From Desulfobacterales bacterium (GTDB taxonomy: Bacteria > Desulfobacterota > Desulfobacteria > Desulfobacterales > UBA2245): 64,000 nucleotides of DNA. This document shows, one piece after another, positions 1 to 64,000 of this stretch; the stretch's first letter is position 1; the number at the start of each line of letters is the position of its first letter. Under the pieces are notes generated by a model. The model was not told the origin of the DNA, searched no databases, and saw only the letters and a list, made by a program, of their open reading frames with translations. Where the stretch lies: the NCBI GenBank assembly GCA_040771865.1, contig JAXGZF010000003.1, positions 62,001 to 126,000 on the forward strand. The letters run 5' to 3'. The translations under genes were made by a program, and so were the position numbers.

Positions 1-1103
1 AGCTGTCGAATGCGCTTCGTCTTGTCGAACATGGTGCCGAGCTTGGCCTGAAACAGGACTCCGCCGAGTTTTTCTTTCCATTGATCCATGGAGTCGGACA
101 GATCGCTCTTGAAAAAAAACCGGGCGTCTTCCAGACGGGCTCTTAAAACCCGTTCATGCCCTCTGGCCACCAGTTCCATGTCCCTGGCCGGCGTGTTGTT
201 CACGGCGATAAAACAGGGCATCAGGCGCTGTTTTGCATCCACCACCGCAAAATACTTCTGATGCTTGCGCATGGCGGTAATCAGCACCTCGTCGGGAACC
301 TCGAGATACTTCGCCTCGAACTTACCGGCTGAAACCGCCGGAAATTCCACCAGGTTGTTGACGATATCGACCAGTTCGGCATCCTCTATGATGTTTCCGC
401 CCAGAGCGGTTGCGGTCCTGCGCACCTGATCCTCCACCTGGGCCCGGCGCTCGCTCGAGTCCGCCAGCACGCTAGCCGAACGCAGTGCCTCGACATACTG
501 GCCGGAATGATCGATGCGAATCTTTTCGGGGCTGACAAAACGGTGCCCGCAGGTAAACCGGCCGCTTCGAATATCGCCCAGTTCAAAGAAAACGGCCTTT
601 TCTCCGAGAAGCGCCAGAATCCAGTGAATCGGCCGGGCAAACGAGATGCTCAGATCCGCCCAGCGCATGCTTTTGGGAAAGGGCGTTGCCAGAATCGCGG
701 CTGGAAGCATGGTTTTAAGTATATTCAGGGTCGGGCCTCCGCGTTCGGTTTTGATCGCGCAGAGGTACCGGCCCTTTTCGGTTTCCTTGATTCGAATCCG
801 GTTGACCGGAACGCCGACCTTTTCGGCGAATTTAACAGCCGCCATCGTGGGCTTTCCGCCGGCGTCAAATCCCACTCTTTCCGGCGGTCCGACGACCTCT
901 TCGGTCAGCGGGGCCTGCCTGGGGGCCACATCGTCGATTTGCACAGCCAGTCTTCGCGGTGTTCCAAATACCCGGCACGGGCCGTGGTCGATTCTGGCCT
1001 CGGCCAATCGCTGATCCAGGGTCGAAGCCAGGGATTTGAGCGCAGGTTCGATGTAGCCGGCGGGGATTTCCTCGGTTCCTATCTCCAATAACAGATTATC
1101 CAT
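1..1103 (-). CDS. glyS: Glycine--tRNA ligase beta subunit (5' part; continues beyond window start)
   Basis: Manual translation from ATG at 1103 gives MDNLLLEIGTEEIPAGYIEPAL...FGTPRRLAV, typical of the GlyS N-terminus; lies directly downstream of glyQ. Not in the ORF track because it is truncated. Confidence 0.95.
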   Translation of the reverse strand, partial: MDNLLLEIGTEEIPAGYIEPALKSLASTLDQRLAEARIDHGPCRVFGTPRRLAVQIDDVAPRQAPLTEEVVGPPERVGFDAGGKPTMAAVKFAEKVGVPVNRIRIKETEKGRYLCAIKTERGGPTLNILKTMLPAAILATPFPKSMRWADLSISFARPIHWILALLGEKAVFFELGDIRSGRFTCGHRFVSPEKIRIDHSGQYVEALRSASVLADSSERRAQVEDQVRRTATALGGNIIEDAELVDIVNNLVEFPAVSAGKFEAKYLEVPDEVLITAMRKHQKYFAVVDAKQRLMPCFIAVNNTPARDMELVARGHERVLRARLEDARFFFKSDLSDSMDQWKEKLGGVLFQAKLGTMFDKTKRIRQ

Positions 1104-1146
1104 AATCACCTCGATGATATCTTGAACCGCTTTTATAAAAATGCGT

Positions 1147-2022
1147 TCAGACCGGTTTCCGCAGCAGCGGATAACCCATGGCTTCACGCTGCTTGAGATA
1201 CGCCACGGCGCACAGACGGGCCAGGTTTCGAATCCTTGCAATGTAGCCGGTGCGCTCGGTGACGCTGATCGCTCCACGGGCATCCAGAAGGTTAAAGGTG
1301 TGCGAGCATTTCAGGCAGTATTCATATGCCGGAAGCACCAGTTCCTCTTTGATGATGCGGATGGATTCGGCCTCGTACTTGCCGAAAAGGTCCAGAAGCA
1401 TGGCAACGTCGGCTTTTTCAAAATTGTAGGTGGACTGTTCCACCTCCTGCTGGTGATGCACATGTCCGTATTTGACATCCGGGTTCCATCTCAGATCGTA
1501 GACGTTGTCAATCCCCTGCAGATACATGGAGATGCGCTCCAGGCCGTAGGTGATTTCGACGGATACGGGCCGAAGCTCGATGCTGCCGGCCAGCTGGAAA
1601 TAGGTGAACTGGGTGATCTCCATGCCGTCGAGCCAGACCTCCCAGCCCAGTCCGGAAGCTCCCAGGGTCGGAGACTCCCAGTCGTCCTCCACAAAGCGGA
1701 TATCGTGTTCAAGGGGATCAATGCCCAGTTCTTTCAGGCTTTGCAGATACAGATCCTGAATGTTTCCGGGAGAAGGCTTCAAAATGACCTGAAACTGGTA
1801 GTAATGCTGAAGGCGGTTGGGATTTTCGCCATACCGCCCGTCGGTTGGACGCCGGGACGGCTGGACATATGCCACCTTCCAGGGCTCGGGTCCCAGGGCT
1901 CTTAAAAGTGTGGCGGGATGAAAGGTGCCAGCGCCCACTTCCATGTCGTACGGCTGAGCCAGAACACAGCCTTTCCTCGCCCAGAATTGTTGCAATTTGA
2001 GAATGACCTGCTGAAAATCCAT
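1147..2022 (-). CDS. glyQ: Glycine--tRNA ligase alpha subunit
   Basis: [52 protein letters not shown] motifs. Confidence 0.98.
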
Positions 2023-2111
2023 CGTTTAACCTCTTCAAATGGTTGTGCCGGTTGTTGGATCAACCCTGATTTATCCGGTTCTGTCAATAAATATCAAATG
2101 CGACGGTTTTG

Positions 2112-3215
2112 TCAAAATTCAAAAGGCTTTGCCGTACAGACAACACCTTTTGAATCGATCAGAAAATCCAGCATTCGAGCGTCTTTGCAGGGGGCGAGCA
2201 GCTTTTCCCATTTATCTTTCAACCGGGCGACATCGGCCGGTTCACCCAGGGCCCACACGCATCCCCCGCCGCCGGCGCCGGCGATTCGGACCCCGCATTT
2301 GCATGCGGTTCCGGTGGCAGCCAGCTGACGGCCGGTTTCGTCAAGCACCTCGGGAGTCAGGCGGCTTCGAATCTCCATTTCCCGGTTCATCATCCCGCCC
2401 GCAGTTTTGAAATCCTTATTTTTCAGAGCCTCGACAAATTTTTGCGTGAAAATGACGACCTCGGCCCAATCCGACCGGCTTTTGCCGGCAACAAACTGTT
2501 CTACCCACCGGCTGTTGACGTCTTTGGAGGCGTGGGGCGCGCCGCAGTAAGCCAGAAGCATATTCTTCTCAAGCATTCTGTATTCCGATACTCTGAACAA
2601 AGGCTCTCTGCCGAACGGCGGATGCTGACCGGCATGCCAGCGCCAGAGGTGAACTCCGCCATAGGCTGCGGCCAGCTGATCCTGAAGCCCGCAGGGAACG
2701 CCGGCCACGCTGGATTCCAGGCGCCATGCCAGCAGGGCGATATCCCGCCTCGACAGGAGCTTTTTCCCCAGCGCACCGGCTTCGGCCATGGACAGAGCGG
2801 CAATCAGGGCGACAGCGGCGGTCGATGATCCTCCCAGGGAGCTTCGGGGCGGAGAGGATGAATCGATCATGATGTGAACGCCTTCGGCTCTGAAGAAGGC
2901 GGCAATCGAAAACATCAGGCCCAGCGGGTGATTAAAAGGCGCTTCCATAAGATCGAAATCGGCGCTGTCGAATCCTGCCGATGAAACCTTCACCCTGCCC
3001 GGCGTGTGGGGCCCCAGAACCACACGGGTTCGCATGCTCAGGGCGATATTAAACGTACAGGGTTTCAGGTGCCGAAGGGGATAATGGAAGGCGCCGATAT
3101 CCACGGTGCCGCCCATGTCGATCCGGCAGGGCGCCGATGCCTCGATGATCTGCTTTGCCGCAATGCTTGAAATCGCGCCGCACATATTCACGGGTTTCAA
3201 CTTTTTTTCGATCAT
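2112..3215 (-). CDS. GHMP-family sugar kinase (HddA/galactokinase-like)
   Basis: SAPCRIDMGGTVD, PPRSSLGGSS, CGLQDQ and AGAGGGGC GHMP motifs. Confidence 0.85.
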   Translation of the reverse strand: MIEKKLKPVNMCGAISSIAAKQIIEASAPCRIDMGGTVDIGAFHYPLRHLKPCTFNIALSMRTRVVLGPHTPGRVKVSSAGFDSADFDLMEAPFNHPLGLMFSIAAFFRAEGVHIMIDSSSPPRSSLGGSSTAAVALIAALSMAEAGALGKKLLSRRDIALLAWRLESSVAGVPCGLQDQLAAAYGGVHLWRWHAGQHPPFGREPLFRVSEYRMLEKNMLLAYCGAPHASKDVNSRWVEQFVAGKSRSDWAEVVIFTQKFVEALKNKDFKTAGGMMNREMEIRSRLTPEVLDETGRQLAATGTACKCGVRIAGAGGGGCVWALGEPADVARLKDKWEKLLAPCKDARMLDFLIDSKGVVCTAKPFEF

Positions 3216-3994
3216 CCATCATGCCGCGGCTGCCTGAGCTGATGCAGCACGCCCAAGCTTCGCGGGATTTTTCCGAGATGATAAGGAACAAAATTTTCCA
3301 GAAATTCCAGCCCCTGTTTCAAAGCCGCATCCGTGCACCGAAGCCGGCCGACCGCTTCGTTTTCCCGGCTGGCCATCCATATCAGCTGCTTGATCGTTCC
3401 CTTGGTCAGGACCGCGGTCCGGGTCGAAGCCTTCTTTTCACATTTCTGGCATATCAGAGTCCCCCTTGAAAAATCAAAGAGAATCTCCGGCCCGGATATT
3501 TTTTCCAGTTCGATCCGACAGACTCCGCAGCGCTCCAGATCGGGTGTAATTCCGGAAAGTTTGGCAAATTTGATCTGAAACAGCATGCTTAACATGGCAT
3601 CGGATGACCGTCCCTCGTCCAAGGCCGACAGCATATATTGCAGCAGGTGATACAGGGGCGCATGGATTTCTCCGGGCTGAGCGCCGTCGTTGACCAGTTC
3701 GGCCCAGTAGCTGGCATAGGCTGTTTTGACGATATTTGAACGAATTCCCTCAAAGGACCGCTCGACGGATGCCTCCTGAAGCACCGTCAGATTGTCCCTG
3801 CAGGTCCGGCTGCAGACGATTTTCAACGTTGAGAACAATTCGAGAACGCCGGCGAATCGTTTGACGCTTTTCTTGGCGTATTTGGCGATCACGGTCAATT
3901 TGCCGTGCTCCAGGGTCAACAGGGTGAGAATCAGGTCGTAATCCGCGTAATCGGTCCGGCGCAGCAGAATGGCGGGGCTTGAGAAACCGGTCAT
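3212..3994 (-). CDS. recO: DNA repair protein RecO
   Basis: AILLRRTDYADYDLILTLLT N-terminal OB fold, AKKSVKRFAG, CxxC...CxxC zinc site; recO-glyQ context. Confidence 0.95.
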   Translation of the reverse strand: MTGFSSPAILLRRTDYADYDLILTLLTLEHGKLTVIAKYAKKSVKRFAGVLELFSTLKIVCSRTCRDNLTVLQEASVERSFEGIRSNIVKTAYASYWAELVNDGAQPGEIHAPLYHLLQYMLSALDEGRSSDAMLSMLFQIKFAKLSGITPDLERCGVCRIELEKISGPEILFDFSRGTLICQKCEKKASTRTAVLTKGTIKQLIWMASRENEAVGRLRCTDAALKQGLEFLENFVPYHLGKIPRSLGVLHQLRQPRHDG

Positions 3995-3998
3995 GCCG

Positions 3999-5351
3999 TC
4001 AGATTCCCAGAAGTGTTGAAGCGATTTTGAAATAAAAGTACACGCTGATGATATCGATGGCCGTGGTCACAAAGGGACCGGTGGCCACCGCCGGATCGAT
4101 GCTTGCTCTGGCGAAAAGCAGGGGTGCCATGGACCCGACCAGGGTCGCGATGGACATGGAACAGACCACGGACAGTCCCACCGACAACGCCAGCCCGGCG
4201 ATGCTGTAACTCATCTGGGCAACGATGCCGATCAGGCATCCGTAAACAGCGCCGAGAATAAAACCGATGACAAGTTCTCTGGAAACGATGGGCCAGAAGT
4301 CCCTGACATGAAAACGTCCCGTTGCCAGGCCACGGACCACGATGGTTGCCGACTGAGTGCCTACGTTTCCTCCCATGCCCATGATGACGGGTATGAATGC
4401 GGCCAGGTAACTGAACCTGTTCAGACTTGTCTCAAAGCGGCTAATCACGAAAAATGCGGCAATGCCGCCGATGCAGCTGGCAAAAAGCCACGGAAGACGG
4501 ATTCTCGCGCTTTTGGCGACGGATTTTCCCTCGATGAACTCCTCGCTCACACCGGCCATCTTGAGCATATCTTCCGCAGCCTCCTCCCGAATGATGTCGA
4601 TCACGTCGTCCACCGTCACGATTCCCACCAGACGGTTGGTTTCATCCACCACCGGAACGGCCAGAATATCGTACCGGGCAACGATTCTGGCCACCTCTTC
4701 CTGGTCCGTGTCGGTTTTTACCGACACCACATCAGTGCGCATAAAATCCCGAAGGGGGGCCTCCGGGGGTACGACCACCAGCTGACGCAGAGAGCTCACT
4801 CCGACGAGTTTCTGATAGGAATCCACCACATAAAGGTAAAAAGGCATCTCGACATGCAGATATTCCTTCTGAATCGAACCGATAGCCTCGGCGGCGGTGG
4901 CGTTCTCCGGCAGGGCGATAAAATCCGGCACCATGATGCCGCCGGCCGTATCATCGGGATACTGGAGCAGGCCCTCGACCTCCTCGGAGCCCTCCCGCTT
5001 CATCTTTTTGAGAATGGAATGGGTGGTATTCTCGGGCAGAGGGGCGATCAGGTCCGCCACATCATCGGTGGGCATGTGCTCGAAAATATCGACCACCTCG
5101 TCGATATTCAATTCCTCGACAAAATTCTTAAAGGCGTCCTCGTCCATCTCGATTAAAAGCGCGCCTTTTTTCTCGGGATCCTCGATGAGCTGAAAAAGCT
5201 TGTGCTGGCTGGCCAGAGGCAGAGAACGGAAGGCCACGGACAGATCCGCCGCATGTGTCCTGTTCATGATCTTGCGCAGATGCGAGGTTGCGCCGCGCCT
5301 GAGCAGCCGCTGAATGCTGTCGATCAGTATCTTGTTGCCGTCATTTTGCAT
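3999..5351 (-). CDS. mgtE: Magnesium transporter MgtE
   Basis: N-domain, CBS pair (TAGGIM, GIVTVDD), GMGGNVGTQS and DPAVATGPFVTT transmembrane motifs. Confidence 0.96.
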   Translation of the reverse strand: MQNDGNKILIDSIQRLLRRGATSHLRKIMNRTHAADLSVAFRSLPLASQHKLFQLIEDPEKKGALLIEMDEDAFKNFVEELNIDEVVDIFEHMPTDDVADLIAPLPENTTHSILKKMKREGSEEVEGLLQYPDDTAGGIMVPDFIALPENATAAEAIGSIQKEYLHVEMPFYLYVVDSYQKLVGVSSLRQLVVVPPEAPLRDFMRTDVVSVKTDTDQEEVARIVARYDILAVPVVDETNRLVGIVTVDDVIDIIREEAAEDMLKMAGVSEEFIEGKSVAKSARIRLPWLFASCIGGIAAFFVISRFETSLNRFSYLAAFIPVIMGMGGNVGTQSATIVVRGLATGRFHVRDFWPIVSRELVIGFILGAVYGCLIGIVAQMSYSIAGLALSVGLSVVCSMSIATLVGSMAPLLFARASIDPAVATGPFVTTAIDIISVYFYFKIASTLLGI

Positions 5352-5430
5352 GCAAGGCTTTTACCGGCCGGGGAAAGGGGTTGTTTTACGAAATATCCGG
5401 TTCTTTAAAAAACCGAAAATCCTGGCACGA

Positions 5431-6432
5431 CTAACGTATGATCTTGATATGAGATCGCCGCTTGAGCGCTTCAAGCCACGCCTGAAACTTGGTGTCCACG
5501 ATCTCTTTGTAAAGCTGATCCTGAATTTCGGCGGCGGCCTTCTCGAGTGTCTTGTCCTCGCCCGTCTCGACCGCTTCAACGTAAAAAACCTGAAATCCCT
5601 GATCGGTACTGAGAATCGGCGTGACATCGCCTGCATTCAAATGAATGAGATGTTCCTGTAGCTGGGGAGAAAGCTGATCCAGACGAAAGAATCCAAGATC
5701 TCCGCCCTGGTCCCTGTTCGGAGCCTCGGAATACCGCCGGGCAAGGTCCTCAATGGACTGTCCGGACTTGTACTGGTCCAGAACCCGGTTGAATTTTTCG
5801 GACACGTCCTGTTTTGTGGCCGGATTGTCGGAAACCGGCACCTTCATCAGGATGTTTCGAAGGTGATACCGTCGGGCCCCCTGAAACAGTTCCGGATGGC
5901 TCTCGTAATATGCCCTGACCTCCTCCGGGGTCACGACGACCCGCGAGCGTACCTCGATATTGACCAGCTTTGAGCGAAGAATCTGCTCCCTGATTTTTTC
6001 CCGGTACTCTTCGAAACTCATGCCCTGTGAGGCCAGAATGCTTCTCAAACTCTCATCCGTATAACGATTGATATTTTTAATCTGTTCGATCGTCGCGTCG
6101 ATTTCCTTGTCGGAAACCGAAATCCTGTATTTTTTGATTTCCTGGTCGGTGAGTTTCTGTTCGATCAGCTGATTGAGCATATCCTCGCGAACCTTGAAGA
6201 GCATCTGCCCCTGCTTCTCGTCGGTATAGCCCATGGCCAGAATCTGGCGTTCATAAGGCGCCAGCACCTGATTCAGATCAAACAAGGTGATCACCTCGTC
6301 GTTGACCACGGCGACAATTCGTTCCACCACCTGCCCGCCATGGACGTTGATTGCGCCCGCGGCCGGCCATATAATCAGACATGCCGCCAGTAAGGCAGGA
6401 AAAAATCTTCGAGACTCAATGCGTTTTGTCAT
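5431..6432 (-). CDS. surA: SurA-like periplasmic chaperone / parvulin peptidylprolyl isomerase
   Basis: Signal peptide, ERIVAVVNDEVIT, LARRYSE...GGDLGF rotamase domain. Confidence 0.85.
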   Translation of the reverse strand: MTKRIESRRFFPALLAACLIIWPAAGAINVHGGQVVERIVAVVNDEVITLFDLNQVLAPYERQILAMGYTDEKQGQMLFKVREDMLNQLIEQKLTDQEIKKYRISVSDKEIDATIEQIKNINRYTDESLRSILASQGMSFEEYREKIREQILRSKLVNIEVRSRVVVTPEEVRAYYESHPELFQGARRYHLRNILMKVPVSDNPATKQDVSEKFNRVLDQYKSGQSIEDLARRYSEAPNRDQGGDLGFFRLDQLSPQLQEHLIHLNAGDVTPILSTDQGFQVFYVEAVETGEDKTLEKAAAEIQDQLYKEIVDTKFQAWLEALKRRSHIKIIR

Positions 6433-6472
6433 GAAATTGTTCCAAATTAAGGGCCGAAGCCCGGATTAGGGA

Positions 6473-7156
6473 TTATTGATTGACCAGCCGGGACCATGCC
6501 TTCCGGTTCACTTCCACCGGATACTTTTTGCGAAGGCTCGAAATCCAGGGACTGTAAGCGGCTTCCAGTTTCAGGCGCCGCAGATTTGCCACAACCGCTG
6601 TTTCCAGCTGCTGGGGATCAGACTGAATATTCGAACGCAAATCTTTTTTCTTATAGTGTTCCTGATGATATTTTTCAACCTCTTCCACCGTTATGTTCAC
6701 CTGGCCGGCCAAATCCTTTTCCACCAGTTTTTCCCGGAGAAGCTGCATCCTCAGGCGGGACTTCCATGCCTTCAAAGAAATCGCATGTTCCAGCGCAATA
6801 CTCTTGAAATAACCGGGTGGATATTCCTCGCAAATGTTCAAAAAGGCCGCTTCAAGCTCCGAATCGGCGACCTGAAGATCGAGTTCGCGGGCTCTTTGCA
6901 TCAGAACCAGATCTTCCACCATCTGGTTTAAAAGCCTCATGCGCGCTTCCTGAAGAATCTGCGGGTCCTGCAATTCGGACGGAGCGTAGGCGGTTTTAAA
7001 TATCTCGAATTGCTGCCAAAAATCCGAAACAGTTTGAATTTCGTTCCCGATGCGGACCAGGTATGCGTCCTTTGAACCAACCGGTTTGAAGCATCCTTCC
7101 ATGACCAGTATGCACGTCAGAGCGAGGCCGGCGGCAATTATAAGGCGCTGTTTCAT
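6473..7156 (-). CDS. SurA N-terminal-domain lipoprotein (no intact rotamase domain)
   Basis: Lipobox-like MEGC; LLNQMVEDLVLMQRARELDLQV SurA_N signature; adjacent to the surA-like gene. Confidence 0.75.
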   Translation of the reverse strand: MKQRLIIAAGLALTCILVMEGCFKPVGSKDAYLVRIGNEIQTVSDFWQQFEIFKTAYAPSELQDPQILQEARMRLLNQMVEDLVLMQRARELDLQVADSELEAAFLNICEEYPPGYFKSIALEHAISLKAWKSRLRMQLLREKLVEKDLAGQVNITVEEVEKYHQEHYKKKDLRSNIQSDPQQLETAVVANLRRLKLEAAYSPWISSLRKKYPVEVNRKAWSRLVNQ

Positions 7157-7511
7157 TTTCCGAGAATCCAGTCAAGACACCGCCGTTTTTCCATAAACGG
7201 CGGCGCCAAAAATTCCAATTAACATCACATTTTCATGCGCTCAGGCGTTAACATGTTGATATATATACTGCAATATGTTTTTCGCTTCAAGCGGCTGTCC
7301 GGTCCGCCGAAACAGGGCGGCTGTGTCAATAAATGCCGAAGCAATGGGGGAGCGGTTTGTGGAATCTCTGAAAGAGCGCTTAAAGAAGATATGACTGAGA
7401 GAAACAGGATGAAGTCGGGAGGCATTCCGGCACAGGATGGCTTCTGAGCGCCCGGCACTTCGGTCTTCCGATACAGCTGGCTGTTCATAAAGATTTTCTG
7501 GCCAATTGGAA

Positions 7512-7540
7512 TTGACAGTCGATATTTTTTTTCTTATACT
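7512..7540 (+). promoter_or_regulatory. Sigma70-type promoter
   Basis: TTGACA (7512-7517), 17-nt spacer, TATACT (7535-7540), upstream of the ORF at 7621. Confidence 0.7.
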
Positions 7541-7620
7541 TTGCTAAAAAATATTGTACCAATACCGCATCGGCTCGGACAGCCATGTTTCGGAACGTTC
7601 AAGCCCCCGGGAGAACATCT

Positions 7621-8025
7621 ATGATCCAGAACAAAATTGTAGTTCGGTATCAGGACGGACGCGTGATCAAAGGAATCACCAGAGACTTTTTCCCCAATAA
7701 GGACATTTTCCATCTGGTGTTGATGGACGCTCAGCCCGGAAGCAAACCGCTTGAGGTGCGCACACAGGATCTCAAGGCGGTCTTCTTCGTCAAGGACTTC
7801 GCGGGCAATCCTAAGTATGACGACAAGAAGGAATTCGACCCGACCAAACCGGTGGTCGGTCGCAAGATTCAGGTAATCTTCAAGGACGGCGAACTGATGG
7901 TCGGCACGACCAACGGATACGACCCGAAACGGCCGGGGTTCTTCGTCATGCCTGCGGATTCCCAGTCCAACATCGAGCGGTGTTTCGTGTTCACGCCGGC
8001 AACCCGCGAAGTATCCTTTATTTGA
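7621..8025 (+). CDS. Small conserved hypothetical protein with internal duplication (DUF6982-like)
   Basis: ATG at 7621 after GGGAG; two related halves KIVVRYQDGRVIKG / KIQVIFKDGELMVG. Confidence 0.65.
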   Translation: MIQNKIVVRYQDGRVIKGITRDFFPNKDIFHLVLMDAQPGSKPLEVRTQDLKAVFFVKDFAGNPKYDDKKEFDPTKPVVGRKIQVIFKDGELMVGTTNGYDPKRPGFFVMPADSQSNIERCFVFTPATREVSFI

Positions 8026-8170
8026 TGGTAAAAGTGCTCATCCCTGCCTCTTGCTGCGTTCATTAGAAAGGCATCAGTATCCATGCCTGTCCTGCTTTTT
8101 CGAACCGGGCCGGGGGTTTTCAAGACACGTGCACAGTGATATCCTGTATTTTGCGCATTCAGTCCCATAT

Positions 8171-9526
8171 TCACGCGCAAAGACCTTTCAGCCGCGAAAC
8201 GATTTCCCACGAAAAGCCCTCTTTCCGACAGGGCAGAATGGCGTTGTTGGAAAACACCGGGTCGGCTTCCAAATCGTAGCGGGAGCTTTGAACGGCTTCC
8301 TTCCAGAGCGCCGTATGGGGAATCGGCGTGTAATAGGCCGGAATCGGCGTGATGCCGCTTTGCCGGACCATGGAAATGGATGCTGATACGGCGTTCATGT
8401 CCTGGCCGGGAAGGCCGACGAGCAGGTAGGCACCGATCTGCTTTCTTTCAAACCCGGCGGCTTTGAGATCGTTGACGGCGCGGATGAATTCATCGGCGCA
8501 GACCTTGGCGTCCAGGTTATGTCTGGATTCAAAGGCTGTGGTTTCAAGACCCAGACGGATGGTTTCAAATCCGGCGTCAAACATCAGCCGGGCCGTGGCC
8601 AGGGTGATCTCCCGAATATGAAGGGCGTTGGGGGTGTGAAAGCGCAGGCGGTATCCGCTTCGAATGATTCCTTCCAGTATCGGCGCGGCATGGTTTTCCG
8701 AGTCCGATAGAAAGGCGTCGTCGTACAGGGCGAAATCGCGCACATCCTGGTCTTTATGGCGCAAAGAGATCTCGTCGAGAACCGATTCCGCGCTGCGGCG
8801 CATGTGCCTGGGGGTTAAGAACCTGGAGGCGCAATAGGCGCAGGAAAACGGGCATCCCCGGGCCGTGAGAATCGGAGCGTAGTTGATCTTCCGCTGAAGT
8901 TCGAGGGCCGGGTACGGCCAGACGTCCGGATCTTTTGAATCGAAGCGCCGGTCCGGTGAAAACCCGGTATGGCGTTCAATCAGATTAAAAATACCTTCTT
9001 CGCCGGGTCCGGTGAAAATCTCGTCGGCGCCGCTGGTCCGCCCGGCGTGCTCCGGGCAGAGCGTGGCGTAGATGCCGCCCAGAACAACCGGGGTATTGGG
9101 GAAAATTTGGCGGATTGCGGAAATGGCTTCCGCCACGCCCGGATGCCAGTAGGTCATCAGGGAGGTGATCAGAATCAGGTCGGGCCGGGGCGTGTTCAGA
9201 AGGTCCTGGCGAAGCCATTCCGGCAGGATGCCGTAGCGGGAATAGGTGCGCGGAACGTCTTCCAGGCCGGCCGGTTTGGGGACCGGGGTTTTCAGATACG
9301 GGCCGCGGCCGTTTCTGGCGAAAGGGTCGGTTTTCGAAGCCCTGGGATGAAACCGGTCCAGGCAGTCGATGTAGGATACGGCAAGACCGCTTTTTTTCAA
9401 AAATGCGGCCAGGGAAAGCAGGCCCAGGGGCTTGGCCCAGAAATCATAGGCGGCAAAATCGCAGATCCACGGATTGACCAGAAGGACGCGGGGAACATCG
9501 CGGCCGAAGGTTTCAGCTGGGGTCAT
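8171..9526 (-). CDS. Cobalamin-binding radical SAM protein
   Basis: PLGLLSLAAFL, VVLGGIYATLCP B12-binding domain; RGCPFSCAYC CxxxCxxC motif. Confidence 0.9.
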   Translation of the reverse strand: MTPAETFGRDVPRVLLVNPWICDFAAYDFWAKPLGLLSLAAFLKKSGLAVSYIDCLDRFHPRASKTDPFARNGRGPYLKTPVPKPAGLEDVPRTYSRYGILPEWLRQDLLNTPRPDLILITSLMTYWHPGVAEAISAIRQIFPNTPVVLGGIYATLCPEHAGRTSGADEIFTGPGEEGIFNLIERHTGFSPDRRFDSKDPDVWPYPALELQRKINYAPILTARGCPFSCAYCASRFLTPRHMRRSAESVLDEISLRHKDQDVRDFALYDDAFLSDSENHAAPILEGIIRSGYRLRFHTPNALHIREITLATARLMFDAGFETIRLGLETTAFESRHNLDAKVCADEFIRAVNDLKAAGFERKQIGAYLLVGLPGQDMNAVSASISMVRQSGITPIPAYYTPIPHTALWKEAVQSSRYDLEADPVFSNNAILPCRKEGFSWEIVSRLKGLCA

Positions 9527-9995
9527 CTTCAGCAAAATACCTCATCGAGGTTTTCTTGAGCTCCCGAATGCTGAAGAGCATGGCGTAGTCGGAAACCCCG
9601 GCGGCATCGGAAAGCGCCCGTGCGATAGCCCGGCAGTCATCCTCGCTCTTACCGTGAATCATCGTATACAGGTTATACGGCCACCGGTTCACGGGGTTTC
9701 TCCGGTAACAGTGCGAGACCCGGCTGTTTTCGGCCATGAGGACGCCGACCTCCTCTATGCGGTTCTCGGGCACCTTCCAGGCGGTCATGGCGTTTGCCGC
9801 GTATCCGGACTTCTGGTGCTTCAGGGTGGCGCCGAAACGGCGGATCAATCCCCGGTCACGGAGGCTTTTGAGGATTTCCAGAAGTGTGTCTTCGGAGATG
9901 CCCATCTTCTGGGCGATTTCAAGATAGGGGCGTTCGCAGACGGGCATATCCCCCTGAATCTGCGCGATGACCTTTTTTTCCAGTTCCGTGAGCAT
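9513..9995 (-). CDS. ahbB: Siroheme decarboxylase subunit (AhbB/NirH-like, Lrp/AsnC fold)
   Basis: IQGDMPVCERPY, IRRFGATLKHQKSG, VSHCYRR...WPYNLYTMIHG, ELKKTSM; start set at ATG 9995. Confidence 0.85.
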   Translation of the reverse strand: MLTELEKKVIAQIQGDMPVCERPYLEIAQKMGISEDTLLEILKSLRDRGLIRRFGATLKHQKSGYAANAMTAWKVPENRIEEVGVLMAENSRVSHCYRRNPVNRWPYNLYTMIHGKSEDDCRAIARALSDAAGVSDYAMLFSIRELKKTSMRYFAEDDPS

Positions 9996-10108
9996 GCTCT
10001 GTCCGAGTATAATTGATGAAGCATTTCCACTCTGTCCCGGTCCGTCCATTTTCGTGAAAACAGGCCTGACAAAGACATGGGCGATTTAAGAAGCTTTGCC
10101 GAAAAATG

Positions 10109-11206
10109 TCAAGGGGTTTTAGGCGATCTTCCGGCCGTCGCCGGTTTCGGAAACAGTCGTCGAATGTCTTGTTCATCCGCCCGGCATATCCCGCGTTCGG
10201 TAATAAAACCGGTGATCAGCCGGGCCGGGGTGACGTCGAAGGCCGGATTGGCGGCCGGACTTTTCTCCGGCGTGATGCGCACCCGCACCGGGTCCTTTCC
10301 GTCAAAACCTTCCACAAAGCGCACCTCGTCGGCGTTCCGGTTTTCGATGGGAATCTCCCGTGCGCCGTCCCTTATGTTCCAGTCAAAGGTGCTCGACGGC
10401 AGGGCCACATAAAATGGAATGCCGTTGTCCTTTGCGGCCAGAGCCTTGAGATAGGTTCCGATCTTGTTGGCCGCATCCCCGGCGGCCGTGGCGCGGTCCG
10501 ATCCCACAATCACCATGTCCACCATTTGACGCTGCATGAGATGCCCTCCGGCGTTGTCGCAGATCACCGTATGGCGAACCCCGGCTTTTTCAAGCTCCCA
10601 GGCGGTCAGCCGGGCGCCCTGGTTCAGGGGACGGGTTTCATCCACCCAGACGTGAACATCCATGCCCAGTTCGTGGGCCGCATAGATCGGCGCCGTGGCC
10701 GTGCCGTATTCCACGCAGGCCAGCCAGCCAGCATTGCAGTGGGTAAGAATGTTGACGGCGGCGCCATTTTTTCTCCGCGCGATCTCCTCGATCAGTTCCA
10801 AGCCATGAAGGCCGATCTGCCGGCAGTTTTCAACCTCGAATTCGGTTATGCGCTCGGCCTGGTTTCGTGTGATTCGAATTGTTTCCTCCCGGCTGGATGC
10901 TTTCTGCGCTGCGGCCAACACCCTGTCCACGGCCCAGAAAAGATTGACCGCCGTGGGCCGGGCCGCTTTGATGCGCCGGCCGGCGGCTTCCAGGTCCTCC
11001 CCGGACCGGGCGGCCAGGTATATGCCGTAAGCGCCGGTCACGCCGATCAGGGGTGCGCCGCGCACCGTCATGTTCTGAATGGCCCGGACCGTGTCGGCGA
11101 CGGTGCGAAGATTCTGAACGACGCACTGGTGGGGAAGGCGCCGCTGATCGATCACCTGAATGGTTTTCAGGTCCTTGTCCAGCCATATGGGACGAAGCAC
11201 TTTCAT
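10109..11206 (-). CDS. mtnA: S-methyl-5-thioribose-1-phosphate isomerase
   Basis: IDQRRLPH, VRGAPLIG, RPTAVNL, LTHCNAGWLA, ETRPLNQGARLTAWEL, ANKIGTY, NPAFDVTP. Confidence 0.95.
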   Translation of the reverse strand: MKVLRPIWLDKDLKTIQVIDQRRLPHQCVVQNLRTVADTVRAIQNMTVRGAPLIGVTGAYGIYLAARSGEDLEAAGRRIKAARPTAVNLFWAVDRVLAAAQKASSREETIRITRNQAERITEFEVENCRQIGLHGLELIEEIARRKNGAAVNILTHCNAGWLACVEYGTATAPIYAAHELGMDVHVWVDETRPLNQGARLTAWELEKAGVRHTVICDNAGGHLMQRQMVDMVIVGSDRATAAGDAANKIGTYLKALAAKDNGIPFYVALPSSTFDWNIRDGAREIPIENRNADEVRFVEGFDGKDPVRVRITPEKSPAANPAFDVTPARLITGFITERGICRADEQDIRRLFPKPATAGRSPKTP

Positions 11207-11228
11207 CAGTTCTTCTCCTCCTGACAGG

Positions 11229-12938
11229 TTATGGGGCGGTCAGCGGAACAATGCGAAAGGCATTGACGTCCACCAGGCCTTTGTCGGTCAGCTTGAGTTC
11301 GGGAATTACCGGAAGGGCCAGAAAAGAAAGCATCATGAACGGGTCCGAAGGCTTTGCGCCCAGAAATCGCGCAGCCGACAGAAGGACGTCCAGCCGGTTC
11401 CGAATGTTTTCCACCGGCTCGTCCGACATCAGTCCGGCGATGGGAAGAGCCAGGCTTTCGATGATCCTCCCATCGCAGGCGACCGCCAGACCGCCCTTCA
11501 TTCGAATTACGGCCTCGATCGCGGCCCTCATGTCCGCATCGCTTGCCCCTGCCACGATGATATTATGGGAATCATGGGCCACGCTGGAGGCCAGTGCCCC
11601 GCGTTTCAGGCCGAATCCGTGAACCAGGGCCTTTCCGATATTTCCGGAGCCCCTGTGCCGCTCGACCACGGCCAGCTTAAGCAGATCGCGCTGAGTATCG
11701 GCGATGATCCAGCCGTTCTCGACCCTTGGCATTTCCATGCGCTGGCGGGTGAGTACCTGGTCGGAAACCAGTTCGATCACCCGGACCGGTCCGAAGGACG
11801 CCGGAATTGAAAGGTCGATCGCATCGGAAACATGCATGGATGCCGGCAGGGCGACGGCCGAGGGCCTTTTGACTTCGGGAAGCATCTTTCCGTTTTCGGC
11901 GATCGGCTTTCCCTCGAAAAACACCCGCTCCGCCTGAATCTTGTTCAGATCGGAAAACACCACCAGATCGGCCCGGTATCCGGGGGCCACGGCGCCGGTT
12001 CGGGGAAGATTGAAATACCGTGCCGGATGCAGGGTTCCCATCTGAATGGCCGTGACCGGGTTCAGACCCAGGTCCACTGCCTGGCGGATCATGGAATCGA
12101 TATGCCCCTTTTTGATCAGATCGTGGGGGTGGCGGTCATCGGTGCACCACATCATTCTGTGGGCTGTTTTTTCGCTGACCAGGGGGAGCAGGGTTGCAAG
12201 GTTTCTGGCACTCGTGCCTTCCCGGACCATGATGTGCATGCCGGACTCAAGCTTTTCCCGGGCTTCCTCAAGCCCCGTGCATTCGTGATCGCTGAAAATG
12301 CCGGCGGACAGATAGGCGGAAAGGCCTTTTTCGGAGAGCCGAGGGCTGTGGCCGTCCACGGGTTTCCGGCAAGACCGGGCCAGCTTTATTTTGGCCAGCA
12401 CCTCCGGGACCTGAAAGATCACGCCGGGAAAGTTCATCATCTCGGCCAAGGCGACAATCCTCTCATGCCCCATGAGTTTGCCAAGGTCTTCGGCGGAAAG
12501 CACGGCGCCGGCGGTTTCCATATCCGTGGCCGGAACACACGAGGGCAAAGCGAAAAATATGTCGGCCGGCTGGCCCCGGCTGCTGCCGATCATGTATTCG
12601 ATGCCAGCTCTGCCCAGCACGTTGGCGATTTCGTGCGGATCAGCCACGGCGGCCGTCGTTCCCCGGCAGGCCACGGCCCTTGAAAATTCGGTCACCGAGG
12701 TCATAGCGCTTTCGATATGCACATGGGCGTCGATAAAACCGGGGCAGACGTAGCGTCCTTCAAGATCGACGATCTCATCGGCCGCATAATCGCCGAATCC
12801 CGCCACATGGCCCTGGAAGATAGCGATGTTCGCAGGAATGATCCGGCCGGAAAACACGTTGACGACCCGCGTGTTGACCAGCAACAGGTCGGATTTTTTC
12901 TGCCCCCGGGCGGCTTGAATCAGATCCTCGATGCGCAT
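11229..12938 (-). CDS. ade: Adenine deaminase
   Basis: PGFIDAHVHIES, DPHEIANV, EMMNFPGV, DGHSP, SDHE, SSVAHDSHN, FLALPVIPELK. Confidence 0.95.
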   Translation of the reverse strand: MRIEDLIQAARGQKKSDLLLVNTRVVNVFSGRIIPANIAIFQGHVAGFGDYAADEIVDLEGRYVCPGFIDAHVHIESAMTSVTEFSRAVACRGTTAAVADPHEIANVLGRAGIEYMIGSSRGQPADIFFALPSCVPATDMETAGAVLSAEDLGKLMGHERIVALAEMMNFPGVIFQVPEVLAKIKLARSCRKPVDGHSPRLSEKGLSAYLSAGIFSDHECTGLEEAREKLESGMHIMVREGTSARNLATLLPLVSEKTAHRMMWCTDDRHPHDLIKKGHIDSMIRQAVDLGLNPVTAIQMGTLHPARYFNLPRTGAVAPGYRADLVVFSDLNKIQAERVFFEGKPIAENGKMLPEVKRPSAVALPASMHVSDAIDLSIPASFGPVRVIELVSDQVLTRQRMEMPRVENGWIIADTQRDLLKLAVVERHRGSGNIGKALVHGFGLKRGALASSVAHDSHNIIVAGASDADMRAAIEAVIRMKGGLAVACDGRIIESLALPIAGLMSDEPVENIRNRLDVLLSAARFLGAKPSDPFMMLSFLALPVIPELKLTDKGLVDVNAFRIVPLTAP

Positions 12939-12958
12939 GGGATTCTCCAGTCCTGAAT

Positions 12959-14278
12959 TCAATTCGATTTACAGGCGATTTTTCGGGCCGTCTGACCGGC
13001 CGCAGCGCATACGCTCTCAATATCGATAGTCTGAAGCTTGCGGTTTCTGACCAGAAAACGGCCCTGCACCATCACCTCGCGCACATCCTCGCCCCGGGCG
13101 GCATAGACAAGCTGAGAAACCGGGTGATACAGGGGAACCAGGTGCGGCTGGTTCGTGTCCACGATGATCAGGTCCGCGGCTTTTCCAAATTCCAGAGAAC
13201 CGACGACATTCGAAAGGCCGACAGCCCGGGCGGCTTGAATGGTGACGGCTTCCAGGACGCTTCGCGCGTCCATGACCGTTGGGTCCAGGCTTTGGACCTT
13301 GTGAAGCTTGGCCGTCATGTCCATTTCCTGAAACATGTCCAGATTGTTGTTGCTGGCGCATCCGTCAGTGCCCAGCCCCACGGCGAGACCGGCCTCCAGC
13401 ATGGCCGGAACCGGTGCGACTCCCGAGGCAAGCTTCATCTCGCTTTCCGTGCACACGCTCACCCTGCTGCGGCGTTTGGCCATCAGCTCGATGTCTTTAT
13501 CGTCAGCCCATACGCAGTGGATCAGCAGGGTGTTTTCATCGAGAATTCCGATTCTATTCAGGTAGCCGACGGGCGTGGTTTTGTGCCGGCCCAAGATTTC
13601 CGCCTGCTCGGATTGAGTCTCCGAGACATGAATCTGGAAAAGAACGCCCAGGTCGGCGGCTGCTTTTTTGGCGCGCTTCAGGGTGTTTTCAGAGCAGGTC
13701 CAAGTCGAATGACAGAAGATCGAGGGGGTGATGTGACCGGACCGGCCCTTCCATTTTTGGACGAAATCCACGGCCGCGGAAACATTTTTTCCCGGATCCG
13801 GGACCCCGGGCGCGGGAAAATCGATCACCCCCTGGGCCAGAACGGCCCGCATGCCGGTTTGGTTCAGCGCTTCGGCCACATGGTCTTCCAGAAAATACCC
13901 GTCGCAGCAGCAGGTGGTTCCGGAAAGCAGCATTTCGGCACAGGACAGAAGGGTTCCGGTTCGAATTGTCTCGGGCGATATATGCCCTGCTTCAGCGGGA
14001 AAGATGTGGTCGGTCAGCCAGGTCTTCAGCGGCAGGTCGTCGGCCAGTCCCCGGAACAACGACATGGGAAGATGACTGTGGGTGTTGATCAGTCCGGGAA
14101 GTACGATGCCTCCATGAGCGTCGAGATATTCTCCGGCCTGCGGAAGCATGCCCCGGGATCGTTTTTCAACCGTTTCAATGGTTCCGGACCGAATGCCGAT
14201 GATTCCGTCGTCGATGATCTCGAAGCCGGGGTTGACGGTGATGATGGTAGCGTTGTGAATCAGCGTATCGAAACTCAT
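12959..14278 (-). CDS. MTA/SAH/5'-deoxyadenosine deaminase-type amidohydrolase (MtaD/DadD-like)
   Basis: PGLINTHSHLPMSLFRGLADD, IHVSET, HCVW, SEMKLASG, GTDGCASNNNLD; start set at ATG 14278. Confidence 0.85.
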   Translation of the reverse strand: MSFDTLIHNATIITVNPGFEIIDDGIIGIRSGTIETVEKRSRGMLPQAGEYLDAHGGIVLPGLINTHSHLPMSLFRGLADDLPLKTWLTDHIFPAEAGHISPETIRTGTLLSCAEMLLSGTTCCCDGYFLEDHVAEALNQTGMRAVLAQGVIDFPAPGVPDPGKNVSAAVDFVQKWKGRSGHITPSIFCHSTWTCSENTLKRAKKAAADLGVLFQIHVSETQSEQAEILGRHKTTPVGYLNRIGILDENTLLIHCVWADDKDIELMAKRRSRVSVCTESEMKLASGVAPVPAMLEAGLAVGLGTDGCASNNNLDMFQEMDMTAKLHKVQSLDPTVMDARSVLEAVTIQAARAVGLSNVVGSLEFGKAADLIIVDTNQPHLVPLYHPVSQLVYAARGEDVREVMVQGRFLVRNRKLQTIDIESVCAAAGQTARKIACKSN

Positions 14279-14574
14279 TTGATGGATCCAAGGGTTGGCG
14301 CCGGTTTGCCTCATTGACCGATGCGGTACCATACCGCAAACGCAAAACAGAGTCAAAATGTCTTGGCAAAACCCGAATGAGGGGATGGGTGTATATTTTC
14401 CGATGATTTCAATCCTGATGACGGTTCGCATCCAGGATTTGGAACACAGCTGCTGTTTTTTTCATGCTCTCAAGAATCTGTGTTGCTTTTGGGGAAAATG
14501 GTTTGTAAAAGGTCCCCGAGGCCCTGCGATGGGCAGATGGCCATTTTCCAACCGAAAACCATCAGGAGACATAT

Positions 14575-15018
14575 ATGAAGATTGAATTGAACAAAACCGA
14601 ATTTCGAGCGCTTCTGGAGCTTGTGGAAATAGCCTCATGGGTGCTGCACGCTCACAAGATCGATGAGCCGCCGGAAACCGAGGCTTACCGAAAGGTTGAG
14701 CAGAAAATTTTTTCCCAGGCCAAGAATTTCGGGTTAGAGAATCTTGTGGATTATGACGAGGACCTCAAAGAGTACTTCCCCTCCGGAACCTTTGAGGAAG
14801 AGAGCCCGGTGATGGAGTTCATCGAAGATTTCGAAAACGACACCTTCTGGGATCAGATGGTCGACCGGCTGGTAGAAAGAGACATGATCGAAGCCGAAGG
14901 AGAGGATGCTTACCTGGCCATGGAACTCGAGGATCGATTCGGCAAGGAAATGCCCCTTCGCGAAAAATACGCCGAAGAATTCGAGGCCAACGGCCTGGGG
15001 AACGTAAAGGTCGGATAA
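14575..15018 (+). CDS. Acidic hypothetical protein
   Basis: 147-aa ORF with AGGAG RBS and coding-like composition; no motif recognised. Confidence 0.7.
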   Translation: MKIELNKTEFRALLELVEIASWVLHAHKIDEPPETEAYRKVEQKIFSQAKNFGLENLVDYDEDLKEYFPSGTFEEESPVMEFIEDFENDTFWDQMVDRLVERDMIEAEGEDAYLAMELEDRFGKEMPLREKYAEEFEANGLGNVKVG

Positions 15019-15038
15019 CCCTCCTGCTATGCACCTGT

Positions 15039-15065
15039 GGGGGCCGGTTATCCGGATCGGCCCCC
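15039..15065. terminator. GC-rich hairpin between convergent genes
   Basis: GGGGGCCGGT-loop-ATCGGCCCCC. Confidence 0.45.
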
Positions 15066-15120
15066 GGCCTTTGTTTCTGCTTCGAAAACAGATTCTCCTG
15101 TTCCCCGAATCTCTTCTTCA

Positions 15121-16506
15121 TCAGCCGATCGGACACGAGGGCGCCAGATCCCGATCCAGATCGATTTCGTATTTTTTAATCTGCTTCCATATGGTGATCC
15201 GGCTGACGCCTAAGATTCGGGCCGCCTCGGATTGATTGCCCCCGGTTTGGCGAAGGGCCTCGATGAGCTTTTCGCGTTTTTGCATGCACGATGGATTCAG
15301 GCTGCAAACGGACCGGGCGCTGGTCTGAGGCGAAGCGATTTTCGGGGGCAGGTGATCGACGTCTATGGCTCCGCCGGGACAAAGGACAAAGGCGTATTCA
15401 ATGGCATTTCGAAGCTCCCGAATATTGCCGGGCCAGTGATGGTGAATCAGCCGGTCCATGGCTTCGGGGGTGATGCCGGAAATTTTTTTTCCGTTTTTGA
15501 CCGAGTTTCGCCCGATGAAGCTCTGAGCGATCAGGGGAATGTCCTCGCGCCGCTCGATCAGGGACGGACATTGAAGCGGAAACACGTTGATCCGGAAATA
15601 CAGATCCTCCCGGAACCCCCCCTGTTTGACCCGCGCTTCCAGATTTTTGTTGGTGGCGGTAATGATCCGCACATCCACCGGAATCGGCTTGTGGTCTCCC
15701 ACGCGTTCGATGGTTTTTTCCTCCAGCACCCGCAGCAGTTTGACCTGAATGGACAGGGGCATGTCTCCGATTTCGTCCAGAAAAATTGTTCCCTCGTGCG
15801 CCGCCTCAAAACGGCCGATGCGGTTCCGGTCGGCGCCGGTATATGCGCCCTTGACATGCCCGAACAGTTCGCTCTCCAGAAGATTTTCGTTCAGGGCCGC
15901 GCAGTTGACTTTTATATACGGCTTGTCCCTTCGGGCACCGGCCATGTGAACGGCCCGGGCGACCAGTTCCTTGCCGCTGCCGCTAGGACCCAGAATCATC
16001 ACCGGGGTATCGGTCTGGGCCACGTTTTCGATCAATTCAAAGAGGTTCTGCATGATTCCTGACCTGCCGATGATGCCGTGGTACCCGTCGTCCAGCTGAA
16101 AGGTTCTGCGCAGAGAATCGATTTCCTGCTGCTGCCGGATGCTTTCGGTGACGTCCGTCAGGGTTTCCACAGCGCCGATCACCTGCCCCTTCTCATCGTG
16201 AAGTACGGTTGCACTCTTGATCACATGGACGGTCCGGCCGTCCTTGTTGATGATCAGGCATTTCTTGTTCCAGACCACCCCTTCGGAATACAGGCTGCAC
16301 CATTCGGCGCCGGGGCCGGCGCCTTTGATCTTGCATCCGGTGCAGTTCAATATCCGGCAGGAACGGCCCATCAGTTCTTCGGCTGCATACCCCGTTATGC
16401 GTTCGGCGGCCGGGTTGACCGCCAGAATTTTTCCTCCTGGATCGACCACCATCAGTCCGTCCTGAAGGGTGTCAACGACTGTCTTCCAGTGTCTGGACAG
16501 ATCCAT
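15121..16506 (-). CDS. PAS-domain sigma54-dependent transcriptional activator (NtrC/Fis family)
   Basis: PAS N-terminus, GPSGSGKE Walker [31 protein letters not shown], Fis HTH. Confidence 0.95.
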
Positions 16507-16650
16507 GCGCAGGCGCTCCTTTGTGTTAACACGTTAACTTAACATTATTAACTTAAACAGCAGATCAAAAATATCAAGCAATAATTTTGAAAATTTCAAT
16601 AGCGCTTAAAAAAACAAGATGTTATGAATAAGTTGATACCTGCCTGAATT

Positions 16651-16667
16651 CTGGCATGCGGATTGCC
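16651..16667 (+). promoter_or_regulatory. Sigma54 (-24/-12) promoter
   Basis: CTGGCATGCGGATTGCC with exact GG-N10-GC spacing; divergent from a sigma54 activator. Confidence 0.8.
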
Positions 16668-16837
16668 ATAGATATGAAGCAGTCAGTCGGGGATGCAGTG
16701 AAATTTTCGACCCGCCGGGTGAAATGCGGTTCCCAAACCAGCGGGCCAAAGTCGAAAATACGGCTCCGTCCCGGCCGCTCCGACCGATATGATTTGATAG
16801 AGATATGAACCACATACAATGCAAAGGAGACTGCGCA

Positions 16838-17182
16838 ATGAAAAAATGGATTATGATCGCACTGACGTTTGTTTTTGTTTCCGGCGCCATCGGCATTGGG
16901 TTTGCCATGGAGCCGACAGGCAACGACCGCAAGGGTAAATACACTTATCGAAAGGTTTACAAGGCCTGCATGGCGCGTGGTGAGGTGAATTCCGAAACGC
17001 CACCGGTAAGCCCGATTGCCAAGACCCAGGCTGAATGGGCCCGGGTTTTTGAGGCAAAAGATTTCGCCGAGTTCGGTTGTGCGCCGGAGTGGAAAGCGCT
17101 CGCCGATGAGGATCTGCTCGATATTTTTACCTATCTGTACAACCATGCCTCGGATTCGCCTGCGCCCGCAACCTGCAAATAA
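16838..17182 (+). CDS. Small exported protein, cytochrome c-like but lacking CxxCH
   Basis: AAGGAG RBS, signal peptide, GNDRKGKYTYRK start typical of class I cytochromes c; VYKACM where a heme motif would be expected. Confidence 0.6.
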   Translation: MKKWIMIALTFVFVSGAIGIGFAMEPTGNDRKGKYTYRKVYKACMARGEVNSETPPVSPIAKTQAEWARVFEAKDFAEFGCAPEWKALADEDLLDIFTYLYNHASDSPAPATCK

Positions 17183-17263
17183 ACGTCGATCCTCAGAAGG
17201 GCGCGAAAATGTCAGGGCTGTTTTTATATCACTCCATGAACATTTTACATAAGGAAGGATCAT

Positions 17264-18388
17264 ATGAAACTTATAAAAGCAATCAAATGGACCATCGGAT
17301 TGACGCTGCTGCTGGCCGTCGGCATGGGATATGCCGCCCAGGAGAGCGCGGAACCGGGTGCCGCGGACGTTTCCTGGCGGTTTCACGATATCGTCGACAT
17401 GGAATTCGTGGCCCAGCACGTCAAGGTTCCAATGGACGAAAAAGTGATGATCATAGATGCCAGGCCCAGGCAGACCAAGTATGACGCAGGTCATATCCCC
17501 ATGGCGGTGAGCATTCCGGACACTCAGTTCGAGAAGATGACCGACAAATTGCCCAAGGATAAAAACGCGCTTTTGATTTACTACTGCGAAGGTCTGGACT
17601 GCCGGTTGAGCCACAAGTCCGCCAAAAAAGCCGAGGCGCTGGGTTACACCAACGTCAAAGTTTTTGCCGAAGGCTATCCGAAATGGATCTCGGTCAAGGG
17701 CCATTATCCTTCTGTTTCCGTAGAATGGGTGAAGAAACAGATCGACGCCAAGACCGATATGGTTCTGGTAGACTCCCGGCCCCGTCGCACCAAGTATGAC
17801 GCAGGCCACATTCCGACCGCCGTCAGCATTCCGGATTCGGAATTTGACAAACACATTGATCTGCTTCCACAGGACAAGGGTAAGCTGCTGGTTTTCTACT
17901 GCGAGGGCCTTCAGTGCAAGTTGAGCCACAAATCCGCGGCCAGGGCCATTGAAATAGGTTACACAAACGTGAAGGTTTTTTCCGAGGGATATCCGGCCTG
18001 GGCGGCCCATCTGAAGGCTCAGGGTCAGGCGCCTGTTACAGTGAAGGCCGGCAAGAACGAGGGAAGCATCGATCCGGCCGAATTCGAGAAAATGGTATCC
18101 GATAATCCGGAGAGCATTTACCTGGTTGACGTCCGGGATCCGGATGAATATGCGACCGGAAGTTTCAAGACCGCGGTGAACATCCCCATTGATGACCTGG
18201 AAAAGAAGCTGGATACGCTTCCGACCGACAAGCCTGTCGTATTTGTCTGCGGAACCGGCGCCAGAAGCGGAGAGGCTTATTACATGGTTCAGGATCTGCG
18301 GCCGGCCATGAAGAACGTCTACTATCTGGATGCGAAACTGACTTTTAAGAAGGACGGCTCCTTTGTCTTGAAGAAGCTTCCCGAATAA
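17264..18388 (+). CDS. Periplasmic triple-rhodanese-domain sulfurtransferase
   Basis: Signal peptide; DARP..YDAGHIP twice, DVRDPDEY; loops YCEGLDC, YCEGLQC, VCGTGARS. Confidence 0.9.
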   Translation: MKLIKAIKWTIGLTLLLAVGMGYAAQESAEPGAADVSWRFHDIVDMEFVAQHVKVPMDEKVMIIDARPRQTKYDAGHIPMAVSIPDTQFEKMTDKLPKDKNALLIYYCEGLDCRLSHKSAKKAEALGYTNVKVFAEGYPKWISVKGHYPSVSVEWVKKQIDAKTDMVLVDSRPRRTKYDAGHIPTAVSIPDSEFDKHIDLLPQDKGKLLVFYCEGLQCKLSHKSAARAIEIGYTNVKVFSEGYPAWAAHLKAQGQAPVTVKAGKNEGSIDPAEFEKMVSDNPESIYLVDVRDPDEYATGSFKTAVNIPIDDLEKKLDTLPTDKPVVFVCGTGARSGEAYYMVQDLRPAMKNVYYLDAKLTFKKDGSFVLKKLPE

Positions 18389-18451
18389 TGCGCCAGAAGA
18401 ATGCATTCCGGAAGTCAGGCTTCGGGATGCCAAACCACGAGGGGAATCGAC

Positions 18452-20077
18452 ATGATGCCAATCAGATGGATGCGCATTTTCTGCGTCGTGTTTGTTCTGT
18501 GCGCTCTAGGTGTCCTGGCGCACGCCGCGGATGACACCGCCGCCAGGTCGGCTCCTGGAAGGATCATGGCCCGGCAGGCAACTCAAGAGGTGCATGGCTG
18601 GACCACGGTGGATCACAGCCGGCTCGATGCACTAAAAAAACCTTTTGTCTCTGGAAAGCAGGTGACCGAGGCGTGCGTTTCCTGTCATTCCGAGGCGGCC
18701 TCCCAGTTTCATCAGACTATTCACTGGACCTGGCTCGGCACGGACCCGGATGCGGAAAAACGAATGGGCAAGGCCGGAGACTCGTTGAACAACTTTTGTA
18801 TTTCGGCCAACAACATGCAGGATAAAAGCTGCAACGCCTGTCATCCGAGCTGGAACGGGCAGGGGACCAAAGGCGAAGTCAACTGTCTGGTCTGTCACGG
18901 CCGGCAGCAAATCAACTGGACCGAGGCATTTGACGATCTGAACGCCTTTTCGGGCTCCGATGATCCGGAAGAGCAAACGATTGCGGCGGATATTCAGACC
19001 AATATTCAGCAGGCGGTCCAGAGCGTGATCCGCCCTGCCCGGGAAAACTGCGGATCGTGTCATTTCTATGGCGGCGGCGGCGACGGGGTCAAGCACGGAG
19101 ACCTGGATTCCTCGATTGCGCAGCCCCTCAAAACCCTGGATGTCCATATGGGTGTTGACGGAAAAAATTTCCAATGCACCCGGTGTCATACCACGATTCG
19201 GCACAATGTGGCCGGCCGGATTTATTCCCGGCCCGCAGCCGCGGATCGAAAAAGTCTGATCGAGGATGACCTTATCGCCAAAATCACCTGCGAGTCCTGC
19301 CACAGCGCAACGCCGCACAAGGCCGGTTCAAAGGCCAATGATCACACGGACAGAGTCGCCTGCCAGAGCTGCCACATTCCGCTGTTCGCCCGGCAGAATC
19401 CCACCAAGACCTGGTGGGACTGGTCCAAAGCCGGAATCCTTCAAGACGGCAAGAAATACAAGGAAAAGGGCGAGTTCGACAGAGATGTCTACATGACCAT
19501 CAAGGGCGAGATGAGATGGGAAAAAGATGTCAAACCCGAATACTTCTGGTTCAATGGCTCCATGAACACGCTGACGATCAAGGACTTCATCGATCCGGAA
19601 AAAATCGTTGCGGTCAGCGCACCGGTAGGAAGCCGGGAAGACAAGAACGCCCGCATATTCCCCTTTAAGATTCACCGGGGAAAACAGCCCTACGATACAG
19701 TCCAAAAGGTTTTGCTGGCCCCGATGCTGTCCGGAAAAGACGGATATTGGGAGACCCTGGACTGGCAGAACGCCATTGAAAAGGGCATGCAGGCCCTGAA
19801 CGCGTCTTATTCCGGATCATTTGATTTTGTGGAAACCACCTATGCGTTTCCCATCACCCATATGGTGGCGCCTAGAGACAATGTGGTTCGCTGCGCCGAG
19901 TGTCATACAGACCAGGGCGGACGGCTCGCCAGTCTGACCGGATTTTATATGCCCGGACGCGACAGGGCCGGCTGGATGGATACCTTGGGATGGCTCGCGG
20001 TTCTCGGGGCGTTGGCCGGTGTCGCCCTTCACGGACTGGGGCGGGCTTTTTCCCGCAGGAGCGGAAAGGAGAGCTGA
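18452..20077 (+). CDS. Octaheme c-type cytochrome, tetrathionate reductase (Otr) family
   Basis: Eight CxxCH motifs (CVSCH, CNACH, CLVCH, CGSCH, CTRCH, CESCH, CQSCH, CAECH), NNFC, GGGGDGVKHGDLDSS, C-terminal TM helix. Confidence 0.92.
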   Translation: MMPIRWMRIFCVVFVLCALGVLAHAADDTAARSAPGRIMARQATQEVHGWTTVDHSRLDALKKPFVSGKQVTEACVSCHSEAASQFHQTIHWTWLGTDPDAEKRMGKAGDSLNNFCISANNMQDKSCNACHPSWNGQGTKGEVNCLVCHGRQQINWTEAFDDLNAFSGSDDPEEQTIAADIQTNIQQAVQSVIRPARENCGSCHFYGGGGDGVKHGDLDSSIAQPLKTLDVHMGVDGKNFQCTRCHTTIRHNVAGRIYSRPAAADRKSLIEDDLIAKITCESCHSATPHKAGSKANDHTDRVACQSCHIPLFARQNPTKTWWDWSKAGILQDGKKYKEKGEFDRDVYMTIKGEMRWEKDVKPEYFWFNGSMNTLTIKDFIDPEKIVAVSAPVGSREDKNARIFPFKIHRGKQPYDTVQKVLLAPMLSGKDGYWETLDWQNAIEKGMQALNASYSGSFDFVETTYAFPITHMVAPRDNVVRCAECHTDQGGRLASLTGFYMPGRDRAGWMDTLGWLAVLGALAGVALHGLGRAFSRRSGKES

Positions 20078-20080
20078 CCC

Positions 20081-20737
20081 ATGGCTAAAAATCTGATCCC
20101 GATTTATCTGTATACCCGATACGAGCGGTTCTGGCACTGGTTTCAAGCGGCAATGATCGTCGTTCTTCTGATCACCGGTTTTGAGGTACACGGGCTTTTT
20201 CGCCTGCTCGGTTTTAATCTTGCCGTCAAGGTGCATAATTTTGTGGGAATTACCTGGCTGATCGCTTTTGCATTCTTTGTATTCTGGGTGTTCACCACTG
20301 GAGAGTGGCGCCAGTATGTTCCCACCACGCAAAAAATGTTCGCCGTTGTGCGCTACTACGCGTACGGCATATTCCGCGGCGAGGCTCACCCGGTTCCAAA
20401 GCGTAAAGACGCCAAGCACAATCCGCTCCAGCGCCTGGTCTATCTGATGCTGGCCGCCACGCTGCTTCCGATTCAGATGCTCTCCGGGTTTCTTTACTGG
20501 GGATACAATTCCTGGGCCGACTGGGGACTGGACTGGCTCGGCCTCGAACCGCTTGCCCTGCTGCACATGGCCGGCGCTTTTTCCATTCTGGTCTTTCTGG
20601 TGACGCATGTGTATATGACCACCACGGGCCACAGTATTTTTGCACATACCAAGGCCATGATTACCGGTTGGGAAGAAATAGAGGAAGGCGAGATTCAGGA
20701 CTGGGAAAGGTCCGTCAAGCCGACCTGCGAAACCTGA
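20081..20737 (+). CDS. Membrane cytochrome b subunit (PhsC/hydrogenase cyt b-like)
   Basis: ERFWHW, ITGFEVHG, KHNPLQRL, LH..GAF...HVYMTTTG; four TM segments. Confidence 0.88.
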   Translation: MAKNLIPIYLYTRYERFWHWFQAAMIVVLLITGFEVHGLFRLLGFNLAVKVHNFVGITWLIAFAFFVFWVFTTGEWRQYVPTTQKMFAVVRYYAYGIFRGEAHPVPKRKDAKHNPLQRLVYLMLAATLLPIQMLSGFLYWGYNSWADWGLDWLGLEPLALLHMAGAFSILVFLVTHVYMTTTGHSIFAHTKAMITGWEEIEEGEIQDWERSVKPTCET

Positions 20738-20766
20738 CGTCAGCCAAAGCGCGCCATGCAAATTCG

Positions 20767-20802
20767 AGGGCCGGTTCTTCAGAAAAGGACCGGCCCTTGT
20801 TT
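20767..20802 (+). terminator. Probable intrinsic terminator
   Basis: AGGGCCGGTTCT-loop-AGGACCGGCCCT followed by TGTTT. Confidence 0.55.
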
Positions 20803-20839
20803 ATGGTTAGGGTTGATGTCGTCCTTCCGAAGAAAAAGC

Positions 20840-20884
20840 TTGACAAATCTGTTGCACAACAATACCGTTGTACAACAGATTTGT
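20840..20884 (+). promoter_or_regulatory. Promoter overlapped by an 18-bp inverted repeat operator
   Basis: TTGACA 20840-20845, TACCGT 17 nt later; arms ACAAATCTGTTGCACAAC / GTTGTACAACAGATTTGT (1 mismatch, 6-nt spacer). Confidence 0.7.
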
Positions 20885-20918
20885 TGTGTATATTAACCCA
20901 GCAATGGGAGGCCTATTC

Positions 20919-21677
20919 ATGGAACTCACCCAGTCCCAGCTTGAGAGCGTCAGAAACCAGATTCCGGAACCCTATAATACACCACAGAGATTTGGCGAAT
21001 TTATCCGTCAGAAGGTTCAGCCGCACAAAACGCTTTGTACGTTGGTCATGGCGGAGATCGACAAGATTTTGGCGCCTTTGATCCAGCAGTATGAAAAACG
21101 TTTCTTTTGCAGAATCGACGACAGCCACCAGCTAAAGACGCCGGAAAGCATTATCGATAAGATTTTTCGGCCTCCCAAGAAAAATTCAAAGGCCGGAGAA
21201 CCCATACCGTCCATATATGATCTGAAAAATTTTGATAGGACCATGACCGATCTTGCGCGGTTTCGAATTGTCTGTAATTTTTTGAGCGACGTCAAGATCG
21301 TTGAAGAAGCCATCTATAAATCCGAAAAGTTGAATCAGAAATTTAACATCAAACACGAATCCACTATCGATCAGAGGCCAAAATTGCGCAAATCCGGTGA
21401 ACGGTCCGTGAAATTTGTGCTGGAATATAAAAATCAACCCGGGTTGTTCCTGGAAATCCAGGTCATGACCCAATTGCAGGAGGCATGGGACAAAAAGGAT
21501 CATTTTCTGGTTTATGAAACCCGACGCCGTGATCCGGAAAGCGATGAGGAAAATTTTTCGGATTTCCTGGATGCCAAGATGAATGCCATGTCTGAACTTC
21601 TCTACGTGGCGGATAATTACTTTGAAGATCTGAGAAGTTCCCGCGAAGAACTTGGAAAAAACAAGGGGGGCCGATGA
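20919..21677 (+). CDS. RelA/SpoT-domain small alarmone synthetase-like nucleotidyl/pyrophosphotransferase (divergent)
   Basis: LKTPESIIDK, TDLARFRIVCNFLSDV, SGERSVK, LEIQVMTQLQEAW..DH.LVYE; GGAGG RBS before ATG 20919. Confidence 0.85.
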   Translation: MELTQSQLESVRNQIPEPYNTPQRFGEFIRQKVQPHKTLCTLVMAEIDKILAPLIQQYEKRFFCRIDDSHQLKTPESIIDKIFRPPKKNSKAGEPIPSIYDLKNFDRTMTDLARFRIVCNFLSDVKIVEEAIYKSEKLNQKFNIKHESTIDQRPKLRKSGERSVKFVLEYKNQPGLFLEIQVMTQLQEAWDKKDHFLVYETRRRDPESDEENFSDFLDAKMNAMSELLYVADNYFEDLRSSREELGKNKGGR

Positions 21678-23218
21678 AACTTCGAAAAGAAACATTCCAT
21701 ACAGGGCATTTGCTGGCTTTTATATCCAAACAGGACGCAACCGATAATTTTTCAATATTTTTTCCAGTCCAGGGACTTGACCAATTCGACAGCCTTTTGA
21801 AAATTACCCGGGGATTTGAGCGTTGCTTTGATCATTACCGGGAGCGATTTGAGTTTGTTGAATACTCCATTGCGGATTTTGGGCGAATTGAAGAGGCCTT
21901 TCAGAATGTTGACAGAAAACGCCTTGTCGTCTTTGACCAATCCAGCTTTCTGGACAGTGATCTTCAGTTTGTCGAACGCCTTGGAAGCATTGTGCTTGAA
22001 AGGCTTTCCGGACAATTTGATCCGATTTTTCCGAACATTGTGACTGGTGCAAATGCAACCGGATCAGATTTCTATGACCGCCGGCAGACCATTGAGAAAA
22101 TCTTTGAACTTTTGGATGAGGGAAAAAACATCCTGTTCAGAGCGCCCCGGCGTTATGGGAAAAGCAGTCTCCTGAAACATATCGCAAAGTATCCGCCAGC
22201 CAGCTGGCATGTCTGCTATATCGACCTTGAAGGTGGAAAGTCCTGCGAGGATTTTGTGGAGCAGATATTAAAAGGGCTGCTATTTAACCCTTCATGCAGT
22301 TATTGTCTCCCGGATGAAATTTCCGTCCAGAAAATCGGCGAAAAGTCAGAGATGGAAAAAATGGATTTTATCCGGAAAGAGCGGAACAAGATCCGAAAAA
22401 GTTGGAAATCTTATGCAGAAAATCTTTTTAAATCGGTGAATAACAGGGCCGGTGATAAAAAGATTCTCCTTGTTTTAGACGAGGTGTCTTTTCTCATTGA
22501 AGACGTTCTGGGGCATCCTGAAGGAAACAAACAAGAGGTCCAGGAACTTCTTGTTTGGTTTCGGGAGATTCGGGAGCAAATGGATCGTGTTCAATTGATT
22601 CTTTCAGGCTCTGAACATCTTCCGACGTTTTTAAAAGGTTATGAAATTGATGAAGGCCTTCTGGCTGATCTAATACCGGTGAGCCTGGATCTTTTCGATG
22701 CGCAGACAGCCGAAGATTTCATTTTTTTGACGCTGGCCGGTCAGAAAATCGGGGTTGTACGGGAAGAGATCAATCATATGCTCGGCTTAATCGGCAAACC
22801 GATACCGTATTTTCTTCAGCTCTTTCTGGATGCGATTTGTCGTGTTTGTCGCGAAAAACATCAGAATCTTACCTGTGATGATCTTACGGAGATTTATTAT
22901 CAGAATTTATTGGGGGCGGACAGCAAGCGCTATTTTGAATCCATTCAAAGGCAACTCGACCGCTACCGCCGGTTTGGCGTTAAAGGCAGTTCGGCTGCCT
23001 TGCGCATTTTAAATGAGCTTGCCAATACAGAAACGCGATCCATAGATCAGTTGCAAGTCCTTTGGCAGGTGGAAACCGGATCAGTCGAGCGATTTGAAGT
23101 CATGATGGGAATTTTGCAGGATGATTTTTACATCCGGATAGAAAACAATAATACTGCCTCCTTTGACAGCAAGCTTTTAAAGGACTGGTGGAACCGGCAC
23201 GTCCTGCCTTCAGCTTAG
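21674..23218 (+). CDS. STAND-like/AAA P-loop ATPase with ~118-aa N-terminal extension
   Basis: DFYDR, Walker A APRRYGKSS, Walker B LLVLDE, LILSGS, PYFLQ, C-terminal LLKDWW; ATGA overlap with the upstream gene. Confidence 0.85.
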   Translation: MKLRKETFHTGHLLAFISKQDATDNFSIFFPVQGLDQFDSLLKITRGFERCFDHYRERFEFVEYSIADFGRIEEAFQNVDRKRLVVFDQSSFLDSDLQFVERLGSIVLERLSGQFDPIFPNIVTGANATGSDFYDRRQTIEKIFELLDEGKNILFRAPRRYGKSSLLKHIAKYPPASWHVCYIDLEGGKSCEDFVEQILKGLLFNPSCSYCLPDEISVQKIGEKSEMEKMDFIRKERNKIRKSWKSYAENLFKSVNNRAGDKKILLVLDEVSFLIEDVLGHPEGNKQEVQELLVWFREIREQMDRVQLILSGSEHLPTFLKGYEIDEGLLADLIPVSLDLFDAQTAEDFIFLTLAGQKIGVVREEINHMLGLIGKPIPYFLQLFLDAICRVCREKHQNLTCDDLTEIYYQNLLGADSKRYFESIQRQLDRYRRFGVKGSSAALRILNELANTETRSIDQLQVLWQVETGSVERFEVMMGILQDDFYIRIENNNTASFDSKLLKDWWNRHVLPSA

Positions 23219-23249
23219 AGCAGCAAACTCTGAAAGGAAAACAGCATCA

Positions 23250-26200
23250 ATGGAATCCTTGTATCCCTATACTCCCAGAAAATCGAGTTTTGAAGATTTA
23301 AAACACACTTTTGTGGCCCGGCAGGTGCTGCTCGATGAACTGCTGGAAGCCGTTTCTACGCAAAGCGGGATGGACTCGCTCCAGCATTGGATGATTCTGG
23401 GCGCCAGGGGAATGGGAAAGTCTCATCTCATCACCATGGCCTATCATATGGTAAAGCGCGATGAGAAGCTATCGCAACAATGGCTTCCGGTGCTGATGAA
23501 TGAGGAAGAACATGGCGTTTTTTCATTACATACTTTGTTTATTCGCATATTGACCAAGCTTGGCGAGGAGCTTTCAGACGCTGATAACAAAGCCTCTGAA
23601 GCGATTATGCAGTTTCTCGACAAGTTAAGGGATTCGGGGGGAACTCAGGATGAAATCCTTGAGAACGTTGTGGCTTACCTCAAGGATTTTGTGAAAAATT
23701 CCGGCAAAAGATTGCTGGTGTTGCTGGAAAACGCCGATGAACTTTTGACCCGGTATCTTCCCCGCAAAAACGATATCAAGAAATTCCGCCATATCCTTCA
23801 GAACGACGCCTTTCTCATGCTGATCTGCACATCGCCGACTCTTTTCGAAGGAATCAGCAGCAGCAAGGCGCCGCTATATGATTTTTTCCGCATCCGCCAG
23901 CTGGACCTTTTAAACTACGAATCGTCGGTGGATTTGCTGAACCGGTGGGCAGAACTGGAGGGAAAATCAGAGGCAAAGCAAAAGCCTTCCCTGCGTTTTC
24001 GGGAAAACGATTACAGGCTGCGCGTACTCTATCATCTGACCGGCGGAAATCCCCGGATTCTCCTGTTTTTGTACATGGCCATCAGCGGGCAGGACGGGAT
24101 TCAAAGCGCTGTGGATACCTTCAGCAAGCTGCTTGAAGAAGATCTGAGCAGCTACTATCTGAGCCGGATGCGCGATCTTTCCAATCAGGTTCAGCCCATT
24201 GTGGTTGCCCTTGCGGAAAGCTCAGGGAGTCTGACCCAGACAGAAATTGCCAGGCTTACGTTTTTGCCGGCCAAGAGCATTGGAACGGCAATGGTGCGAT
24301 TGGAACAAGACGGCTTAGTCAGAGCAGTATCCGAGAAGAAAGGCAAAAACACCCTCTATGCCTTGACGGATCAGTTGTTTCGACTGTGGCATCAGTGGCG
24401 TACGCGCACCGATGAGCGTCGGGTCATCAAAGCGGTGGTGGAATTTCTGGCCGTTTGGTACCGCAAAAGACAGCTCATTCAATGGTCCGGCGATGAGGGA
24501 ATATCAGGGGCTTATTGCAAGGAAGCCTTGGCCTTTCGTGAAAGTCAGGGTTTCCGAAAGGTAATAGAACCGTTTTGCCGGGATAGCGAGAAATATATTG
24601 ATGAACATCTTGCTCGGAAAGATTATCCGGCGGTTTTTGATGCCTTAGATCTTTTGAAAGAATATGGGGTTTCGGTCGCAGATTTGTGGAAAAGCGCATT
24701 TGCGAGAGTGAAACAAGATAAAGGAATTGACGATGCTGAAGAATATTTCCGGCAGCGCATAAAAAAAGATGAAAGCGATCTTGAAGCGATTTTGGGCTTG
24801 GGACGGCTTCTGATTGCGAAAGAGAATTACGCAGGCGCTGAGGAGGCTTTTAGCCGGGCCGTGGAACTGTCCCCGGAAGATGGGTCCTTATGGGGTAATT
24901 TAGGGCTGGCGCGAGGGCGTCAGGAGAATCACGCAGGCGCTGAGGAGGCTTTTAGCCGGGCCGTGGAACTGTCCCCGGAAGATGGGTCCTTATGGGGTAA
25001 TTTAGGGCTGGCGCGAGGGCGTCAGGAGAATCACGCAGGCGCTGAGGAGGCTTTTAGCCGGGCCGTGGAACTGTCCCCGGAAGATGGGTCCTTATGGGGT
25101 AATTTAGGGCTGGCGCGAGGGCGTCAGGAGAATCACGCAGGCGCTGAGGAGGCTTTTAGCCGGGCCGTGGAACTGTCCCCGGAAGATGGGTCCTTATGGG
25201 GTAATTTAGGGCTGGCGCGAGGGCGTCAGGAGAATCACGCAGGCGCTGAGGAGGCTTTTAGCCGGGCCGTGGAACTGTCCCCGGAAGATGGGTCCTTATG
25301 GGGTAATTTAGGGCTGGCGCGAGGGCGTCAGGAGAATCACGCAGGCGCTGAGGAGGCTTTTAGCCGGGCCGTGGAACTGTCCCCGGAAGATGGGTCCTTA
25401 TGGGGTAATTTAGGGCTGGCGCGAGGGCGTCAGGAGAATCACGCAGGCGCTGAGGAGGCTTTTAGCCGGGCCGTGGAACTGTCCCCGGAAGATGGGTCCT
25501 TATGGGGTAATTTAGGGCTGGCGCGAGGGCGTCAGGAGAATCACGCAGGCGCTGAGGAGGCTTTTAGCCGGGCCGTGGAACTGTCCCCGGAAGATGGGTC
25601 CTTATGGGGTAATTTAGGGCTGGCGCGAGGGCGTCAGGAGAATTACGCGGGTGCTGAGGAGGCTTTTAGCCGGGCCGTGGAACTGTCCCCGGAAGATGGG
25701 TCCTTATGGGGTAATTTAGGGCTGGCGCGAGGGCGTCAGGAGAATTACGCGGGTGCTGAGGAGGCTTTTAGCCGGGCCGTGGAACTGTCCCCGGAAGATG
25801 GGTCCTTATGGGGTAATTTAGGGCTGACGCGAGTGTCTCAGGAGAATTACGCAGGTGCTGACGAGGTTTATAGCAAGGCCGTGGAGTTGTTCCCGAAAAA
25901 TAAGTATTATTGGGGAGGCTTGGGATTTGCGCGAGTGTCTCAGGAGAATTACGCAGGTGCTGAGGCGGCTTATAGCAAGGCCGTGGAGTTGGCACCGGAG
26001 GATGCGTATTTGTGGAGAATGTTGGGCGTGGCGCGATCGGATCAGGAGGATTACGCAGGTGCCGAGGAGGCTTTTAGCAAGGCCGTAGCCTTGGCTCCGG
26101 AGAATGCGATATTTTGGAGCAATCTGGGCGAGGTGCGATTGGCTTTAGGTGATAGTATGGGGGCTGAAAAGGCATTGATAAAGGCGGTGGAATTAAATCC

Positions 26201-26639
26201 GACGCCCAAAACAAAGGCTCGTATCGGGTTATTGCTATCTTTTATAAACGTAAAAAATCAGGATAACGGTTTATTTAAGAAGAACGTGAGCGAAGCGGTT
26301 TTTATTTTAGATCAGACCGATGCGTTAAAAGAAGAAGATCAGCAGGCTGTTATTGGAGATATTTTTGACGTCCTGACAGCTGTTTTAAATCAGAGCAATA
26401 TCAATGCCATTCGCACTTATCTCGCAGGCATCCGAGAGGCATCTGAAGATCTTGGACGGATATTCAAGCCGTTTGATTATGTTTTGGATTACTTTGATGC
26501 GCTTTTTGCAGCGCAAGCCGATAAAAAAGCAACCGCCGATCGCGCCCAGCGAGTGCTGGACAGCGTGGCCAGCGAAATCAAGGGGCCGGTTGAAGGTATG
26601 ATCGAAAAAATAAAAAATCGCCTGAACCGTTCTGATTAA
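23250..26639 (+). CDS. STAND-like ATPase - winged HTH - TPR array protein
   Basis: FVAR, Walker A GARGMGKS, variant Walker B LVLLENAD, TGGNPR (STAND GxP), wHTH LTQTEIARLTFLPAKSIGTAMVRLEQDGLV, about 14 TPRs. Confidence 0.88.
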   Translation: MESLYPYTPRKSSFEDLKHTFVARQVLLDELLEAVSTQSGMDSLQHWMILGARGMGKSHLITMAYHMVKRDEKLSQQWLPVLMNEEEHGVFSLHTLFIRILTKLGEELSDADNKASEAIMQFLDKLRDSGGTQDEILENVVAYLKDFVKNSGKRLLVLLENADELLTRYLPRKNDIKKFRHILQNDAFLMLICTSPTLFEGISSSKAPLYDFFRIRQLDLLNYESSVDLLNRWAELEGKSEAKQKPSLRFRENDYRLRVLYHLTGGNPRILLFLYMAISGQDGIQSAVDTFSKLLEEDLSSYYLSRMRDLSNQVQPIVVALAESSGSLTQTEIARLTFLPAKSIGTAMVRLEQDGLVRAVSEKKGKNTLYALTDQLFRLWHQWRTRTDERRVIKAVVEFLAVWYRKRQLIQWSGDEGISGAYCKEALAFRESQGFRKVIEPFCRDSEKYIDEHLARKDYPAVFDALDLLKEYGVSVADLWKSAFARVKQDKGIDDAEEYFRQRIKKDESDLEAILGLGRLLIAKENYAGAEEAFSRAVELSPEDGSLWGNLGLARGRQENHAGAEEAFSRAVELSPEDGSLWGNLGLARGRQENHAGAEEAFSRAVELSPEDGSLWGNLGLARGRQENHAGAEEAFSRAVELSPEDGSLWGNLGLARGRQENHAGAEEAFSRAVELSPEDGSLWGNLGLARGRQENHAGAEEAFSRAVELSPEDGSLWGNLGLARGRQENHAGAEEAFSRAVELSPEDGSLWGNLGLARGRQENHAGAEEAFSRAVELSPEDGSLWGNLGLARGRQENYAGAEEAFSRAVELSPEDGSLWGNLGLARGRQENYAGAEEAFSRAVELSPEDGSLWGNLGLTRVSQENYAGADEVYSKAVELFPKNKYYWGGLGFARVSQENYAGAEAAYSKAVELAPEDAYLWRMLGVARSDQEDYAGAEEAFSKAVALAPENAIFWSNLGEVRLALGDSMGAEKALIKAVELNPTPKTKARIGLLLSFINVKNQDNGLFKKNVSEAVFILDQTDALKEEDQQAVIGDIFDVLTAVLNQSNINAIRTYLAGIREASEDLGRIFKPFDYVLDYFDALFAAQADKKATADRAQRVLDSVASEIKGPVEGMIEKIKNRLNRSD
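24822..25841 (+). repeat. Ten tandem 102-bp (34-aa TPR) repeats
   Basis: Units start every 102 bp from 24822; seven appear identical (24924-25637); diverged TPRs continue to about 26200. Confidence 0.97.
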
Positions 26640-26863
26640 AGCGGCTCAGATGTTGCGGTTCAAAATCTTGCGACGCTTGCGGGGGCAACCGACTTGTAGG
26701 CGAATATCCCTTTGACAGTCCCAAGCATTCTATTTTATAGAATTGACGTTTGACGGCTTCGTAAAAAGCCAATTTCTGCTGCAAGTCCATCTTTGCCAGG
26801 CTGTAGAAAAGCAAGAATCAGCCTGTTGAAACCGGCAACCCATTTTGAACAAGGAGTGTGATC

Positions 26864-27766
26864 ATGGCCATACATCAGCCCATGAAGGATCTGTATCTGG
26901 TGGATCTGGACCAGTCTCTGGAAGGGTTTCGAAATTTTATCAGCAGCTGGGTGCTCAAGCGCCAGGGGAAAACCATTGTGGTGGACCCCGGCCCCAGGGC
27001 GACCATTCCGGTTTTGACGGAAGCCCTCAAAAAGCTGGATGTGAAAAAAATCGACTATATTCTCCTGACCCATATTCATATCGACCATGCCGGTGGAACC
27101 GGGCTGTTGATGAAGGATTATCCGGACGCCCAGGTGATCTGCCACGACAAGGGAATCAAGCACATGGTCGAACCGGCAAAGCTCTGGGCCGGGTCGCTCA
27201 AGGTGCTGGGCAAGGTGGCGGAGGCATACGGAGAGATTGCGGCCATTCCCAAGGACAACATTCAATATCAGCAGAGCGTCCAGGCCGGTCCCCTTGAGTT
27301 CGAGGTTCTGGAAACGCCGGGCCATGCCGTGCATCACATCTCGTTCAGGCTCGATGATCTTCTCTTTGCCGGAGAGGTGGCCGGCGTCAGTTATCCATTT
27401 GATGACGGCCTGTACATCCGGCTGGCCACGCCGCCGGTTTTCATCTACGAGGTGTTTAAAAGTTCCATCGAGAAGGTCGCGGCCCTGAATGTCTCACATT
27501 TCTGCTTCGGCCACTACGGATACCGCCGGGACGTCAAGGCGATCTGCGATACGGCCCTCAATCAGCTCGACAACTGGATGGCGGTGGTGGAAAAACATCA
27601 CAAGGCCGGAACGGAACCGTTTGCGGAAGCCGTTTTTGACGAGGTGTTGAAAAACGACCGGGGGCTTTCCCTGTTTTCAAAGCTTCCCGCGGATGTTCAG
27701 CAGCGCGAGAAATACTTCTGCTTCAACAGCTTTAAGGGCATGCGGGATTATTTCAAGGAAAAATAG
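26864..27766 (+). CDS. MBL-fold metallo-hydrolase
   Basis: VVDPG, THIHIDHAGG, TPGHAVHH, CFGHYG; AAGGAG RBS. Confidence 0.9.
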   Translation: MAIHQPMKDLYLVDLDQSLEGFRNFISSWVLKRQGKTIVVDPGPRATIPVLTEALKKLDVKKIDYILLTHIHIDHAGGTGLLMKDYPDAQVICHDKGIKHMVEPAKLWAGSLKVLGKVAEAYGEIAAIPKDNIQYQQSVQAGPLEFEVLETPGHAVHHISFRLDDLLFAGEVAGVSYPFDDGLYIRLATPPVFIYEVFKSSIEKVAALNVSHFCFGHYGYRRDVKAICDTALNQLDNWMAVVEKHHKAGTEPFAEAVFDEVLKNDRGLSLFSKLPADVQQREKYFCFNSFKGMRDYFKEK

Positions 27767-27787
27767 GACGATTTTGTATGCAGTCAG

Positions 27788-27818
27788 AAAGCCGGCCGGA
27801 CCTTTCCCGGTCGGCTTT
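27788..27818. terminator. Bidirectional hairpin between convergent genes
   Basis: AAAGCCGGCCGG-loop-CCGGTCGGCTTT. Confidence 0.6.
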
Positions 27819-29361
27819 ATTTTTCGGAAGTGTCGGCAATCGGGTGAAGCTCCCAGATGGGAAGATCGGCTTCGCCCTGTCTTTTTTCTGCCCGCCGGGT
27901 TTCTTCCCGGTGAACGCTCAGCGAAAGATAGATCAGGGCGGCCCGCACCATCTTGAGGATCTGCAGGGTCTTGGCCTGAAAATCCGTGATCGATACCGAA
28001 AATACGAGCTGCCCCTTGGCCGGCTTGGCGGCCGACGTTGAATCCTTTTGCAGCTTGAAATACCGGTGCTCCATATAGTTTCGAATGCCGTGAAGTTTTC
28101 GGGCCTCGGGTTCAAGGGCCTCTTCGAATCCGGGTTTGGCCTCGTAAAGATCCTTGCACAGCCAGTACAGCCCCCGCAGCGGCCAGTTCTGAAGATCCGC
28201 CAGCTGGGGACGCAGGGTTTTGACGCTGCCCGTGGGTTCGTGCCACAGGGTTCTGGCGTTGATCTTCTTGTCCGGAACGTCCAGGCTCAGATAGTTTTTC
28301 AGGAAAAACGCGATCTTGTCAAAAATGGCATAGGCCACGCGAAAGGCGATCTTGACCTTTTCGGCGGCAAGGCCGTAGACCGGATGGTCCAGGGTGTCGT
28401 ACAACAGCACGTTCCGGTCCGAAAAATGGGTCTGGTCGCAGATGATTCCCTCATAATACAGCCATCGGGCCGATACGAACTCCTGTTTCATCAGGTTGAA
28501 AAATCCGTGATAATCCGGCGCGTCTTCCTGTCTGACCACCATGGCCGGCAGGGACAGGCTGTCCGAGGCCCCCGTCCGGCCGGGCGTCAGGTCGTTGAGC
28601 GGATTGATGAACAGTCGGTTTTCCAGACACCAGGACCGGTATTCCGCTTCCGGTTGCGCCGCTTCGGGATCGCCCCCATCGAGGTCCGGAAAGGCTGCCG
28701 AATGCCGGTCAAACACGGACCGAAGATCGAAGAGGTATTCGGAAAACAGGGCTCTGGCCGATGGGTTCAGGTCCTGCTTCAGGGCCTGGTCCAGGTCTTC
28801 CATGGCCTTTCGAAGAAAAATCATGGCCTGGGTTTCGTCATATAGGCTGTGGGCATAGTGTATCCGCACATACCCGCGGTTTCCCCGGGCCAGGGCAAAG
28901 CCGGGGTTTTCCGACAGGGCCCGGTCCCAGTAAGCCAGTGCCTCGACAAACCGGCCCACATGGCTCATGGTTGCGGCCAGGTTCGCGTAAACCGGGCATG
29001 GATTGATTTTGCCCCGCTCCGAAGCCGCCATGGCCTGATAGACGTTAAGGGACCGGCGAAGCCAGATCATCTGCTTTTCGACCGCCTCGTCGTCCCAGCG
29101 CCAGAGATCCGTGTCGTTCCGGATCGACAGTTTATGCAGGTTGCCCCAGATATTGGAAACATGATAATAGAAGATCGTCTTTTGCGCGTCGGTCAGGGGC
29201 CGTTCCGCCAGCTGATCGGCCAGAAGGAGCGCCTGCCTGAGGCCCTTTTCTTTCCTGGCCTCAAAGGCGGCGTCGGCCATCAGGCCGATATGGGCCACGG
29301 CCTGATCCGTATTCAGGGCGGAAATATTTTTGATGCTTACAAGTTTCTGGTATGAATTCAT
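27817..29361 (-). CDS. TPR + LA2681-like HEPN domain protein (predicted RNase)
   Basis: TPR (YANLAATMSHVGRFVEALAYWDRAL), YRSWCLENRLFINPLND, FNLMKQEFVSARWL, NWPLRGLYWL, RxxxxH motif RNYMEH; start set at ATG 29361. Confidence 0.82.
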   Translation of the reverse strand: MNSYQKLVSIKNISALNTDQAVAHIGLMADAAFEARKEKGLRQALLLADQLAERPLTDAQKTIFYYHVSNIWGNLHKLSIRNDTDLWRWDDEAVEKQMIWLRRSLNVYQAMAASERGKINPCPVYANLAATMSHVGRFVEALAYWDRALSENPGFALARGNRGYVRIHYAHSLYDETQAMIFLRKAMEDLDQALKQDLNPSARALFSEYLFDLRSVFDRHSAAFPDLDGGDPEAAQPEAEYRSWCLENRLFINPLNDLTPGRTGASDSLSLPAMVVRQEDAPDYHGFFNLMKQEFVSARWLYYEGIICDQTHFSDRNVLLYDTLDHPVYGLAAEKVKIAFRVAYAIFDKIAFFLKNYLSLDVPDKKINARTLWHEPTGSVKTLRPQLADLQNWPLRGLYWLCKDLYEAKPGFEEALEPEARKLHGIRNYMEHRYFKLQKDSTSAAKPAKGQLVFSVSITDFQAKTLQILKMVRAALIYLSLSVHREETRRAEKRQGEADLPIWELHPIADTSEK

Positions 29362-29526
29362 CTTTTTCGGCAACCCGCAGCGTGTGTATTTTACCCGTCC
29401 AATGTACCCGGATGCCGAATTCGGCGCAAGCCCAATTGTGGAAGGATGATCCGGCCGTTTCGGGTTTTTGAATTTTGCTGGTTGTTTATTGAGTGATACA
29501 GAAAGGCGGTTTTGATGCGTTCCGGA

Positions 29527-30171
29527 ATGAAAACCTGCATCTTTGACGTTAACGGGGTCTTGATCGACTCCAATACGGCCAACGCTCAAGCCATGGCCGA
29601 GGCCTTCACCGACCGGCCGGACCTGCGGGAAAAGATCGCCGGCATCTACCTGACCCTGACCGGCATCGACCGGGGGACCAAGATACGGCACATTCAGGAG
29701 CGTGCCATCGGGACGCCTTTCGAGGAAGGCGAATTCGAGCTGAGGTGGCAGCGGTTCAAGTCCCTTTCCGGCGCGAGCATGCGCAGAGCCGGGCTGACCC
29801 GTGGCTGCAAGGCGGTTCTGGATGAGCTGGGACGCCGGGGGATCCGGCGCGTGGCCCTTTCTAACACGCCCCTGGAAGAGCTTTCAAAAACCGTGGCCGC
29901 CAAAGGAATCAACGCATCGCTTGACGTGGTGCGCGGCGGCGGGGACTGGTCGAAAAGCGAATCCCTGCGCCGGCTTTTAAAAGAATTTGAAATGGACCCG
30001 GATCATTGCGTGTTTGTCGGAGACGGCCGCGGGGATCTGACGGCGGCTCAGGATTCAGGGGTCTTTTTTGTGGGCATCGATCCGAACACGGGGGAATTTG
30101 ACGGCCGAAGCGGTTTTGACGGCCCTTACCCCGCCCTGGCGGACTGGGCCAGGGAATGGAAGATCCTCTGA
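29527..30171 (+). CDS. HAD-superfamily hydrolase
   Basis: IFDVNGVLIDS, ALSN, K, FVGDGRGD motifs. Confidence 0.85.
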   Translation: MKTCIFDVNGVLIDSNTANAQAMAEAFTDRPDLREKIAGIYLTLTGIDRGTKIRHIQERAIGTPFEEGEFELRWQRFKSLSGASMRRAGLTRGCKAVLDELGRRGIRRVALSNTPLEELSKTVAAKGINASLDVVRGGGDWSKSESLRRLLKEFEMDPDHCVFVGDGRGDLTAAQDSGVFFVGIDPNTGEFDGRSGFDGPYPALADWAREWKIL

Positions 30172-30348
30172 AACGATTTGAGCAGACGGCGAAGCGGAAG
30201 CACTTTCATTTTCCCGGCGGTTGAAAAACAAGAACCCGGTTGTCGGGCAAGGCGTGCGGAGATGCGACAAGCGCGGCATATTCAAGCATTTGTGAGCGTT
30301 GGTGAGAGTCGCGCAACGCTGCATGGCGGCCCTGGCGCAGTTTTTCAG

Positions 30349-31005
30349 TTAAAACCCCAGATCCTCGTTGATCAGCACCACATGGATCCGTTCCCTGGGA
30401 AATGATTTTTCCGTAATCGTCCAGGTGTTGCAGATGCGGTCCGGGCTGCTGCAGCCCATGCAGCGGCCTGTTTTCATGCACGGGGTTTTGAAGTTCACAT
30501 GCCGGATCGCATTCACCGGCGCGGCATAGGATCGAATCCGCTTCATCGCCGCATCGACATCGGCAACGAGCTTGTTTCTGCCGGCCAGTATCACGACATG
30601 TTTCGGACCGAAGGCGATGCCCCCCACGCGGTTGCCGATCATATCCAGATTCACAAGCTGCCCCGCCTCCGTCACCGCGTTGCTTCCCGTAAAAAACAGG
30701 TCGACCCGCAGGGCCTGCCTGCGGCGTTCGATTTTTTCTTCAAAGGAAAGATCCTGTGCAAAGGTTTCCAGCACTCTGATGTGAGGATTTCGCCGGATTT
30801 CATTCAGAACCCCGGTGGCGTGAAGGGTGATCGAATCTCCCCATGAAACGCTTTGAACCGGAACATGGGGCAGAATCTGTTCTATGACGATGCCTCTGGC
30901 GTCGTCGCGGTTTTCGGCAAGCCAGGCGCCGAAGTGATTGTCTTTCAGCGCTCGAATGCATCTTTCAAGCCGCAGCTTCCAGTATGTGTTCAGATCAGTC
31001 TTCAT
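30349..31005 (-). CDS. LUD-domain (lactate utilization LutC/YkgG-like) protein
   Basis: FTGSNAVTEAGQLVNLDMIGNRV, FGPKHV, GRNKLV, TPCMKTGRCMGCSSPDRIC. Confidence 0.85.
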   Translation of the reverse strand: MKTDLNTYWKLRLERCIRALKDNHFGAWLAENRDDARGIVIEQILPHVPVQSVSWGDSITLHATGVLNEIRRNPHIRVLETFAQDLSFEEKIERRRQALRVDLFFTGSNAVTEAGQLVNLDMIGNRVGGIAFGPKHVVILAGRNKLVADVDAAMKRIRSYAAPVNAIRHVNFKTPCMKTGRCMGCSSPDRICNTWTITEKSFPRERIHVVLINEDLGF

Positions 31006-31039
31006 ATCGCGTCGGGTCCTGTTTGGGTTTCGATGCCCG

Positions 31040-34000
31040 TCATCCGGCGTTCACACGGTGATAGATATCCTGCAACATGTTTTTCGCCTCAAGCAGCCGC
31101 CCGGCCAGGGTGCGCTTTTCCAGGACGGCTCTCAGGCTCTGGTCCGGCGTAAAGGCGAATTTTTTCCGGTCGGCGAGGGCCATTTCCACAAGCCCTACGG
31201 GGTTTTTCTGATGGGCCTCGGAAAATGCCAGAATCAGACAGGAATCGGTTAGGTCCAGCCGCCGGACTCCCGCTCGGACCGACAGGATCTTGAGCATGAA
31301 CTTGAGAAAGAGGTTTCCCGCTTCCTCGGGAGGATTTCCGAAACGGTCGATCAGTTCGGATTTTAAATCCGCGATCTCCTTGAGCTCGGTCATTCTGGAC
31401 AGCCGCCGGTACAGGGAAAGCCGCTGATCGATGTCCGGAACATAGGACTCGGGAATAAAGGCCGATATGGGCACGTTGATTTCCGGCTCCAGGGGCTCGG
31501 GCGCGGCTTCGCCCTTGAGCTCGGCCACGGCGCTTTCCATGAGCTTGAGATACATGTCGTAACCGACGGCGGCGATATGCCCGGACTGGGAAGCGCCCAG
31601 AATGGCGCCGCCGCCCCGGATCTTCAGGTCGCTCATGGCGATCTGGAACCCGGCGCCGAGATCCGTGTGCTCCATGAGCACCTTGAGCCGCTTCTGGGCC
31701 TGTTCGGTCAGGACGGTGTCTCTGGGAATAAAAAGATAGGCATAGGCCTGCTCGCCGGCGCGTCCGACCCGGCCCCGAAGCTGGTAGATCTGGGCCAGCC
31801 CCAGCCGGTCGGCCCGGTTGATCAGAATGGTGTTGGCGGCCGGAATGTCCAGCCCGGATTCGATGATCGTGGTGCAGACCAGCAGATCGATCTCCCGGTT
31901 GATGAACCGCAGCATGGCCTTTTCCAGCTCGTCTTCGCTCATCCGGCCGTGAGCCACCTCCAGCCGCACCTCGGGCACGATATCCTGAATGCGCCGGGCC
32001 ACGGACCAGATCGAATCGATCTGGTTGTGAACAAAGAATATCTGACCCTTTCTTTCGATCTCTCGGCGCACGGCATCCCGAATGATCGCGTCGTCCGGCT
32101 CGCAGATACAGGTCTGAATCGGCCGGCGCTGTTCCGGCGGCGTGTTGATCAGGCTGATATCCCGAATTCCGGTCAGAGACATGTGGAGGGTGCGCGGAAT
32201 CGGCGTGGCGCTCAGGGCCAGCACGTCCACGCTGCTGCGCATTTTTTTGAGTTTTTCCTTGTGCTTGACGCCGAAGCGCTGCTCCTCGTCGATCACGACC
32301 AGGCCCAGATCCTTGAATCCCACGTCCTTTTGAAGCAGACGGTGCGTGCCGATCACGATGTCGACCTTACCGGCCTTGATATCCTCGACGATGGCCCGCT
32401 GCTGCCGGGCCGACCGGAACCGGCTCAGGCATTCCACGCGCACGGGATAACCCTCGAACCTTGCGGAAAAGGTCGCAAAATGCTGCTCGGCCAGAACCGT
32501 GGTCGGTGCCAGGACCGCCGCCTGCTTCCCGTCGTTGACCGCCAGAAAAGCGGCCCGAAGCGCCACCTCGGTCTTTCCGTATCCCACATCCCCGCAGATC
32601 AGCCGGTCCATGGGAGCCGCCCTGCGCATGTCAGCGATGACCTCCTCGATGGCGCGAAGCTGATCCTCGGTCTCGTCGTAGGGAAATCCCGCCTCGAAAT
32701 CCCTGAAATAGCTGTCCGCGGCGCTGAACGCATGCCCCTTCTGAATGGAACGGGCCGCATAGAGTTTCAGCAGATCCGCGGCGATGAGCTCGACCGATTT
32801 TTTGATTCGGGTTTTCACCCGTTCCCAGGATTTTCCGCCCAGCTTGTCCAGAATCGGCGTATACCCCTCAAGCCCCATGTATTTCTGGACCAGGCCCATC
32901 CGCTCCACGGGCAGGTAGAGCCGGTCTTGGTCCCGGTAGTTGAGCTGCAGAAAATCGTTTTCAGCCCCTTCGACCTTCAATTTGACCAGCCCCTCGTAGC
33001 GCCCGATGCCGTGATCGACATGCACCACCAGATCGCCCTGCTGAAGCTCCTCGAGGTTGAGCACATCGGCCCGGACCCTGGGCCGCGTCGCCTTTCCTAT
33101 GCGGTGCGCGGGGCCGAATATTTCGGCCTCGGTAATGATGCTCAGACCTTCCGATGGCCAGACAAACCCCGAGGAAAGCCGGCCCAGACAGCCCTGGACC
33201 CGGTCAGACCTGAAACCGGATTCCGGCATGCGATCCGCCCACTTCATGCGAATTCCGTAGGGAGAAAGCAGGTCTTCCAGCCGTCCGGCCTGAAGCCGGC
33301 TGGTGCATGCCACCACCGGCGCCGATCCGGCCTGGCGCTGTTTCTGAATCCACTGCACGAGCGGCAGCAGCAGATGCTCCTTTTCCCTGCGGTTTTTGAT
33401 GTCCGCCCGAATGTCGGCATTGTCGCCGATCGAAAATTGAAAGACCGGCTCGTCTCTGCGTTCGACGGCAATGGCCTGAATGGAAAGACGTTTTTTCCCG
33501 GCCGCCTGTTGAAGGACTTCCGGCCAGTTCAGAAACCGCTTTTCCGGCGCTGCGCAGATTCGCTGCTCCGTGCGGCCTTCCAGAAAGTGCCTGTCGGCCT
33601 GATCCAGGTATTTTTCCACGGAGGTTTGAAGGGCATCCGGCTCGACCAGAACCAGGATGGCATTTTCGGCCAGATAGTCGAACAGGGTTCCCGGCTCCGG
33701 GTAAATCAGGGGCAGCAGGGCTTCGATGCCCGGAACCGCGTCCTGCTTCTTGACGCGGTCGATCAGGTCACGAATCCGGGTCAGGGGAATCTCCTGCTCG
33801 GCCGCCTGATGCCGGATCCGGTCCACGATTCGCGGAATGTGTTTTGGGGAAACAACGGCCTCCCGGGCCGGAAGAATGACCGCCTCATCGGCGTCTTCAA
33901 GCTTTCTCTGACTGTCCGGGGCAAAAAACCGCAGGGAATCCACCGTATCCCCGAAAAATTCCATGCGGACCGGATTCGGATACTGGGGGGAGAACACATC

Positions 34001-34534
34001 CAGGATGCCGCCGCGCAGGGAAAACTCGCCGGGCTCCTCGACAATGCCCGTCCGGGAGTATCCTCCGGAAACCAGCTTTGAAACCAGCGCATCCCGGTCG
34101 GTCTCCTCCCCGGCCATTACCAGCTCGGCAAAACCGGTCAGTTCGCTTCCGGGAATCAGCCTCTGAATGAGGGCCTCCGCCGGCGCGACCACTATGGGAA
34201 CGCCGCCGGACATCAGCCGGTAGAGAACGGATATTCTCTGGGCCGCGATTTCGTTGCGGCCGGACATGAACTTGAACGGCGAAACAGGATAGGCCGGAAA
34301 ATACGCCGCGGCCGTCCGGCCGCCTGAAAAAAACTGCAGATCTTCGATACACCGCGTGGCCTCGGCCGCCGACGGCACAACCACCAGGACGGGCCGGCGG
34401 GATTCCCGGTAAAGCCGCTCGACCAGCCAGGCCCTTTCGGAGCCCCGAAGCCCCGCGCACCGGGCCGCGTCGATCCGGGCGGGAAAGGCCTTGAGCCACT
34501 GGGCTATTGAAATTTCTTCTTGATTTTGCGCCAT
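31040..34534 (-). CDS. mfd: Transcription-repair coupling factor
   Basis: GEFSLRGGILDVF, GDLVVHVDHGIGRY, DRLICGDVGYGKTEVA, DEEQRFGV, SATPIPRTL, QLRGRVGR, TRCF C-terminus. Confidence 0.97.
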   Translation of the reverse strand: MAQNQEEISIAQWLKAFPARIDAARCAGLRGSERAWLVERLYRESRRPVLVVVPSAAEATRCIEDLQFFSGGRTAAAYFPAYPVSPFKFMSGRNEIAAQRISVLYRLMSGGVPIVVAPAEALIQRLIPGSELTGFAELVMAGEETDRDALVSKLVSGGYSRTGIVEEPGEFSLRGGILDVFSPQYPNPVRMEFFGDTVDSLRFFAPDSQRKLEDADEAVILPAREAVVSPKHIPRIVDRIRHQAAEQEIPLTRIRDLIDRVKKQDAVPGIEALLPLIYPEPGTLFDYLAENAILVLVEPDALQTSVEKYLDQADRHFLEGRTEQRICAAPEKRFLNWPEVLQQAAGKKRLSIQAIAVERRDEPVFQFSIGDNADIRADIKNRREKEHLLLPLVQWIQKQRQAGSAPVVACTSRLQAGRLEDLLSPYGIRMKWADRMPESGFRSDRVQGCLGRLSSGFVWPSEGLSIITEAEIFGPAHRIGKATRPRVRADVLNLEELQQGDLVVHVDHGIGRYEGLVKLKVEGAENDFLQLNYRDQDRLYLPVERMGLVQKYMGLEGYTPILDKLGGKSWERVKTRIKKSVELIAADLLKLYAARSIQKGHAFSAADSYFRDFEAGFPYDETEDQLRAIEEVIADMRRAAPMDRLICGDVGYGKTEVALRAAFLAVNDGKQAAVLAPTTVLAEQHFATFSARFEGYPVRVECLSRFRSARQQRAIVEDIKAGKVDIVIGTHRLLQKDVGFKDLGLVVIDEEQRFGVKHKEKLKKMRSSVDVLALSATPIPRTLHMSLTGIRDISLINTPPEQRRPIQTCICEPDDAIIRDAVRREIERKGQIFFVHNQIDSIWSVARRIQDIVPEVRLEVAHGRMSEDELEKAMLRFINREIDLLVCTTIIESGLDIPAANTILINRADRLGLAQIYQLRGRVGRAGEQAYAYLFIPRDTVLTEQAQKRLKVLMEHTDLGAGFQIAMSDLKIRGGGAILGASQSGHIAAVGYDMYLKLMESAVAELKGEAAPEPLEPEINVPISAFIPESYVPDIDQRLSLYRRLSRMTELKEIADLKSELIDRFGNPPEEAGNLFLKFMLKILSVRAGVRRLDLTDSCLILAFSEAHQKNPVGLVEMALADRKKFAFTPDQSLRAVLEKRTLAGRLLEAKNMLQDIYHRVNAG

Positions 34535-34559
34535 AAACACATTATGGATCACTTCTGTT

Positions 34560-34635
34560 GCCGGCGTAGCTCAGCAGGTAGAGCAGCTGATTCGTAATCA
34601 GCAGGTCAGCGGTTCGAATCCGCTCGCCGGCTCCA
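34560..34635 (+). tRNA. tRNA-Thr (anticodon CGT)
   Basis: Cloverleaf: acceptor GCCGGCG/CGCCGGC, anticodon arm GCTGA-TTCGTAA-TCAGC, TTCGAAT T-loop, encoded CCA; 76 nt. Confidence 0.96.
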
Positions 34636-35239
34636 GACTTTATATCGTACTTTCCTCTGGTTGTCTTCCCTCAACGGTTTTCCGCCGCTTCTTCAAATCC
34701 CCGCAAACTCCGGCATTTTATAGCCAGTTTGCGCTCCAAATGCGAACACGGTTTCGGGGCGCATTTAACCGGTTTCCCTCGCCGGTGTCAACAAACGAAA
34801 TCATCCTGCGGCCGTTTGCGGAGAACTCTGCAAGGGCAACGAAAAAAGATTCGACAGGGCAACATACCATTTTGTAAAAAATTTTCTTGACAGTCAAAAA
34901 GGTGAATTGTATCAAACCTTTTTGCACCATCAACGCTCCACAAGATTTATCAAACCGGCCCGTTTCAGTACGGTTTTTGATCGAAGAAATGAAGGATAAA
35001 GCCGGGAAACGCGCGTTGATTGAATGCAGTATATTAAACGACAGAGATGGAAGAAGGGGTCGAGCTGTTCGGCGGGCGGGAAAGAGCCGGTCGGTCTTTG
35101 GGCGGGGATGTCATTTTTCATTGAACGGATTCAACGCCTGCCGGGCGGATCATTCGCCCGCCCAAAACAGCGAGACCATGAGAACACGCAATTCCATGAG
35201 CCTTTCCAAAAATAAACCACTGAATCCAGCGGAGGAATT

Positions 35240-36946
35240 ATGCTGAAAGAAAAATTGCACAGCGTTATGGGCAGCATTGCAAGCGCTTACTTTCTTTTAC
35301 TGAGCGTTTCAGTTTTAACCTTTACTTTTGCCGTGAATGCTTTTGCCCTGTCTAATTCCACATTGAACGGCCAATATTACGGGGTAAGCTTCTACGCGGA
35401 CAATTGGACTTGCTTTGGAAGCGGCTTCTGTGATGGAAACGGCTCTTTGACCTATCAGCAAATCCAAACTTCTGACGGCATATTGGAAAACGGACAAGAA
35501 TCTTATTCGGTAAGCCCTGATGGAGCTTTCACGATGGGCAACAATAGAGGCGTGGTCAGTCCAGACGGCAACCTTGCTTTTGTGGTGGATTTAGCAGGAA
35601 CCGTTGGAATGGATATTCTGGTTAAGAAATCATCCGGTCTGTCCAATGCCACATTGAACGGCCAGTATTACTGGATGCAATTCTCCGAAGATGATGGTCA
35701 AACGCTTTATGGAAGCTGCGTTTTTGATGGAAAGGGGTCTGCGACCTATCAGATAATCCAAGCTTCTGACGGTGAATTGGGGAGCGGAAAAGAATTTTTT
35801 ACGGTGAGTCCCGATGGGGAGTGTTTGAGCGGAAACAAAAGAGGCGTGGTAAGTCCCGACGGCAATTTTGCTTTTTTGGTGAGTGGAACTGAAAGCGAAC
35901 TGCTTATTCTTGTTAAGAAATCATCCGGTCTGTCTAATGCCATATTGAACGGCGAGTATTACGATGTCAATTTCTTCGCGGATGATTGGACTGGTTTTAC
36001 AAATGTCGCCTTTGATGGAAAGGGGTCTGCGACCTATCAGGCAATCCAAACTTCCGACGGTGAATTGGAAAGCGGACAAGATTTTTATTCGGTGAGTTCC
36101 GATGGCGCTTTCACGGTGGGCGACAACAGAGGCGTAGTCAGTCCAGACGGCAACTTTGTTTTTATGGTGGATTTATCAGGAACCGTTGGAATGGATATCC
36201 TGACAAAAAAATCATTGGCGGATGATGATCCCGGCGACTTTGATGAGGAACAGTATCTGCTCAACAACCCGGACGTGGCTCAGGCGGTATATGACGGATA
36301 TTTTGCCAGCGGATGGGAGCATTACGACTTGTACGGTCGAGCCGAGGGCAGGAGCTATGCCGCGCCGTCAGATTCCGGCGACTTCAACGAAGCGCAGTAT
36401 CTGCTCAACAACCCGGACGTGGCTCAGGCGGTATATGACGGATATTTTGCCAGCGGATGGGAGCATTACAATGCGTATGGTCGAGCCGAGGGCAGGAGCT
36501 ATGCCGCGCCGTCAGATCCTGGCGACTTCAACGAAGCGCAGTATCTGCTCAACAACCCGGACGTGGCCCAGGCGATATATGACGGATATTTTGCCAGCGG
36601 ATGGGAGCATTACAATGCGTATGGTCGAGCCGAGGGCAGGAGCTATGCCGCGCCGTCAGATCCTGGCGACTTCAACGAAGCGCAGTACCTGCTCAACAAC
36701 CCGGACGTGGCCCAGGCGGTATATGACGGATATTTTGCCAGCGGATGGGAGCATTACAATGCGTATGGTCGAGCCGAGGGCAGGAGCTATGCCGCGCCGT
36801 CAGATCCTGGCGACTTCAACGAAGCGCAGTACCTGCTCAACAACCCGGACGTGGCCCAGGCGGTATATGACGGATATTTTGCCAGCGGATGGGAGCATTA
36901 CGACTTGTACGGTCGAGCCGAGGGCAGGAGCTATGCCGCGCCCTGA
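35240..36946 (+). CDS. Secreted protein: three ~96-aa beta-rich repeats plus five 48-aa C-terminal repeats
   Basis: Signal peptide ending AFA; LSN.TLNG.Y...GVVSPDGN x3; FNEAQYLLNNPDV...HY..YGRAEGR x5. Confidence 0.85.
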   Translation: MLKEKLHSVMGSIASAYFLLLSVSVLTFTFAVNAFALSNSTLNGQYYGVSFYADNWTCFGSGFCDGNGSLTYQQIQTSDGILENGQESYSVSPDGAFTMGNNRGVVSPDGNLAFVVDLAGTVGMDILVKKSSGLSNATLNGQYYWMQFSEDDGQTLYGSCVFDGKGSATYQIIQASDGELGSGKEFFTVSPDGECLSGNKRGVVSPDGNFAFLVSGTESELLILVKKSSGLSNAILNGEYYDVNFFADDWTGFTNVAFDGKGSATYQAIQTSDGELESGQDFYSVSSDGAFTVGDNRGVVSPDGNFVFMVDLSGTVGMDILTKKSLADDDPGDFDEEQYLLNNPDVAQAVYDGYFASGWEHYDLYGRAEGRSYAAPSDSGDFNEAQYLLNNPDVAQAVYDGYFASGWEHYNAYGRAEGRSYAAPSDPGDFNEAQYLLNNPDVAQAIYDGYFASGWEHYNAYGRAEGRSYAAPSDPGDFNEAQYLLNNPDVAQAVYDGYFASGWEHYNAYGRAEGRSYAAPSDPGDFNEAQYLLNNPDVAQAVYDGYFASGWEHYDLYGRAEGRSYAAP

Positions 36947-36951
36947 TCCTT
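36229..36951 (+). repeat. Five 144-bp tandem units; copy 1 of a 723-bp direct repeat
   Basis: 144-bp periodicity; matches 39695-40417 at offset 3466. Confidence 0.95.
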
Positions 36952-37405
36952 TTTTGCAGGGCATCAACCGAATTGGTAGGGGAGTTCATCGGCAATGTCT
37001 TCGGTGTTCCAATCTCCACCGGCGGCATTTAGAAATTGGTTGATCGGGTTTCAGCGGCGCTATACCCGGTGCATGCGGCGATCGGCGACAGGGCGCGTCG
37101 GGCGCTGGTCAACCATATGGGGATGAGACCGGCAAACTGGCCCGCGAGGCGCTTCGGGAAATAGACAGCCTGTGGGTGTTTTTGGATGAGGCCGGGGTCG
37201 AGCCGACCAATAACCGGGCCGAACGGGCGTTGCGCTTTGCCGTATTGTGGCGCAAGCGTTCCAACGGTACCCAGAGCGATAAAGGCAATCGCTGGGTGGA
37301 GCGGCTTTTGAGCTTCCGACAGACCTGCCGGCTGCGGGCGCAGGCCGCCTTCCCCTTGCTGGTGGAAATCTTGAAAGCCTATTTATAGCTACACCCCGTG
37401 CTTAC
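36952..37405 (+). mobile_element. IS66-family transposase remnant (3' fragment)
   Basis: VEPTNNRAERALRFAVLWRK.S.GTQS.KG signature; possible terminus ...CCCCGTGCTTAC (reverse complement starts GTAA). Confidence 0.78.
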
Positions 37406-37442
37406 TAATTTTTAGCATACATGATAAGGAGATAGAGTAATA

Positions 37443-40412
37443 ATGGCATCCAAATGGCTAAAAGCTTTCTTGGGATCAATTTTCATTTTTATTCCCTTAT
37501 TTGCATATGCATCCACAGATGTAACACAGAATATTTTCAAAAATACTACATGGGATGTGGCAGGCAGTCCTTACTATATCAATAAAAATATTCAGGTGTA
37601 TCCTGGCGTCACCTTAACCATAGATCCGGGTGTTGAAGTAATAATCGATCTTGAGTCATCTCTTATTGTCGGGGGCAAACTGATCGCTAGGGGGGATGCT
37701 GATAACCTCATTATCTTCAGGTCTGATGTTACAATTCCCGCAAGAGCTTATCCTTCAGCGCTTATATTTGGGGCTACCGCTGACAGTGCAAAATATAAAG
37801 GTGGATTTAGTCCCATATTTTCATATGATCAACTTAATCGGGAGATAAGTTTAACATATGAATCCGGCAGTATTGTTGAGCACTGTGTATTTTCGGCTTT
37901 GCCGTCAGCCATAGAGCTTAGGGGCTCATTCCCTTGTATTGCGCATAATCATATTACAGGATGTAATGGTGGCATTGCTGCAAGCGGACAAGAAACCTGT
38001 CGTACTCCGCAATGGCTTTTTTTATTCAAAAATACTTTTGAAAATAATGCCGGAACGGTAATAGATCTTGAATTTTATTCAAATTTTTACGACTTGTTTA
38101 CGCTTCTGGCCGGAAATATTATCGAAAACAACACTATAAAATATGGGCAGGTGGCTGTAAATTTACCTTCGGCAAGCAATTTTATATTTTTATTCAATAA
38201 TAAAATATTAAATAATAATGGAACGGCGCTCGTAACTCGAAATGGACCCAGTTTTCTTTACGCTGATAGCAACGTAATCGATGGTAATAATAGGGGGGTT
38301 GCTGCAAGCAGCGCACTGCTTTTACATAACACAATAACCAATAATCTATGCCCTTCGGGATGGGCGAGCAACAACGCAGCAGGGGTATATTTAGAAGGGT
38401 CCAGAGGCGTTTTGTCCCACAACATAATTCAGAGAAATGAGGTTTGTTCTTCTGGAGCTATGGGTGATAACATCATGTTGGATCCTTGTGAATATTGTCT
38501 ATATACAATTAATTATAACGATCTTGGAGATTCAAAAGGAGATTCAATAGATATTTCTATATGGAATATTGATAATCAGCAATTTATTTGTGAAAAAGCA
38601 CAAAAAATGGTTGTTGATGCGACTCGTAATTTCTGGTTGAATCGTGATACGAATGATCTCTCAAAGTATATCTATGATTTTTATGATGATTATTGCTTGG
38701 GAACGGTGAATTATGAGCCAATATTGCCATATTCGATGAAACCAATTAAATTGTCAGCTTTCTCTAAACTTATTTCTCCTGAAAATAATGCATTTAAACC
38801 TTCAACGCTATCCTTGAATTTTTCTTGGGAGCCTGTTCCAAATGCTACAAAATATCTGTTAATAACAAAAGGGATGAACGCTGGGGGTATGGAACCAACC
38901 TTTCAAGGGATTAGAGTATTGGAAGTGGAAAACACAACATCTGCTGAAATTACCTATTCTCCTTTTACTTCTTATCTCCAAAAAGAAATCTATTGGTTTG
39001 TTGTTGCAGGAAACGATAACGGCTGGGGTCTACCATCAGAAATTCGAAGGGCCTATTTTAGTGAAGACCCTCTTTTGGTAAGCGGAAAAGTATCTGATGA
39101 AAATGGACCCGTGCCGAGCGTTATCATTGATAAATGGGAAGGTGGCGCAAGCGTTTTTTCAGATGACGATGGAAATTTTAAACTAATTACGCGTGATGCC
39201 TATGAGAACGGATTTACGCTATTCAAGGAGGGATACCCAACTACTTATACGTTTTATCGATGGGGGCAGTATACTGAGAATTTTAAGAATCTACTTATGC
39301 TCTCGACAACTCAAATAGACGCAATTTATGCTGCGAAAAGTAAAACTGGAGATATAAATAAAGGCACTGTCGCAGGTATAGTTATTGATAGGTATGACCA
39401 ACCGATAACCAATACAGAAGTCTTTATCAACCCTCCTTCAGGTATTGTATGTTACCTTAATGACAAAAATTTTCCAGATTCATCCTTAACTAAAACAGGT
39501 GTTTCAGGAAAATTTGTAATTTTGAATGTTGCGCCAGGGACCTATGATATTTCTGGAAATCATAACGATTGTACTTTTAATTTTACCTCTTCCGAAGGAA
39601 ACCATAACCATATAGGTCCGCAAATCAAGGTGGTTGCAGATGCGGTAACGTTTGATTATCTCATAGGAAACGGAAGTGATAGTGGATCTGTTCCTCCCGG
39701 CGACTTTGACGAGGAACAGTATCTGCTCAACAACCCGGACGTGGCTCAGGCGGTATATGACGGATATTTTGCCAGCGGATGGGAGCATTACGACTTGTAC
39801 GGTCGAGCCGAGGGCAGGAGCTATGCCGCGCCGTCAGATTCCGGCGACTTCAACGAAGCGCAGTATCTGCTCAACAACCCGGACGTGGCTCAGGCGGTAT
39901 ATGACGGATATTTTGCCAGCGGATGGGAGCATTACAATGCGTATGGTCGAGCCGAGGGCAGGAGCTATGCCGCGCCGTCAGATCCTGGCGACTTCAACGA
40001 AGCGCAGTATCTGCTCAACAACCCGGACGTGGCCCAGGCGGTATATGACGGATATTTTGCCAGCGGATGGGAGCATTACAATGCGTATGGTCGAGCCGAG
40101 GGCAGGAGCTATGCCGCGCCGTCAGATCCTGGCGACTTCAACGAAGCGCAGTACCTGCTCAACAACCCGGACGTGGCCCAGGCGGTATATGACGGATATT
40201 TTGCCAGCGGATGGGAGCATTACAATGCGTATGGTCGAGCCGAGGGCAGGAGCTATGCCGCGCCGTCAGATCCTGGCGACTTCAACGAAGCGCAGTACCT
40301 GCTCAACAACCCGGACGTGGCCCAGGCGGTATATGACGGATATTTTGCCAGCGGATGGGAGCATTACGACTTGTACGGTCGAGCCGAGGGCAGGAGCTAT
40401 GCCGCGCCCTGA
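37443..40412 (+). CDS. Large secreted protein: right-handed beta-helix, Ig/carboxypeptidase-regulatory-like domains, five 48-aa C-terminal repeats
   Basis: Signal peptide AYA; GSPYYI...GVTLTIDPGVEV; Asn-rich N.I.NN ladders; DATRNFW; VSGKVSDENG, GKFVILNVAPGTY; AT-rich body with GC-rich repeat tail. Confidence 0.82.
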   Translation: MASKWLKAFLGSIFIFIPLFAYASTDVTQNIFKNTTWDVAGSPYYINKNIQVYPGVTLTIDPGVEVIIDLESSLIVGGKLIARGDADNLIIFRSDVTIPARAYPSALIFGATADSAKYKGGFSPIFSYDQLNREISLTYESGSIVEHCVFSALPSAIELRGSFPCIAHNHITGCNGGIAASGQETCRTPQWLFLFKNTFENNAGTVIDLEFYSNFYDLFTLLAGNIIENNTIKYGQVAVNLPSASNFIFLFNNKILNNNGTALVTRNGPSFLYADSNVIDGNNRGVAASSALLLHNTITNNLCPSGWASNNAAGVYLEGSRGVLSHNIIQRNEVCSSGAMGDNIMLDPCEYCLYTINYNDLGDSKGDSIDISIWNIDNQQFICEKAQKMVVDATRNFWLNRDTNDLSKYIYDFYDDYCLGTVNYEPILPYSMKPIKLSAFSKLISPENNAFKPSTLSLNFSWEPVPNATKYLLITKGMNAGGMEPTFQGIRVLEVENTTSAEITYSPFTSYLQKEIYWFVVAGNDNGWGLPSEIRRAYFSEDPLLVSGKVSDENGPVPSVIIDKWEGGASVFSDDDGNFKLITRDAYENGFTLFKEGYPTTYTFYRWGQYTENFKNLLMLSTTQIDAIYAAKSKTGDINKGTVAGIVIDRYDQPITNTEVFINPPSGIVCYLNDKNFPDSSLTKTGVSGKFVILNVAPGTYDISGNHNDCTFNFTSSEGNHNHIGPQIKVVADAVTFDYLIGNGSDSGSVPPGDFDEEQYLLNNPDVAQAVYDGYFASGWEHYDLYGRAEGRSYAAPSDSGDFNEAQYLLNNPDVAQAVYDGYFASGWEHYNAYGRAEGRSYAAPSDPGDFNEAQYLLNNPDVAQAVYDGYFASGWEHYNAYGRAEGRSYAAPSDPGDFNEAQYLLNNPDVAQAVYDGYFASGWEHYNAYGRAEGRSYAAPSDPGDFNEAQYLLNNPDVAQAVYDGYFASGWEHYDLYGRAEGRSYAAP

Positions 40413-40417
40413 TCCTT
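39695..40417 (+). repeat. Five 144-bp tandem units; copy 2 of the 723-bp direct repeat
   Basis: Near-identical to 36229-36951. Confidence 0.95.
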
Positions 40418-40731
40418 GTCTTGAATGAGACCTGCGGGCTGCGGCTGAAGAGATCTGTTCCGGCAAAGTGTTAGGTGCCAAGTCTTAAAGCTGCTCAGTA
40501 ATGAAACCATGCCGGAGCAGCTTGTGTCATAAATCACTAGTGTCCGGTTAAGCTCATCGAAAATTGCGTTAACCAAATGATATATAAGCCAATATTAACA
40601 AAAAACAGCGGGAACCCTCTTGAATTTCGAGAATTAGGCCGGTACACCCCTTCGCATAGAACGACAGGTGGTCTGGGTTCTTCGGACAGGAAACAGGGGT
40701 TTATAAGTGGAAAACCGCCCTGATTTCATGT

Positions 40732-41562
40732 TCACGCCGCAGCTTGGTTTTGCTGTAGTGAATCGAAGTAAACCATAGCCGGGGTCTTCCTGTCAAAGTT
40801 TTGGTGCCACCGTTCTTCATTGTAAAACTTGAAATAGTCGGCAAGTCCTTTCTTCAACTCCGCCATTGATCCGTATGCTTTCAGGTAAATATCCTCGTAT
40901 TTGACGCTTCTCCAAATTCTTTCTATAAATACGTTGTCCATCCATCTGCCCTTGCCGTCCATGCTGATCGCGATCTTTTCCGTATTTAGAACGTTTGTAA
41001 ACGGATCCGAGGTAAACTGGCTTCCCTGATCCGTGTTGAAGATTTCAGGGCGGCCGTATCTGCCAATGGCCTCTTGCAGGGCGTCCACGCAAAATGAGCT
41101 GTCCAGCGTGTTGGACAACCGCCAAGACAGAACCATCCGGCTTGCCCAGTCCATCACCGCCACAAGATAACAAAATCCTTTTGCCATGGGTATGTACGTA
41201 ATGTCGGCGGCCCACACATGGTTGGCTCTTTCTATCTCAAGGCCCCTCAGAAGATAAGGATATTTTACATGCTCTGGATGCGGCAGCGACAGCCTCGGCT
41301 TGACGTACAACGCCTCTACGCCCATTAGCCGCATCAAGCGCCGCACCTTGTCTCGGCCCACGTCATAACCTTTTGCCCACAGCTCGTTGCGAATCTTCCG
41401 GCTTCCATAAAACGGACGCTTCAGATGAATTTCGTCGATCTGACGCATCAATTCCATGTCTTTCTCGCTCAGCGGCGTCGGCTTATAGTAAACGCCGGAT
41501 CGATTCAATTCCAGAAGCTTGCATTGCCGCGTTACAGACAGTTTTTCCTTTTTGTCGATCAT
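40732..41562 (-). CDS. IS3-family transposase OrfB (DDE integrase core)
   Basis: PFYGSRKI, WAADITYI, FNTDQGSQFTS, DNVFIERIWRSVKYE. Confidence 0.95.
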   Translation of the reverse strand: MIDKKEKLSVTRQCKLLELNRSGVYYKPTPLSEKDMELMRQIDEIHLKRPFYGSRKIRNELWAKGYDVGRDKVRRLMRLMGVEALYVKPRLSLPHPEHVKYPYLLRGLEIERANHVWAADITYIPMAKGFCYLVAVMDWASRMVLSWRLSNTLDSSFCVDALQEAIGRYGRPEIFNTDQGSQFTSDPFTNVLNTEKIAISMDGKGRWMDNVFIERIWRSVKYEDIYLKAYGSMAELKKGLADYFKFYNEERWHQNFDRKTPAMVYFDSLQQNQAAA

Positions 41563-41861
41563 CTCCTGGCGCTCGCATCGCCTATGCGACCGAGCGCGCC
41601 TGATAAAAAATCGTTCTCCATCGACAACTGCCCGATCTTGGCGTGAAGCTCCTTGACGCTCGGCCCCTGCTCGGGCTTTCTGTCCTTGATGAAAACCTCT
41701 TCAGCGCGCTCCAGAAGCTGCTTCTTCCACTCTGTAATCTGGTTCGGATGGACCTGATAGCGCTGGGACAACTCAACGATCGTCTGATCGCCCTTCAGGG
41801 CTTCCAACGCCACTTTCGCCTTGAACGCCGGCGCATGATTTCTTCTCGGCCTCCTGCTCAT
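41559..41861 (-). CDS. IS3-family transposase OrfA (HTH)
   Basis: FKAKVALEA...VHPNQITEWKKQ, LHAKIGQLSMENDFL; ATGA overlap with orfB. Confidence 0.93.
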   Translation of the reverse strand: MSRRPRRNHAPAFKAKVALEALKGDQTIVELSQRYQVHPNQITEWKKQLLERAEEVFIKDRKPEQGPSVKELHAKIGQLSMENDFLSGALGRIGDASARR

Positions 41862-41937
41862 AATCGCTCCTTTTTTTCGTTCATTATAGAGCAGTTTTTA
41901 CACTTATGCACCTGTCCAGTTTTCCCAGACCAGCTCT

Positions 41938-42245
41938 GCACTGGCGCAGCATTCGCACGAACAATCCTTTGGAGAGGTTGATGCGGGAGATCCGTCGCAG
42001 GACGCGTGTAGTAGGCGCATTCCCGGACGGACAATCAGCGCTCATGCTTGTAGCGGCAAGGCTCAGGCACGTTTCAAGCACGAAATGGGGCGTTCGGCGT
42101 TATCTGAACATGAAACGCATGCAAGAGGATGCAACGGCAAGCGAATAGGCCGACGCTCCAGGGGGCCATGGCCCCCTGGAGCGTCCCAGACCCCGGATCG
42201 GGGGAATGCGCAAAATCAAAAGTGCGAAAAATTCTTTACACTACC
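41938..42245 (+). mobile_element. IS256-family 3' remnant
   Basis: HWRSIRTNNPLERLMREIRRRTRVVGAFPDGQSALML...W..RRYLNM; ends ...AAATTCTTTACACTACC, resembling an IS256 terminal IR. Confidence 0.85.
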
Positions 42246-42477
42246 TGAGTTCAGGATTGTTGTCGTACAGAAATAAAAGTCAAGGCGGTTGCGGGATGGC
42301 GGGCAGAACAGTCAGTGGCGCAAAACGATTCTGACAGGTTGCGCCGGAGTGTAATCAATCAAAAGGTATAATGAACTCACCGGACATTTGTACAAGTCCG
42401 GTTAATCGCTTTTTTCACCCGGAATGCTAAGATGGGTGAAGTTTATTGCAATCGCTGCCAAAGAACCGACATATTTT

Positions 42478-42837
42478 TTATCCCAAAAGTTTTTCCTGTC
42501 GTTCTTCCTTGGATTTACAATCAATGCACTGGGTAGTGACCGGTCTTGCCTTAAGGCGTTCAATGGAGATTTCATCCCCGCATGTTTCACAGATTCCAAA
42601 ACTGCCGTTTTCAATCCGTTCCAGAGCGGTTTGAATTTTTTTAATCAGACGGTTTTCCCTGTCTCTGATTCGCAGCTGAAAGTTGATATCGGCTTCCGCT
42701 GCTGCCTGATCTGTAGGATCGGCGTAATGGTCCTCCTTGCCTTTTAATCCGGAGACTGTGCCGTTGGCCTGGTTGAGAAGCTCTTGGAGACGATCGTTTA
42801 ATAGTTTTTTAAAAAACTGAATATCTTTCTCTTCCAC
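42478..42837 (-). CDS. dksA: RNA polymerase-binding protein DksA
   Basis: ADPTDQA, RIRDRE..LIKKI, GICETCG.EI...RLKARP....CIDCK. Confidence 0.95.
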   Translation of the reverse strand: MEEKDIQFFKKLLNDRLQELLNQANGTVSGLKGKEDHYADPTDQAAAEADINFQLRIRDRENRLIKKIQTALERIENGSFGICETCGDEISIERLKARPVTTQCIDCKSKEERQEKLLG

Positions 42838-43162
42838 TTTTCATACCTCAGCATTTCAAATTGATGATTTATCCCTGTTAATTTGCCGGTCTTAAATAAG
42901 CAATATTCATTCCTATAAGGTTATATTTCCGTTTTTTATTTGATAAATTATAAAAAAACCTGATATTCGTAGTGCACCTGATTAAATCGGTGCGGCAAAC
43001 AAGGCAAACGCCACGATTTTCGTGATCAGGACTCGGCGAAAGTAGCCGCTTTTTTGCTAAAAATCAATAGCTTCTCTTGACATTTAGTTTTGTATTGTTC
43101 TAATAAATCGATGTTTCTAAGGATTCAACAGACGAATATATAAAAAATTAAGAGGTTGCGTT

Positions 43163-44008
43163 ATCGAAATCATCGCTTCCGCTAAAAAAATGCAGCACCG
43201 CGCCGACCGGCTTCGAGGAGAAGGCAGGACAATCGCTTTTGTGCCGACCATGGGTTTCCTGCATGAGGGGCATTTGTCCCTGATGCGGGAAGGGCGTCGA
43301 CGTTGCGACGATCTGGCGGTCAGTATTTTTGTCAATCCGACACAATTCGGACCCGGCGAGGATCTTGAGGCCTATCCGAGAAACCTGAAAAGGGATCTGG
43401 AATTGGTGAAGCAGGAAGGGGTGAATGCTGTTTTTACCCCCTGTGCCGAGGAGCTCTACGGGAAAAATTACCAGACATACGTTTCGCTCGAAAAGCTTCC
43501 AGGCCATCTTTGTGGACTGTCCAGGCCGATCCATTTTCGCGGAGTCGCAACGGTAGTATCAAAGCTCTTCAATATCGTCAAACCGCATGTGGCCATATTC
43601 GGCGAGAAGGATTTTCAGCAGCTCGCCGTGATTCGGCAGATGGTAGAGGATCTGAATTTTGATATACAGATTATCGGTTTCCCCACGGTGCGGGAAGCAG
43701 ACGGTTTGGCCATGAGTTCGCGTAACTCCTATCTGACCGCAAGGCAGCGTAAATCGGCCTTGTGCCTTTACCTTTCAATGCAAAAAGCGCAGGAAATGGT
43801 TGCCGCCGGCATCCGTAACGTCAGACAGATCATCGAGGATATCTCATCTTTTATCCGCTCTTTTCCTGAAACGCAGATCGATTATGTGTCAATTTGTGAT
43901 CCCGCAACCCTGGATGATGTTGAAATGATTCAGGGCCCCTGTGTGATGGCGCTGGCGGTGAAGGTCGGAAAAACTCGCCTAATTGACAATATGATCTTAA
44001 AGCCGTAA
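43163..44008 (+). CDS. panC: Pantoate--beta-alanine ligase (probable ATC start at 43163; first ATG at 43190)
   Basis: FVPTMGFLHEGH, SIFVNPTQF, RPIHFRGV, FGEKDFQQ, READGLAMSSRN, RLIDN. Confidence 0.95.
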   Translation: MEIIASAKKMQHRADRLRGEGRTIAFVPTMGFLHEGHLSLMREGRRRCDDLAVSIFVNPTQFGPGEDLEAYPRNLKRDLELVKQEGVNAVFTPCAEELYGKNYQTYVSLEKLPGHLCGLSRPIHFRGVATVVSKLFNIVKPHVAIFGEKDFQQLAVIRQMVEDLNFDIQIIGFPTVREADGLAMSSRNSYLTARQRKSALCLYLSMQKAQEMVAAGIRNVRQIIEDISSFIRSFPETQIDYVSICDPATLDDVEMIQGPCVMALAVKVGKTRLIDNMILKP

Positions 44009-44059
44009 GCACCGGGTAGATATTTATCCGTTATTTCGAATACATCCAAAGGAGCATTT

Positions 44060-45229
44060 ATGAGCAGCAGGAGATTTTTATTTACGTCAGAATCCGTTAC
44101 CGAAGGGCATCCGGACAAGGTTGCCGATGCCATTTCGGATTCCATACTGGATGCCATCATGGCTCAGGATAAAAAATGCAGAGTGGCGTGCGAAACTTTG
44201 GTAGCCACCGGACTGGCATTTATTGCAGGCGAGATTACCACCGATTGCTATGTGGATATGCCGCAGATCGTTCGAAACACCATACAGGATATCGGTTATT
44301 GCTCTTCCCAGATGGGGTTCGACTGGCAGACCTGTTCGGTGATTACCAGCATTGGACATCAGTCCCCGGACATCGCTCAGGGAGTCAATGTCGGCGAGGG
44401 GCTTTACAAGGAACAGGGCGCGGGTGATCAGGGCCTGATGTTTGGGTTCGCATCGGATGAGACCCCGGAATTAATGCCCATGCCCATCATGTATGCCCAC
44501 AAGCTCTGCCAGCGACTGGCAACCGTTCGTAAAAACGGGGCTCTGGACTTTCTCAGGCCGGATGGAAAGTCTCAGGTTACTATTGAGTATGAAGACAGCA
44601 TACCCCGGCGGGTCGATACGGTGGTCATCGCCGCTCAGCACAAACCGGACGTCACCTATGATGAGCTTCGCGAGGCAATCATTGAAGAAGTCATCAAAAA
44701 AGTGATCCCTCGAAACATGGTTGATGGCGATACCCGGTATTTTATCAACAGTACGGGAAAATTTATCATCGGCGGGCCGATGGGAGATTGCGGTCTGACG
44801 GGCCGGAAGATCATCGTGGATACGTATGGAGGACAGGGCAGCCACGGCGGCGGTTGTTTTTCGGGCAAAGACCCCTCCAAGGTCGATCGTAGCGCCTCTT
44901 ACATGGGACGGCATATCGCCAAAAATATAGTTGCTGCGGGAATTTCAAAAAAATGCGAGGTTCAGATCGCCTATGCCATCGGTGTGGCCCATCCTGTTTC
45001 GGTCATGGTCGACTTCATGGGGACCGGTCGCATTCCTGAAAGCCGTATGAGCCAGATCATCAGCGAGGTCTTTGATTTAAGACCTGCTGCCATTATCGAA
45101 TACCTGGACCTTCTTCGCCCCGTCTATCGGAAGACTTCCGCTTACGGGCATTTTGGAAGAAGCGAACCCGAGTTTACCTGGGAAAGAACCAACATGGCGC
45201 CGTTGCTTAAAGATAAGGCGGGAATCTGA
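44060..45229 (+). CDS. metK: S-adenosylmethionine synthetase
   Basis: [44 protein letters not shown]. Confidence 0.98.
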
Positions 45230-45249
45230 AGCGTTTGTTGAATTCTTGA

Positions 45250-46515
<1,266 letters not shown>

Positions 46516-46543
46516 GGTGTTTTCAGTATCCATTTTGATCAGA

Positions 46544-46577
46544 GCGGGGCGAGCTTAAAGCTTGCCCCGCCATCTTT
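46544..46577 (+). terminator. Probable terminator after ahcY
   Basis: GCGGGGCGAGC-TTAAA-GCTTGCCCCGC hairpin. Confidence 0.6.
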
Positions 46578-46975
46578 GAAGCATCTTTTTCCCCACCGAA
46601 GGAAAACGGCCGGATCGCCTTACCACCCGGCCTTACAACGATCTGCTGCATGGACCGCACTATGCAGGCATCATGCTCCACGGATAGCCTGAGCTCAAAA
46701 AATAAGTTTCTTCAAAGGGTTTTGCCATGGTTCAAGGCTATGAAAACGTCAACTATTATGAGACCTTAAGAAGGACTTGATTTTATAAGACTCCGTTGAT
46801 CGTGGTGACGCCATGGCCAGTCCGTCCGCCGGCCGCGATATTTTTAACCCAGCAAGATGGATTGCGCGAAAAATGCGTGGGTGATTATGGTGCTGCTGGC
46901 TTCTTTTGCTTGTCTGCTTTGAATATTAAGCTGATCCGGATGGACGTAAACAATACTGAAATGTATTTTGATCAC

Positions 46976-48562
46976 TTAATTTGAATAGCTCAGGGAGACA
47001 ATCTTGGCGCCTTGGTAATAGTATTTCAAGATGTCCATATATCCTATGCCTGTGGCCGCCATTTGTCGAGCGCCCCATTGACTCATACCGACGCCGTGAC
47101 CGTACCCCCTTCCCCGGAATATCAGCCTGTCGGCTCTCGGCACAATATCAAACAGGGTACTCTTGATCTGATTGGCATCCATTTTGATTCGGAAATTATT
47201 GCTCGTAATTTCAGAGAGTTCGGACTGGCCGGCGACACGGATCTTCAGTATCCGACCGGAAGCGGTCCGGCCCTCGGGAAAGAGCGCTTGAACGCGGCCG
47301 ATATTGAGACCGAACCGGTTAAGCCGTTCCGTGATGGCGCTGTAGGTCAGAGAAATTTCCCAGGAAGCATCGCAGGTCTGATTGCTGTAAGGATCGGGGA
47401 TGCCTTTAAGATACGGAATATCTGCGCTCCATACGTTTTTGGCGTCTTCGGTATGACCTCCGCTGTTGGAATGAAAATACGCGATGATCAGGCGGCTGTC
47501 ATAAGACAATACCTGGCCATAAGTTTCATCAGTCGCCTGATTGGTTTCGGTTTTTTCAGCATCATATCCTCCGTAGACCTGTGACGCCGTAGTGGATAAA
47601 ACGTCGTAAGATTTTTCTCCGCTTTTGTGTTTGATATAAAGCGCGTAGGTTCGGGCCGCGACAGCCTGAGCCATCAGAGCGGGTTTGGGCCATTTGTGGG
47701 GCATTTCCTTGGGAACTACGCCGTAAAGGTATTGCTCAATATTGACATGATTTACGGCGCGAAGCCCGTCGGCTTCGAAGGTGATCTCAACAGCGCCTCG
47801 GTACTTGCGGCCGTTGATGCTGATGGGCCGGTCTGAGTTTGCCCGCAGGGCGTTTTCCTGAAGCATGTTTCCGTTGATCGCCAGAGCGTTTCTGTAACAT
47901 TCTATAGTCACCGGCCCCATGCCGCCGAAAACAGTCTTCCCTGAAGAGGATACGGAAAGGGTTATCGGGGCAACGGATTCAATGGTGAGCCGGGGCGTTT
48001 TCTCCTGAATCAGTACTCTGATAGTGGGATCAGAGATAATCATGTTTTCCCAAGGTTGTATCTGGGGCGGCACTTCGGCCATCAGTGATCTGGCACTGTC
48101 GGCCCAGACTTCTGCAGACTGACGGCGGACGCCCTTAGGGTATTTTTGCAGGTATTGGATAAAAATCTGATGTGCCTCTTTGAATCTATTGGTTTCATAC
48201 AAGACCATGCCGGTGTTGAAAAGTGCATCGGGAGCTGCCTGGCTCAGCGGAAAGTTGCTCAGTACTTTTTGATACTGGTCTATCGCCGCATTCGGCTGGT
48301 CCAGGTAAAGCCCAAATGTGGTTCCCATAAACAGCAGGGCCCTGGCGCGATTGTTGACGTTTTTGGAATAGTTGAAAATTTCCTGGTAGGTTCCGAGCGC
48401 TTCTAGGTACATGCCTTTGTTTAAAAAATCCGAAGCCAGGCTGAATTCGCGTGCGTCGTCGTACGCTGCATTCACAGAAACAGCGGGGGACAGGAAGCAG
48501 CATGCCGCCGAAATCAGGATATAACGCAGAACATAAACGGCACGATTATATTCAAGATTCAT
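46976..48562 (-). CDS. SpoIID/LytB-domain protein with N-terminal TPR (BamD/YfiO-like) repeats
   Basis: YRG...VN.VNIEQYLYGVVPKEM, AQAVAARTYA, SQVYGG, YFHSNSGG.TE, GYGHGVGMSQWGA. Confidence 0.9.
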   Translation of the reverse strand: MNLEYNRAVYVLRYILISAACCFLSPAVSVNAAYDDAREFSLASDFLNKGMYLEALGTYQEIFNYSKNVNNRARALLFMGTTFGLYLDQPNAAIDQYQKVLSNFPLSQAAPDALFNTGMVLYETNRFKEAHQIFIQYLQKYPKGVRRQSAEVWADSARSLMAEVPPQIQPWENMIISDPTIRVLIQEKTPRLTIESVAPITLSVSSSGKTVFGGMGPVTIECYRNALAINGNMLQENALRANSDRPISINGRKYRGAVEITFEADGLRAVNHVNIEQYLYGVVPKEMPHKWPKPALMAQAVAARTYALYIKHKSGEKSYDVLSTTASQVYGGYDAEKTETNQATDETYGQVLSYDSRLIIAYFHSNSGGHTEDAKNVWSADIPYLKGIPDPYSNQTCDASWEISLTYSAITERLNRFGLNIGRVQALFPEGRTASGRILKIRVAGQSELSEITSNNFRIKMDANQIKSTLFDIVPRADRLIFRGRGYGHGVGMSQWGARQMAATGIGYMDILKYYYQGAKIVSLSYSN

Positions 48563-49118
48563 GAGGCGTTTCCTTCGGGCTTTTGATCTGGGAAAAATCG
48601 ATTTTTTTAAACTGGAAATTGAACACAAGAGGAAGCAATATTTAATACATTATATTTAATACATTATTATATAAATCAATTGGTTAATTTGATTGAACAG
48701 GAAATTCTGCCTCGGGGATTTGTACCACAAAGGTTGTAGAGTTTTCAAGGTGTAAAGGTCGTAAAATTGCAGAAAAGTTCGGTTGTGGTGATATCATTCG
48801 GGCGAGAGCGTTCTGCTGACGTTGTTACGAATTCAAATCCTTTGAAGTGGTCTAGAATTTTTCTGGTATCGGTTCGTTAATCAAAAAAATCGTGAAACCC
48901 CTCTGCATAAAGCTTGTTCTTGACTTCCGGAATGCGGACGTCTACATCCATTGAGAAAACTGTACTGCAACAAGTTCTGAGACGACTGAGCGCTTGTTAA
49001 AAAATTACAAATACGATTCTTCAATAGCAATCAGGCAAGGTTTTGAAGCCTTCAGGGCGCCTGAAAGACAAAATCTACAAACAACTACTGATATCTGAAT
49101 GGATACGACGGGCGGGAA

Positions 49119-50000
49119 ATGAAGATCACGGCGAGTGAATCCGGATTGATTCTGGATGTTCTGAAAAAGGCGTTGGGGACCGACTCAAGTACCCGGATTC
49201 GAAAATACATTCGGCATGGGCGCGTGGTTTGTAATGGCCGGAAGGTATTGCGGACGGACATGAACGTCAATTCCGGAGACGTCCTGGAGTTGACCCGGGA
49301 TCCATCGGCAGGTACGTACCGCGTTGAATCTCCTGTGCCGATACTCTATGAGGACCAGGACGTCATAGCCGTTGAAAAGCCGGCAGGAATGCTGACGGCG
49401 GGGCCCGGATCGGAGAAAAATCCCTCCCTTTACCGGTTGATGAATCTCTATGTTCGTGAAAATGCATTTCACCGGGCCGACGTATTCGTGGTTCACCGGC
49501 TCGACCGGGAAGTATCGGGAATCGTCATCTTTGCGAAAAGCCGGGAAATTCAGATGCGTATCAAGGAAAACTGGTCCACGACCGAGAAGCGTTATTACGC
49601 ACTGGTGGAAGGCCAGCCGCCGAAGTCCGAGGGAACCATCGAAAGCTGGGTTGCCGAAGACGGGCAGCAGAAAGTCCGATCGGTTCCAAAGTCTTTTCCC
49701 GGGGCACGAAACGCCGTGACGCATTATCGGACGCTCAAGTCGCTCGGGGATCATACTCTTCTCGAGATTCTTCTGGAAACGGGCCGGAAAAACCAGATAC
49801 GTGTTCATATGGCCGATATCGGCTGCCCTATTGTGGGTGATCGGCGGTATGGCGCTTCCGACCGATTTATTCGGCGGATACGGCTTCACGGGTTTTTATT
49901 AGCGTTTAATCATCCGGCCAACGGGAAACGGATCCGTATTAATTCCCGGATGCCGGCAGGATTTTTGAAGCTCGGACAGCAGGATGAAAAATACAAGTGA
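49119..50000 (+). CDS. RluA/RluD-family pseudouridine synthase with S4 domain
   Basis: ILYED...VEKPAG, VHRLDREVSG, LETGRKNQIRVH, PIVGDRRYG. Confidence 0.93.
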   Translation: MKITASESGLILDVLKKALGTDSSTRIRKYIRHGRVVCNGRKVLRTDMNVNSGDVLELTRDPSAGTYRVESPVPILYEDQDVIAVEKPAGMLTAGPGSEKNPSLYRLMNLYVRENAFHRADVFVVHRLDREVSGIVIFAKSREIQMRIKENWSTTEKRYYALVEGQPPKSEGTIESWVAEDGQQKVRSVPKSFPGARNAVTHYRTLKSLGDHTLLEILLETGRKNQIRVHMADIGCPIVGDRRYGASDRFIRRIRLHGFLLAFNHPANGKRIRINSRMPAGFLKLGQQDEKYK

Positions 50001-50014
50001 ATTTTTTCCCGGAA

Positions 50015-51232
50015 TCAACTCGAGCCCTCCGGTTTCAAACAGAAAGCGCTGAGCGGATCACCCTCGACCCCTTTGCTGCAAAGGGAGCATTTTAAGGCCG
50101 CAATGGCTTCCGGCAGATACCGCCCGTACATTTTGATCGGCAATTCCGGAATGTGGACGGTGGGCGATGACGCCAGCACGAGCAGATATTCAATCAGGTA
50201 GCCGGCGTTCTGGGCGATGGGGCCGCTGTACGCCTGTCGCTGCCGGAGACGCAGCACCCGAAGTTCATGGATCGAACGGCCGAATTCCGATTCCATGAGT
50301 TCTTCATAAGTGGTGAGAATGATCTCGACCCGGACCGTCCTGGCCCCCCGGACCGCATAGGAGACAGCATTCCGACGCAACTCGTCGGCATCCATACCGT
50401 GCCGGATGGCGATGGACCAGTCTATTTCCGCCAGATGGGCCCCCAGCGCCTCCGGCTCCGGCAGATCGATGTCTACCAGCAGGTTGACCGCATTGTAATC
50501 ACCGATGTGTCTTTCGGTCTCTACAAGGGTGATTCCGGGTTCAAGATCCAGCAACATCGGCAAACGTTCGATCATCTCCGATTCGCCGATAATTTTGAGG
50601 CCGATAATGTCATTGATGGCCAACGCCTCGCGGGCAATGCGCACGTTTTTGTTCTTAAAACGGCGCGCCACTGCCGTTTCGGCTTCGATAAAATCGTTTT
50701 GCATGGCTGCTGGAGAACTTTCGAGATCGGCCAGCATCACACCGGCCGCAGTGGCCCTCTGTCCGGCGATATGCCGAGCTTCGGCCTGGATTTCCTTGAA
50801 AAGGGCATCCACCAGGCGAAAAGAAACCTTTTCGGCAATTCGGGTCAGGCGCTTGATCCGGGCAATAGCCGAAAGGCTTGAGCCGGAGGCAGTTATCAGG
50901 GCCGCGTCGACAGGAAGGCGAGGGAAGAAATATTCCGGGTTTTCTTCAAAATCCTGGATCAACTGACAGATCCGATGGTTACGGAAAGGCAGGTGACGAA
51001 TGATTTGATCGCGTAAAGCCTGTTTCTGGCGAACCCTTTGTGCTTGAAACGAACATCCCGTCAACCTGCTGAGAAAAGCGATCAAGCGATCGACGACAAG
51101 GGATGAAATGGCGCTTTCGAACAGAAATATCCGGGTGACGGCTTTCCCGTCTTCAGGATTGAAATCATCGTTCATCCATCGCAGGGTGATTTCGAAGAGC
51201 TCATCCCGATGGGTCATGGCTGAAAGATACAT
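50015..51232 (-). CDS. Hypothetical protein with cryptic RelA/SpoT-synthetase-like motifs
   Basis: RIKRLTRIAEK, INDIIGLKII, GDYNAVNL, VEIILTT, SEFGRSIHE; GGGAGG RBS. Confidence 0.65.
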   Translation of the reverse strand: MYLSAMTHRDELFEITLRWMNDDFNPEDGKAVTRIFLFESAISSLVVDRLIAFLSRLTGCSFQAQRVRQKQALRDQIIRHLPFRNHRICQLIQDFEENPEYFFPRLPVDAALITASGSSLSAIARIKRLTRIAEKVSFRLVDALFKEIQAEARHIAGQRATAAGVMLADLESSPAAMQNDFIEAETAVARRFKNKNVRIAREALAINDIIGLKIIGESEMIERLPMLLDLEPGITLVETERHIGDYNAVNLLVDIDLPEPEALGAHLAEIDWSIAIRHGMDADELRRNAVSYAVRGARTVRVEIILTTYEELMESEFGRSIHELRVLRLRQRQAYSGPIAQNAGYLIEYLLVLASSPTVHIPELPIKMYGRYLPEAIAALKCSLCSKGVEGDPLSAFCLKPEGSS

Positions 51233-51903
51233 TTTATCCTCCCGGTTTTAGGTCTGTTTTTCTTTTGAATTGAACGGGTATTGGCTGATTAACGCGGCTC
51301 ATTACTTGATCCTGGGTATTTTTGCGAACATCTATTCCCTTTTATCCATCTACCGGTCGTGGATAGCGAAATTTTCAACCTCGTTCGGATGCCTTTCTCT
51401 CGCAAAACACCAGATTTCCCCACTCCTTTGATGTATCAGCGATGCAATAAATTCCTCTACCCGGAAGGTGCGGTTCATGCCGCAAGTGCCATGGAATGCA
51501 CCAAGTTGATAAAGTATGATATTCCGACGTCCAAATTGCAAGTTCAAAACCAGTGTTGAGGAAAATGCGATATACTTTCACGCATCCACTGTCAAAGTGC
51601 ATAGAATTCAGGCATCAGACTGTTTCTTAATATCGATAACAATTTGATATCTATCCCTATTCTGGATTCCCGATCAGCCGACGCATGCCAATTTTTTTCA
51701 GGAACGAATCGGGCTTTTCTCATGGGATTCTGACTCTGAGTTTTATTCTTCTGATAATCAACTGTTTTGACAACCGTTGCTACTTCGGTTAGAATTATTA
51801 AAAATAAATTTTCAAAATGGCCGCTTCAGGTTTTCGACCAGAGTCCGTTGTGTAAGGATTTATTCGGCAATTTTTGAAACCGGGTTTTTATGCGGAGGCA
51901 ATC

Positions 51904-52662
51904 ATGAGCGTTTTTCCCCGTTCAAAATGTTTTCTTGCGGTTCTGATCGTCACCCTCCTGAGCGCATGCCTTGCAGGATGTTATTCAAAAATTAAAGGCT
52001 GGTCCGAGGAATCCTTCCGCCGGGGATCATTCACAGAATCGGTTCTCAACCATGAGGGGCTGGCGCTTCTTCCGGTGATCGTTCTGATGCGACCCGTGGA
52101 GATGGTGCCTGAAAAGGGTGGTGAAATCGCTTCCGCCCCCTACGCGCCGGGAAAGTCGGCCGAGAAACTGGAGGAAAAACAGGGCAATATTTCCAGCGCC
52201 TACCGGATCATTCTCAATGAAACACTGCTCAGCCAGTTTCAATCCAAGCTGCCTGAAATCCGTCTCATTACACCCGGCGACGCCTTGATTCGCTTCAACG
52301 ACGCCGGCCTGGCCGCCGCCTACAGCAAGTTCGATACGGAATTCACGCAAACAGGCCTGGATGCCATCACACTTCAAAGCTTTGGGAAAGCATTGAATTC
52401 CCGTTTTCTGTTCATCAGCATCGCTGTCGTATCCGAATACAAGACCGATGCCTCCATGACATTGATCTGGACGATTGGCCGGAAATCCGAGTTCAGATCG
52501 GTAAAAATCTCCGGACAGATCTGGGACACCGAAACATGTCAGCACCTTTGGGAGGGTTCGGGCGTGGGATACAACCGGCTGGCTCCCTTTGAAGGAAGCC
52601 CTTTGCTGGAAGAAATGTCCAGCCAGGCGGTTAAAAGCCTTCTGGAAGCGATTTTCCGATAA
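51904..52662 (+). CDS. Lipoprotein of unknown function
   Basis: GGAGG RBS, lipobox LAGC, C-terminal QIWD..T...LWEG. Confidence 0.75.
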   Translation: MSVFPRSKCFLAVLIVTLLSACLAGCYSKIKGWSEESFRRGSFTESVLNHEGLALLPVIVLMRPVEMVPEKGGEIASAPYAPGKSAEKLEEKQGNISSAYRIILNETLLSQFQSKLPEIRLITPGDALIRFNDAGLAAAYSKFDTEFTQTGLDAITLQSFGKALNSRFLFISIAVVSEYKTDASMTLIWTIGRKSEFRSVKISGQIWDTETCQHLWEGSGVGYNRLAPFEGSPLLEEMSSQAVKSLLEAIFR

Positions 52663-52842
52663 GCACCAAAATGCTGAACTGTTTTTTATCCTGTGCTTAT
52701 TATTGGTCAGAGTTCAATCTTTCATATCCAAACGAATTCGGCGAACTCGGTGAGAAATATCAAGATGATCATTCCATCCGAAAAGGGGTAGTAATGATCA
52801 TTTTTTGTTTCGGGCGACATTTCTCGAAAGGAGAGCACGATT

Positions 52843-53943
52843 GTGAATGAAGCTTCGAGGAACAAGATTGCTTCATACATCAATGAGAGGATGGGACGAT
52901 TCACATTTCCTTCGCTGAATCTCAGACTGACCCGGGCCTGGAAGTTTCTCATTGCCGGCATCGCCCTGGTTTTTTTCGGCTTCAATCTCTTTTTTGTCTA
53001 TATTCAGCCGGATGAATACGGAATCAAAGTGGCCCGGGTGGGAATTCACCGGGGTGTACAAAAAAAGATCCATCAGGCGGGACTGGCTTTTGTCCTGCCT
53101 TTCGGACTCCAGCAGATGTACCGGCTTCCCAAAGGCATTCAGGTTCTTGAGCTGACCAATTTTCCGGAATCCGCATCAGTGGCGGCCAGAAAAGACCGGG
53201 CGGCGCACATTCAGACGTCGGACGGTTTTTTCGTAGATGTTGACGTTTCCTTTCTCTATCATATTAAGGATCCCTACCTGGTTTTTACCACCATCGGTCC
53301 CGGTACTCTTTTCGAAGACAACGGCATCATTCCCAAGGCCGAACCGGCTTTGAAGGAAACCCTGGGAAAGCTGACCACCGAAGAATTCTACAACAGTCCG
53401 ATGAGGGTGCGGAAAACCGAAGAAGCCAAGCAGAGACTCAACAGTGAATTGAATTTAAAGGGACTCGAAGTAGACCAGGTTCTGGTGCGATATTTTATAT
53501 ACAGTAAGGAAATTCAGAAAAACATTGAGGAGAAGAAGCTTCAGGACCAGATGGTCTTTACCAATCAGGCGGCGGCCCGCGCCGCCAAGGAGGAGGCCGA
53601 GTTGAAGAAAATCGTTCAGGAAGGGATGGTCACCGCCGCCGTTGAAATTGAAAAGGGCAAGGCCTATGTGACCCGCAAGCTCGCCGAGAAGGATCTTTAC
53701 GTTCGCAAGAAAAAAGCGGAAGCCGACCTGCTGGTGAAGCTGGCGGAGGCGGAACGCGTGCGCCTGAAGAATGAGGCTCTGAAAGGGATCGGCTCCGAGC
53801 GCATGGTGGGGCTGAAAATGGCCGATGCATACAAGGGTCTGGAGATGATCATCCTGCCCAGCGACGGCCCCGTCGGCGTCAATCCCTTGAATCTCGACAA
53901 TGCTCTGCAATTGTTTGATGTGCGCAAAGGAGACGGCAAATGA
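52843..53943 (+). CDS. SPFH/band-7 (prohibitin/HflK-like) membrane protein
   Basis: Single TM helix, YIQPDEYGI, TSDGFFVDVDVS, IEEKK coiled coil. Confidence 0.85.
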   Translation: MNEASRNKIASYINERMGRFTFPSLNLRLTRAWKFLIAGIALVFFGFNLFFVYIQPDEYGIKVARVGIHRGVQKKIHQAGLAFVLPFGLQQMYRLPKGIQVLELTNFPESASVAARKDRAAHIQTSDGFFVDVDVSFLYHIKDPYLVFTTIGPGTLFEDNGIIPKAEPALKETLGKLTTEEFYNSPMRVRKTEEAKQRLNSELNLKGLEVDQVLVRYFIYSKEIQKNIEEKKLQDQMVFTNQAAARAAKEEAELKKIVQEGMVTAAVEIEKGKAYVTRKLAEKDLYVRKKKAEADLLVKLAEAERVRLKNEALKGIGSERMVGLKMADAYKGLEMIILPSDGPVGVNPLNLDNALQLFDVRKGDGK

Positions 53944-54968
53944 GATGCTTATTCATTCGGGTTGCTTTTTTGACGGTCCTGCTCGCCGTGACCGGATGCG
54001 TTCCCCATACCACCGGAGAGACAGAGGTGGGAGTCAGAACCCGCAAAATTGCCTTTTTCGGTCCGAAAGGCGTTGAAGACCGGATCTACGCTCCGGGCGC
54101 GACCTATTTTTTTCTTCCCTTTATCAATGATTGGCATGTTTTTGATACCAAGCTGCAGAACCTGGAAATGACCTATTCGCAAATAAAAGGAGACCGCCAG
54201 TCCAGGGACGATCTGGTGCTTAAAACCATCGACGGCAACGACATCAGTCTGGATGTGATTATTGCCTATCGCATCGATGCGGACAAGGCGCCCTACATTC
54301 TCCAGTATATCGCCAGGGATGCGGCATCCCTGCAGGACAAGGTGGTGCGCACCGTCGCTCGAAGCAGGCCGAGGGACATTTTCGGCGAACTTAAAACAGA
54401 AGCCTTTTATGTGGCCGACGCTCGCGAAGCCCAGTCCGAAAAGGCCCGCAATGCTTTACGGGAAATTCTGGAGCCCATGGGCGTCATCGTCGAAAAGGTG
54501 CTGACCAATGATTATCGGTTTAACCCCGAATATCAGAAAGCCATAGAAGACAAGAAGGTGGCCGATCAGCAGGTGGAGAAAAACAAGTCCGCCCAGCATG
54601 CGGCCCGCGAAGAATATAAACGCAAGCTCGAAGAAGCCCGCGGAGAAGTCAACAAGATGGTGGCTGACGCCGATGGTCAGTATCTCAAGGAAAAAATCGA
54701 GGCGGATGTTTACCAGGAACAGCAGGAGCTACTTGCCAAGGCCATTCAGGCCGAAGGCATTGCGGAAGCCAACGGAATCCGGGAAATGAACAATGCCCTG
54801 GCAGGTGATGGCGGCGAGGCGCTTGTCAAGCTGAGAATCGCGGAGGCGATTCAGGGAAAGCGAATTATCCTGCTTCCGGTCTCGGAGGGCGGAATGAATT
54901 TAAAGACCACCGACATCAACCGGCTGATCGAAACGCTGGGCGTTCAATCTCTCTCCGGCCGGAAATGA
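53940..54968 (+). CDS. SPFH/band-7 protein with lipobox
   Basis: VTGC lipobox, EVGVR, TIDGNDISLDV, YQKAIEDKKVA; ATGA overlap with the preceding gene. Confidence 0.85.
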   Translation: MRCLFIRVAFLTVLLAVTGCVPHTTGETEVGVRTRKIAFFGPKGVEDRIYAPGATYFFLPFINDWHVFDTKLQNLEMTYSQIKGDRQSRDDLVLKTIDGNDISLDVIIAYRIDADKAPYILQYIARDAASLQDKVVRTVARSRPRDIFGELKTEAFYVADAREAQSEKARNALREILEPMGVIVEKVLTNDYRFNPEYQKAIEDKKVADQQVEKNKSAQHAAREEYKRKLEEARGEVNKMVADADGQYLKEKIEADVYQEQQELLAKAIQAEGIAEANGIREMNNALAGDGGEALVKLRIAEAIQGKRIILLPVSEGGMNLKTTDINRLIETLGVQSLSGRK

Positions 54969-55090
54969 CGGCGGGGTTATTCAGCCTAAAATGCATACCG
55001 ACGGAAGGACGTGATGATTCCGCAACACCTTGATTTCGAGTCATTTTCCCTGTAAGTGGGTGAAAATATTTTTTTTGAAAGCGTTCCGCC

Positions 55091-56860
55091 ATGTTTCGAA
55101 TCCGGCGAATTTTTGATGATGTACATCCCGCCAATCAGCACGCCATCGGCCAGATTCGGGAAATTCTGGCAACTCAGTTTCAGGCAGTTAACGGCGCCAA
55201 AATTGACAAGATTCCGGAAATGCTGAAAAATCCTTTCAAATATCAGCTCCGCTCCATGATCTATGTCGCGGAGAGCCTGGGCGGAAAGGTCCAAAGCTTT
55301 GCGCTTCTTTCGCATGATCCTGAACTCGGCTTCTGCTATCTGGATTTTTTATCCGCGGCGCCTGATGTGCGGGGTCGCGGGATGGGCGCCTTGCTTTACC
55401 AGCAGATCCAGGAAGAATCTCTTTCACTGGGCGTGATCGGCCTGTTTTTTGAGTGCCTGCCGGATGATCCGGCACTTTGTAAAGATCCTCAAATGCTTCT
55501 GAAAAACAGGGCTCGTCTGAAATTCTACGAAATGTACGGGGCAAGACCCATCATCAACACCGCCTACGAAACCCCCTTGACGCCAGAAGGCGACAACCCC
55601 CCCTATCTGGTATTCGACAACCTGGGACAGAACAAGCCCCTGAGACGGAACCTGGCCAGAAAAGTGGTGGCGGCGGTCTTAAACAAGAAATACAGGGAAC
55701 TGTGCAGCCCGGAATATGTGAAGATGGTCGTCGATTCCTTTCAGGACGACCCGGTCCGGCTGCGGGAACCGAGGTATGCGCGGAAAGAGGGCTCGGTCAT
55801 CGCACCGTCCGGCCGTCTGAAACGCATCGTCCTCGTTGTAACCGACCAGCACCAGATCCATCACGTTCACGAGCGGGGGTATGTGGAAAGCCCGGTACGA
55901 ATTCGATCGATTTTAAAGTCCCTTGAAAAAGCGGACATCTTTGAACGGGTGTTGCCGAAGGAATTTTCCGACAGACATATTTTTGCGGTTCACGATGTCG
56001 GCTACTACAAATACTTCAAGCGGGTATGCGCCGCCATAGATCCACAGCGTCCGATATATCCTTACGTTTTTCCGATTCGAAACGCCGCCAAGCCCCCCCG
56101 AGAACTGGCCGTTCGGGCGGGATATTACTGCATCGACACCTTCACTCCTATGAGCCGAAATGCATTCACCGCCGCCAAAAGAGCGGTGGACTGCGCCCTG
56201 ACGGCGGCTTTCAAGCTGATGGAAGGAGCGCATGCCGCCTACGCGCTTGTCCGTCCGCCAGGCCACCATGCCGAGCGCCGGGCTTTTGGAGGATTCTGTT
56301 ATTTCAACAATGCGGCGATTGCTGCTGAATATCTCAGCCGATACGGCCATGTCGCCATGCTGGACCTGGATTACCATCACGGTAACGGGCAGCAGATGAT
56401 CTTTTACCGGCGAAGGGATGTGCTCACCGTTTCAATCCATGGCAAACCTTCCATTGCCTACCCTTATTTCAGCGGATTTTCCGAAGAGCGGGGCCAGGAT
56501 CAGGGATTGGGCTTCAACATCAATTATCCGCTGCCAGAGCAGGTGGACGGCAGCAAATATCTGGAGATGGTCGATCAGGCCCTGTACCGGATCAGGCGGT
56601 TCAAACCGGCGTATATGGTCGTATGCCTGGGGCTGGACACGGCCAAAGGGGACCCGACGGGTACCTGGTCTTTGACGGGAAGCGACTTTGAAGCGGTGGG
56701 CAACCACATCGGGAATGTGAAGCTGCCGACCTTGGTGATTCAGGAAGGCGGATACAAAAACCGTTCCATCGGCACCAATGCCAGGCGTTTTTTCATCGGG
56801 CTCTGGCGTGGGATGTTTCAGGACGTTTCCAGAATTCCGACAAAATCCAAGGCATCATGA
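55091..56860 (+). CDS. GNAT acetyltransferase fused to histone deacetylase / acetylpolyamine amidohydrolase domain
   Basis: GNAT motif A VRGRGMGALL, RLKFY; HDAC motifs RPPGHHA, GGFCYFNN, DLDYHHGNG, GLDTAKGDP, QEGGY. Confidence 0.9.
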   Translation: MFRIRRIFDDVHPANQHAIGQIREILATQFQAVNGAKIDKIPEMLKNPFKYQLRSMIYVAESLGGKVQSFALLSHDPELGFCYLDFLSAAPDVRGRGMGALLYQQIQEESLSLGVIGLFFECLPDDPALCKDPQMLLKNRARLKFYEMYGARPIINTAYETPLTPEGDNPPYLVFDNLGQNKPLRRNLARKVVAAVLNKKYRELCSPEYVKMVVDSFQDDPVRLREPRYARKEGSVIAPSGRLKRIVLVVTDQHQIHHVHERGYVESPVRIRSILKSLEKADIFERVLPKEFSDRHIFAVHDVGYYKYFKRVCAAIDPQRPIYPYVFPIRNAAKPPRELAVRAGYYCIDTFTPMSRNAFTAAKRAVDCALTAAFKLMEGAHAAYALVRPPGHHAERRAFGGFCYFNNAAIAAEYLSRYGHVAMLDLDYHHGNGQQMIFYRRRDVLTVSIHGKPSIAYPYFSGFSEERGQDQGLGFNINYPLPEQVDGSKYLEMVDQALYRIRRFKPAYMVVCLGLDTAKGDPTGTWSLTGSDFEAVGNHIGNVKLPTLVIQEGGYKNRSIGTNARRFFIGLWRGMFQDVSRIPTKSKAS

Positions 56861-56934
56861 AATGCAAAATCTCAAGCCGGCTTCCATCCATTCTGTGGCA
56901 GCCGGCCGGATTCGGTCTTCTGGGGACAGGTTGC

Positions 56935-57396
56935 CTATGAAATTTTTTCCATCAAAGTCAAGGCCTTTTCAGCATGTTTTCTGGTTTCATTCTCAAGTCT
57001 TTTTAAAACTGTTTTCATGCGGTCGTCCATTGCCTCAAAACGGGAAAATACATTTTTTTCAAGAAGGGATTTTTCCAAATCCAGGGTATGGGCAACCGCG
57101 CTTTTGAAATCGATTTCGTCGTTTTCCGCCTGCACGGAAAGGCCTTTGACATGCTCAATGAAGATCGAAATGCTCTGCGCTGTGATTTTTCCCTCTCTGA
57201 AAGAGACCCAATCCTTTTTTCCGGCCTGATACAATTTTTGGATCAGCTCGGCATGCCGGGCTTCCTCTCCGGCAAGATCGGTCCAGAAATCCGCGTATTC
57301 GGCAAACCTGGCGGCAAATATCTGATAAAGCCTTCCGAGGATCGTTTCCTGTTGATATAGTAACTCGACGAGTCTCTTTTGGTCGGGTTCGCGCAT
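56935..57396 (-). CDS. Ferritin-like (rubrerythrin-type) protein
   Basis: E...LY...FW..LAGEEARHAE and LE...ETRKH ExxH pairs. Confidence 0.75.
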   Translation of the reverse strand: MREPDQKRLVELLYQQETILGRLYQIFAARFAEYADFWTDLAGEEARHAELIQKLYQAGKKDWVSFREGKITAQSISIFIEHVKGLSVQAENDEIDFKSAVAHTLDLEKSLLEKNVFSRFEAMDDRMKTVLKRLENETRKHAEKALTLMEKIS

Positions 57397-58017
57397 ACCT
57401 CACCTCCGCGATCGGATTGAAAGTTATAATAAACCTACGACAAATACCTGATAACCCATGCATCTGGCCTGTTTGAAGTGTTTTTGAATTTATCAGAACG
57501 AAACCGCCCGGTCCAACGGTTTCCTCAATTTGGCAGATCCTTCTGGACGGAGGTCGGGATTTCCGATTTTACTGACATCGTTCAATTTAATTCATTTTCC
57601 AGATCATATTCCAAATGAGCTGTTGACACTCTCATACCTTTTCCTTTATGATTTTTATAAAAAGAAAGTCTTTCAGTCAAAATCTCGAATCAACCGATAT
57701 TCTTCAATACCTCTGATTCTGAAGCGGATCATATCAAAGCAGCCGGTCAGCTCTGATGCAACAGAACACTTGAACTGGCTTTGAATTTTCTCAGACAGGC
57801 AGACCAGAGCTGTTTTGCGATTGGATTGGAAATTTTTCGAGTAATGATTTCGATGCGTTCTGGTGTGTTGAAATCAAAGTTTTTTTTCCGGATATGCCCG
57901 GAATCTGCGCTCGGATTTCAAATCTTCTATTGCCGGGGGCTTTTACTATGCCCCTCCCGGAAAGCTTCTGCGGGGAATTTTGCATTATGATCAACAACGT
58001 CAGCAAAGGAGGTCATT

Positions 58018-58497
58018 ATGTTCAACAAAATTCTTGTACCACTGGATGGATCCAGAATGGCGGAAAAGATTCTGCCGAAAGTCATTGAATTCGCCAAAAC
58101 CAGCAATGCTAAGGTTGTTCTGCTGCACGTCTTTTACGCGCCTGTTACCGCGATCGCAGCACAGATGCCGTCAAAACTGGAAGAAGAAGCCAAGGCCACT
58201 GAAATTGCTCAGTGCTCCGGCTATTTGGGAGAAATCGGCAAACAGTTCCAGGCAAAGGGTATACCTTTTGAAGTCAACTGCGTGAAGGGTCTGCCGGCGC
58301 GGGAAATCGTCGCCTTCGCCGACAAAAACAAGATGGATCTCATTGCCATGGCAACCCATGGAAAAGGAGAGGTGGCATGGACCCTGGGAAGCACCGCCGA
58401 AAAGGTCGTTACGCACGCAACGGTTCCGGTGCTGCTTTTTAGAGTGCTTGGGCCCAAGGTTCCTCTACTCAAGGCCGATGTTTCGCCCATGCCCTGA
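58018..58497 (+). CDS. Universal stress protein (UspA family)
   Basis: KILVPLDGS, DLIAMATHG, LGSTAEKV, VPVLL. Confidence 0.93.
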   Translation: MFNKILVPLDGSRMAEKILPKVIEFAKTSNAKVVLLHVFYAPVTAIAAQMPSKLEEEAKATEIAQCSGYLGEIGKQFQAKGIPFEVNCVKGLPAREIVAFADKNKMDLIAMATHGKGEVAWTLGSTAEKVVTHATVPVLLFRVLGPKVPLLKADVSPMP

Positions 58498-58738
58498 ATG
58501 CAAGCCGGTTTATCATTTCCAATGCGACGCCTGCGGCTGCCGGAAAGAGGCTGGCGGCTGCAGGCCGCAACGCGCCGGCTGGTGGATCGCGATATTAAGG
58601 CAGGCGATCCTTCCGGCTGTTTCGATCATAAAAGAAGATGCCGCACGGAATCCGTCAGGGCCGGTCTTTCTTCATCCTAAGCCAAATGAAAGCGTGGTCG
58701 TTTAAAGTTTTGCCGCCTTTCGAATATCCGCAGCCTGA

Positions 58739-59278
58739 TCACTCCCCGTTGATCTTGACTTTCTGGCTGCTCACCCTTTTCACCCAGTCCGGATCACTCT
58801 GAAGATAGAGCTCGGCCAGACGATTCCATTCCCGGGCCTGACGAAGGTCGCCCTTGATAAGCCACGCCTCGGCAAGGTAGTAATAATTCCGGCCGTTTTC
58901 GGGGGAAAGATTCACGGCCCTTTCGAAAACAGTCATTGCTTCATCCACTCTGTTTTGTTCAAGAAGCATTCGGCCCTGTTCCGTCAATTCCAGGGATGCC
59001 AATGTGCGGGGATCGGGTTCCGCGGGTTTTGGTGCCGGAAGTGTTTCTTCCTCTATCGGATATGCCTTCCTGGGTGCTTTTTCCGCCGGCAGCTGTTGGT
59101 TTTCCTCAAGGAAGGGGGGCTTTTTCACCGTGGTTTGACCCGGTTCGATTTTCACTTTCGAGGGCGTCTTTTCAGGCGGTCTTGCATACGGATCGATCCT
59201 TGCCCGTGCGCATCCGGATGCGGCGACTGCTATCAACAGAAGGAATACCGCCAGCCATACCCATTTTTTATCAGCCAT
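58739..59278 (-). CDS. TPR lipoprotein with Pro-rich linker (LpoP-like)
   Basis: Lipobox ASGC, Pro/Lys-rich linker, TPR FERAVNLSPENGRNYYYLAE; immediately downstream of PBP1B. Confidence 0.75.
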   Translation of the reverse strand: MADKKWVWLAVFLLLIAVAASGCARARIDPYARPPEKTPSKVKIEPGQTTVKKPPFLEENQQLPAEKAPRKAYPIEEETLPAPKPAEPDPRTLASLELTEQGRMLLEQNRVDEAMTVFERAVNLSPENGRNYYYLAEAWLIKGDLRQAREWNRLAELYLQSDPDWVKRVSSQKVKINGE

Positions 59279-59288
59279 AACTTTTTCC

Positions 59289-61589
59289 TTAAAAAATCCG
59301 ATTCAGAGTTCCCGTCTGATGCATTTCGCAGGGATCGACGGGCACGTTCGTCGACAAAAAAACCTCTTCCATGGGTTCGGGACAGACGCCTTTAACGGCC
59401 AGCGCGCCGCTCTGCGCGCAGATGGTTCTGAAGACGATGTCCGGCGGCTGCCGGAACCAGTTTCCCGATGCATACTGCGGAAGCTGCCGCATCAGTTCCG
59501 CCCATATCGGAATGGCGGCAACGGCGCCTTCGGCATGGATTGAATCGCCGTTGTCGAAACCAACCCAGACCAGGGCGAGAATATCCGGCGTATAACCGAC
59601 AAACCAGGCGTCCCGGTAATCATTCGTGGTGCCGGTTTTGCCTGCCGCCGGAAAATCAATGCCCCTGAATGCCAGTGAGGATGCGGTACCCTCGGTCACC
59701 ACGCTTCGCAAAAGGGAATTCATGATATAGGCTTTTTCCGGAGAAATGATTCTTTCAATCCGCATGTACCGCTGCTCCAGAAACTTGCCGGTTTCGTCCG
59801 TCACCGTCTTCATGGACAGGCAAAGAGGTTGCACGCCCTCTGCGGGAAAGGCGCAGTATGCCCGGGCCAGCTCCAGAGGGATCACCTCATAAGCGCCGAG
59901 GGCCAGAGAAGGCTGGGGCGAAATCGGGGTGGAAAAACCGAAGGTTGCGGCCGTTTCCACAATTTTATGAAGTCCCACTTTCATGGCCAGATCCACGGCG
60001 GCCAGATTGTCGGATTTTGCCAGGGCGGTTCTCATTCGCAAACCGGACTTGGACGGTGCGTGCGTATTCCGTGGCTTCCAGGGCTTCCCATTGACCTGAT
60101 ATGTTTTCGGTTCATTGGAAAGCAGAGACGAGGGGGTAAACCGGTCCAGTGCGGAAAGATAGACAAAGGGTTTGAAAGCGCTTCCCGGCTGCCTCACTGC
60201 CTGGGTGATTCTGTTGAACTGGCTGACCGTATAATCTCGCCCGCCAGCCATGGCCAGTATATAGCCCGTTTTCGGCTGCATGACGATCACGGCGCCCTGC
60301 AATTGCTGATCAACCTGATTCCGTTTCAAAGCTGGATTGCTTTTTTCCAGCCGGGCCAGTCCCTTCTCCAGGGCGCTCTCCGCTGCCGCCTGCACCTGAG
60401 TATCCAGGGTGGTGTAGATGGAAAGTCCCAGAGATTCTAGATCTTCCGGCGAATACAAATCCGGAAGCTGTCCGCAGAGATAGTCGATAAAATAGGGAGC
60501 TTTTTTTCCGTAAGCCTTGTAGCCAGCGGATTTGATCGGGGATTTCAGGGCGTCATTCTGTTCGGCTTGCGTGATCCATCCGTTCTGGCGCATTTCCTTC
60601 AAAACGGCATTCCGGCGTTCTTCGCATCGCTTGGAATCCACATAGGGCGAATACCGGTTGGGGCCCTTGATCAGGCCGGCCAGGGCGGCCGCCTCAGCCA
60701 GCGAAAGCTGTTCGACCGGTTTCGCAAAATAAAAAACCGAAGCCTCGCCCACGCCGCAGACCGCGATCGATCCTTTCTGGCCCAGATAGATTTCGTTCAG
60801 ATAAAGCTCAAGTATTTCGTTCTTATCAAACATGGTTTCCAGGATCAGTGATATGAAAAGTTCCTTGAACTTTCGCCGCAGGGTGCGTTCCGGGGTCAGG
60901 AAATAATTTTTTGCCAGCTGCTGGGTCAGGGTGGAACCTCCCTGGCGGATTTCTCCGTAACGGATGTTTTTATAAAGCGCTCTTAAAAGTCCCAGAGGAT
61001 CCACGCCGAAATGATTATAAAAGCCGGCGTCTTCGGCCGCCAGTACGGCGTATTTCAGGGTATCCGGAACCTGATCGATCGATACGAGGTGACGCTGTTC
61101 CCGGTTTCCGCCGAAGAGAAGCATGACCGGTTCGGGTTCAAGCTCCAGGATGGGCAGCTCCTGCTGAACATCCGTTCTAACGATGGATGCGATCCGGTTG
61201 CCTTGAAAACGGATTCTGACCCGAAACCCCTCCCGCTGCTTTGCGGGCATGACCAGATCGTGAAGATACACATCCCAGAAAGCCCCGGACCTGTGAAGTT
61301 CGCCCTTGAGCCGGGGTTGACCCGGCACCTCCCGGTATTCCAGATCCCTGAGTTTTTCGAAGAACAGGTTCGGATTCAGCGTCTGACCAGGATAGAGCAG
61401 CATGGAGTCCGAATAAACCTTGGAAGGCACGCTCCAGCGCCGGGCGGCAAAGCGGTTGTCGACCATGGTGAAAAGATGCCACACATAGATTGCCAGCATT
61501 ACGGCGGCAATTCCCAGCCCCGCAGCGGCAAACACGGCAATGCGCTTGAATGCGCTCTTCTTTTTGATCCGCTTTTTCTTTCGTCCCAT
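59289..61589 (-). CDS. mrcB: Penicillin-binding protein 1B (class A, with UB2H domain)
   Basis: UB2H region, EDAGFYNHFGVD, QGGSTLTQQL, RKFKE, SAFK, S.N, KTGT. Confidence 0.88.
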   Translation of the reverse strand: MGRKKKRIKKKSAFKRIAVFAAAGLGIAAVMLAIYVWHLFTMVDNRFAARRWSVPSKVYSDSMLLYPGQTLNPNLFFEKLRDLEYREVPGQPRLKGELHRSGAFWDVYLHDLVMPAKQREGFRVRIRFQGNRIASIVRTDVQQELPILELEPEPVMLLFGGNREQRHLVSIDQVPDTLKYAVLAAEDAGFYNHFGVDPLGLLRALYKNIRYGEIRQGGSTLTQQLAKNYFLTPERTLRRKFKELFISLILETMFDKNEILELYLNEIYLGQKGSIAVCGVGEASVFYFAKPVEQLSLAEAAALAGLIKGPNRYSPYVDSKRCEERRNAVLKEMRQNGWITQAEQNDALKSPIKSAGYKAYGKKAPYFIDYLCGQLPDLYSPEDLESLGLSIYTTLDTQVQAAAESALEKGLARLEKSNPALKRNQVDQQLQGAVIVMQPKTGYILAMAGGRDYTVSQFNRITQAVRQPGSAFKPFVYLSALDRFTPSSLLSNEPKTYQVNGKPWKPRNTHAPSKSGLRMRTALAKSDNLAAVDLAMKVGLHKIVETAATFGFSTPISPQPSLALGAYEVIPLELARAYCAFPAEGVQPLCLSMKTVTDETGKFLEQRYMRIERIISPEKAYIMNSLLRSVVTEGTASSLAFRGIDFPAAGKTGTTNDYRDAWFVGYTPDILALVWVGFDNGDSIHAEGAVAAIPIWAELMRQLPQYASGNWFRQPPDIVFRTICAQSGALAVKGVCPEPMEEVFLSTNVPVDPCEMHQTGTLNRIF

Positions 61590-61695
61590 GGGATACTCTA
61601 ATAAATCCGGACCGGATATATTGCAAGTGACATGACGGTATTTTCAAATTGACGCTTTCGGCTGATGAAACGAAGCATGTAAGCCAGTCCGGTCG

Positions 61696-62448
61696 TCAGA
61701 TCTTTCCAACCGGAGCCAGGTACACGGCAAACTCGTCTTTGCCGTCGATTCCAACCAGTTCGTCGAGCTGTTCCTGGTCGTAGGCCCCGATTGCGCAGGT
61801 TCCGGCGTGAATGGCTTCACACGCCAGGTAAAGGTTCTGGCATACATGTCCCGCATCGATCAGGATCACCCGGTGCGCCGCTAGGGCGTATCTCCATTCC
61901 ATGCGATAGGGAACAGCGGCCCAGACAAAGGTGGCCGCTCCTTTTGCAACAAAATCCTGCCCGAAACAGGCTCTGGAAAGTCGTTTTTCCATATCTTCCA
62001 CCGAGCTGATCCACAGCAGCTCGTTTTCAAGGGGAAGATAACGGTAAAGCCCCTGGGAAAGGCCATTGACGCGCATTGCAAACAGGTAGGTCTCAAAGCA
62101 GTGACGGGCTCCTGCGGACGGCACGATCCGGTAGGTAAAATGCGTATGCGCGGGCTGTCGAATTCCCTGTGTGGCCCAGAGCAGAAAGGCCAGTTCATCA
62201 AAGTTTATACTTTCGGACGTATATCTTCTCCGACTTTGTCTGTTTAACATCGCCGTTATCAGATCTTTTTTGGGAATATGCGGCATCCACTGGTCGGACG
62301 ACGGCAGCCGAACGCGAGGCGCTTTTGGATCAAAGGGCTTTTCGACCGGCGGCGCCGGAACGCCCAGGCTTTGATCCGTGGTTCGAAAATCAATGGTCTT
62401 GCGGATACTGTCCTTGAGAAAATAGCGATAAAGCTCTGTTTCGTTCAT
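61696..62448 (-). CDS. SagB/ThcOx-family nitroreductase-like dehydrogenase
   Basis: RQSRRRY, LLWATQG, RIVPSAGARH, DAGHVCQNLYL, CAIGAY. Confidence 0.88.
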   Translation of the reverse strand: MNETELYRYFLKDSIRKTIDFRTTDQSLGVPAPPVEKPFDPKAPRVRLPSSDQWMPHIPKKDLITAMLNRQSRRRYTSESINFDELAFLLWATQGIRQPAHTHFTYRIVPSAGARHCFETYLFAMRVNGLSQGLYRYLPLENELLWISSVEDMEKRLSRACFGQDFVAKGAATFVWAAVPYRMEWRYALAAHRVILIDAGHVCQNLYLACEAIHAGTCAIGAYDQEQLDELVGIDGKDEFAVYLAPVGKI

Positions 62449-62476
62449 ACAGGGCTCCCTTTCCGTTTTTGACGCG

Positions 62477-63379
62477 TCAGGGATATGAATCGGATTCCTG
62501 ACGCATTTCGGCCATTTTGCGGTCTTCCTCGTTCTGGTACTGGGGAACCGCCACCCGGGGCTTTCGCACATCCTGAGGCCGAATGGGCTCGGATTTCCAG
62601 GATGCGTCCGGGCTCCAGCAAAAGGAAAGCCTTTTCACCGCACCGGGGGTTTGAAGTGCATCGAAGGCCTGAAGCGCCTCCCGAACAATGGCTTCCTGAA
62701 GCGCGGAATCACCGGGCTTTCCACAGATGTAGCCGATGGGAAAATCCAGAAAAGCGATCCGTGGCGGATTCACCGATCGGGTGATATCCAGTGCGCTGGT
62801 CAGGCACAGGGTACTGATGCCATGTTGCTCCAGATGTCGGGCCACGATCGCCGTGGCCTGATGGCAGACCGGGCAAACCGGAACCAGCAGGGCAGCTTCG
62901 GCACGGTCTGCAAGCAGACGTTCGGTCAAAGCCGGCGCCAGTTCCTCGGAAACCTTTCTGGCCGAGTAAATGCCGCCCATGAACGTGTATGCATATTTGG
63001 TCAGAGAGCCGATTTTGCCTTTCTGAACCAGGCGCTTCAGGGCGGCCAGGGGAAAGACGATGCCGGGATCTTTTCGAGCCTCGGTCAGGTCAAAGGCAAA
63101 ATGGGTGACGCGAAGATCCGCCGGTGCGACATCGACCGGAATTGTTCGATAGGATGTATCGTCCTTGTAGTGAAAGGCTCTCTGGCCGGCGGCGTAAATT
63201 CCGCCCGAGGCCACGAGGGCCAGGCGGGTTTGGGCAAGGGGCCGGACCATGGAATTCCAGGGCGGCGCATCGGCATTTTTCGTCCACTGGTAGGCCGAAT
63301 ATCCTTTGGATGTGTACTTTTCACTGATCAGCGTAATGTAATCAACCGGTTCAAATGCGCCCTTATCTGAATCCTTCAA
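62477..63379 (-). CDS. Glycine/betaine/proline reductase selenoprotein B-like protein (Cys form)
   Basis: LALVASGG, D..IVFPL, FMGG, LLVPVCPVCHQ, ARHLE..GI.T, V.PPR..F.DFP.G. Confidence 0.8.
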   Translation of the reverse strand: MKDSDKGAFEPVDYITLISEKYTSKGYSAYQWTKNADAPPWNSMVRPLAQTRLALVASGGIYAAGQRAFHYKDDTSYRTIPVDVAPADLRVTHFAFDLTEARKDPGIVFPLAALKRLVQKGKIGSLTKYAYTFMGGIYSARKVSEELAPALTERLLADRAEAALLVPVCPVCHQATAIVARHLEQHGISTLCLTSALDITRSVNPPRIAFLDFPIGYICGKPGDSALQEAIVREALQAFDALQTPGAVKRLSFCWSPDASWKSEPIRPQDVRKPRVAVPQYQNEEDRKMAEMRQESDSYP

Positions 63380-64000
63380 ATCACTTTCTCCTGTTCCAGT
63401 TGCCGGATCTGTTCGGGGCCGTATCCCAGTGCCGACAGGATTTCATGCGTGTCCTTCCCGAATTCCGGGTGGTGCGCGTGCAGCCTTGTCGGCGTTGCGC
63501 TGAGCCGAATTGCGGAGCGCAGCACCTGCCGTCCGTTGAGTTCACTTACAAGCCCTCTTTCTTTGAAGTACTTTCCGGTCAAAACCTCGGCCGGACTTGA
63601 AACCCGGGTGATGCATACCCGCAGTGAATCAAAGACGTCCAGCCAGTGAGCGCTGGGCTTTTCGCTGAAGCGTGCCGCAAAAAAATCGATCAGTTCCTGC
63701 CGGGATTTGGAATCAAACTGAAGATCGATATATTCCGGAACCTTGAAATAATGGCAGACTTTCTCCCAGAACGCCCTTTCTATGGCGGCCAGGGCCAGGT
63801 GCCTTCCGTCCGCGGCCCGGTAAATGGAATAGCAGGCAAAAACGGGGGAAGCGATTCCCTTTGTGGTCATAGGCGCAGGTCCCAGAGCGTCGGGCCATTC
63901 GTCGGAAACCGGCAGAAGCGCGGCCAGGGCATCGGTCAGGGCGATTTCCACCTGCTGACCCATGCCGGTTTTCTCCCGGCAGAGCAGGGCCAGCAGAATT
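63376..64000 (-). CDS. Family III CoA-transferase (CaiB/BaiF), 3' part
   Basis: ILLALL.REKTGMGQQVEIAL, Y.IYRAADGR, P.FGKDT.EIL..LGY; runs off the window end. Confidence 0.88.
   Translation of the reverse strand, partial: ILLALLCREKTGMGQQVEIALTDALAALLPVSDEWPDALGPAPMTTKGIASPVFACYSIYRAADGRHLALAAIERAFWEKVCHYFKVPEYIDLQFDSKSRQELIDFFAARFSEKPSAHWLDVFDSLRVCITRVSSPAEVLTGKYFKERGLVSELNGRQVLRSAIRLSATPTRLHAHHPEFGKDTHEILSALGYGPEQIRQLEQEKVI

Follow-up and report, generated by a model that had tools for sequence, protein, structure and literature searches.

The window, a 64,000-nucleotide stretch of Desulfobacterales DNA, carries a three-gene cassette at 20919-26639 that is an obligate unit. We interpret it, with moderate confidence, as a horizontally mobile, self-repressed conflict cassette of several distant bacterial phyla, in which an NLR-like sensor/helper pair controls a separate pyrophosphokinase effector. 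Such a cassette would most likely be an undescribed immune or suicide switch. The three genes are as follows:

20919-21677, + strand: g1, RelA/SpoT-fold enzyme, 252 aa
21674-23218, + strand: g2, ATPase_2-type AAA+/STAND-like ATPase, 514 aa
23250-26639, + strand: g3, AAA_16-type NTPase with winged helix, TPR array and C-terminal helical domain, 1129 aa

The three co-directional open reading frames reported in the initial annotation were confirmed in position, and Pfam agrees with their description as a RelA/SpoT-like enzyme followed by two STAND-like ATPases, of which the latter also has a winged helix and TPR. As read in the sequence, g1 and g2 share an ATGA overlap and a gap of 31 nt separates g2 from g3. 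The AT-richness ascribed to the operon holds over 21000-24000 (GC 0.43-0.47 vs 0.51-0.58 in the flanks) and fails for the TPR repeat region, which is GC-rich (0.58-0.62 over 25000-26000). As had been stated, neither an alarmone hydrolase nor a small antitoxin gene adjoins the cassette; the neighbours encode cytochrome b561 and a metallo-beta-lactamase-fold protein, and both genes are kept in the cassette-less congener G001.

A neighbourhood search, proposed earlier as a check, found that the trio co-occurs elsewhere. A g1 relative was identified at 76 loci, which form 62 clusters at 90% identity. Wherever there is room for it, the next gene is g2 (69 of 69 loci); g3 comes after it at 44 of 45, and the one remaining locus has a g2 with a frameshift at the end of a contig. 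Both partners are missing from eight distant RelA/SpoT loci (E about 1e-10). Intergenic spacing within the trio loci ranges from -29 to +36 nt, and pairwise identity rises and falls together for all three proteins (Pearson 0.95-0.97, 28 loci).

The cassette lies within a stretch that is present or absent between members of the same genus:

20753-26818, unstranded: presence/absence stretch with the promoter, three genes and short tails; 373 bp instead in the same-genus genome G001

In G001:C17, the counterparts of window positions 16000-20752 and 26819-30183 (93% match) are separated by the 373 bp, an empty site where the window has its roughly 6-kb cassette. Compared with the locus L001, the cassette has DNA identities of 87% and 81% and the flanks 93%. 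The flanks are unlike in 11 of 11 genome loci, and a survey of 61 related genomes detected g1 only in the one to which the window belongs. By their record titles, the hosts include Desulfobacterota-type MAGs, Bacteroidota, Acidobacteriota and Myxococcota. Credible defence genes adjoin the trio in 6 of the 27 non-redundant loci with flanks, and the cassettes of L002 and L003 are placed among housekeeping genes. No relatives were found in the viral contigs or on the plasmids searched.

The promoter and operator attributed to the operon were both recovered upstream of g1, as a perfect TTGACA and an inverted repeat:

20840-20845, + strand: -35 hexamer, TTGACA, perfect
20843-20888, + strand: operator array, with GTTGNNCAAC boxes at 20851-20860 and 20867-20876 and a half box at 20883-20888
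20863-20868, + strand: putative -10, TACCGT, 17 nt past the -35, in the spacer of boxes 1 and 2
20906-20911, + strand: Shine-Dalgarno of g1, GGGAGG, upstream of the ATG at 20919

The array consists of tandem CAAC-N6-GTTG palindromes with a period of 16 bp and includes an 18-nt inverted repeat (20843-20860/20867-20884). The double box GTTGNNCAAC-N6-GTTGNNCAAC matches once in the window and in none of 100 shuffles; since it occurs nowhere else in the 64 kb, no regulon is evident from this window-only search. Paired boxes lie upstream of g1 in 52 of 61 loci, compared with 0 of 1199 control windows, and of 12 loci inspected, 11 have TTGACA immediately ahead of box 1; the operator accompanies the cassette across phyla. 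Because TACCGT matches the -10 at only three of six positions, the site is absent from a consensus promoter scan. The loci L010 and L003 have better -10 hexamers at the same position.

The enzyme g1 matches Pfam RelA_SpoT with 35 bits (cut-off 27), and its AF2 model (pLDDT 88.7) has the SYNTH-domain fold, with only helices (206-249) past the catalytic core. Foldseek matches include RelP/RelQ (E 1e-9, target-normalised TM 0.71-0.78) and CapRel (7ztb, E 9e-9); by sequence, g1 is nearer RelP/RelQ (E 3.6e-13) than CapRel (E 3.7e-3). The genome also has one long RelA/SpoT homologue, beside which g1 is an accessory enzyme. Among 22 members with identity down to 33%, no substitution occurs at D111 (21249-21251), E179 (21453-21455), Q181 or K73, K81 is conserved in at least 90%, and the regions around D111 and E179 align to the RelP/RelQ motifs DIAG.RI and EIQIRT. 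We take D111 to be the Mg-binding Asp, E179 the catalytic Glu, and K73 and K81 part of the basic donor-site helix. The (near-)invariance of the Asp, the Glu and this helix argues, at the level of sequence, for retained catalysis.

The catalytic Asp of alarmone synthetases is named in PMC11782079, which also describes a conserved Tyr of the G-loop, in contact with the acceptor base, in alarmone synthetases and toxSAS. In g1, E161 (21399-21401) occupies this position, with SGERS aligned to the G-Y-R-S of RelP/RelQ. Across the 22 members, the residue is Glu in at least 90%, His in two, and never Tyr or Phe. Given this replacement, the canonical activity of g1, and hence its toxicity, cannot be assumed. 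The family is not basic (pI 5.2-8.9), which is weak evidence that tRNA is not the target.

The second gene combines an ATPase with an N-terminal domain of its own:

21674-22018, + strand: N-terminal alpha/beta domain, about residues 1-115
22142-22165, + strand: Walker A, APRRYGKS
22478-22483, + strand: Walker B, DE
23042-23200, + strand: C-terminal winged helix, residues 457-509, from the secondary structure of the AF2 model

Pfam matches of g2 are ATPase_2, AAA_14 and AAA_22, each near its cut-off. The best structural neighbours of the AF2 model (pLDDT 89.1) are 2qen (Z 21.6) and 2fna (Z 20.1), and the alignment with the whole of both includes the C-terminal winged helix; further neighbours are plant NLRs, ORC/Cdc6, TnsC, Avs, MuB and MalT. 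The two entries are the archaeal ATPase_2 proteins PAB2304 (2qen) and SSO1545 (2fna), which are the best match of g2 residues 118-513 (profile E 1e-10). They differ in lacking a g2-type N-terminal domain, and their PDB entry titles name no function; we know of no partner genes for either. A search of 1.84 billion representatives with the N-terminal domain gave 14 matches, of which one is an 871-aa protein and the others are g2-like proteins or fragments, and no PDB sequence match, Pfam match or Atlas entry was found for it. It is missing from g1-less plasmid homologues (see below) and from P0208/P0209. As judged from these searches, the domain is specific to the trio system and occurs only where g1 does.

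The third gene has the following parts:

23310-24062, + strand: NTPase module, residues 21-271; Pfam AAA_16 and ATPase_2
24201-24335, + strand: MarR-like winged helix-turn-helix, residues 318-362; MarR_2 2.5e-4
24729-26210, + strand: TPR array, about 14 units of 34 aa; TPR_1 5.5e-91 in 12 stretches
24822-26086, + strand: tandem DNA repeat, 102 bp in 12.4 copies, seven units identical at the DNA level
26211-26636, + strand: C-terminal region past the repeats, without a family match

The AAA_16 (5e-7; 30.8 vs a cut-off of 32.6) and ATPase_2 (2.9e-5) matches of g3 are both below the curated cut-offs; AAA_16 is detected in 14 of 14 orthologues. The Walker A is GARGMGKS, and the Walker B (hhhhEN) is kept in orthologues. 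By Pfam, no effector domain precedes the NTPase module, which starts at about residue 21. The ATPases had been called a pair, and both are indeed STAND-like, but g2 and g3 are not sequence-level paralogues (BLASTP E 0.35). A profile of 20 g3 orthologues matches PDB MarR-family regulators at E 6e-5, and the winged-helix region contains many invariant residues. This winged helix is a candidate for the operator-binding domain.

The repeat region varies between close relatives. In the 93%-related L001, there are 4.7 diverged repeat units and g3 is shorter by 272 aa (8 units). Tandem arrays of 102 or 129 nt occur in many g3 orthologues, the repeat number is unequal between near-identical cassettes (window vs L001, L047 vs L048), and the C-terminal part ranges from 640 to about 1490 aa among orthologues. 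The region past the repeats has 81% identity to L001 and 29% to L002.

Plasmids of Clostridium, Moraxella and Segatella carry homologous pairs of g2 and g3 alone, and both g1 and the g2 N-terminal domain are missing in four of the four pairs examined. Their g2-like ATPase matches profile positions 122-507 (E 1e-55 to 1e-62) and is overlapped by a g3-like gene for an NTPase-winged-helix(-TPR) protein (E 1e-66 to 1e-73), of which the Segatella copy is short. The pairs have their own promoter palindromes, with operator motifs unlike the GTTGNNCAAC boxes. Two of the four adjoin defence genes: Qat genes, a PD-T4-6-like kinase and a PRTase in Moraxella, and WYL, IetA-like and DUF262 genes in Segatella. 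These pairs show that the ATPases are able to function in the absence of g1. The pairs are only partly annotated, and PADLOC gave no match to them.

In the sensor/helper NLR pairs of animals (NAIP-NLRC4) and plants, one NTPase recognises a ligand through repeats and a second, without repeats, relays the signal. The likeness of g2 and g3 to these pairs is one of logic, with no specific homology past the shared fold, and their pairing is drawn from gene linkage. In the favoured explanation, g3 would be the sensor, whose variable TPR repeats recognise a foreign (phage or plasmid) protein, and g2 would be the helper or adaptor that co-assembles with it in a nucleotide-dependent manner. The system-specific N-terminal domain of g2 may hold or regulate g1. 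Once released or activated, g1, as a potentially toxic effector, would transfer pyrophosphate from ATP to a non-canonically bound acceptor and arrest the cell. At rest, an ATPase winged helix, most likely that of g3, would sit on the tandem CAAC-N6-GTTG operators and keep expression low. This explanation draws support from the tight linkage of the trio, its patchy and mobile distribution, the operator that accompanies it, the SAS fold of g1 with its conserved catalytic residues, the changing repeat sensor, the restriction of the g2 N-terminal domain to loci with g1, the defence genes beside g1-less pairs, and the precedents of toxSAS, CapRel and NACHT-linked alarmone synthetases. We infer the immune role, the toxicity of g1, the binding between partners and the identity of the DNA binder from the features above.

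Several observations count against the favoured explanation. The promoter-covering operator and the winged helices also fit a plain transcription-factor role. In addition, defence neighbours are few, viral and plasmid relatives were not found, the acceptor-base Tyr is replaced by Glu, the non-toxic RelP/RelQ are nearer to g1, and the plasmid pairs do without g1.

If the role is immune, NLR-like immunity may be built modularly from separate sensor, helper and effector genes, as a bacterial counterpart of the heteromeric NLR pairs in animals and plants. Because the acceptor-base residue of g1 is changed, its product or target may be new chemistry for RelA/SpoT enzymes. The conserved operator offers an immediate handle for biochemistry, and the pairs lacking g1 suggest a wider two-gene family that goes undetected by the PADLOC models. 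More tentatively, the cassette could represent the first prokaryotic NLR-like sensor/helper ATPase pair, with a new adaptor domain and a detached RelA/SpoT-fold enzyme, and the g1-less pairs a wider, unrecognised plasmid defence family. In this bolder form, the rebuilt acceptor site would imply a new nucleotide or a new pyrophosphorylation target.

It is unlikely that the cassette is instead a physiological signalling module, in which a MalT/LAL-like pair of STAND transcription factors senses an endogenous ligand (protein or metabolite) via the TPR and switches on alarmone-like synthesis in stress, dormancy or development, regulating its own promoter and perhaps others with the same boxes. The conserved operator over the promoter, the MarR-like winged helix of g3, MalT among the structural neighbours of g2 and the closeness of g1 to housekeeping-type RelP/RelQ would all suit such a module, as would the 21 of 27 loci without defence neighbours and hosts from developmentally complex groups, e.g., Myxococcota. 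However, the spread is very patchy (1/61 relatives, with an empty congener site), the cassette diverges faster than its flanks, repeat copy number shifts between near-identical cassettes, the GTTGNNCAAC double box is single in the window, and homologous g1-less pairs lie amid defence genes. Were it a signalling module, the cassette would exert alarmone-type control in an unusual way, through genes exchanged horizontally.

We regard as quite improbable a selfish addiction cassette, in which a g1 toxin is held by the g2 N-terminal domain in a self-repressing complex that acts by post-segregational killing without sensing an invader. The tight gene overlaps, including ATGA, the autoregulatory palindromes over the promoter and the decayed cassette copies (L070, L073, L084/L085) are in keeping with addiction, and toxSAS modules are a precedent for RelA/SpoT-fold toxins in similar operons. 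Neutralisation would nevertheless need far less than a pair of large NTPases with a variable repeat sensor reaching about 1000 aa, the sensor varies like a recognition domain, g2/g3 pairs occur without any g1, and no relative was found on plasmids. Very unlikely is a g1 that serves as a nucleotide-binding or regulatory subunit (e.g., an ATP/alarmone sensor) of an acting ATPase pair, such as an ORC/TnsC-like DNA-bound block of invader replication: the lost acceptor-base Tyr, the partly annotated pairs without g1, and ORC/Cdc6, TnsC and MuB among the g2 neighbours agree with it, whereas the Mg-binding Asp, catalytic Glu and basic donor-site helix are (near-)invariant in members as distant as 33% identity.

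Among known systems, toxSAS (FaRel, FaRel2, PhRel, PhRel2) and CapRel are described in the literature as anti-phage or toxin-antitoxin effectors. They share with the cassette a small RelA/SpoT-fold pyrophosphokinase in a tight, patchy operon with partner genes, and g1 has the same fold and keeps the donor-site and catalytic residues. In contrast, the partners here are two large NTPases rather than a small antitoxin, a hydrolase or a fused pseudo-zinc-finger, and the G-loop Tyr of toxSAS is Glu in g1. The CapRel chains (372-373 aa) align to g1 (252 aa) only over residues 70-188, and g1 has no C-terminal fused antitoxin (pseudo-zinc-finger) domain.

Avs1-5 and bNACHT proteins have the same order of NTPase, winged helix and repeat sensor as g3 and a similarly fast-diversifying C-terminus, and the structural neighbours of g2 include Avs3, Avs5, plant NLRs and NAIP/NLRC4 (Z 11.5-16.3). 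However, Avs/AVAST systems have effector, NTPase and sensor on a single polypeptide, whereas the enzyme g1 is a separate gene. The cassette further differs in its two unlike NTPases (ATPase_2 and AAA_16 type) and in the hhhhEN form of the g3 Walker B, and NACHT is absent from the Pfam hits of g2 and g3, whose nearest families are ATPase_2 and AAA_16.

The initial annotation had presented the system as a candidate new one. This stands for the three-part architecture, of which a full-text literature search found no description, and must be narrowed for the underlying theme, which is already in print. Alarmone synthetases are listed among the effectors linked to bacterial NACHT proteins in the supplementary discussion of Kibby et al., and the RelA nucleotidyltransferase is an occasional effector of vWA-MoxR ternary conflict systems according to Kaur et al. 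2020 (PMC7159879). A 2026 STAND survey contains no RelA term in its text or in the seven supplements searched. Thus, STAND NTPases with an alarmone-synthetase effector have been noted, and only the trio architecture looks undescribed. The vWA-MoxR systems resemble the cassette as multi-gene NTP-dependent conflict systems with a RelA-type domain as a rare effector, but neither vWA nor MoxR is among the Pfam hits of g1, g2 and g3. Comparison with named systems in PADLOC 2.0 gave remote single-protein matches only, to PDC-S33 (E 1.4e-9) and PDC-S27 (E 7.7e-7); the PDC-S33 match is partial, covering profile positions 37-174 of 349, with a best value of 5.1e-10 among 22 members.

The cassette comprises three co-directional genes: g1, a RelA/SpoT-fold enzyme; g2, an ATPase_2-type protein; and g3, an AAA_16 NTPase-winged helix-TPR protein.

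20919-26639: all three genes, co-directional
ATG at 20919, preceded by GGGAGG: g1, 252 aa
Start inside the g1 stop (ATGA): g2, 514 aa
Start 31 nt past g2: g3, 1129 aa

The ATGA overlap and the 31-nt gap are both present in the sequence, in agreement with the three-gene layout of the initial annotation. By Pfam, g1 is RelA_SpoT (35 bits against a cut-off of 27), g2 matches ATPase_2, AAA_14, and AAA_22, and g3 combines an NTPase of the AAA_16/ATPase_2 type with a winged helix resembling MarR_2 at residues 318-362 and a strongly scoring TPR array. The described AT-richness of the operon holds for 21000-24000 (GC 0.43-0.47 versus 0.51-0.58 in the flanks) but not for the TPR repeat region, which is GC-rich. 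The operon upstream of the cassette (17264-20737) encodes a triple-rhodanese protein, a 558-aa multihaem cytochrome c with Cytochrome_cB and MtrC/MtrF-like domains, and cytochrome b561, and is 93% conserved in both the same-genus genome G001, which has no cassette, and the contig L001. Downstream lies a metallo-beta-lactamase-fold gene, which was rejected as a fourth component because G001 has it too.

Loci were gathered through g1 alone, 11 from one-genome-per-species contigs and 75 from metagenomes, and profiles of g1, g2, and g3 were run over all six frames of these 86 loci. A g1-family gene (E below 1e-25) occurs in 76 of the 86, representing 62 clusters at 90% identity. Counted from g1 towards g2 and g3, the only direction that this collection allows, g2 lies directly downstream of g1 in 69/69 loci where 150 nt or more remain on the contig (the other seven contigs stop short of this), and g3 comes next after g2 in 44 of 45 loci with room, the sole exception being L022, where a frameshifted g2 runs to the contig end. 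Intergenic spacing across cassettes ranges from -29 to +36 nt. Eight of the 10 loci outside the family are distant RelA/SpoT genes (E about 1e-10), with neither g2 nor g3 beside them. The other two are decayed cassettes, and decay is also seen within the family: in L084 and L085 (7773-11273), those two loci, g1 fragments in two frames are joined to distal g3 and g2 is absent, in L070 g1 and g2 are truncated and g3 is split, and in L073 g1 is frameshifted. The three proteins have correlated pairwise identities (Pearson 0.95-0.97; 378 pairs from 28 complete loci); with loci that share ancestry and so are not independent, this shows co-inheritance only. The three genes form an obligate unit, which recurs elsewhere as the initial annotation required.

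The cassette is distributed sporadically. All 11 genome loci carry different flanks, and their host labels include Deltaproteobacteria-type MAGs, Marinifilum, Solibacteraceae, Bryobacteraceae, Thermoanaerobaculia, Archangium, Myxococcus, and a Lentisphaeria-labelled MAG. Of the 61 genomes from the window's order, only the window's own yielded g1, and none was found in G001, which is 99% complete. G001 aligns at 93% to two blocks of the window, 16000-20752 and 26819-30183, which only 373 bp separate in G001. The cassette lies past the terminator of cytochrome b561 and ahead of the metallo-beta-lactamase-fold gene's promoter. No target duplication was seen at the junctions, no recombinase gene lies within the indel, no g1 relatives were found in viral contigs, and none was found in plasmids at E 1e-8. 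L001 carries a cassette at the same site, where the flanking DNA is 93.2% identical to the window, the cassette 87.1%, and its 3' part 81.3%. That the cassette is real, conserved, and mobile is nearly certain. The terminator hairpin of b561 (20765-20799) and the promoter of the metallo-beta-lactamase-fold gene (26700-26760) are conserved in G001 and frame the cassette, and immediately before the cassette promoter L001 has ~117 additional nt that contain a perfect 12-nt inverted repeat.

The cassette was also described as having its own promoter and operator, and this is borne out across the family. Directly behind a TTGACA, which precedes the boxes in 11 of 12 loci inspected, stand two to four GTTGNNCAAC boxes with a 16-bp period. 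The array can equally be read as tandem CAAC-N6-GTTG palindromes with half-sites one helical turn apart. The window has the following boxes:

20851-20860: box
20867-20876: box
20883-20888: half box

The exact double box occurs once in the 64 kb window and in none of 100 shuffles. In 52 of the 61 loci with enough sequence upstream of g1, two or more boxes (up to one mismatch) are spaced exactly 16 bp apart no farther than 200 nt from g1; the other nine have a single box only, and 0 of 1199 control windows drawn from the same loci contain such a pair. A putative -10 element likely lies in the spacer between boxes 1 and 2; the consensus promoter scan did not report it. Because the motif accompanies the cassette from one phylum to another, the protein that binds it is expected to be cassette-encoded. 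The winged-helix region of g3 matches MarR-family regulators (profile E 6e-5) and has many invariant residues, which makes g3 the candidate operator binder; the C-terminal winged helix of g2 is less conserved.

The g1 protein appears to be a small alarmone synthetase relative. Its AF2 model is confident (pLDDT 88.7) and matches RelP, RelQ, and CapRel (Foldseek E 1e-9 to 9e-9), and the family profile is nearer to RelP/RelQ (3.6e-13 to 9e-9) than to CapRel (3.7e-3). Among 22 members, down to 33% identity, D111, E179/Q181, and K73 are invariant and K81 nearly so. According to PMC11782079, a conserved G-loop tyrosine (Y128 in FaRel2) contacts the acceptor base. The g1 motif SGERS aligns to G-Y-R-S of RelP/RelQ, so that this tyrosine is replaced, by glutamate in at least 90% of the 22 members and by histidine in two. 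Judging from these residues, g1 has probably kept catalysis but would bind the acceptor differently. The family is near-neutral (pI 5.2-8.9). The genome carries one further, long RelA/SpoT homologue, and g1 is thus an accessory enzyme.

The two ATPases are unlike each other, with no significant sequence similarity (E 0.35). The g2 model is also confident (pLDDT 89.1), and a VIA-align structure search restricted to residues 118-513 matched the archaeal ATPase_2 structures 2qen (Z 21.6) and 2fna (Z 20.1), followed by plant NLR resistosomes (Z 16), ORC/Cdc6 (15), TnsC (14), and then Avs5, MalT, Avs3, and NAIP/NLRC4. The Walker A (APRRxGK[ST]) and Walker B (hhhhDE) motifs of g2 are both invariant. 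A TniB/TnsC-like transposition role was rejected, as the TniB match is weak (5e-4) and no cassette contains a transposase. In g3, the Walker A is GxRGxGK[ST], the conserved Walker B is unusual (hhhhEN), and a GGNPR motif is present. AAA_16 was detected in 14/14 g3 orthologues, TPR families in 10, and no repeat in the remaining four, and complete g3 proteins range from 640 aa to about 1490 aa.

Residues 1-115 of g2 form an alpha/beta domain peculiar to these proteins. Among 1.84 billion representative proteins it had 14 matches, all g2-like or fragments except one 871-aa protein; there was no PDB sequence match, the best Pfam match was at chance level (E 0.02), and the Atlas gave nothing above 0.82. 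Seven plasmid records contain g2-like genes without this domain, and four were inspected (L092-L095, from Clostridium estertheticum, C. tagluense, Moraxella osloensis, and Segatella copri). In all four, the overlapping downstream gene is g3-like, with profile E values of 1e-66 to 1e-73 in three and a short gene in Segatella; a BLASTP comparison gave 3e-41. None of the four has a RelA/SpoT ORF. Across the cassettes and these four pairs, the N-terminal domain and g1 therefore occur together or not at all, which is the best available, albeit indirect, evidence for a role of the domain in coupling g1 to the two ATPases. The plasmid promoters contain palindromes other than that of the cassette. Two of the four pairs have a defense-gene setting: the Moraxella pair adjoins Qat genes, a PD-T4-6-like kinase, and a PRTase-like gene, and the Segatella pair adjoins a WYL regulator, an IetA-like ATPase, and a DUF262 gene. 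PADLOC matched none of the inspected pairs, which may represent an unrecognized two-gene family.

The g3 sensor varies in repeat number. In the window, a 102-bp unit is repeated in tandem 12.4 times; seven units are identical in DNA, and their neighbors differ by 1 and 3 nt. With TRF, arrays of a 102-nt or 129-nt unit were found in g3 at 23 loci. The units of L001 number 4.7 and are diverged, and its g3 is 272 aa (eight units) shorter than that of the window. The g3 proteins of L047 and L048 differ in length by 129 aa (three 43-aa units) despite 95% identity across their first 1059 aa. Short-read assembly collapse in contigs L001 and L048 could mimic part of these copy-number differences. The repeats fall into two classes (e.g., L054 5028-7393, L057 4540-5789, and L010 11675-13070): 102-nt arrays (34-aa TPR) where g1 is over 50% identical to that of the window, and 129-nt arrays (43 aa) where it is 34-42% identical. 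Arrays reach 18 copies, and unit identity is 95% in L057.

The initial annotation proposed an immune or conflict operon in which an alarmone synthetase is joined to paired STAND-like ATPases and a TPR sensor. We consider it probable, at somewhat better than even, that the cassette is a conflict system, given its mobility, its faster divergence, the variable sensor, the setting of the pairs that lack g1, and the examples set by toxSAS and STAND immunity. A sensor-helper-effector wiring would be the most economical reading. Against the defense reading, only 6 of 27 non-redundant trio loci have a credible defense neighbor, a raw count over 119 flanking ORFs with a minimum length of 150 aa, after removal of 14 redundant loci. 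These neighbors are SoFic, HEC-01A/B, PDC-S05, a type IV restriction enzyme, AbiEi, and a DruE-like helicase. Four PADLOC matches were not counted as defense: RtcR/PspF-like in L001 (a sigma-54 activator by Pfam), pVip in L002 (a generic radical SAM match), RT-protease in L025 (1e-11), and RT_UG29 in L038 (partial).

For the cassette itself, PADLOC 2.0 returned remote matches only and thus no named system, and NCBIfam gave no specific match. A link between STAND or conflict systems and alarmone synthetases already exists: a RelA nucleotidyltransferase is a rare effector of vWA-MoxR systems (Kaur et al., 2020; PMC7159879), and alarmone synthetases are among NACHT-linked effectors (Kibby et al., preprint, supplementary discussion). 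A full-text literature search, whose reach excluded the 'nucleotide-centric systems' of Burroughs et al. (2015), found no description of the trio and, among the papers listed, none with both toxSAS and STAND terms, and the trio is absent from the text and accessible supplements of a 2026 STAND survey. The earlier statement that no described system of this three-part kind is known is in line with these sources; while the effector theme is known, no account of a self-regulated, three-part architecture built on two unlike ATPases emerged from them, and it appears to be new.

Two further elements lie downstream of the cassette. At 30205-30350 is a ~129-bp repeat with terminal inverted ends, of which the window's genome has at least 41 copies, 83-88% identical, and G001 has more than 40, one of them exactly at the cassette-less site. 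Its predicted fold is no better than that of shuffles (z 1.32), and it looks like a MITE/REP-type element. On the minus strand, 27817-29691 encodes a 624-aa protein with a weak TPR match and a strong LA2681-like HEPN domain (1.2e-69), for which no PADLOC match was found. As this gene is common to G001, it lies outside the cassette and may be a separate conflict gene.

Follow-up and report, generated by a model that had tools for sequence, protein, structure and literature searches.

What does a small RelA/SpoT-type protein make when its catalytic core is intact and the motifs around that core are rewritten, and what would a cell use it for? The question is raised by gene 1 of a 64,000-nt stretch of Desulfobacterales DNA (hereafter, the window), which lies on the forward strand at 20,919..21,677 (ATG at 20,919, stop at 21,677) and encodes a divergent 252-amino acid protein with the fold of a RelA/SpoT-type synthetase. 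An earlier note on this DNA missed the genomic context: gene 1 opens a conserved three-gene cassette, and this changes the likely purpose of the enzyme.

The start of gene 1 is marked by a Shine-Dalgarno sequence (GGGAGG, 9 nt upstream of the ATG), and its homologs share the same start methionine. Residues 72–201 match the Pfam family RelA_SpoT (PF04607) with 35 bits (cut-off 27). The AF2 model (pLDDT 88.3) has RelP and RelQ as its best Foldseek matches (E 2e-9 to 3e-8, TM 0.70–0.77 on the target; RelP 6fgx has E 2e-9, RelQ 5ded TM 0.77 on the target), with CapRel (7ztb) and Tas1 (6ox6) ranking after them. According to this model, the product is a small-alarmone-synthetase fold, single-domain as in RelP and RelQ (PDB 6ewz, 6fgx, 5ded, 5f2v), from which it differs in sequence (~17–22% identity) and in an extra N-terminal helical part of ~60 residues with a conserved PYNT motif. 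The single-gene PADLOC candidate PDC-S33 gave a partial match only (E 1.4e-9; profile positions 37–174 of 349); judging from the aligned stretch, this is the shared RelA/SpoT core of a different protein. A plasmid search with gene 1 returned one weak match (25% identity) annotated as a GTP pyrophosphokinase, and the weak matches in PHROGs are to families of unknown function. The same genome also encodes a long RSH of the bifunctional type (a 726-amino acid frame).

The earlier note had stated that the Mg-binding Asp and the catalytic Glu remain, and comparison across the family bears this out: D111 is present in all of the 120 homologs listed, and E179 and Q181 in 119 each. The other donor-site and catalytic residues retained in gene 1 are K73, S77, K81, R84, R116, and H195, with K73 found in 116, K81 in 113, R116 in 120, and H195 in 119 of the same homologs. 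Gene 1 thereby shares with RelP and RelQ the Mg-binding Asp, the ExQ motif, the Lys/Ser/Lys/Arg cradle of the triphosphate, the second adenine-stacking Arg, and the ribose-contacting His. Apart from the stacking Arg, counted above, these are conserved in 98–120 of the 120 listed homologs and also in members at 23–38% identity. The family has invariant residues of its own as well, namely R61, N120, R157, W190-D191-K192-K193, Y199, and R203.

All five motif changes reported in the note proved real when gene 1 was aligned with HMMER to solved RelQ (5f2v) and RelP (6fgk, 6ewz). DLARFR falls on DIAGLR/DIAGVR, GERSVK on GYRSYH/GYRSLH, EIQVMT on EIQIRT, and DH on EH; at the remaining motif the profile consensus ‘shkiKspesiidki’, set against RelP ‘KSRVKSFESIVNKL’, places Q71 of the window on the Arg of RxK. 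The gene 1 clade is therefore marked by the lack of Arg at position 71 (Q71 in the window) and by R114 in place of Gly, E161 of Tyr, K165 of His, and M183 of Arg. Among the 120 listed homologs, R114 is found in 119, E161 in 108 (His in 5, Tyr in none), K165 and M183 in 113 each, and D194 in 118, while position 71 varies (34 have Q, 31 K, 12 T, 11 L, and 9 R). In homologs from other phyla, at 23–38% identity, DLARFRIV is retained and the Tyr is again replaced by Glu or His. The motif changes of gene 1 are not chance.

The same pattern marks a larger grouping. An exhaustive profile search was scored over its 150 best-ranking representatives: those with Arg at 114 have no G-loop Tyr at 161 (0/95; 50 have His, 33 Glu, and 12 another residue) and no Arg at 183 (0/94), and Arg at 71 is absent from 88 of 92; representatives with Gly at 114 have Tyr at 161 in 19 of 24 cases. 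In these alignments a deep clade is apparent in which four positions change together: Tyr gives way to Glu or His and the Gly of DxxGxR to Arg, the RxK Arg is lost, and EIQIRT has Met, Gln, or Val for its Arg. The family may already sit, named or unnamed, among the 30 small alarmone synthetase (SAS) subfamilies of PMC7229694. Its motifs are absent from supplements sd04–sd06 of that paper, where the sequence file consists of long RSH records, and a matching subgroup was not found in the accessible part of PMC3153485.

The note interpreted these substitutions as a rewiring of the acceptor motifs. This stands for the Tyr position, where the guanine-stacking residue is indeed replaced family-wide, but the changes of the RxK Arg and the DxxGxR Gly, two of the five, belong to the ATP-donor site. 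In the accessible text of PMC5794853, the RxK Arg of SaRelP (R78) stacks the donor adenine together with R112, roles of the Arg pair also drawn from PMC7983052, and in that of PMC11782079, G93 of FaRel2 (the Gly of DxxGxR) contacts it. This sandwich is incomplete in the gene 1 family, in which R116 is always kept and the RxK Arg is found in only 9 of the 120 listed homologs. With the RxK Arg lost and Gly changed to Arg at the donor adenine, ATP binding itself could be altered or lost; the EH His (H195), a contact of the donor ribose, is retained. Since the Mg-binding Asp and ExQ are kept and new invariant basic residues (R114, R157, K192, and K193) line the same region, changed specificity fits better than decay.

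As for the acceptor, the Tyr is called critical for guanosine binding in the accessible text of PMC5794853. Its equivalents are given as Y128 in FaRel2, Y155 in CapRel, and Y129 in Pag1B in the accessible literature, and, as the residue that coordinates the acceptor base, it is needed for toxSAS toxicity in those of bioRxiv 10.1101/2021.04.30.441581 and PMC11782079. The note's view that ordinary (p)ppGpp is an unlikely product is strengthened by an invariant core combined with replacement of the acceptor-stacking Tyr throughout the family. Its proposals of (p)ppApp or a modified tRNA fare worse, because the characterised (pp)pApp synthetases and the tRNA-pyrophosphorylating toxSAS all keep this Tyr. 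The toxSAS that bind tRNA are basic proteins, whereas the gene 1 family has a median pI of 6.1, so a nucleic-acid target is not favoured, a weak indication on which we do not rely.

Gene 2 (21,674..23,218, forward strand; 514 amino acids) begins with an ATG that overlaps the stop codon of gene 1 (ATGA). Its residues 1 to ~115 form a conserved alpha/beta domain without an assigned family, for which the Atlas lead (0.86) is to an unnamed cluster only and which the fold-match rows barely reach. Residues ~117–510 constitute an ORC/Cdc6-STAND-like module with Walker A (APRRYGKS, 157–164), Walker B (DE, 269–270), and a C-terminal winged helix. In Pfam, AAA_14 (30.1 bits, cut-off 27) and AAA_22 (27.1, cut-off 27) pass, and ATPase_2 (31.8, cut-off 33.2) fails. 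Structurally, however, the module of the AF2 model (pLDDT 88.7) superposes with VIA-align on the archaeal ATPase_2 proteins PAB2304 (PDB 2qen, Z 21.8) and SSO1545 (PDB 2fna, Z 20.6) over 325–328 residues. Their Walker A is of the same xPRRxGK[ST] type, and gene 2 departs from them by the added N-terminal domain of ~115 residues. Next come plant NLR resistosomes (Z 16–17) and Avs3/Avs5 (Z 12–14); CED-4 was also matched, and the MalT-type 8bob is among the fold matches. The family of gene 2 homologs comprises 91 proteins, many apparently encoded on the same contigs as gene 1 homologs.

Gene 3 (23,250..26,639, forward strand) encodes an NTPase-winged-helix-TPR protein of 1129 amino acids, with the NTPase domain at the very start (GARGMGKS, ~51–58), a MarR-like winged helix at ~318–362, and a TPR array that extends to ~990; it has no N-terminal effector domain. 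TPR_1 is matched in 14 stretches (295.5 bits), and the matches to AAA_16 (30.8 bits, cut-off 32.6) and MarR_2 (21.6, cut-off 27) are below threshold. The N-terminal 400 amino acids are common to all related loci, and the C-terminal part varies: in six distant loci it has TPRs of a different type or matches nothing in Pfam. In the window, 12.4 near-identical units of 102 bp, each a 34-amino acid TPR repeat, are arranged in tandem at 24,822..26,086 of the forward strand (Tandem Repeats Finder: period 102, 94% matches, score 2043). The GC skew of the window has a peak of 0.265 at 24,001–26,000, over this region. BLASTP similarity between genes 2 and 3, sought as a sign of paralogy, is not significant (best E 0.65).

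The three genes are almost always found together. Of the 59 metagenome loci that extend 600 nt or more past gene 1, 57 have gene 2 downstream, 50 recognized by tblastn and 7 as divergent ORFs of ~500 amino acids with APRR[MT]GKT; of the 34 that extend 2600 nt or more, 33 have gene 3. The order is repeated in genome loci of Acidobacteriota and Myxococcota. The 514- and 1129-amino acid NTPases are the sole conserved neighbours of gene 1, and no small ORF of any kind lies between the upstream terminator and gene 1. Moreover, an exhaustive profile search revealed three proteins in which genes 1 and 2 are fused (P0284, P0296, and P0335; in P0284 the gene 1 match has E 8e-16 and the gene 2 match E 1e-34). 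The absence of fused or longer forms of gene 1 among the 1170 candidates of a word-indexed search reflects the limited sensitivity of that search. A predicted complex of the gene 1 and gene 2 products scored 0.54 (runs 0.54, 0.42, and 0.72) against 0.00 for the best of three controls, which amounts to weak support: of 157 solved complexes 116 attain the pass mark, as do 2 of 215 mismatched pairs, and passes at no more than 0.60 comprise only 18 of the 157 solved complexes and both passing mismatches. Contacts agree to at least 58% between runs, and the partner pLDDT is at least 78. Our literature searches found no description of a RelA/SpoT gene accompanied by two NTPases.

Upstream of gene 1, conservation points to a promoter/operator at 20,840..20,894 (forward strand) that begins with the -35 hexamer TTGACA (20,840–20,845). 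Two palindromic boxes on the same strand, GTTGCACAAC (20,851–20,860) and GTTGTACAAC (20,867–20,876), stand 16 nt apart, and a third half-box is present at 20,883; together they make an 18-nt inverted repeat (20,843–20,860/20,867–20,884). The conserved pattern is GTTG-N1-2-CAAC, of which the window contains four exact copies, two of them at the cassette promoter. The arrangement of TTGACA followed by two boxes also occurs upstream of homologs. An exact box precedes the gene in 10 of 13 sources (the window and 12 genome loci) and in 45 of 55 metagenome loci, 23 of which have at least two; elsewhere in those loci only 7 boxes are found in 309,771 nt. A sigma-70 consensus scan missed this promoter, owing to a -10 hexamer with only 3 of 6 matches. 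RNA contigs of two metatranscriptome runs (X5 and X6) cover flanking genes only and none of the cassette, and are silent on its expression either way.

Comparison with a genome of the same genus (G001) delimits the cassette as an insertion or deletion at approximately 20,800..26,695. Positions 15,000–20,752 and 26,819–30,183 of the window correspond to 95,364–101,119 and 101,493–104,857 of contig C17 of that genome (93% identity each), where only ~370 bp separate the two flanks; the junction sequences, which we inspected, indicate a clean empty site. The GC content of the cassette is 0.46–0.48, that of its flanks 0.555 and 0.58–0.60. Of the 61 genomes searched, the source genome of the window (G000) alone has the cassette, which was found neither in the same-genus genome (99% complete) nor in 59 genomes of the same order. 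It is nevertheless scattered over several phyla, with unrelated flanks in the other loci. The cassette is thus an accessory, horizontally moving unit of ~5.9 kb that carries its own promoter. Housekeeping genes make up most of the flanks in 11 other genome loci, and only a few neighbours could be of conflict type: a Fic protein (L011), a ResIII helicase (L015), and, beside the copy in the window, a HEPN_LA2681-TPR gene whose region is matched in the cassette-free G001 as well. Enrichment in defence islands was accordingly not found in these 11 loci or in the window.

The cassette shares features with several known systems and coincides with none. RelP and RelQ are encoded alone, and their Tyr, His, EIQIRT Arg, DxxGxR Gly, and first stacking Arg are Glu, Lys, Met, Arg, and lost, respectively, in gene 1. 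The toxSAS (the tRNA CCA pyrophosphokinases FaRel2, CapRel, and PhRel2 and the (pp)pApp synthetases FaRel and Tas1) are likewise accessory, horizontally spread SAS, each in a tight operon with a partner that binds it, and by analogy growth arrest through ATP-dependent pyrophosphotransfer is the likely logic in both. The toxSAS keep the acceptor Tyr where gene 1 has Glu, they are partnered by hydrolases or small antitoxin domains rather than NTPases, and the gene 1 family has the median pI of 6.1 noted above. PANGU type I, as given in the accessible text of bioRxiv 10.64898/2026.04.06.716658, pairs a nucleoid-associated sensor (Pag1A) with a GRel SAS effector (Pag1B) in two genes, and Pag1B retains the catalytic Tyr (Y129) and makes pppGpp; gene 1 lacks the Tyr and is accompanied by two STAND/ORC-like NTPases.

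STAND/NLR receptors, among them fungal NLRs with an N-terminal RelA_SpoT domain and the bacterial Avs proteins, resemble the cassette in combining NTPase, winged helix, and TPR-type repeats with a RelA_SpoT effector. Gene 2, whose NTPase module is matched by those of plant NLRs, CED-4, and Avs3/Avs5, has the NTPase, helical, and winged-helix parts of such a receptor. In gene 3 the AAA_16 and MarR_2 matches are sub-threshold, and the C-terminal repeats, the putative sensor, vary between relatives. Fungal NLRs, moreover, have highly similar tandem repeats in their TPR, ANK, and WD arrays, according to the accessible part of PMC4986451. The cassette differs in having two NTPases instead of one, with the AAA_16 match of gene 3 below the cut-off, and in having its effector as a separate protein, fused in rare forms to the short NTPase only.

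On the grounds of architecture and distribution, we judge the chances to be about even that the cassette is an NLR-like conflict module with gene 1 as its enzymatic subunit. In such a module the gene 1 enzyme would still take ATP as the pyrophosphate donor and would transfer pyrophosphate to an acceptor bound unlike the GDP/GTP, ATP, or tRNA CCA-adenosine of characterised relatives. Gene 2, presumably coupled to gene 1 in translation, would restrain the enzyme until a trigger, most likely a phage or another invader, is sensed by the TPR protein; the enzyme would then be released or activated and growth of the infected cell halted, as in NLR-like/Avs systems with the effector in trans. The boxes may be bound by a winged-helix domain from gene 2 or 3, which would autoregulate the operon. 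The sensor logic is suggested by the predicted ORC/STAND-like fold of gene 2 and by gene 3, which would contribute a variable repeat C-terminus and no effector domain. Precedents exist for parts of this scheme: in the accessible text of PMC7159879, vWA-MoxR ternary conflict systems in rare cases have a RelA nucleotidyltransferase domain as effector, and in that of the PANGU preprint the SAS effector is activated, rather than neutralised, by its partner. For gene 1 itself, prediction as an ATP-dependent pyrophosphokinase with a non-canonical acceptor, serving as the effector in trans of such a module, strikes us as an evenly balanced proposition.

The start-stop overlap of genes 1 and 2, their fused forms, and the weakly supported complex (0.54 against 0.00 for the best control) would also suit a three-part addiction or stress module of toxin-antitoxin type that senses no invader, with gene 1 as toxin, gene 2 as neutraliser and autorepressor acting through its winged helix at the GTTG-CAAC boxes, and gene 3 as modulator. 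Toxin-antitoxin or plain regulatory operons typically have palindromic promoter operators, and boxes between and after the promoter hexamers, as here, are usual for type II autoregulation; we know of no such operators as a feature of Avs-type systems. Conserved two- and three-gene SAS operons are also taken to indicate toxicity in the accessible part of Jimmy et al. (PMC7229694). Against this, the known toxSAS antitoxins (pZFD, Tis1, SAH, and Panacea) are small in the accessible portions of PMC11782079 and PMC8832971, not 514-amino acid NTPases, and a 1129-amino acid NTPase with a hypervariable TPR array is sensor-like and misplaced in a plain toxin-antitoxin pair. We regard this explanation as rather unlikely. 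The winged-helix regions in both partners and the conserved operator, together with the intact catalytic core and the housekeeping flanks, could instead speak for physiological signalling, in which a diffusible nucleotide (an unusual alarmone or some (p)ppGpp/(p)ppApp) would act through winged-helix NTPases as regulators or receptors that control transcription. MalT-type STAND proteins, one of which (8bob) is among the fold matches, are transcription regulators, and the 726-amino acid RSH of this genome could degrade an alarmone. It would be unusual for a physiological regulator to occur in a single one of 61 related genomes, to be missing at an empty site within its genus, and yet to have copies in several phyla; the near-identical TPR units and variable C-terminus fit a diversifying sensor, and the cassette has no conserved effector or target gene next to it. 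With the acceptor-stacking Tyr also missing, which all alarmone synthetases described in the accessible parts of PMC5794853 and PMC11782079 possess, signalling seems to us unlikely.

Two further explanations concern the enzyme rather than the module. The loss of one Arg of the adenine sandwich, the change of the adenine-contacting Gly to Arg, and replacement of the acceptor Tyr, the His, and the EIQIRT Arg are what might be seen in a pseudoenzyme, a RelA/SpoT fold that has lost pyrophosphate transfer and regulates both NTPases as an ATP-binding or scaffold subunit. Catalytically inactive nucleotide-generating domains do occur in related conflict systems, according to the accessible text of Kaur et al. 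(PMC7159879). This sits poorly with Mg, ExQ, triphosphate, and ribose residues that are conserved as described above even in members at 23–38% identity, and with the new invariant basic residues (R114, R157, K192, and K193) that line the same region, and we consider it distinctly improbable. That gene 1 is an ordinary housekeeping small alarmone synthetase, making (p)ppGpp despite its substitutions, would accord with the Pfam RelA_SpoT match, with RelP and RelQ as best structural matches, and with the label ‘ppGpp synthetase/RelA/SpoT-type nucleotidyltransferase’ that one source gives to homologs. Yet gene 1 reaches only 32.3 bits against the NCBIfam GTP diphosphokinase equivalog NF053588 (cut-off 320), the guanosine-binding Tyr is absent from all 120 listed homologs, and neither an accessory distribution nor the link to two NTPases is in keeping with such a role, which we hold to be very improbable indeed.

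Within the NLR-like reading, we raise the more speculative suggestion, which we think doubtful, that the Arg-114/Glu-or-His-161 clade is a new catalytic class of RelA/SpoT enzymes that pyrophosphorylates, or uses ATP to modify in another way, a novel acceptor (another nucleotide or metabolite, or a protein) and acts as the trans executioner of a two-NTPase NLR-like receptor; it could be a prokaryotic counterpart of the RelA_SpoT domains of fungal NLRs. In the accessible text of the papers cited, the same Tyr holds the purine acceptor in every characterised RelA/SpoT synthetase, whether alarmone maker, (pp)pApp toxin, or tRNA pyrophosphokinase. Coordinated replacement of this Tyr and of donor-site residues around an intact core therefore defines a place in the superfamily at which to seek a new reaction. 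The pairing with two STAND/ORC-like NTPases, for which both the few natural fusions and the conservation of the operator speak, would add to bacterial NLR-like systems a three-component architecture in which the effector is separate from the sensors. The cassette also offers a tractable bacterial model for the RelA_SpoT domains of fungal NLRs: as it spans 5.9 kb and includes its own promoter, transfer of the entire cassette to a laboratory strain is feasible.

The open frame at 20868–21677 on the forward strand yields, from the ATG at 20919, a protein of 252 amino acids (gene 1, whose residue numbers we use throughout). Because homologs share this start Met and GGGAGG lies 9 nt 5' of it, the coordinates proposed in the earlier note, 20919–21677, are exact. 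Residues 72–201 match Pfam RelA_SpoT (35 bits, cut-off 27), and Foldseek searches with the AlphaFold2 model (pLDDT 88.3, alignment of 30 sequences) return RelP and RelQ as best matches (E 2e-9 to 3e-8, TM 0.70–0.77 on target), with CapRel and Tas1 ranked lower. Profile, fold and catalytic core all place the gene 1 product in the RSH synthetase superfamily. HMMER alignment to solved RelQ and RelP chains places all of the previously claimed motif changes as described: DLARFR aligns with DIAG[LV]R, GERSVK with GYRS[YL]H, EIQVMT with EIQIRT, DH with EH, and Q71 with the Arg of RxK.

Characterised enzymes assign roles to these positions. In SaRelP the donor adenine is sandwiched by R78 and R112, the phosphates are held by K80, K88, R91 and S84, Mg by D107 and E174, and H190 contacts the ribose (PMC5794853); the same adenine sandwich is reported for Rel (PMC7983052). 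In FaRel2 the donor adenine is held by R64, R95, Q147 and G93, with adenine specificity from E145, and the acceptor base by Y128, a Tyr conserved also in Rel, RelP and Tas1 (PMC11782079); the Y128A substitution abolishes activity (bioRxiv 10.1101/2021.04.30.441581). Compared with these enzymes, gene 1 has an intact phosphate cradle, Mg ligands, ExQ and ribose-contacting His, along with one of the two stacking Arg residues. The other, the Arg of RxK, has been lost, and Arg replaces the Gly of DxxGxR beneath the donor adenine, so the donor site is remodelled, not the acceptor site alone. The earlier description of rewired acceptor-nucleotide motifs holds for the acceptor Tyr, which is Glu here, but two of the changes it lists lie in the donor site. 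Since ExQ and the phosphate cradle are kept, ATP is probably still the donor. From these residues, the acceptor would not be bound as GDP/GTP, ATP or A76 of tRNA are known to be; (p)ppApp synthesis and tRNA modification, both suggested earlier, are not favoured either.

A word-indexed search gave 239 proteins at E ≤ 0.001, and residues were counted over the 120 of these that were listed. The Mg-binding Asp and catalytic Glu, said in the earlier note to remain, are D111 (120 of 120) and E179 (119 of 120); R116 (120), Q181 and H195 (119 each), K73 (116), K81 (113), R84 (100) and S77 (98) are likewise kept in these 120. The changed residues recur in the same proteins: R114 in 119, E161 in 108 (His in 5, Tyr in 0), K165 and M183 in 113 each, and D194 in 118; position 71 varies freely (Q 34, K 31, T 12, L 11, R 9). 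When 1.84 billion representatives were searched exhaustively with a profile, 2135 matched at E ≤ 0.001, few of them strongly (172 at ≤ 1e-10, 71 at ≤ 1e-30), so the clade is small. Among the best 150 of the 2135, aligned to the profile, those with Arg at 114 (n = 95) never have Tyr at 161 (50 His, 33 Glu, 12 other), lack Arg at 71 in 88 of 92 and have Arg at 183 in 0 of 94. Representatives with Gly at 114 (n = 24) have Tyr at 161 in 19, Arg at 71 in 14 of 23 and Arg at 183 in 11 of 24. Because these representatives are related to one another, their counts mark out a clade rather than independent co-evolution; they do show that the four changes at 71, 114, 161 and 183 go together and are old. 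The nearest relatives with canonical Gly and Tyr (P0334, P0348–P0351 and P0353; DxxGxR/K, GYRAxH) are 508–546 aa long, carry a long helical, possibly TPR-like C-terminal extension and have an LLQEAW...H helix in common with the gene 1 family; they may form a sister group in which the SAS is joined to a sensor of its own.

Gene 1 is the first of a three-gene cassette. Gene 2 (21674–23218, forward strand) starts within the gene 1 stop codon (ATGA) and encodes a 514-aa NTPase with Walker A APRRYGKS and Walker B DE, which matches AAA_14 and AAA_22 at Pfam cut-offs and ATPase_2 narrowly below. Residues ~117–510 of its model (pLDDT 88.7) superpose on the archaeal ATPases PAB2304 (Z 21.8) and SSO1545 (Z 20.6), followed by plant NLR resistosomes, ORC/Cdc6, TnsC/MuB, CED-4 and Avs3/Avs5; residues 1–~115 are conserved among homologs and have no assigned family. 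Gene 3 (23250–26639, forward strand) has an NTPase domain at its very N-terminus (AAA_16, 30.8 bits, under cut-off), then a MarR-like winged helix (also under cut-off) and a long TPR array (TPR_1, 295.5 bits). Genes 2 and 3 have no detectable similarity to each other. Within gene 3, 24822–26086 comprises 12.4 tandem copies of a 102-bp unit (94% matches), each coding for a 34-aa TPR repeat nearly identical to the others, similar to the strongly conserved, length-polymorphic repeats reported in fungal NLRs. The array coincides with a GC-skew peak, DNA contigs of sequencing run X3 do not cover 24920–25381, and its copy number could be mis-assembled.

The gene order recurs in 14 genome loci from Desulfobacterota-type MAGs, Acidobacteriota and Myxococcota, across which gene 3 is conserved over its N-terminal ~400 residues and differs in its C-terminal regions. 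In a metagenome set of 79 loci, 59 extend 600 nt or more beyond the gene 1 match on its downstream side, and tblastn finds gene 2 there in 50; in seven of the other nine the gap holds a ~500-aa frame with the start MRLRNE..., APRR[MT]GKT and a C-terminal ..HWW.. motif, and the last two (L100 and L101) are outliers at 24–29% identity. Gene 3 follows in 33 of 34 metagenome loci with at least 2600 nt downstream. Moreover, three representatives are natural gene 1–gene 2 fusions: P0284 (768 aa; E 8e-16 to gene 1, 1e-34 to gene 2), which keeps DDLVRFRIV and GGERSYK, P0296 and P0335. Structure prediction tentatively suggests a gene 1–gene 2 complex, with a score of 0.54 (runs 0.54, 0.42 and 0.72; best of three controls 0.00), at least 58% of contacts agreeing between runs and partner pLDDT of at least 78; the prediction mark is passed by 116 of 157 solved complexes and by 2 of 215 mismatched pairs, and at scores ≤ 0.60 by only 18 of those 157 and by both of those mismatches. 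In one locus (L003), on a contig labelled as a Lentisphaeria MAG, the cassette shows 93% protein identity and is preceded by the rhodanese and multihaem cytochrome genes that also stand upstream in the window; despite that label, the contig shares synteny with the window's organism. We found no description of the clade or the three-gene cassette in the literature searched; an existing subfamily name in PMC7229694 is possible.

The cassette is accessory and mobile. The gene 1 family profile matches 1 of 61 genomes searched, the window's own, which also encodes a separate long RSH (726-aa frame, 149.5 bits), and has no match in a same-genus genome (G001, 99% complete) or in 59 same-order genomes. 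G001 DNA is 93% identical to window 15000–20752 and 26819–30183, with a gap of only ~370 bp. Judged from the sequence of both junctions, the extra DNA runs from ~20800, just past the terminator of the cytochrome b gene, to ~26695; no integrase, target duplication or terminal repeat was seen. GC is 0.46–0.48 within the cassette versus 0.555 and 0.58–0.60 outside, and in other loci the flanks are mostly unrelated housekeeping genes. In a wastewater run from another study, 82% of the words sampled from this stretch of DNA are present, aligned at ≥ 99% identity.

Upstream of gene 1 lies an 18-nt inverted repeat (20843–20860 / 20867–20884) formed by the boxes GTTGCACAAC, between TTGACA and a weak -10, and GTTGTACAAC, just 3' of the -10, spaced 16 nt. 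This TTGACA-box-box layout also precedes homologs from other phyla. An exact GTTG-N1-2-CAAC box is upstream in 10 of 13 sources (the window plus 12 genome loci) and in 45 of 55 metagenome loci, 23 of which have two or more, against 7 boxes in 309,771 nt elsewhere in the same metagenome loci. A cis element travelling with the cassette across phyla points to a DNA-binding protein encoded within it, for which the winged-helix regions of the two NTPases would be candidates.

The best-supported reading, which we hold at about even odds, makes the cassette a conflict system of NLR-like type divided among three proteins, in which gene 3 would be a TPR sensor NTPase, gene 2 a short NTPase that would bind and control the gene 1 enzyme, and that enzyme the effector. 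It has precedents: fungal NLRs can carry RelA_SpoT as their N-terminal effector (PMC4986451), vWA-MoxR ternary systems include a RelA nucleotidyltransferase domain among their rare effectors (PMC7159879), and in PANGU a partner switches on the SAS (bioRxiv 10.64898/2026.04.06.716658). Counting against it, the flanks of the other genome loci show no defence-island enrichment and PADLOC gives only a partial match, to a single-gene candidate.

Palindromic operators are more typical of toxin–antitoxin or regulatory operons, and the operator here likewise weighs against the conflict reading. A toxin–antitoxin-type module that senses no invader is unlikely in our estimate, and described toxSAS differ in having both the Tyr and a small antitoxin, neither of which this system has; a physiological signalling module seems slightly less probable still. 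That gene 1 encodes a pseudoenzyme we consider rather improbable, and an ordinary (p)ppGpp synthetase very much so: gene 1 fails the defining features of (p)ppGpp-making SAS (equivalog model 32.3 vs 320 bits; Tyr absent), in keeping with the earlier view, likewise drawn from sequence, that the product is probably not (p)ppGpp.

The surroundings of the cassette hold further elements. An interspersed repeat of ~130–140 bp, resembling a MITE/REP-like element, has a single copy in the window (30209–30348) and more than 40 copies across G001 contigs (L018–L023; 79–89% identity), one of them exactly at the cassette-free site (G001 contig C17, 101352–101492). Directly downstream of the cassette is a metallo-beta-lactamase-fold gene (26858–27766, forward strand), present also in G001 without the cassette; an RNA-library contig of run X5 over this gene continues, upstream of 26819, into letters resembling the repeat end, as at the G001 empty site, which hints at a strain without the cassette in the X5 sample. 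A different metallo-beta-lactamase-fold gene, of alkyl-sulfatase type, lies downstream of the cassette in an Acidobacteriota locus (L010, 14362–15639), and their shared position is probably coincidence. The gene at 27817–29691 (reverse strand), 1.2 kb from the cassette in a region that also matches G001, encodes a protein of 624 aa in which a TPR region is combined with an LA2681-like HEPN domain at the C-terminus (PF18733, 234 bits), an RNase domain of conflict-system type. Farther along, 35240–36946 and 37443–40412 encode large DUF5338-matching proteins (568 and 989 aa), the latter also with NosD-like and CarboxypepD_reg matches, in a low-GC stretch (0.40 at 38001–40000) followed by an IS-type integrase (40732–41562, reverse strand; rve, HTH_21); this may be another acquired island.
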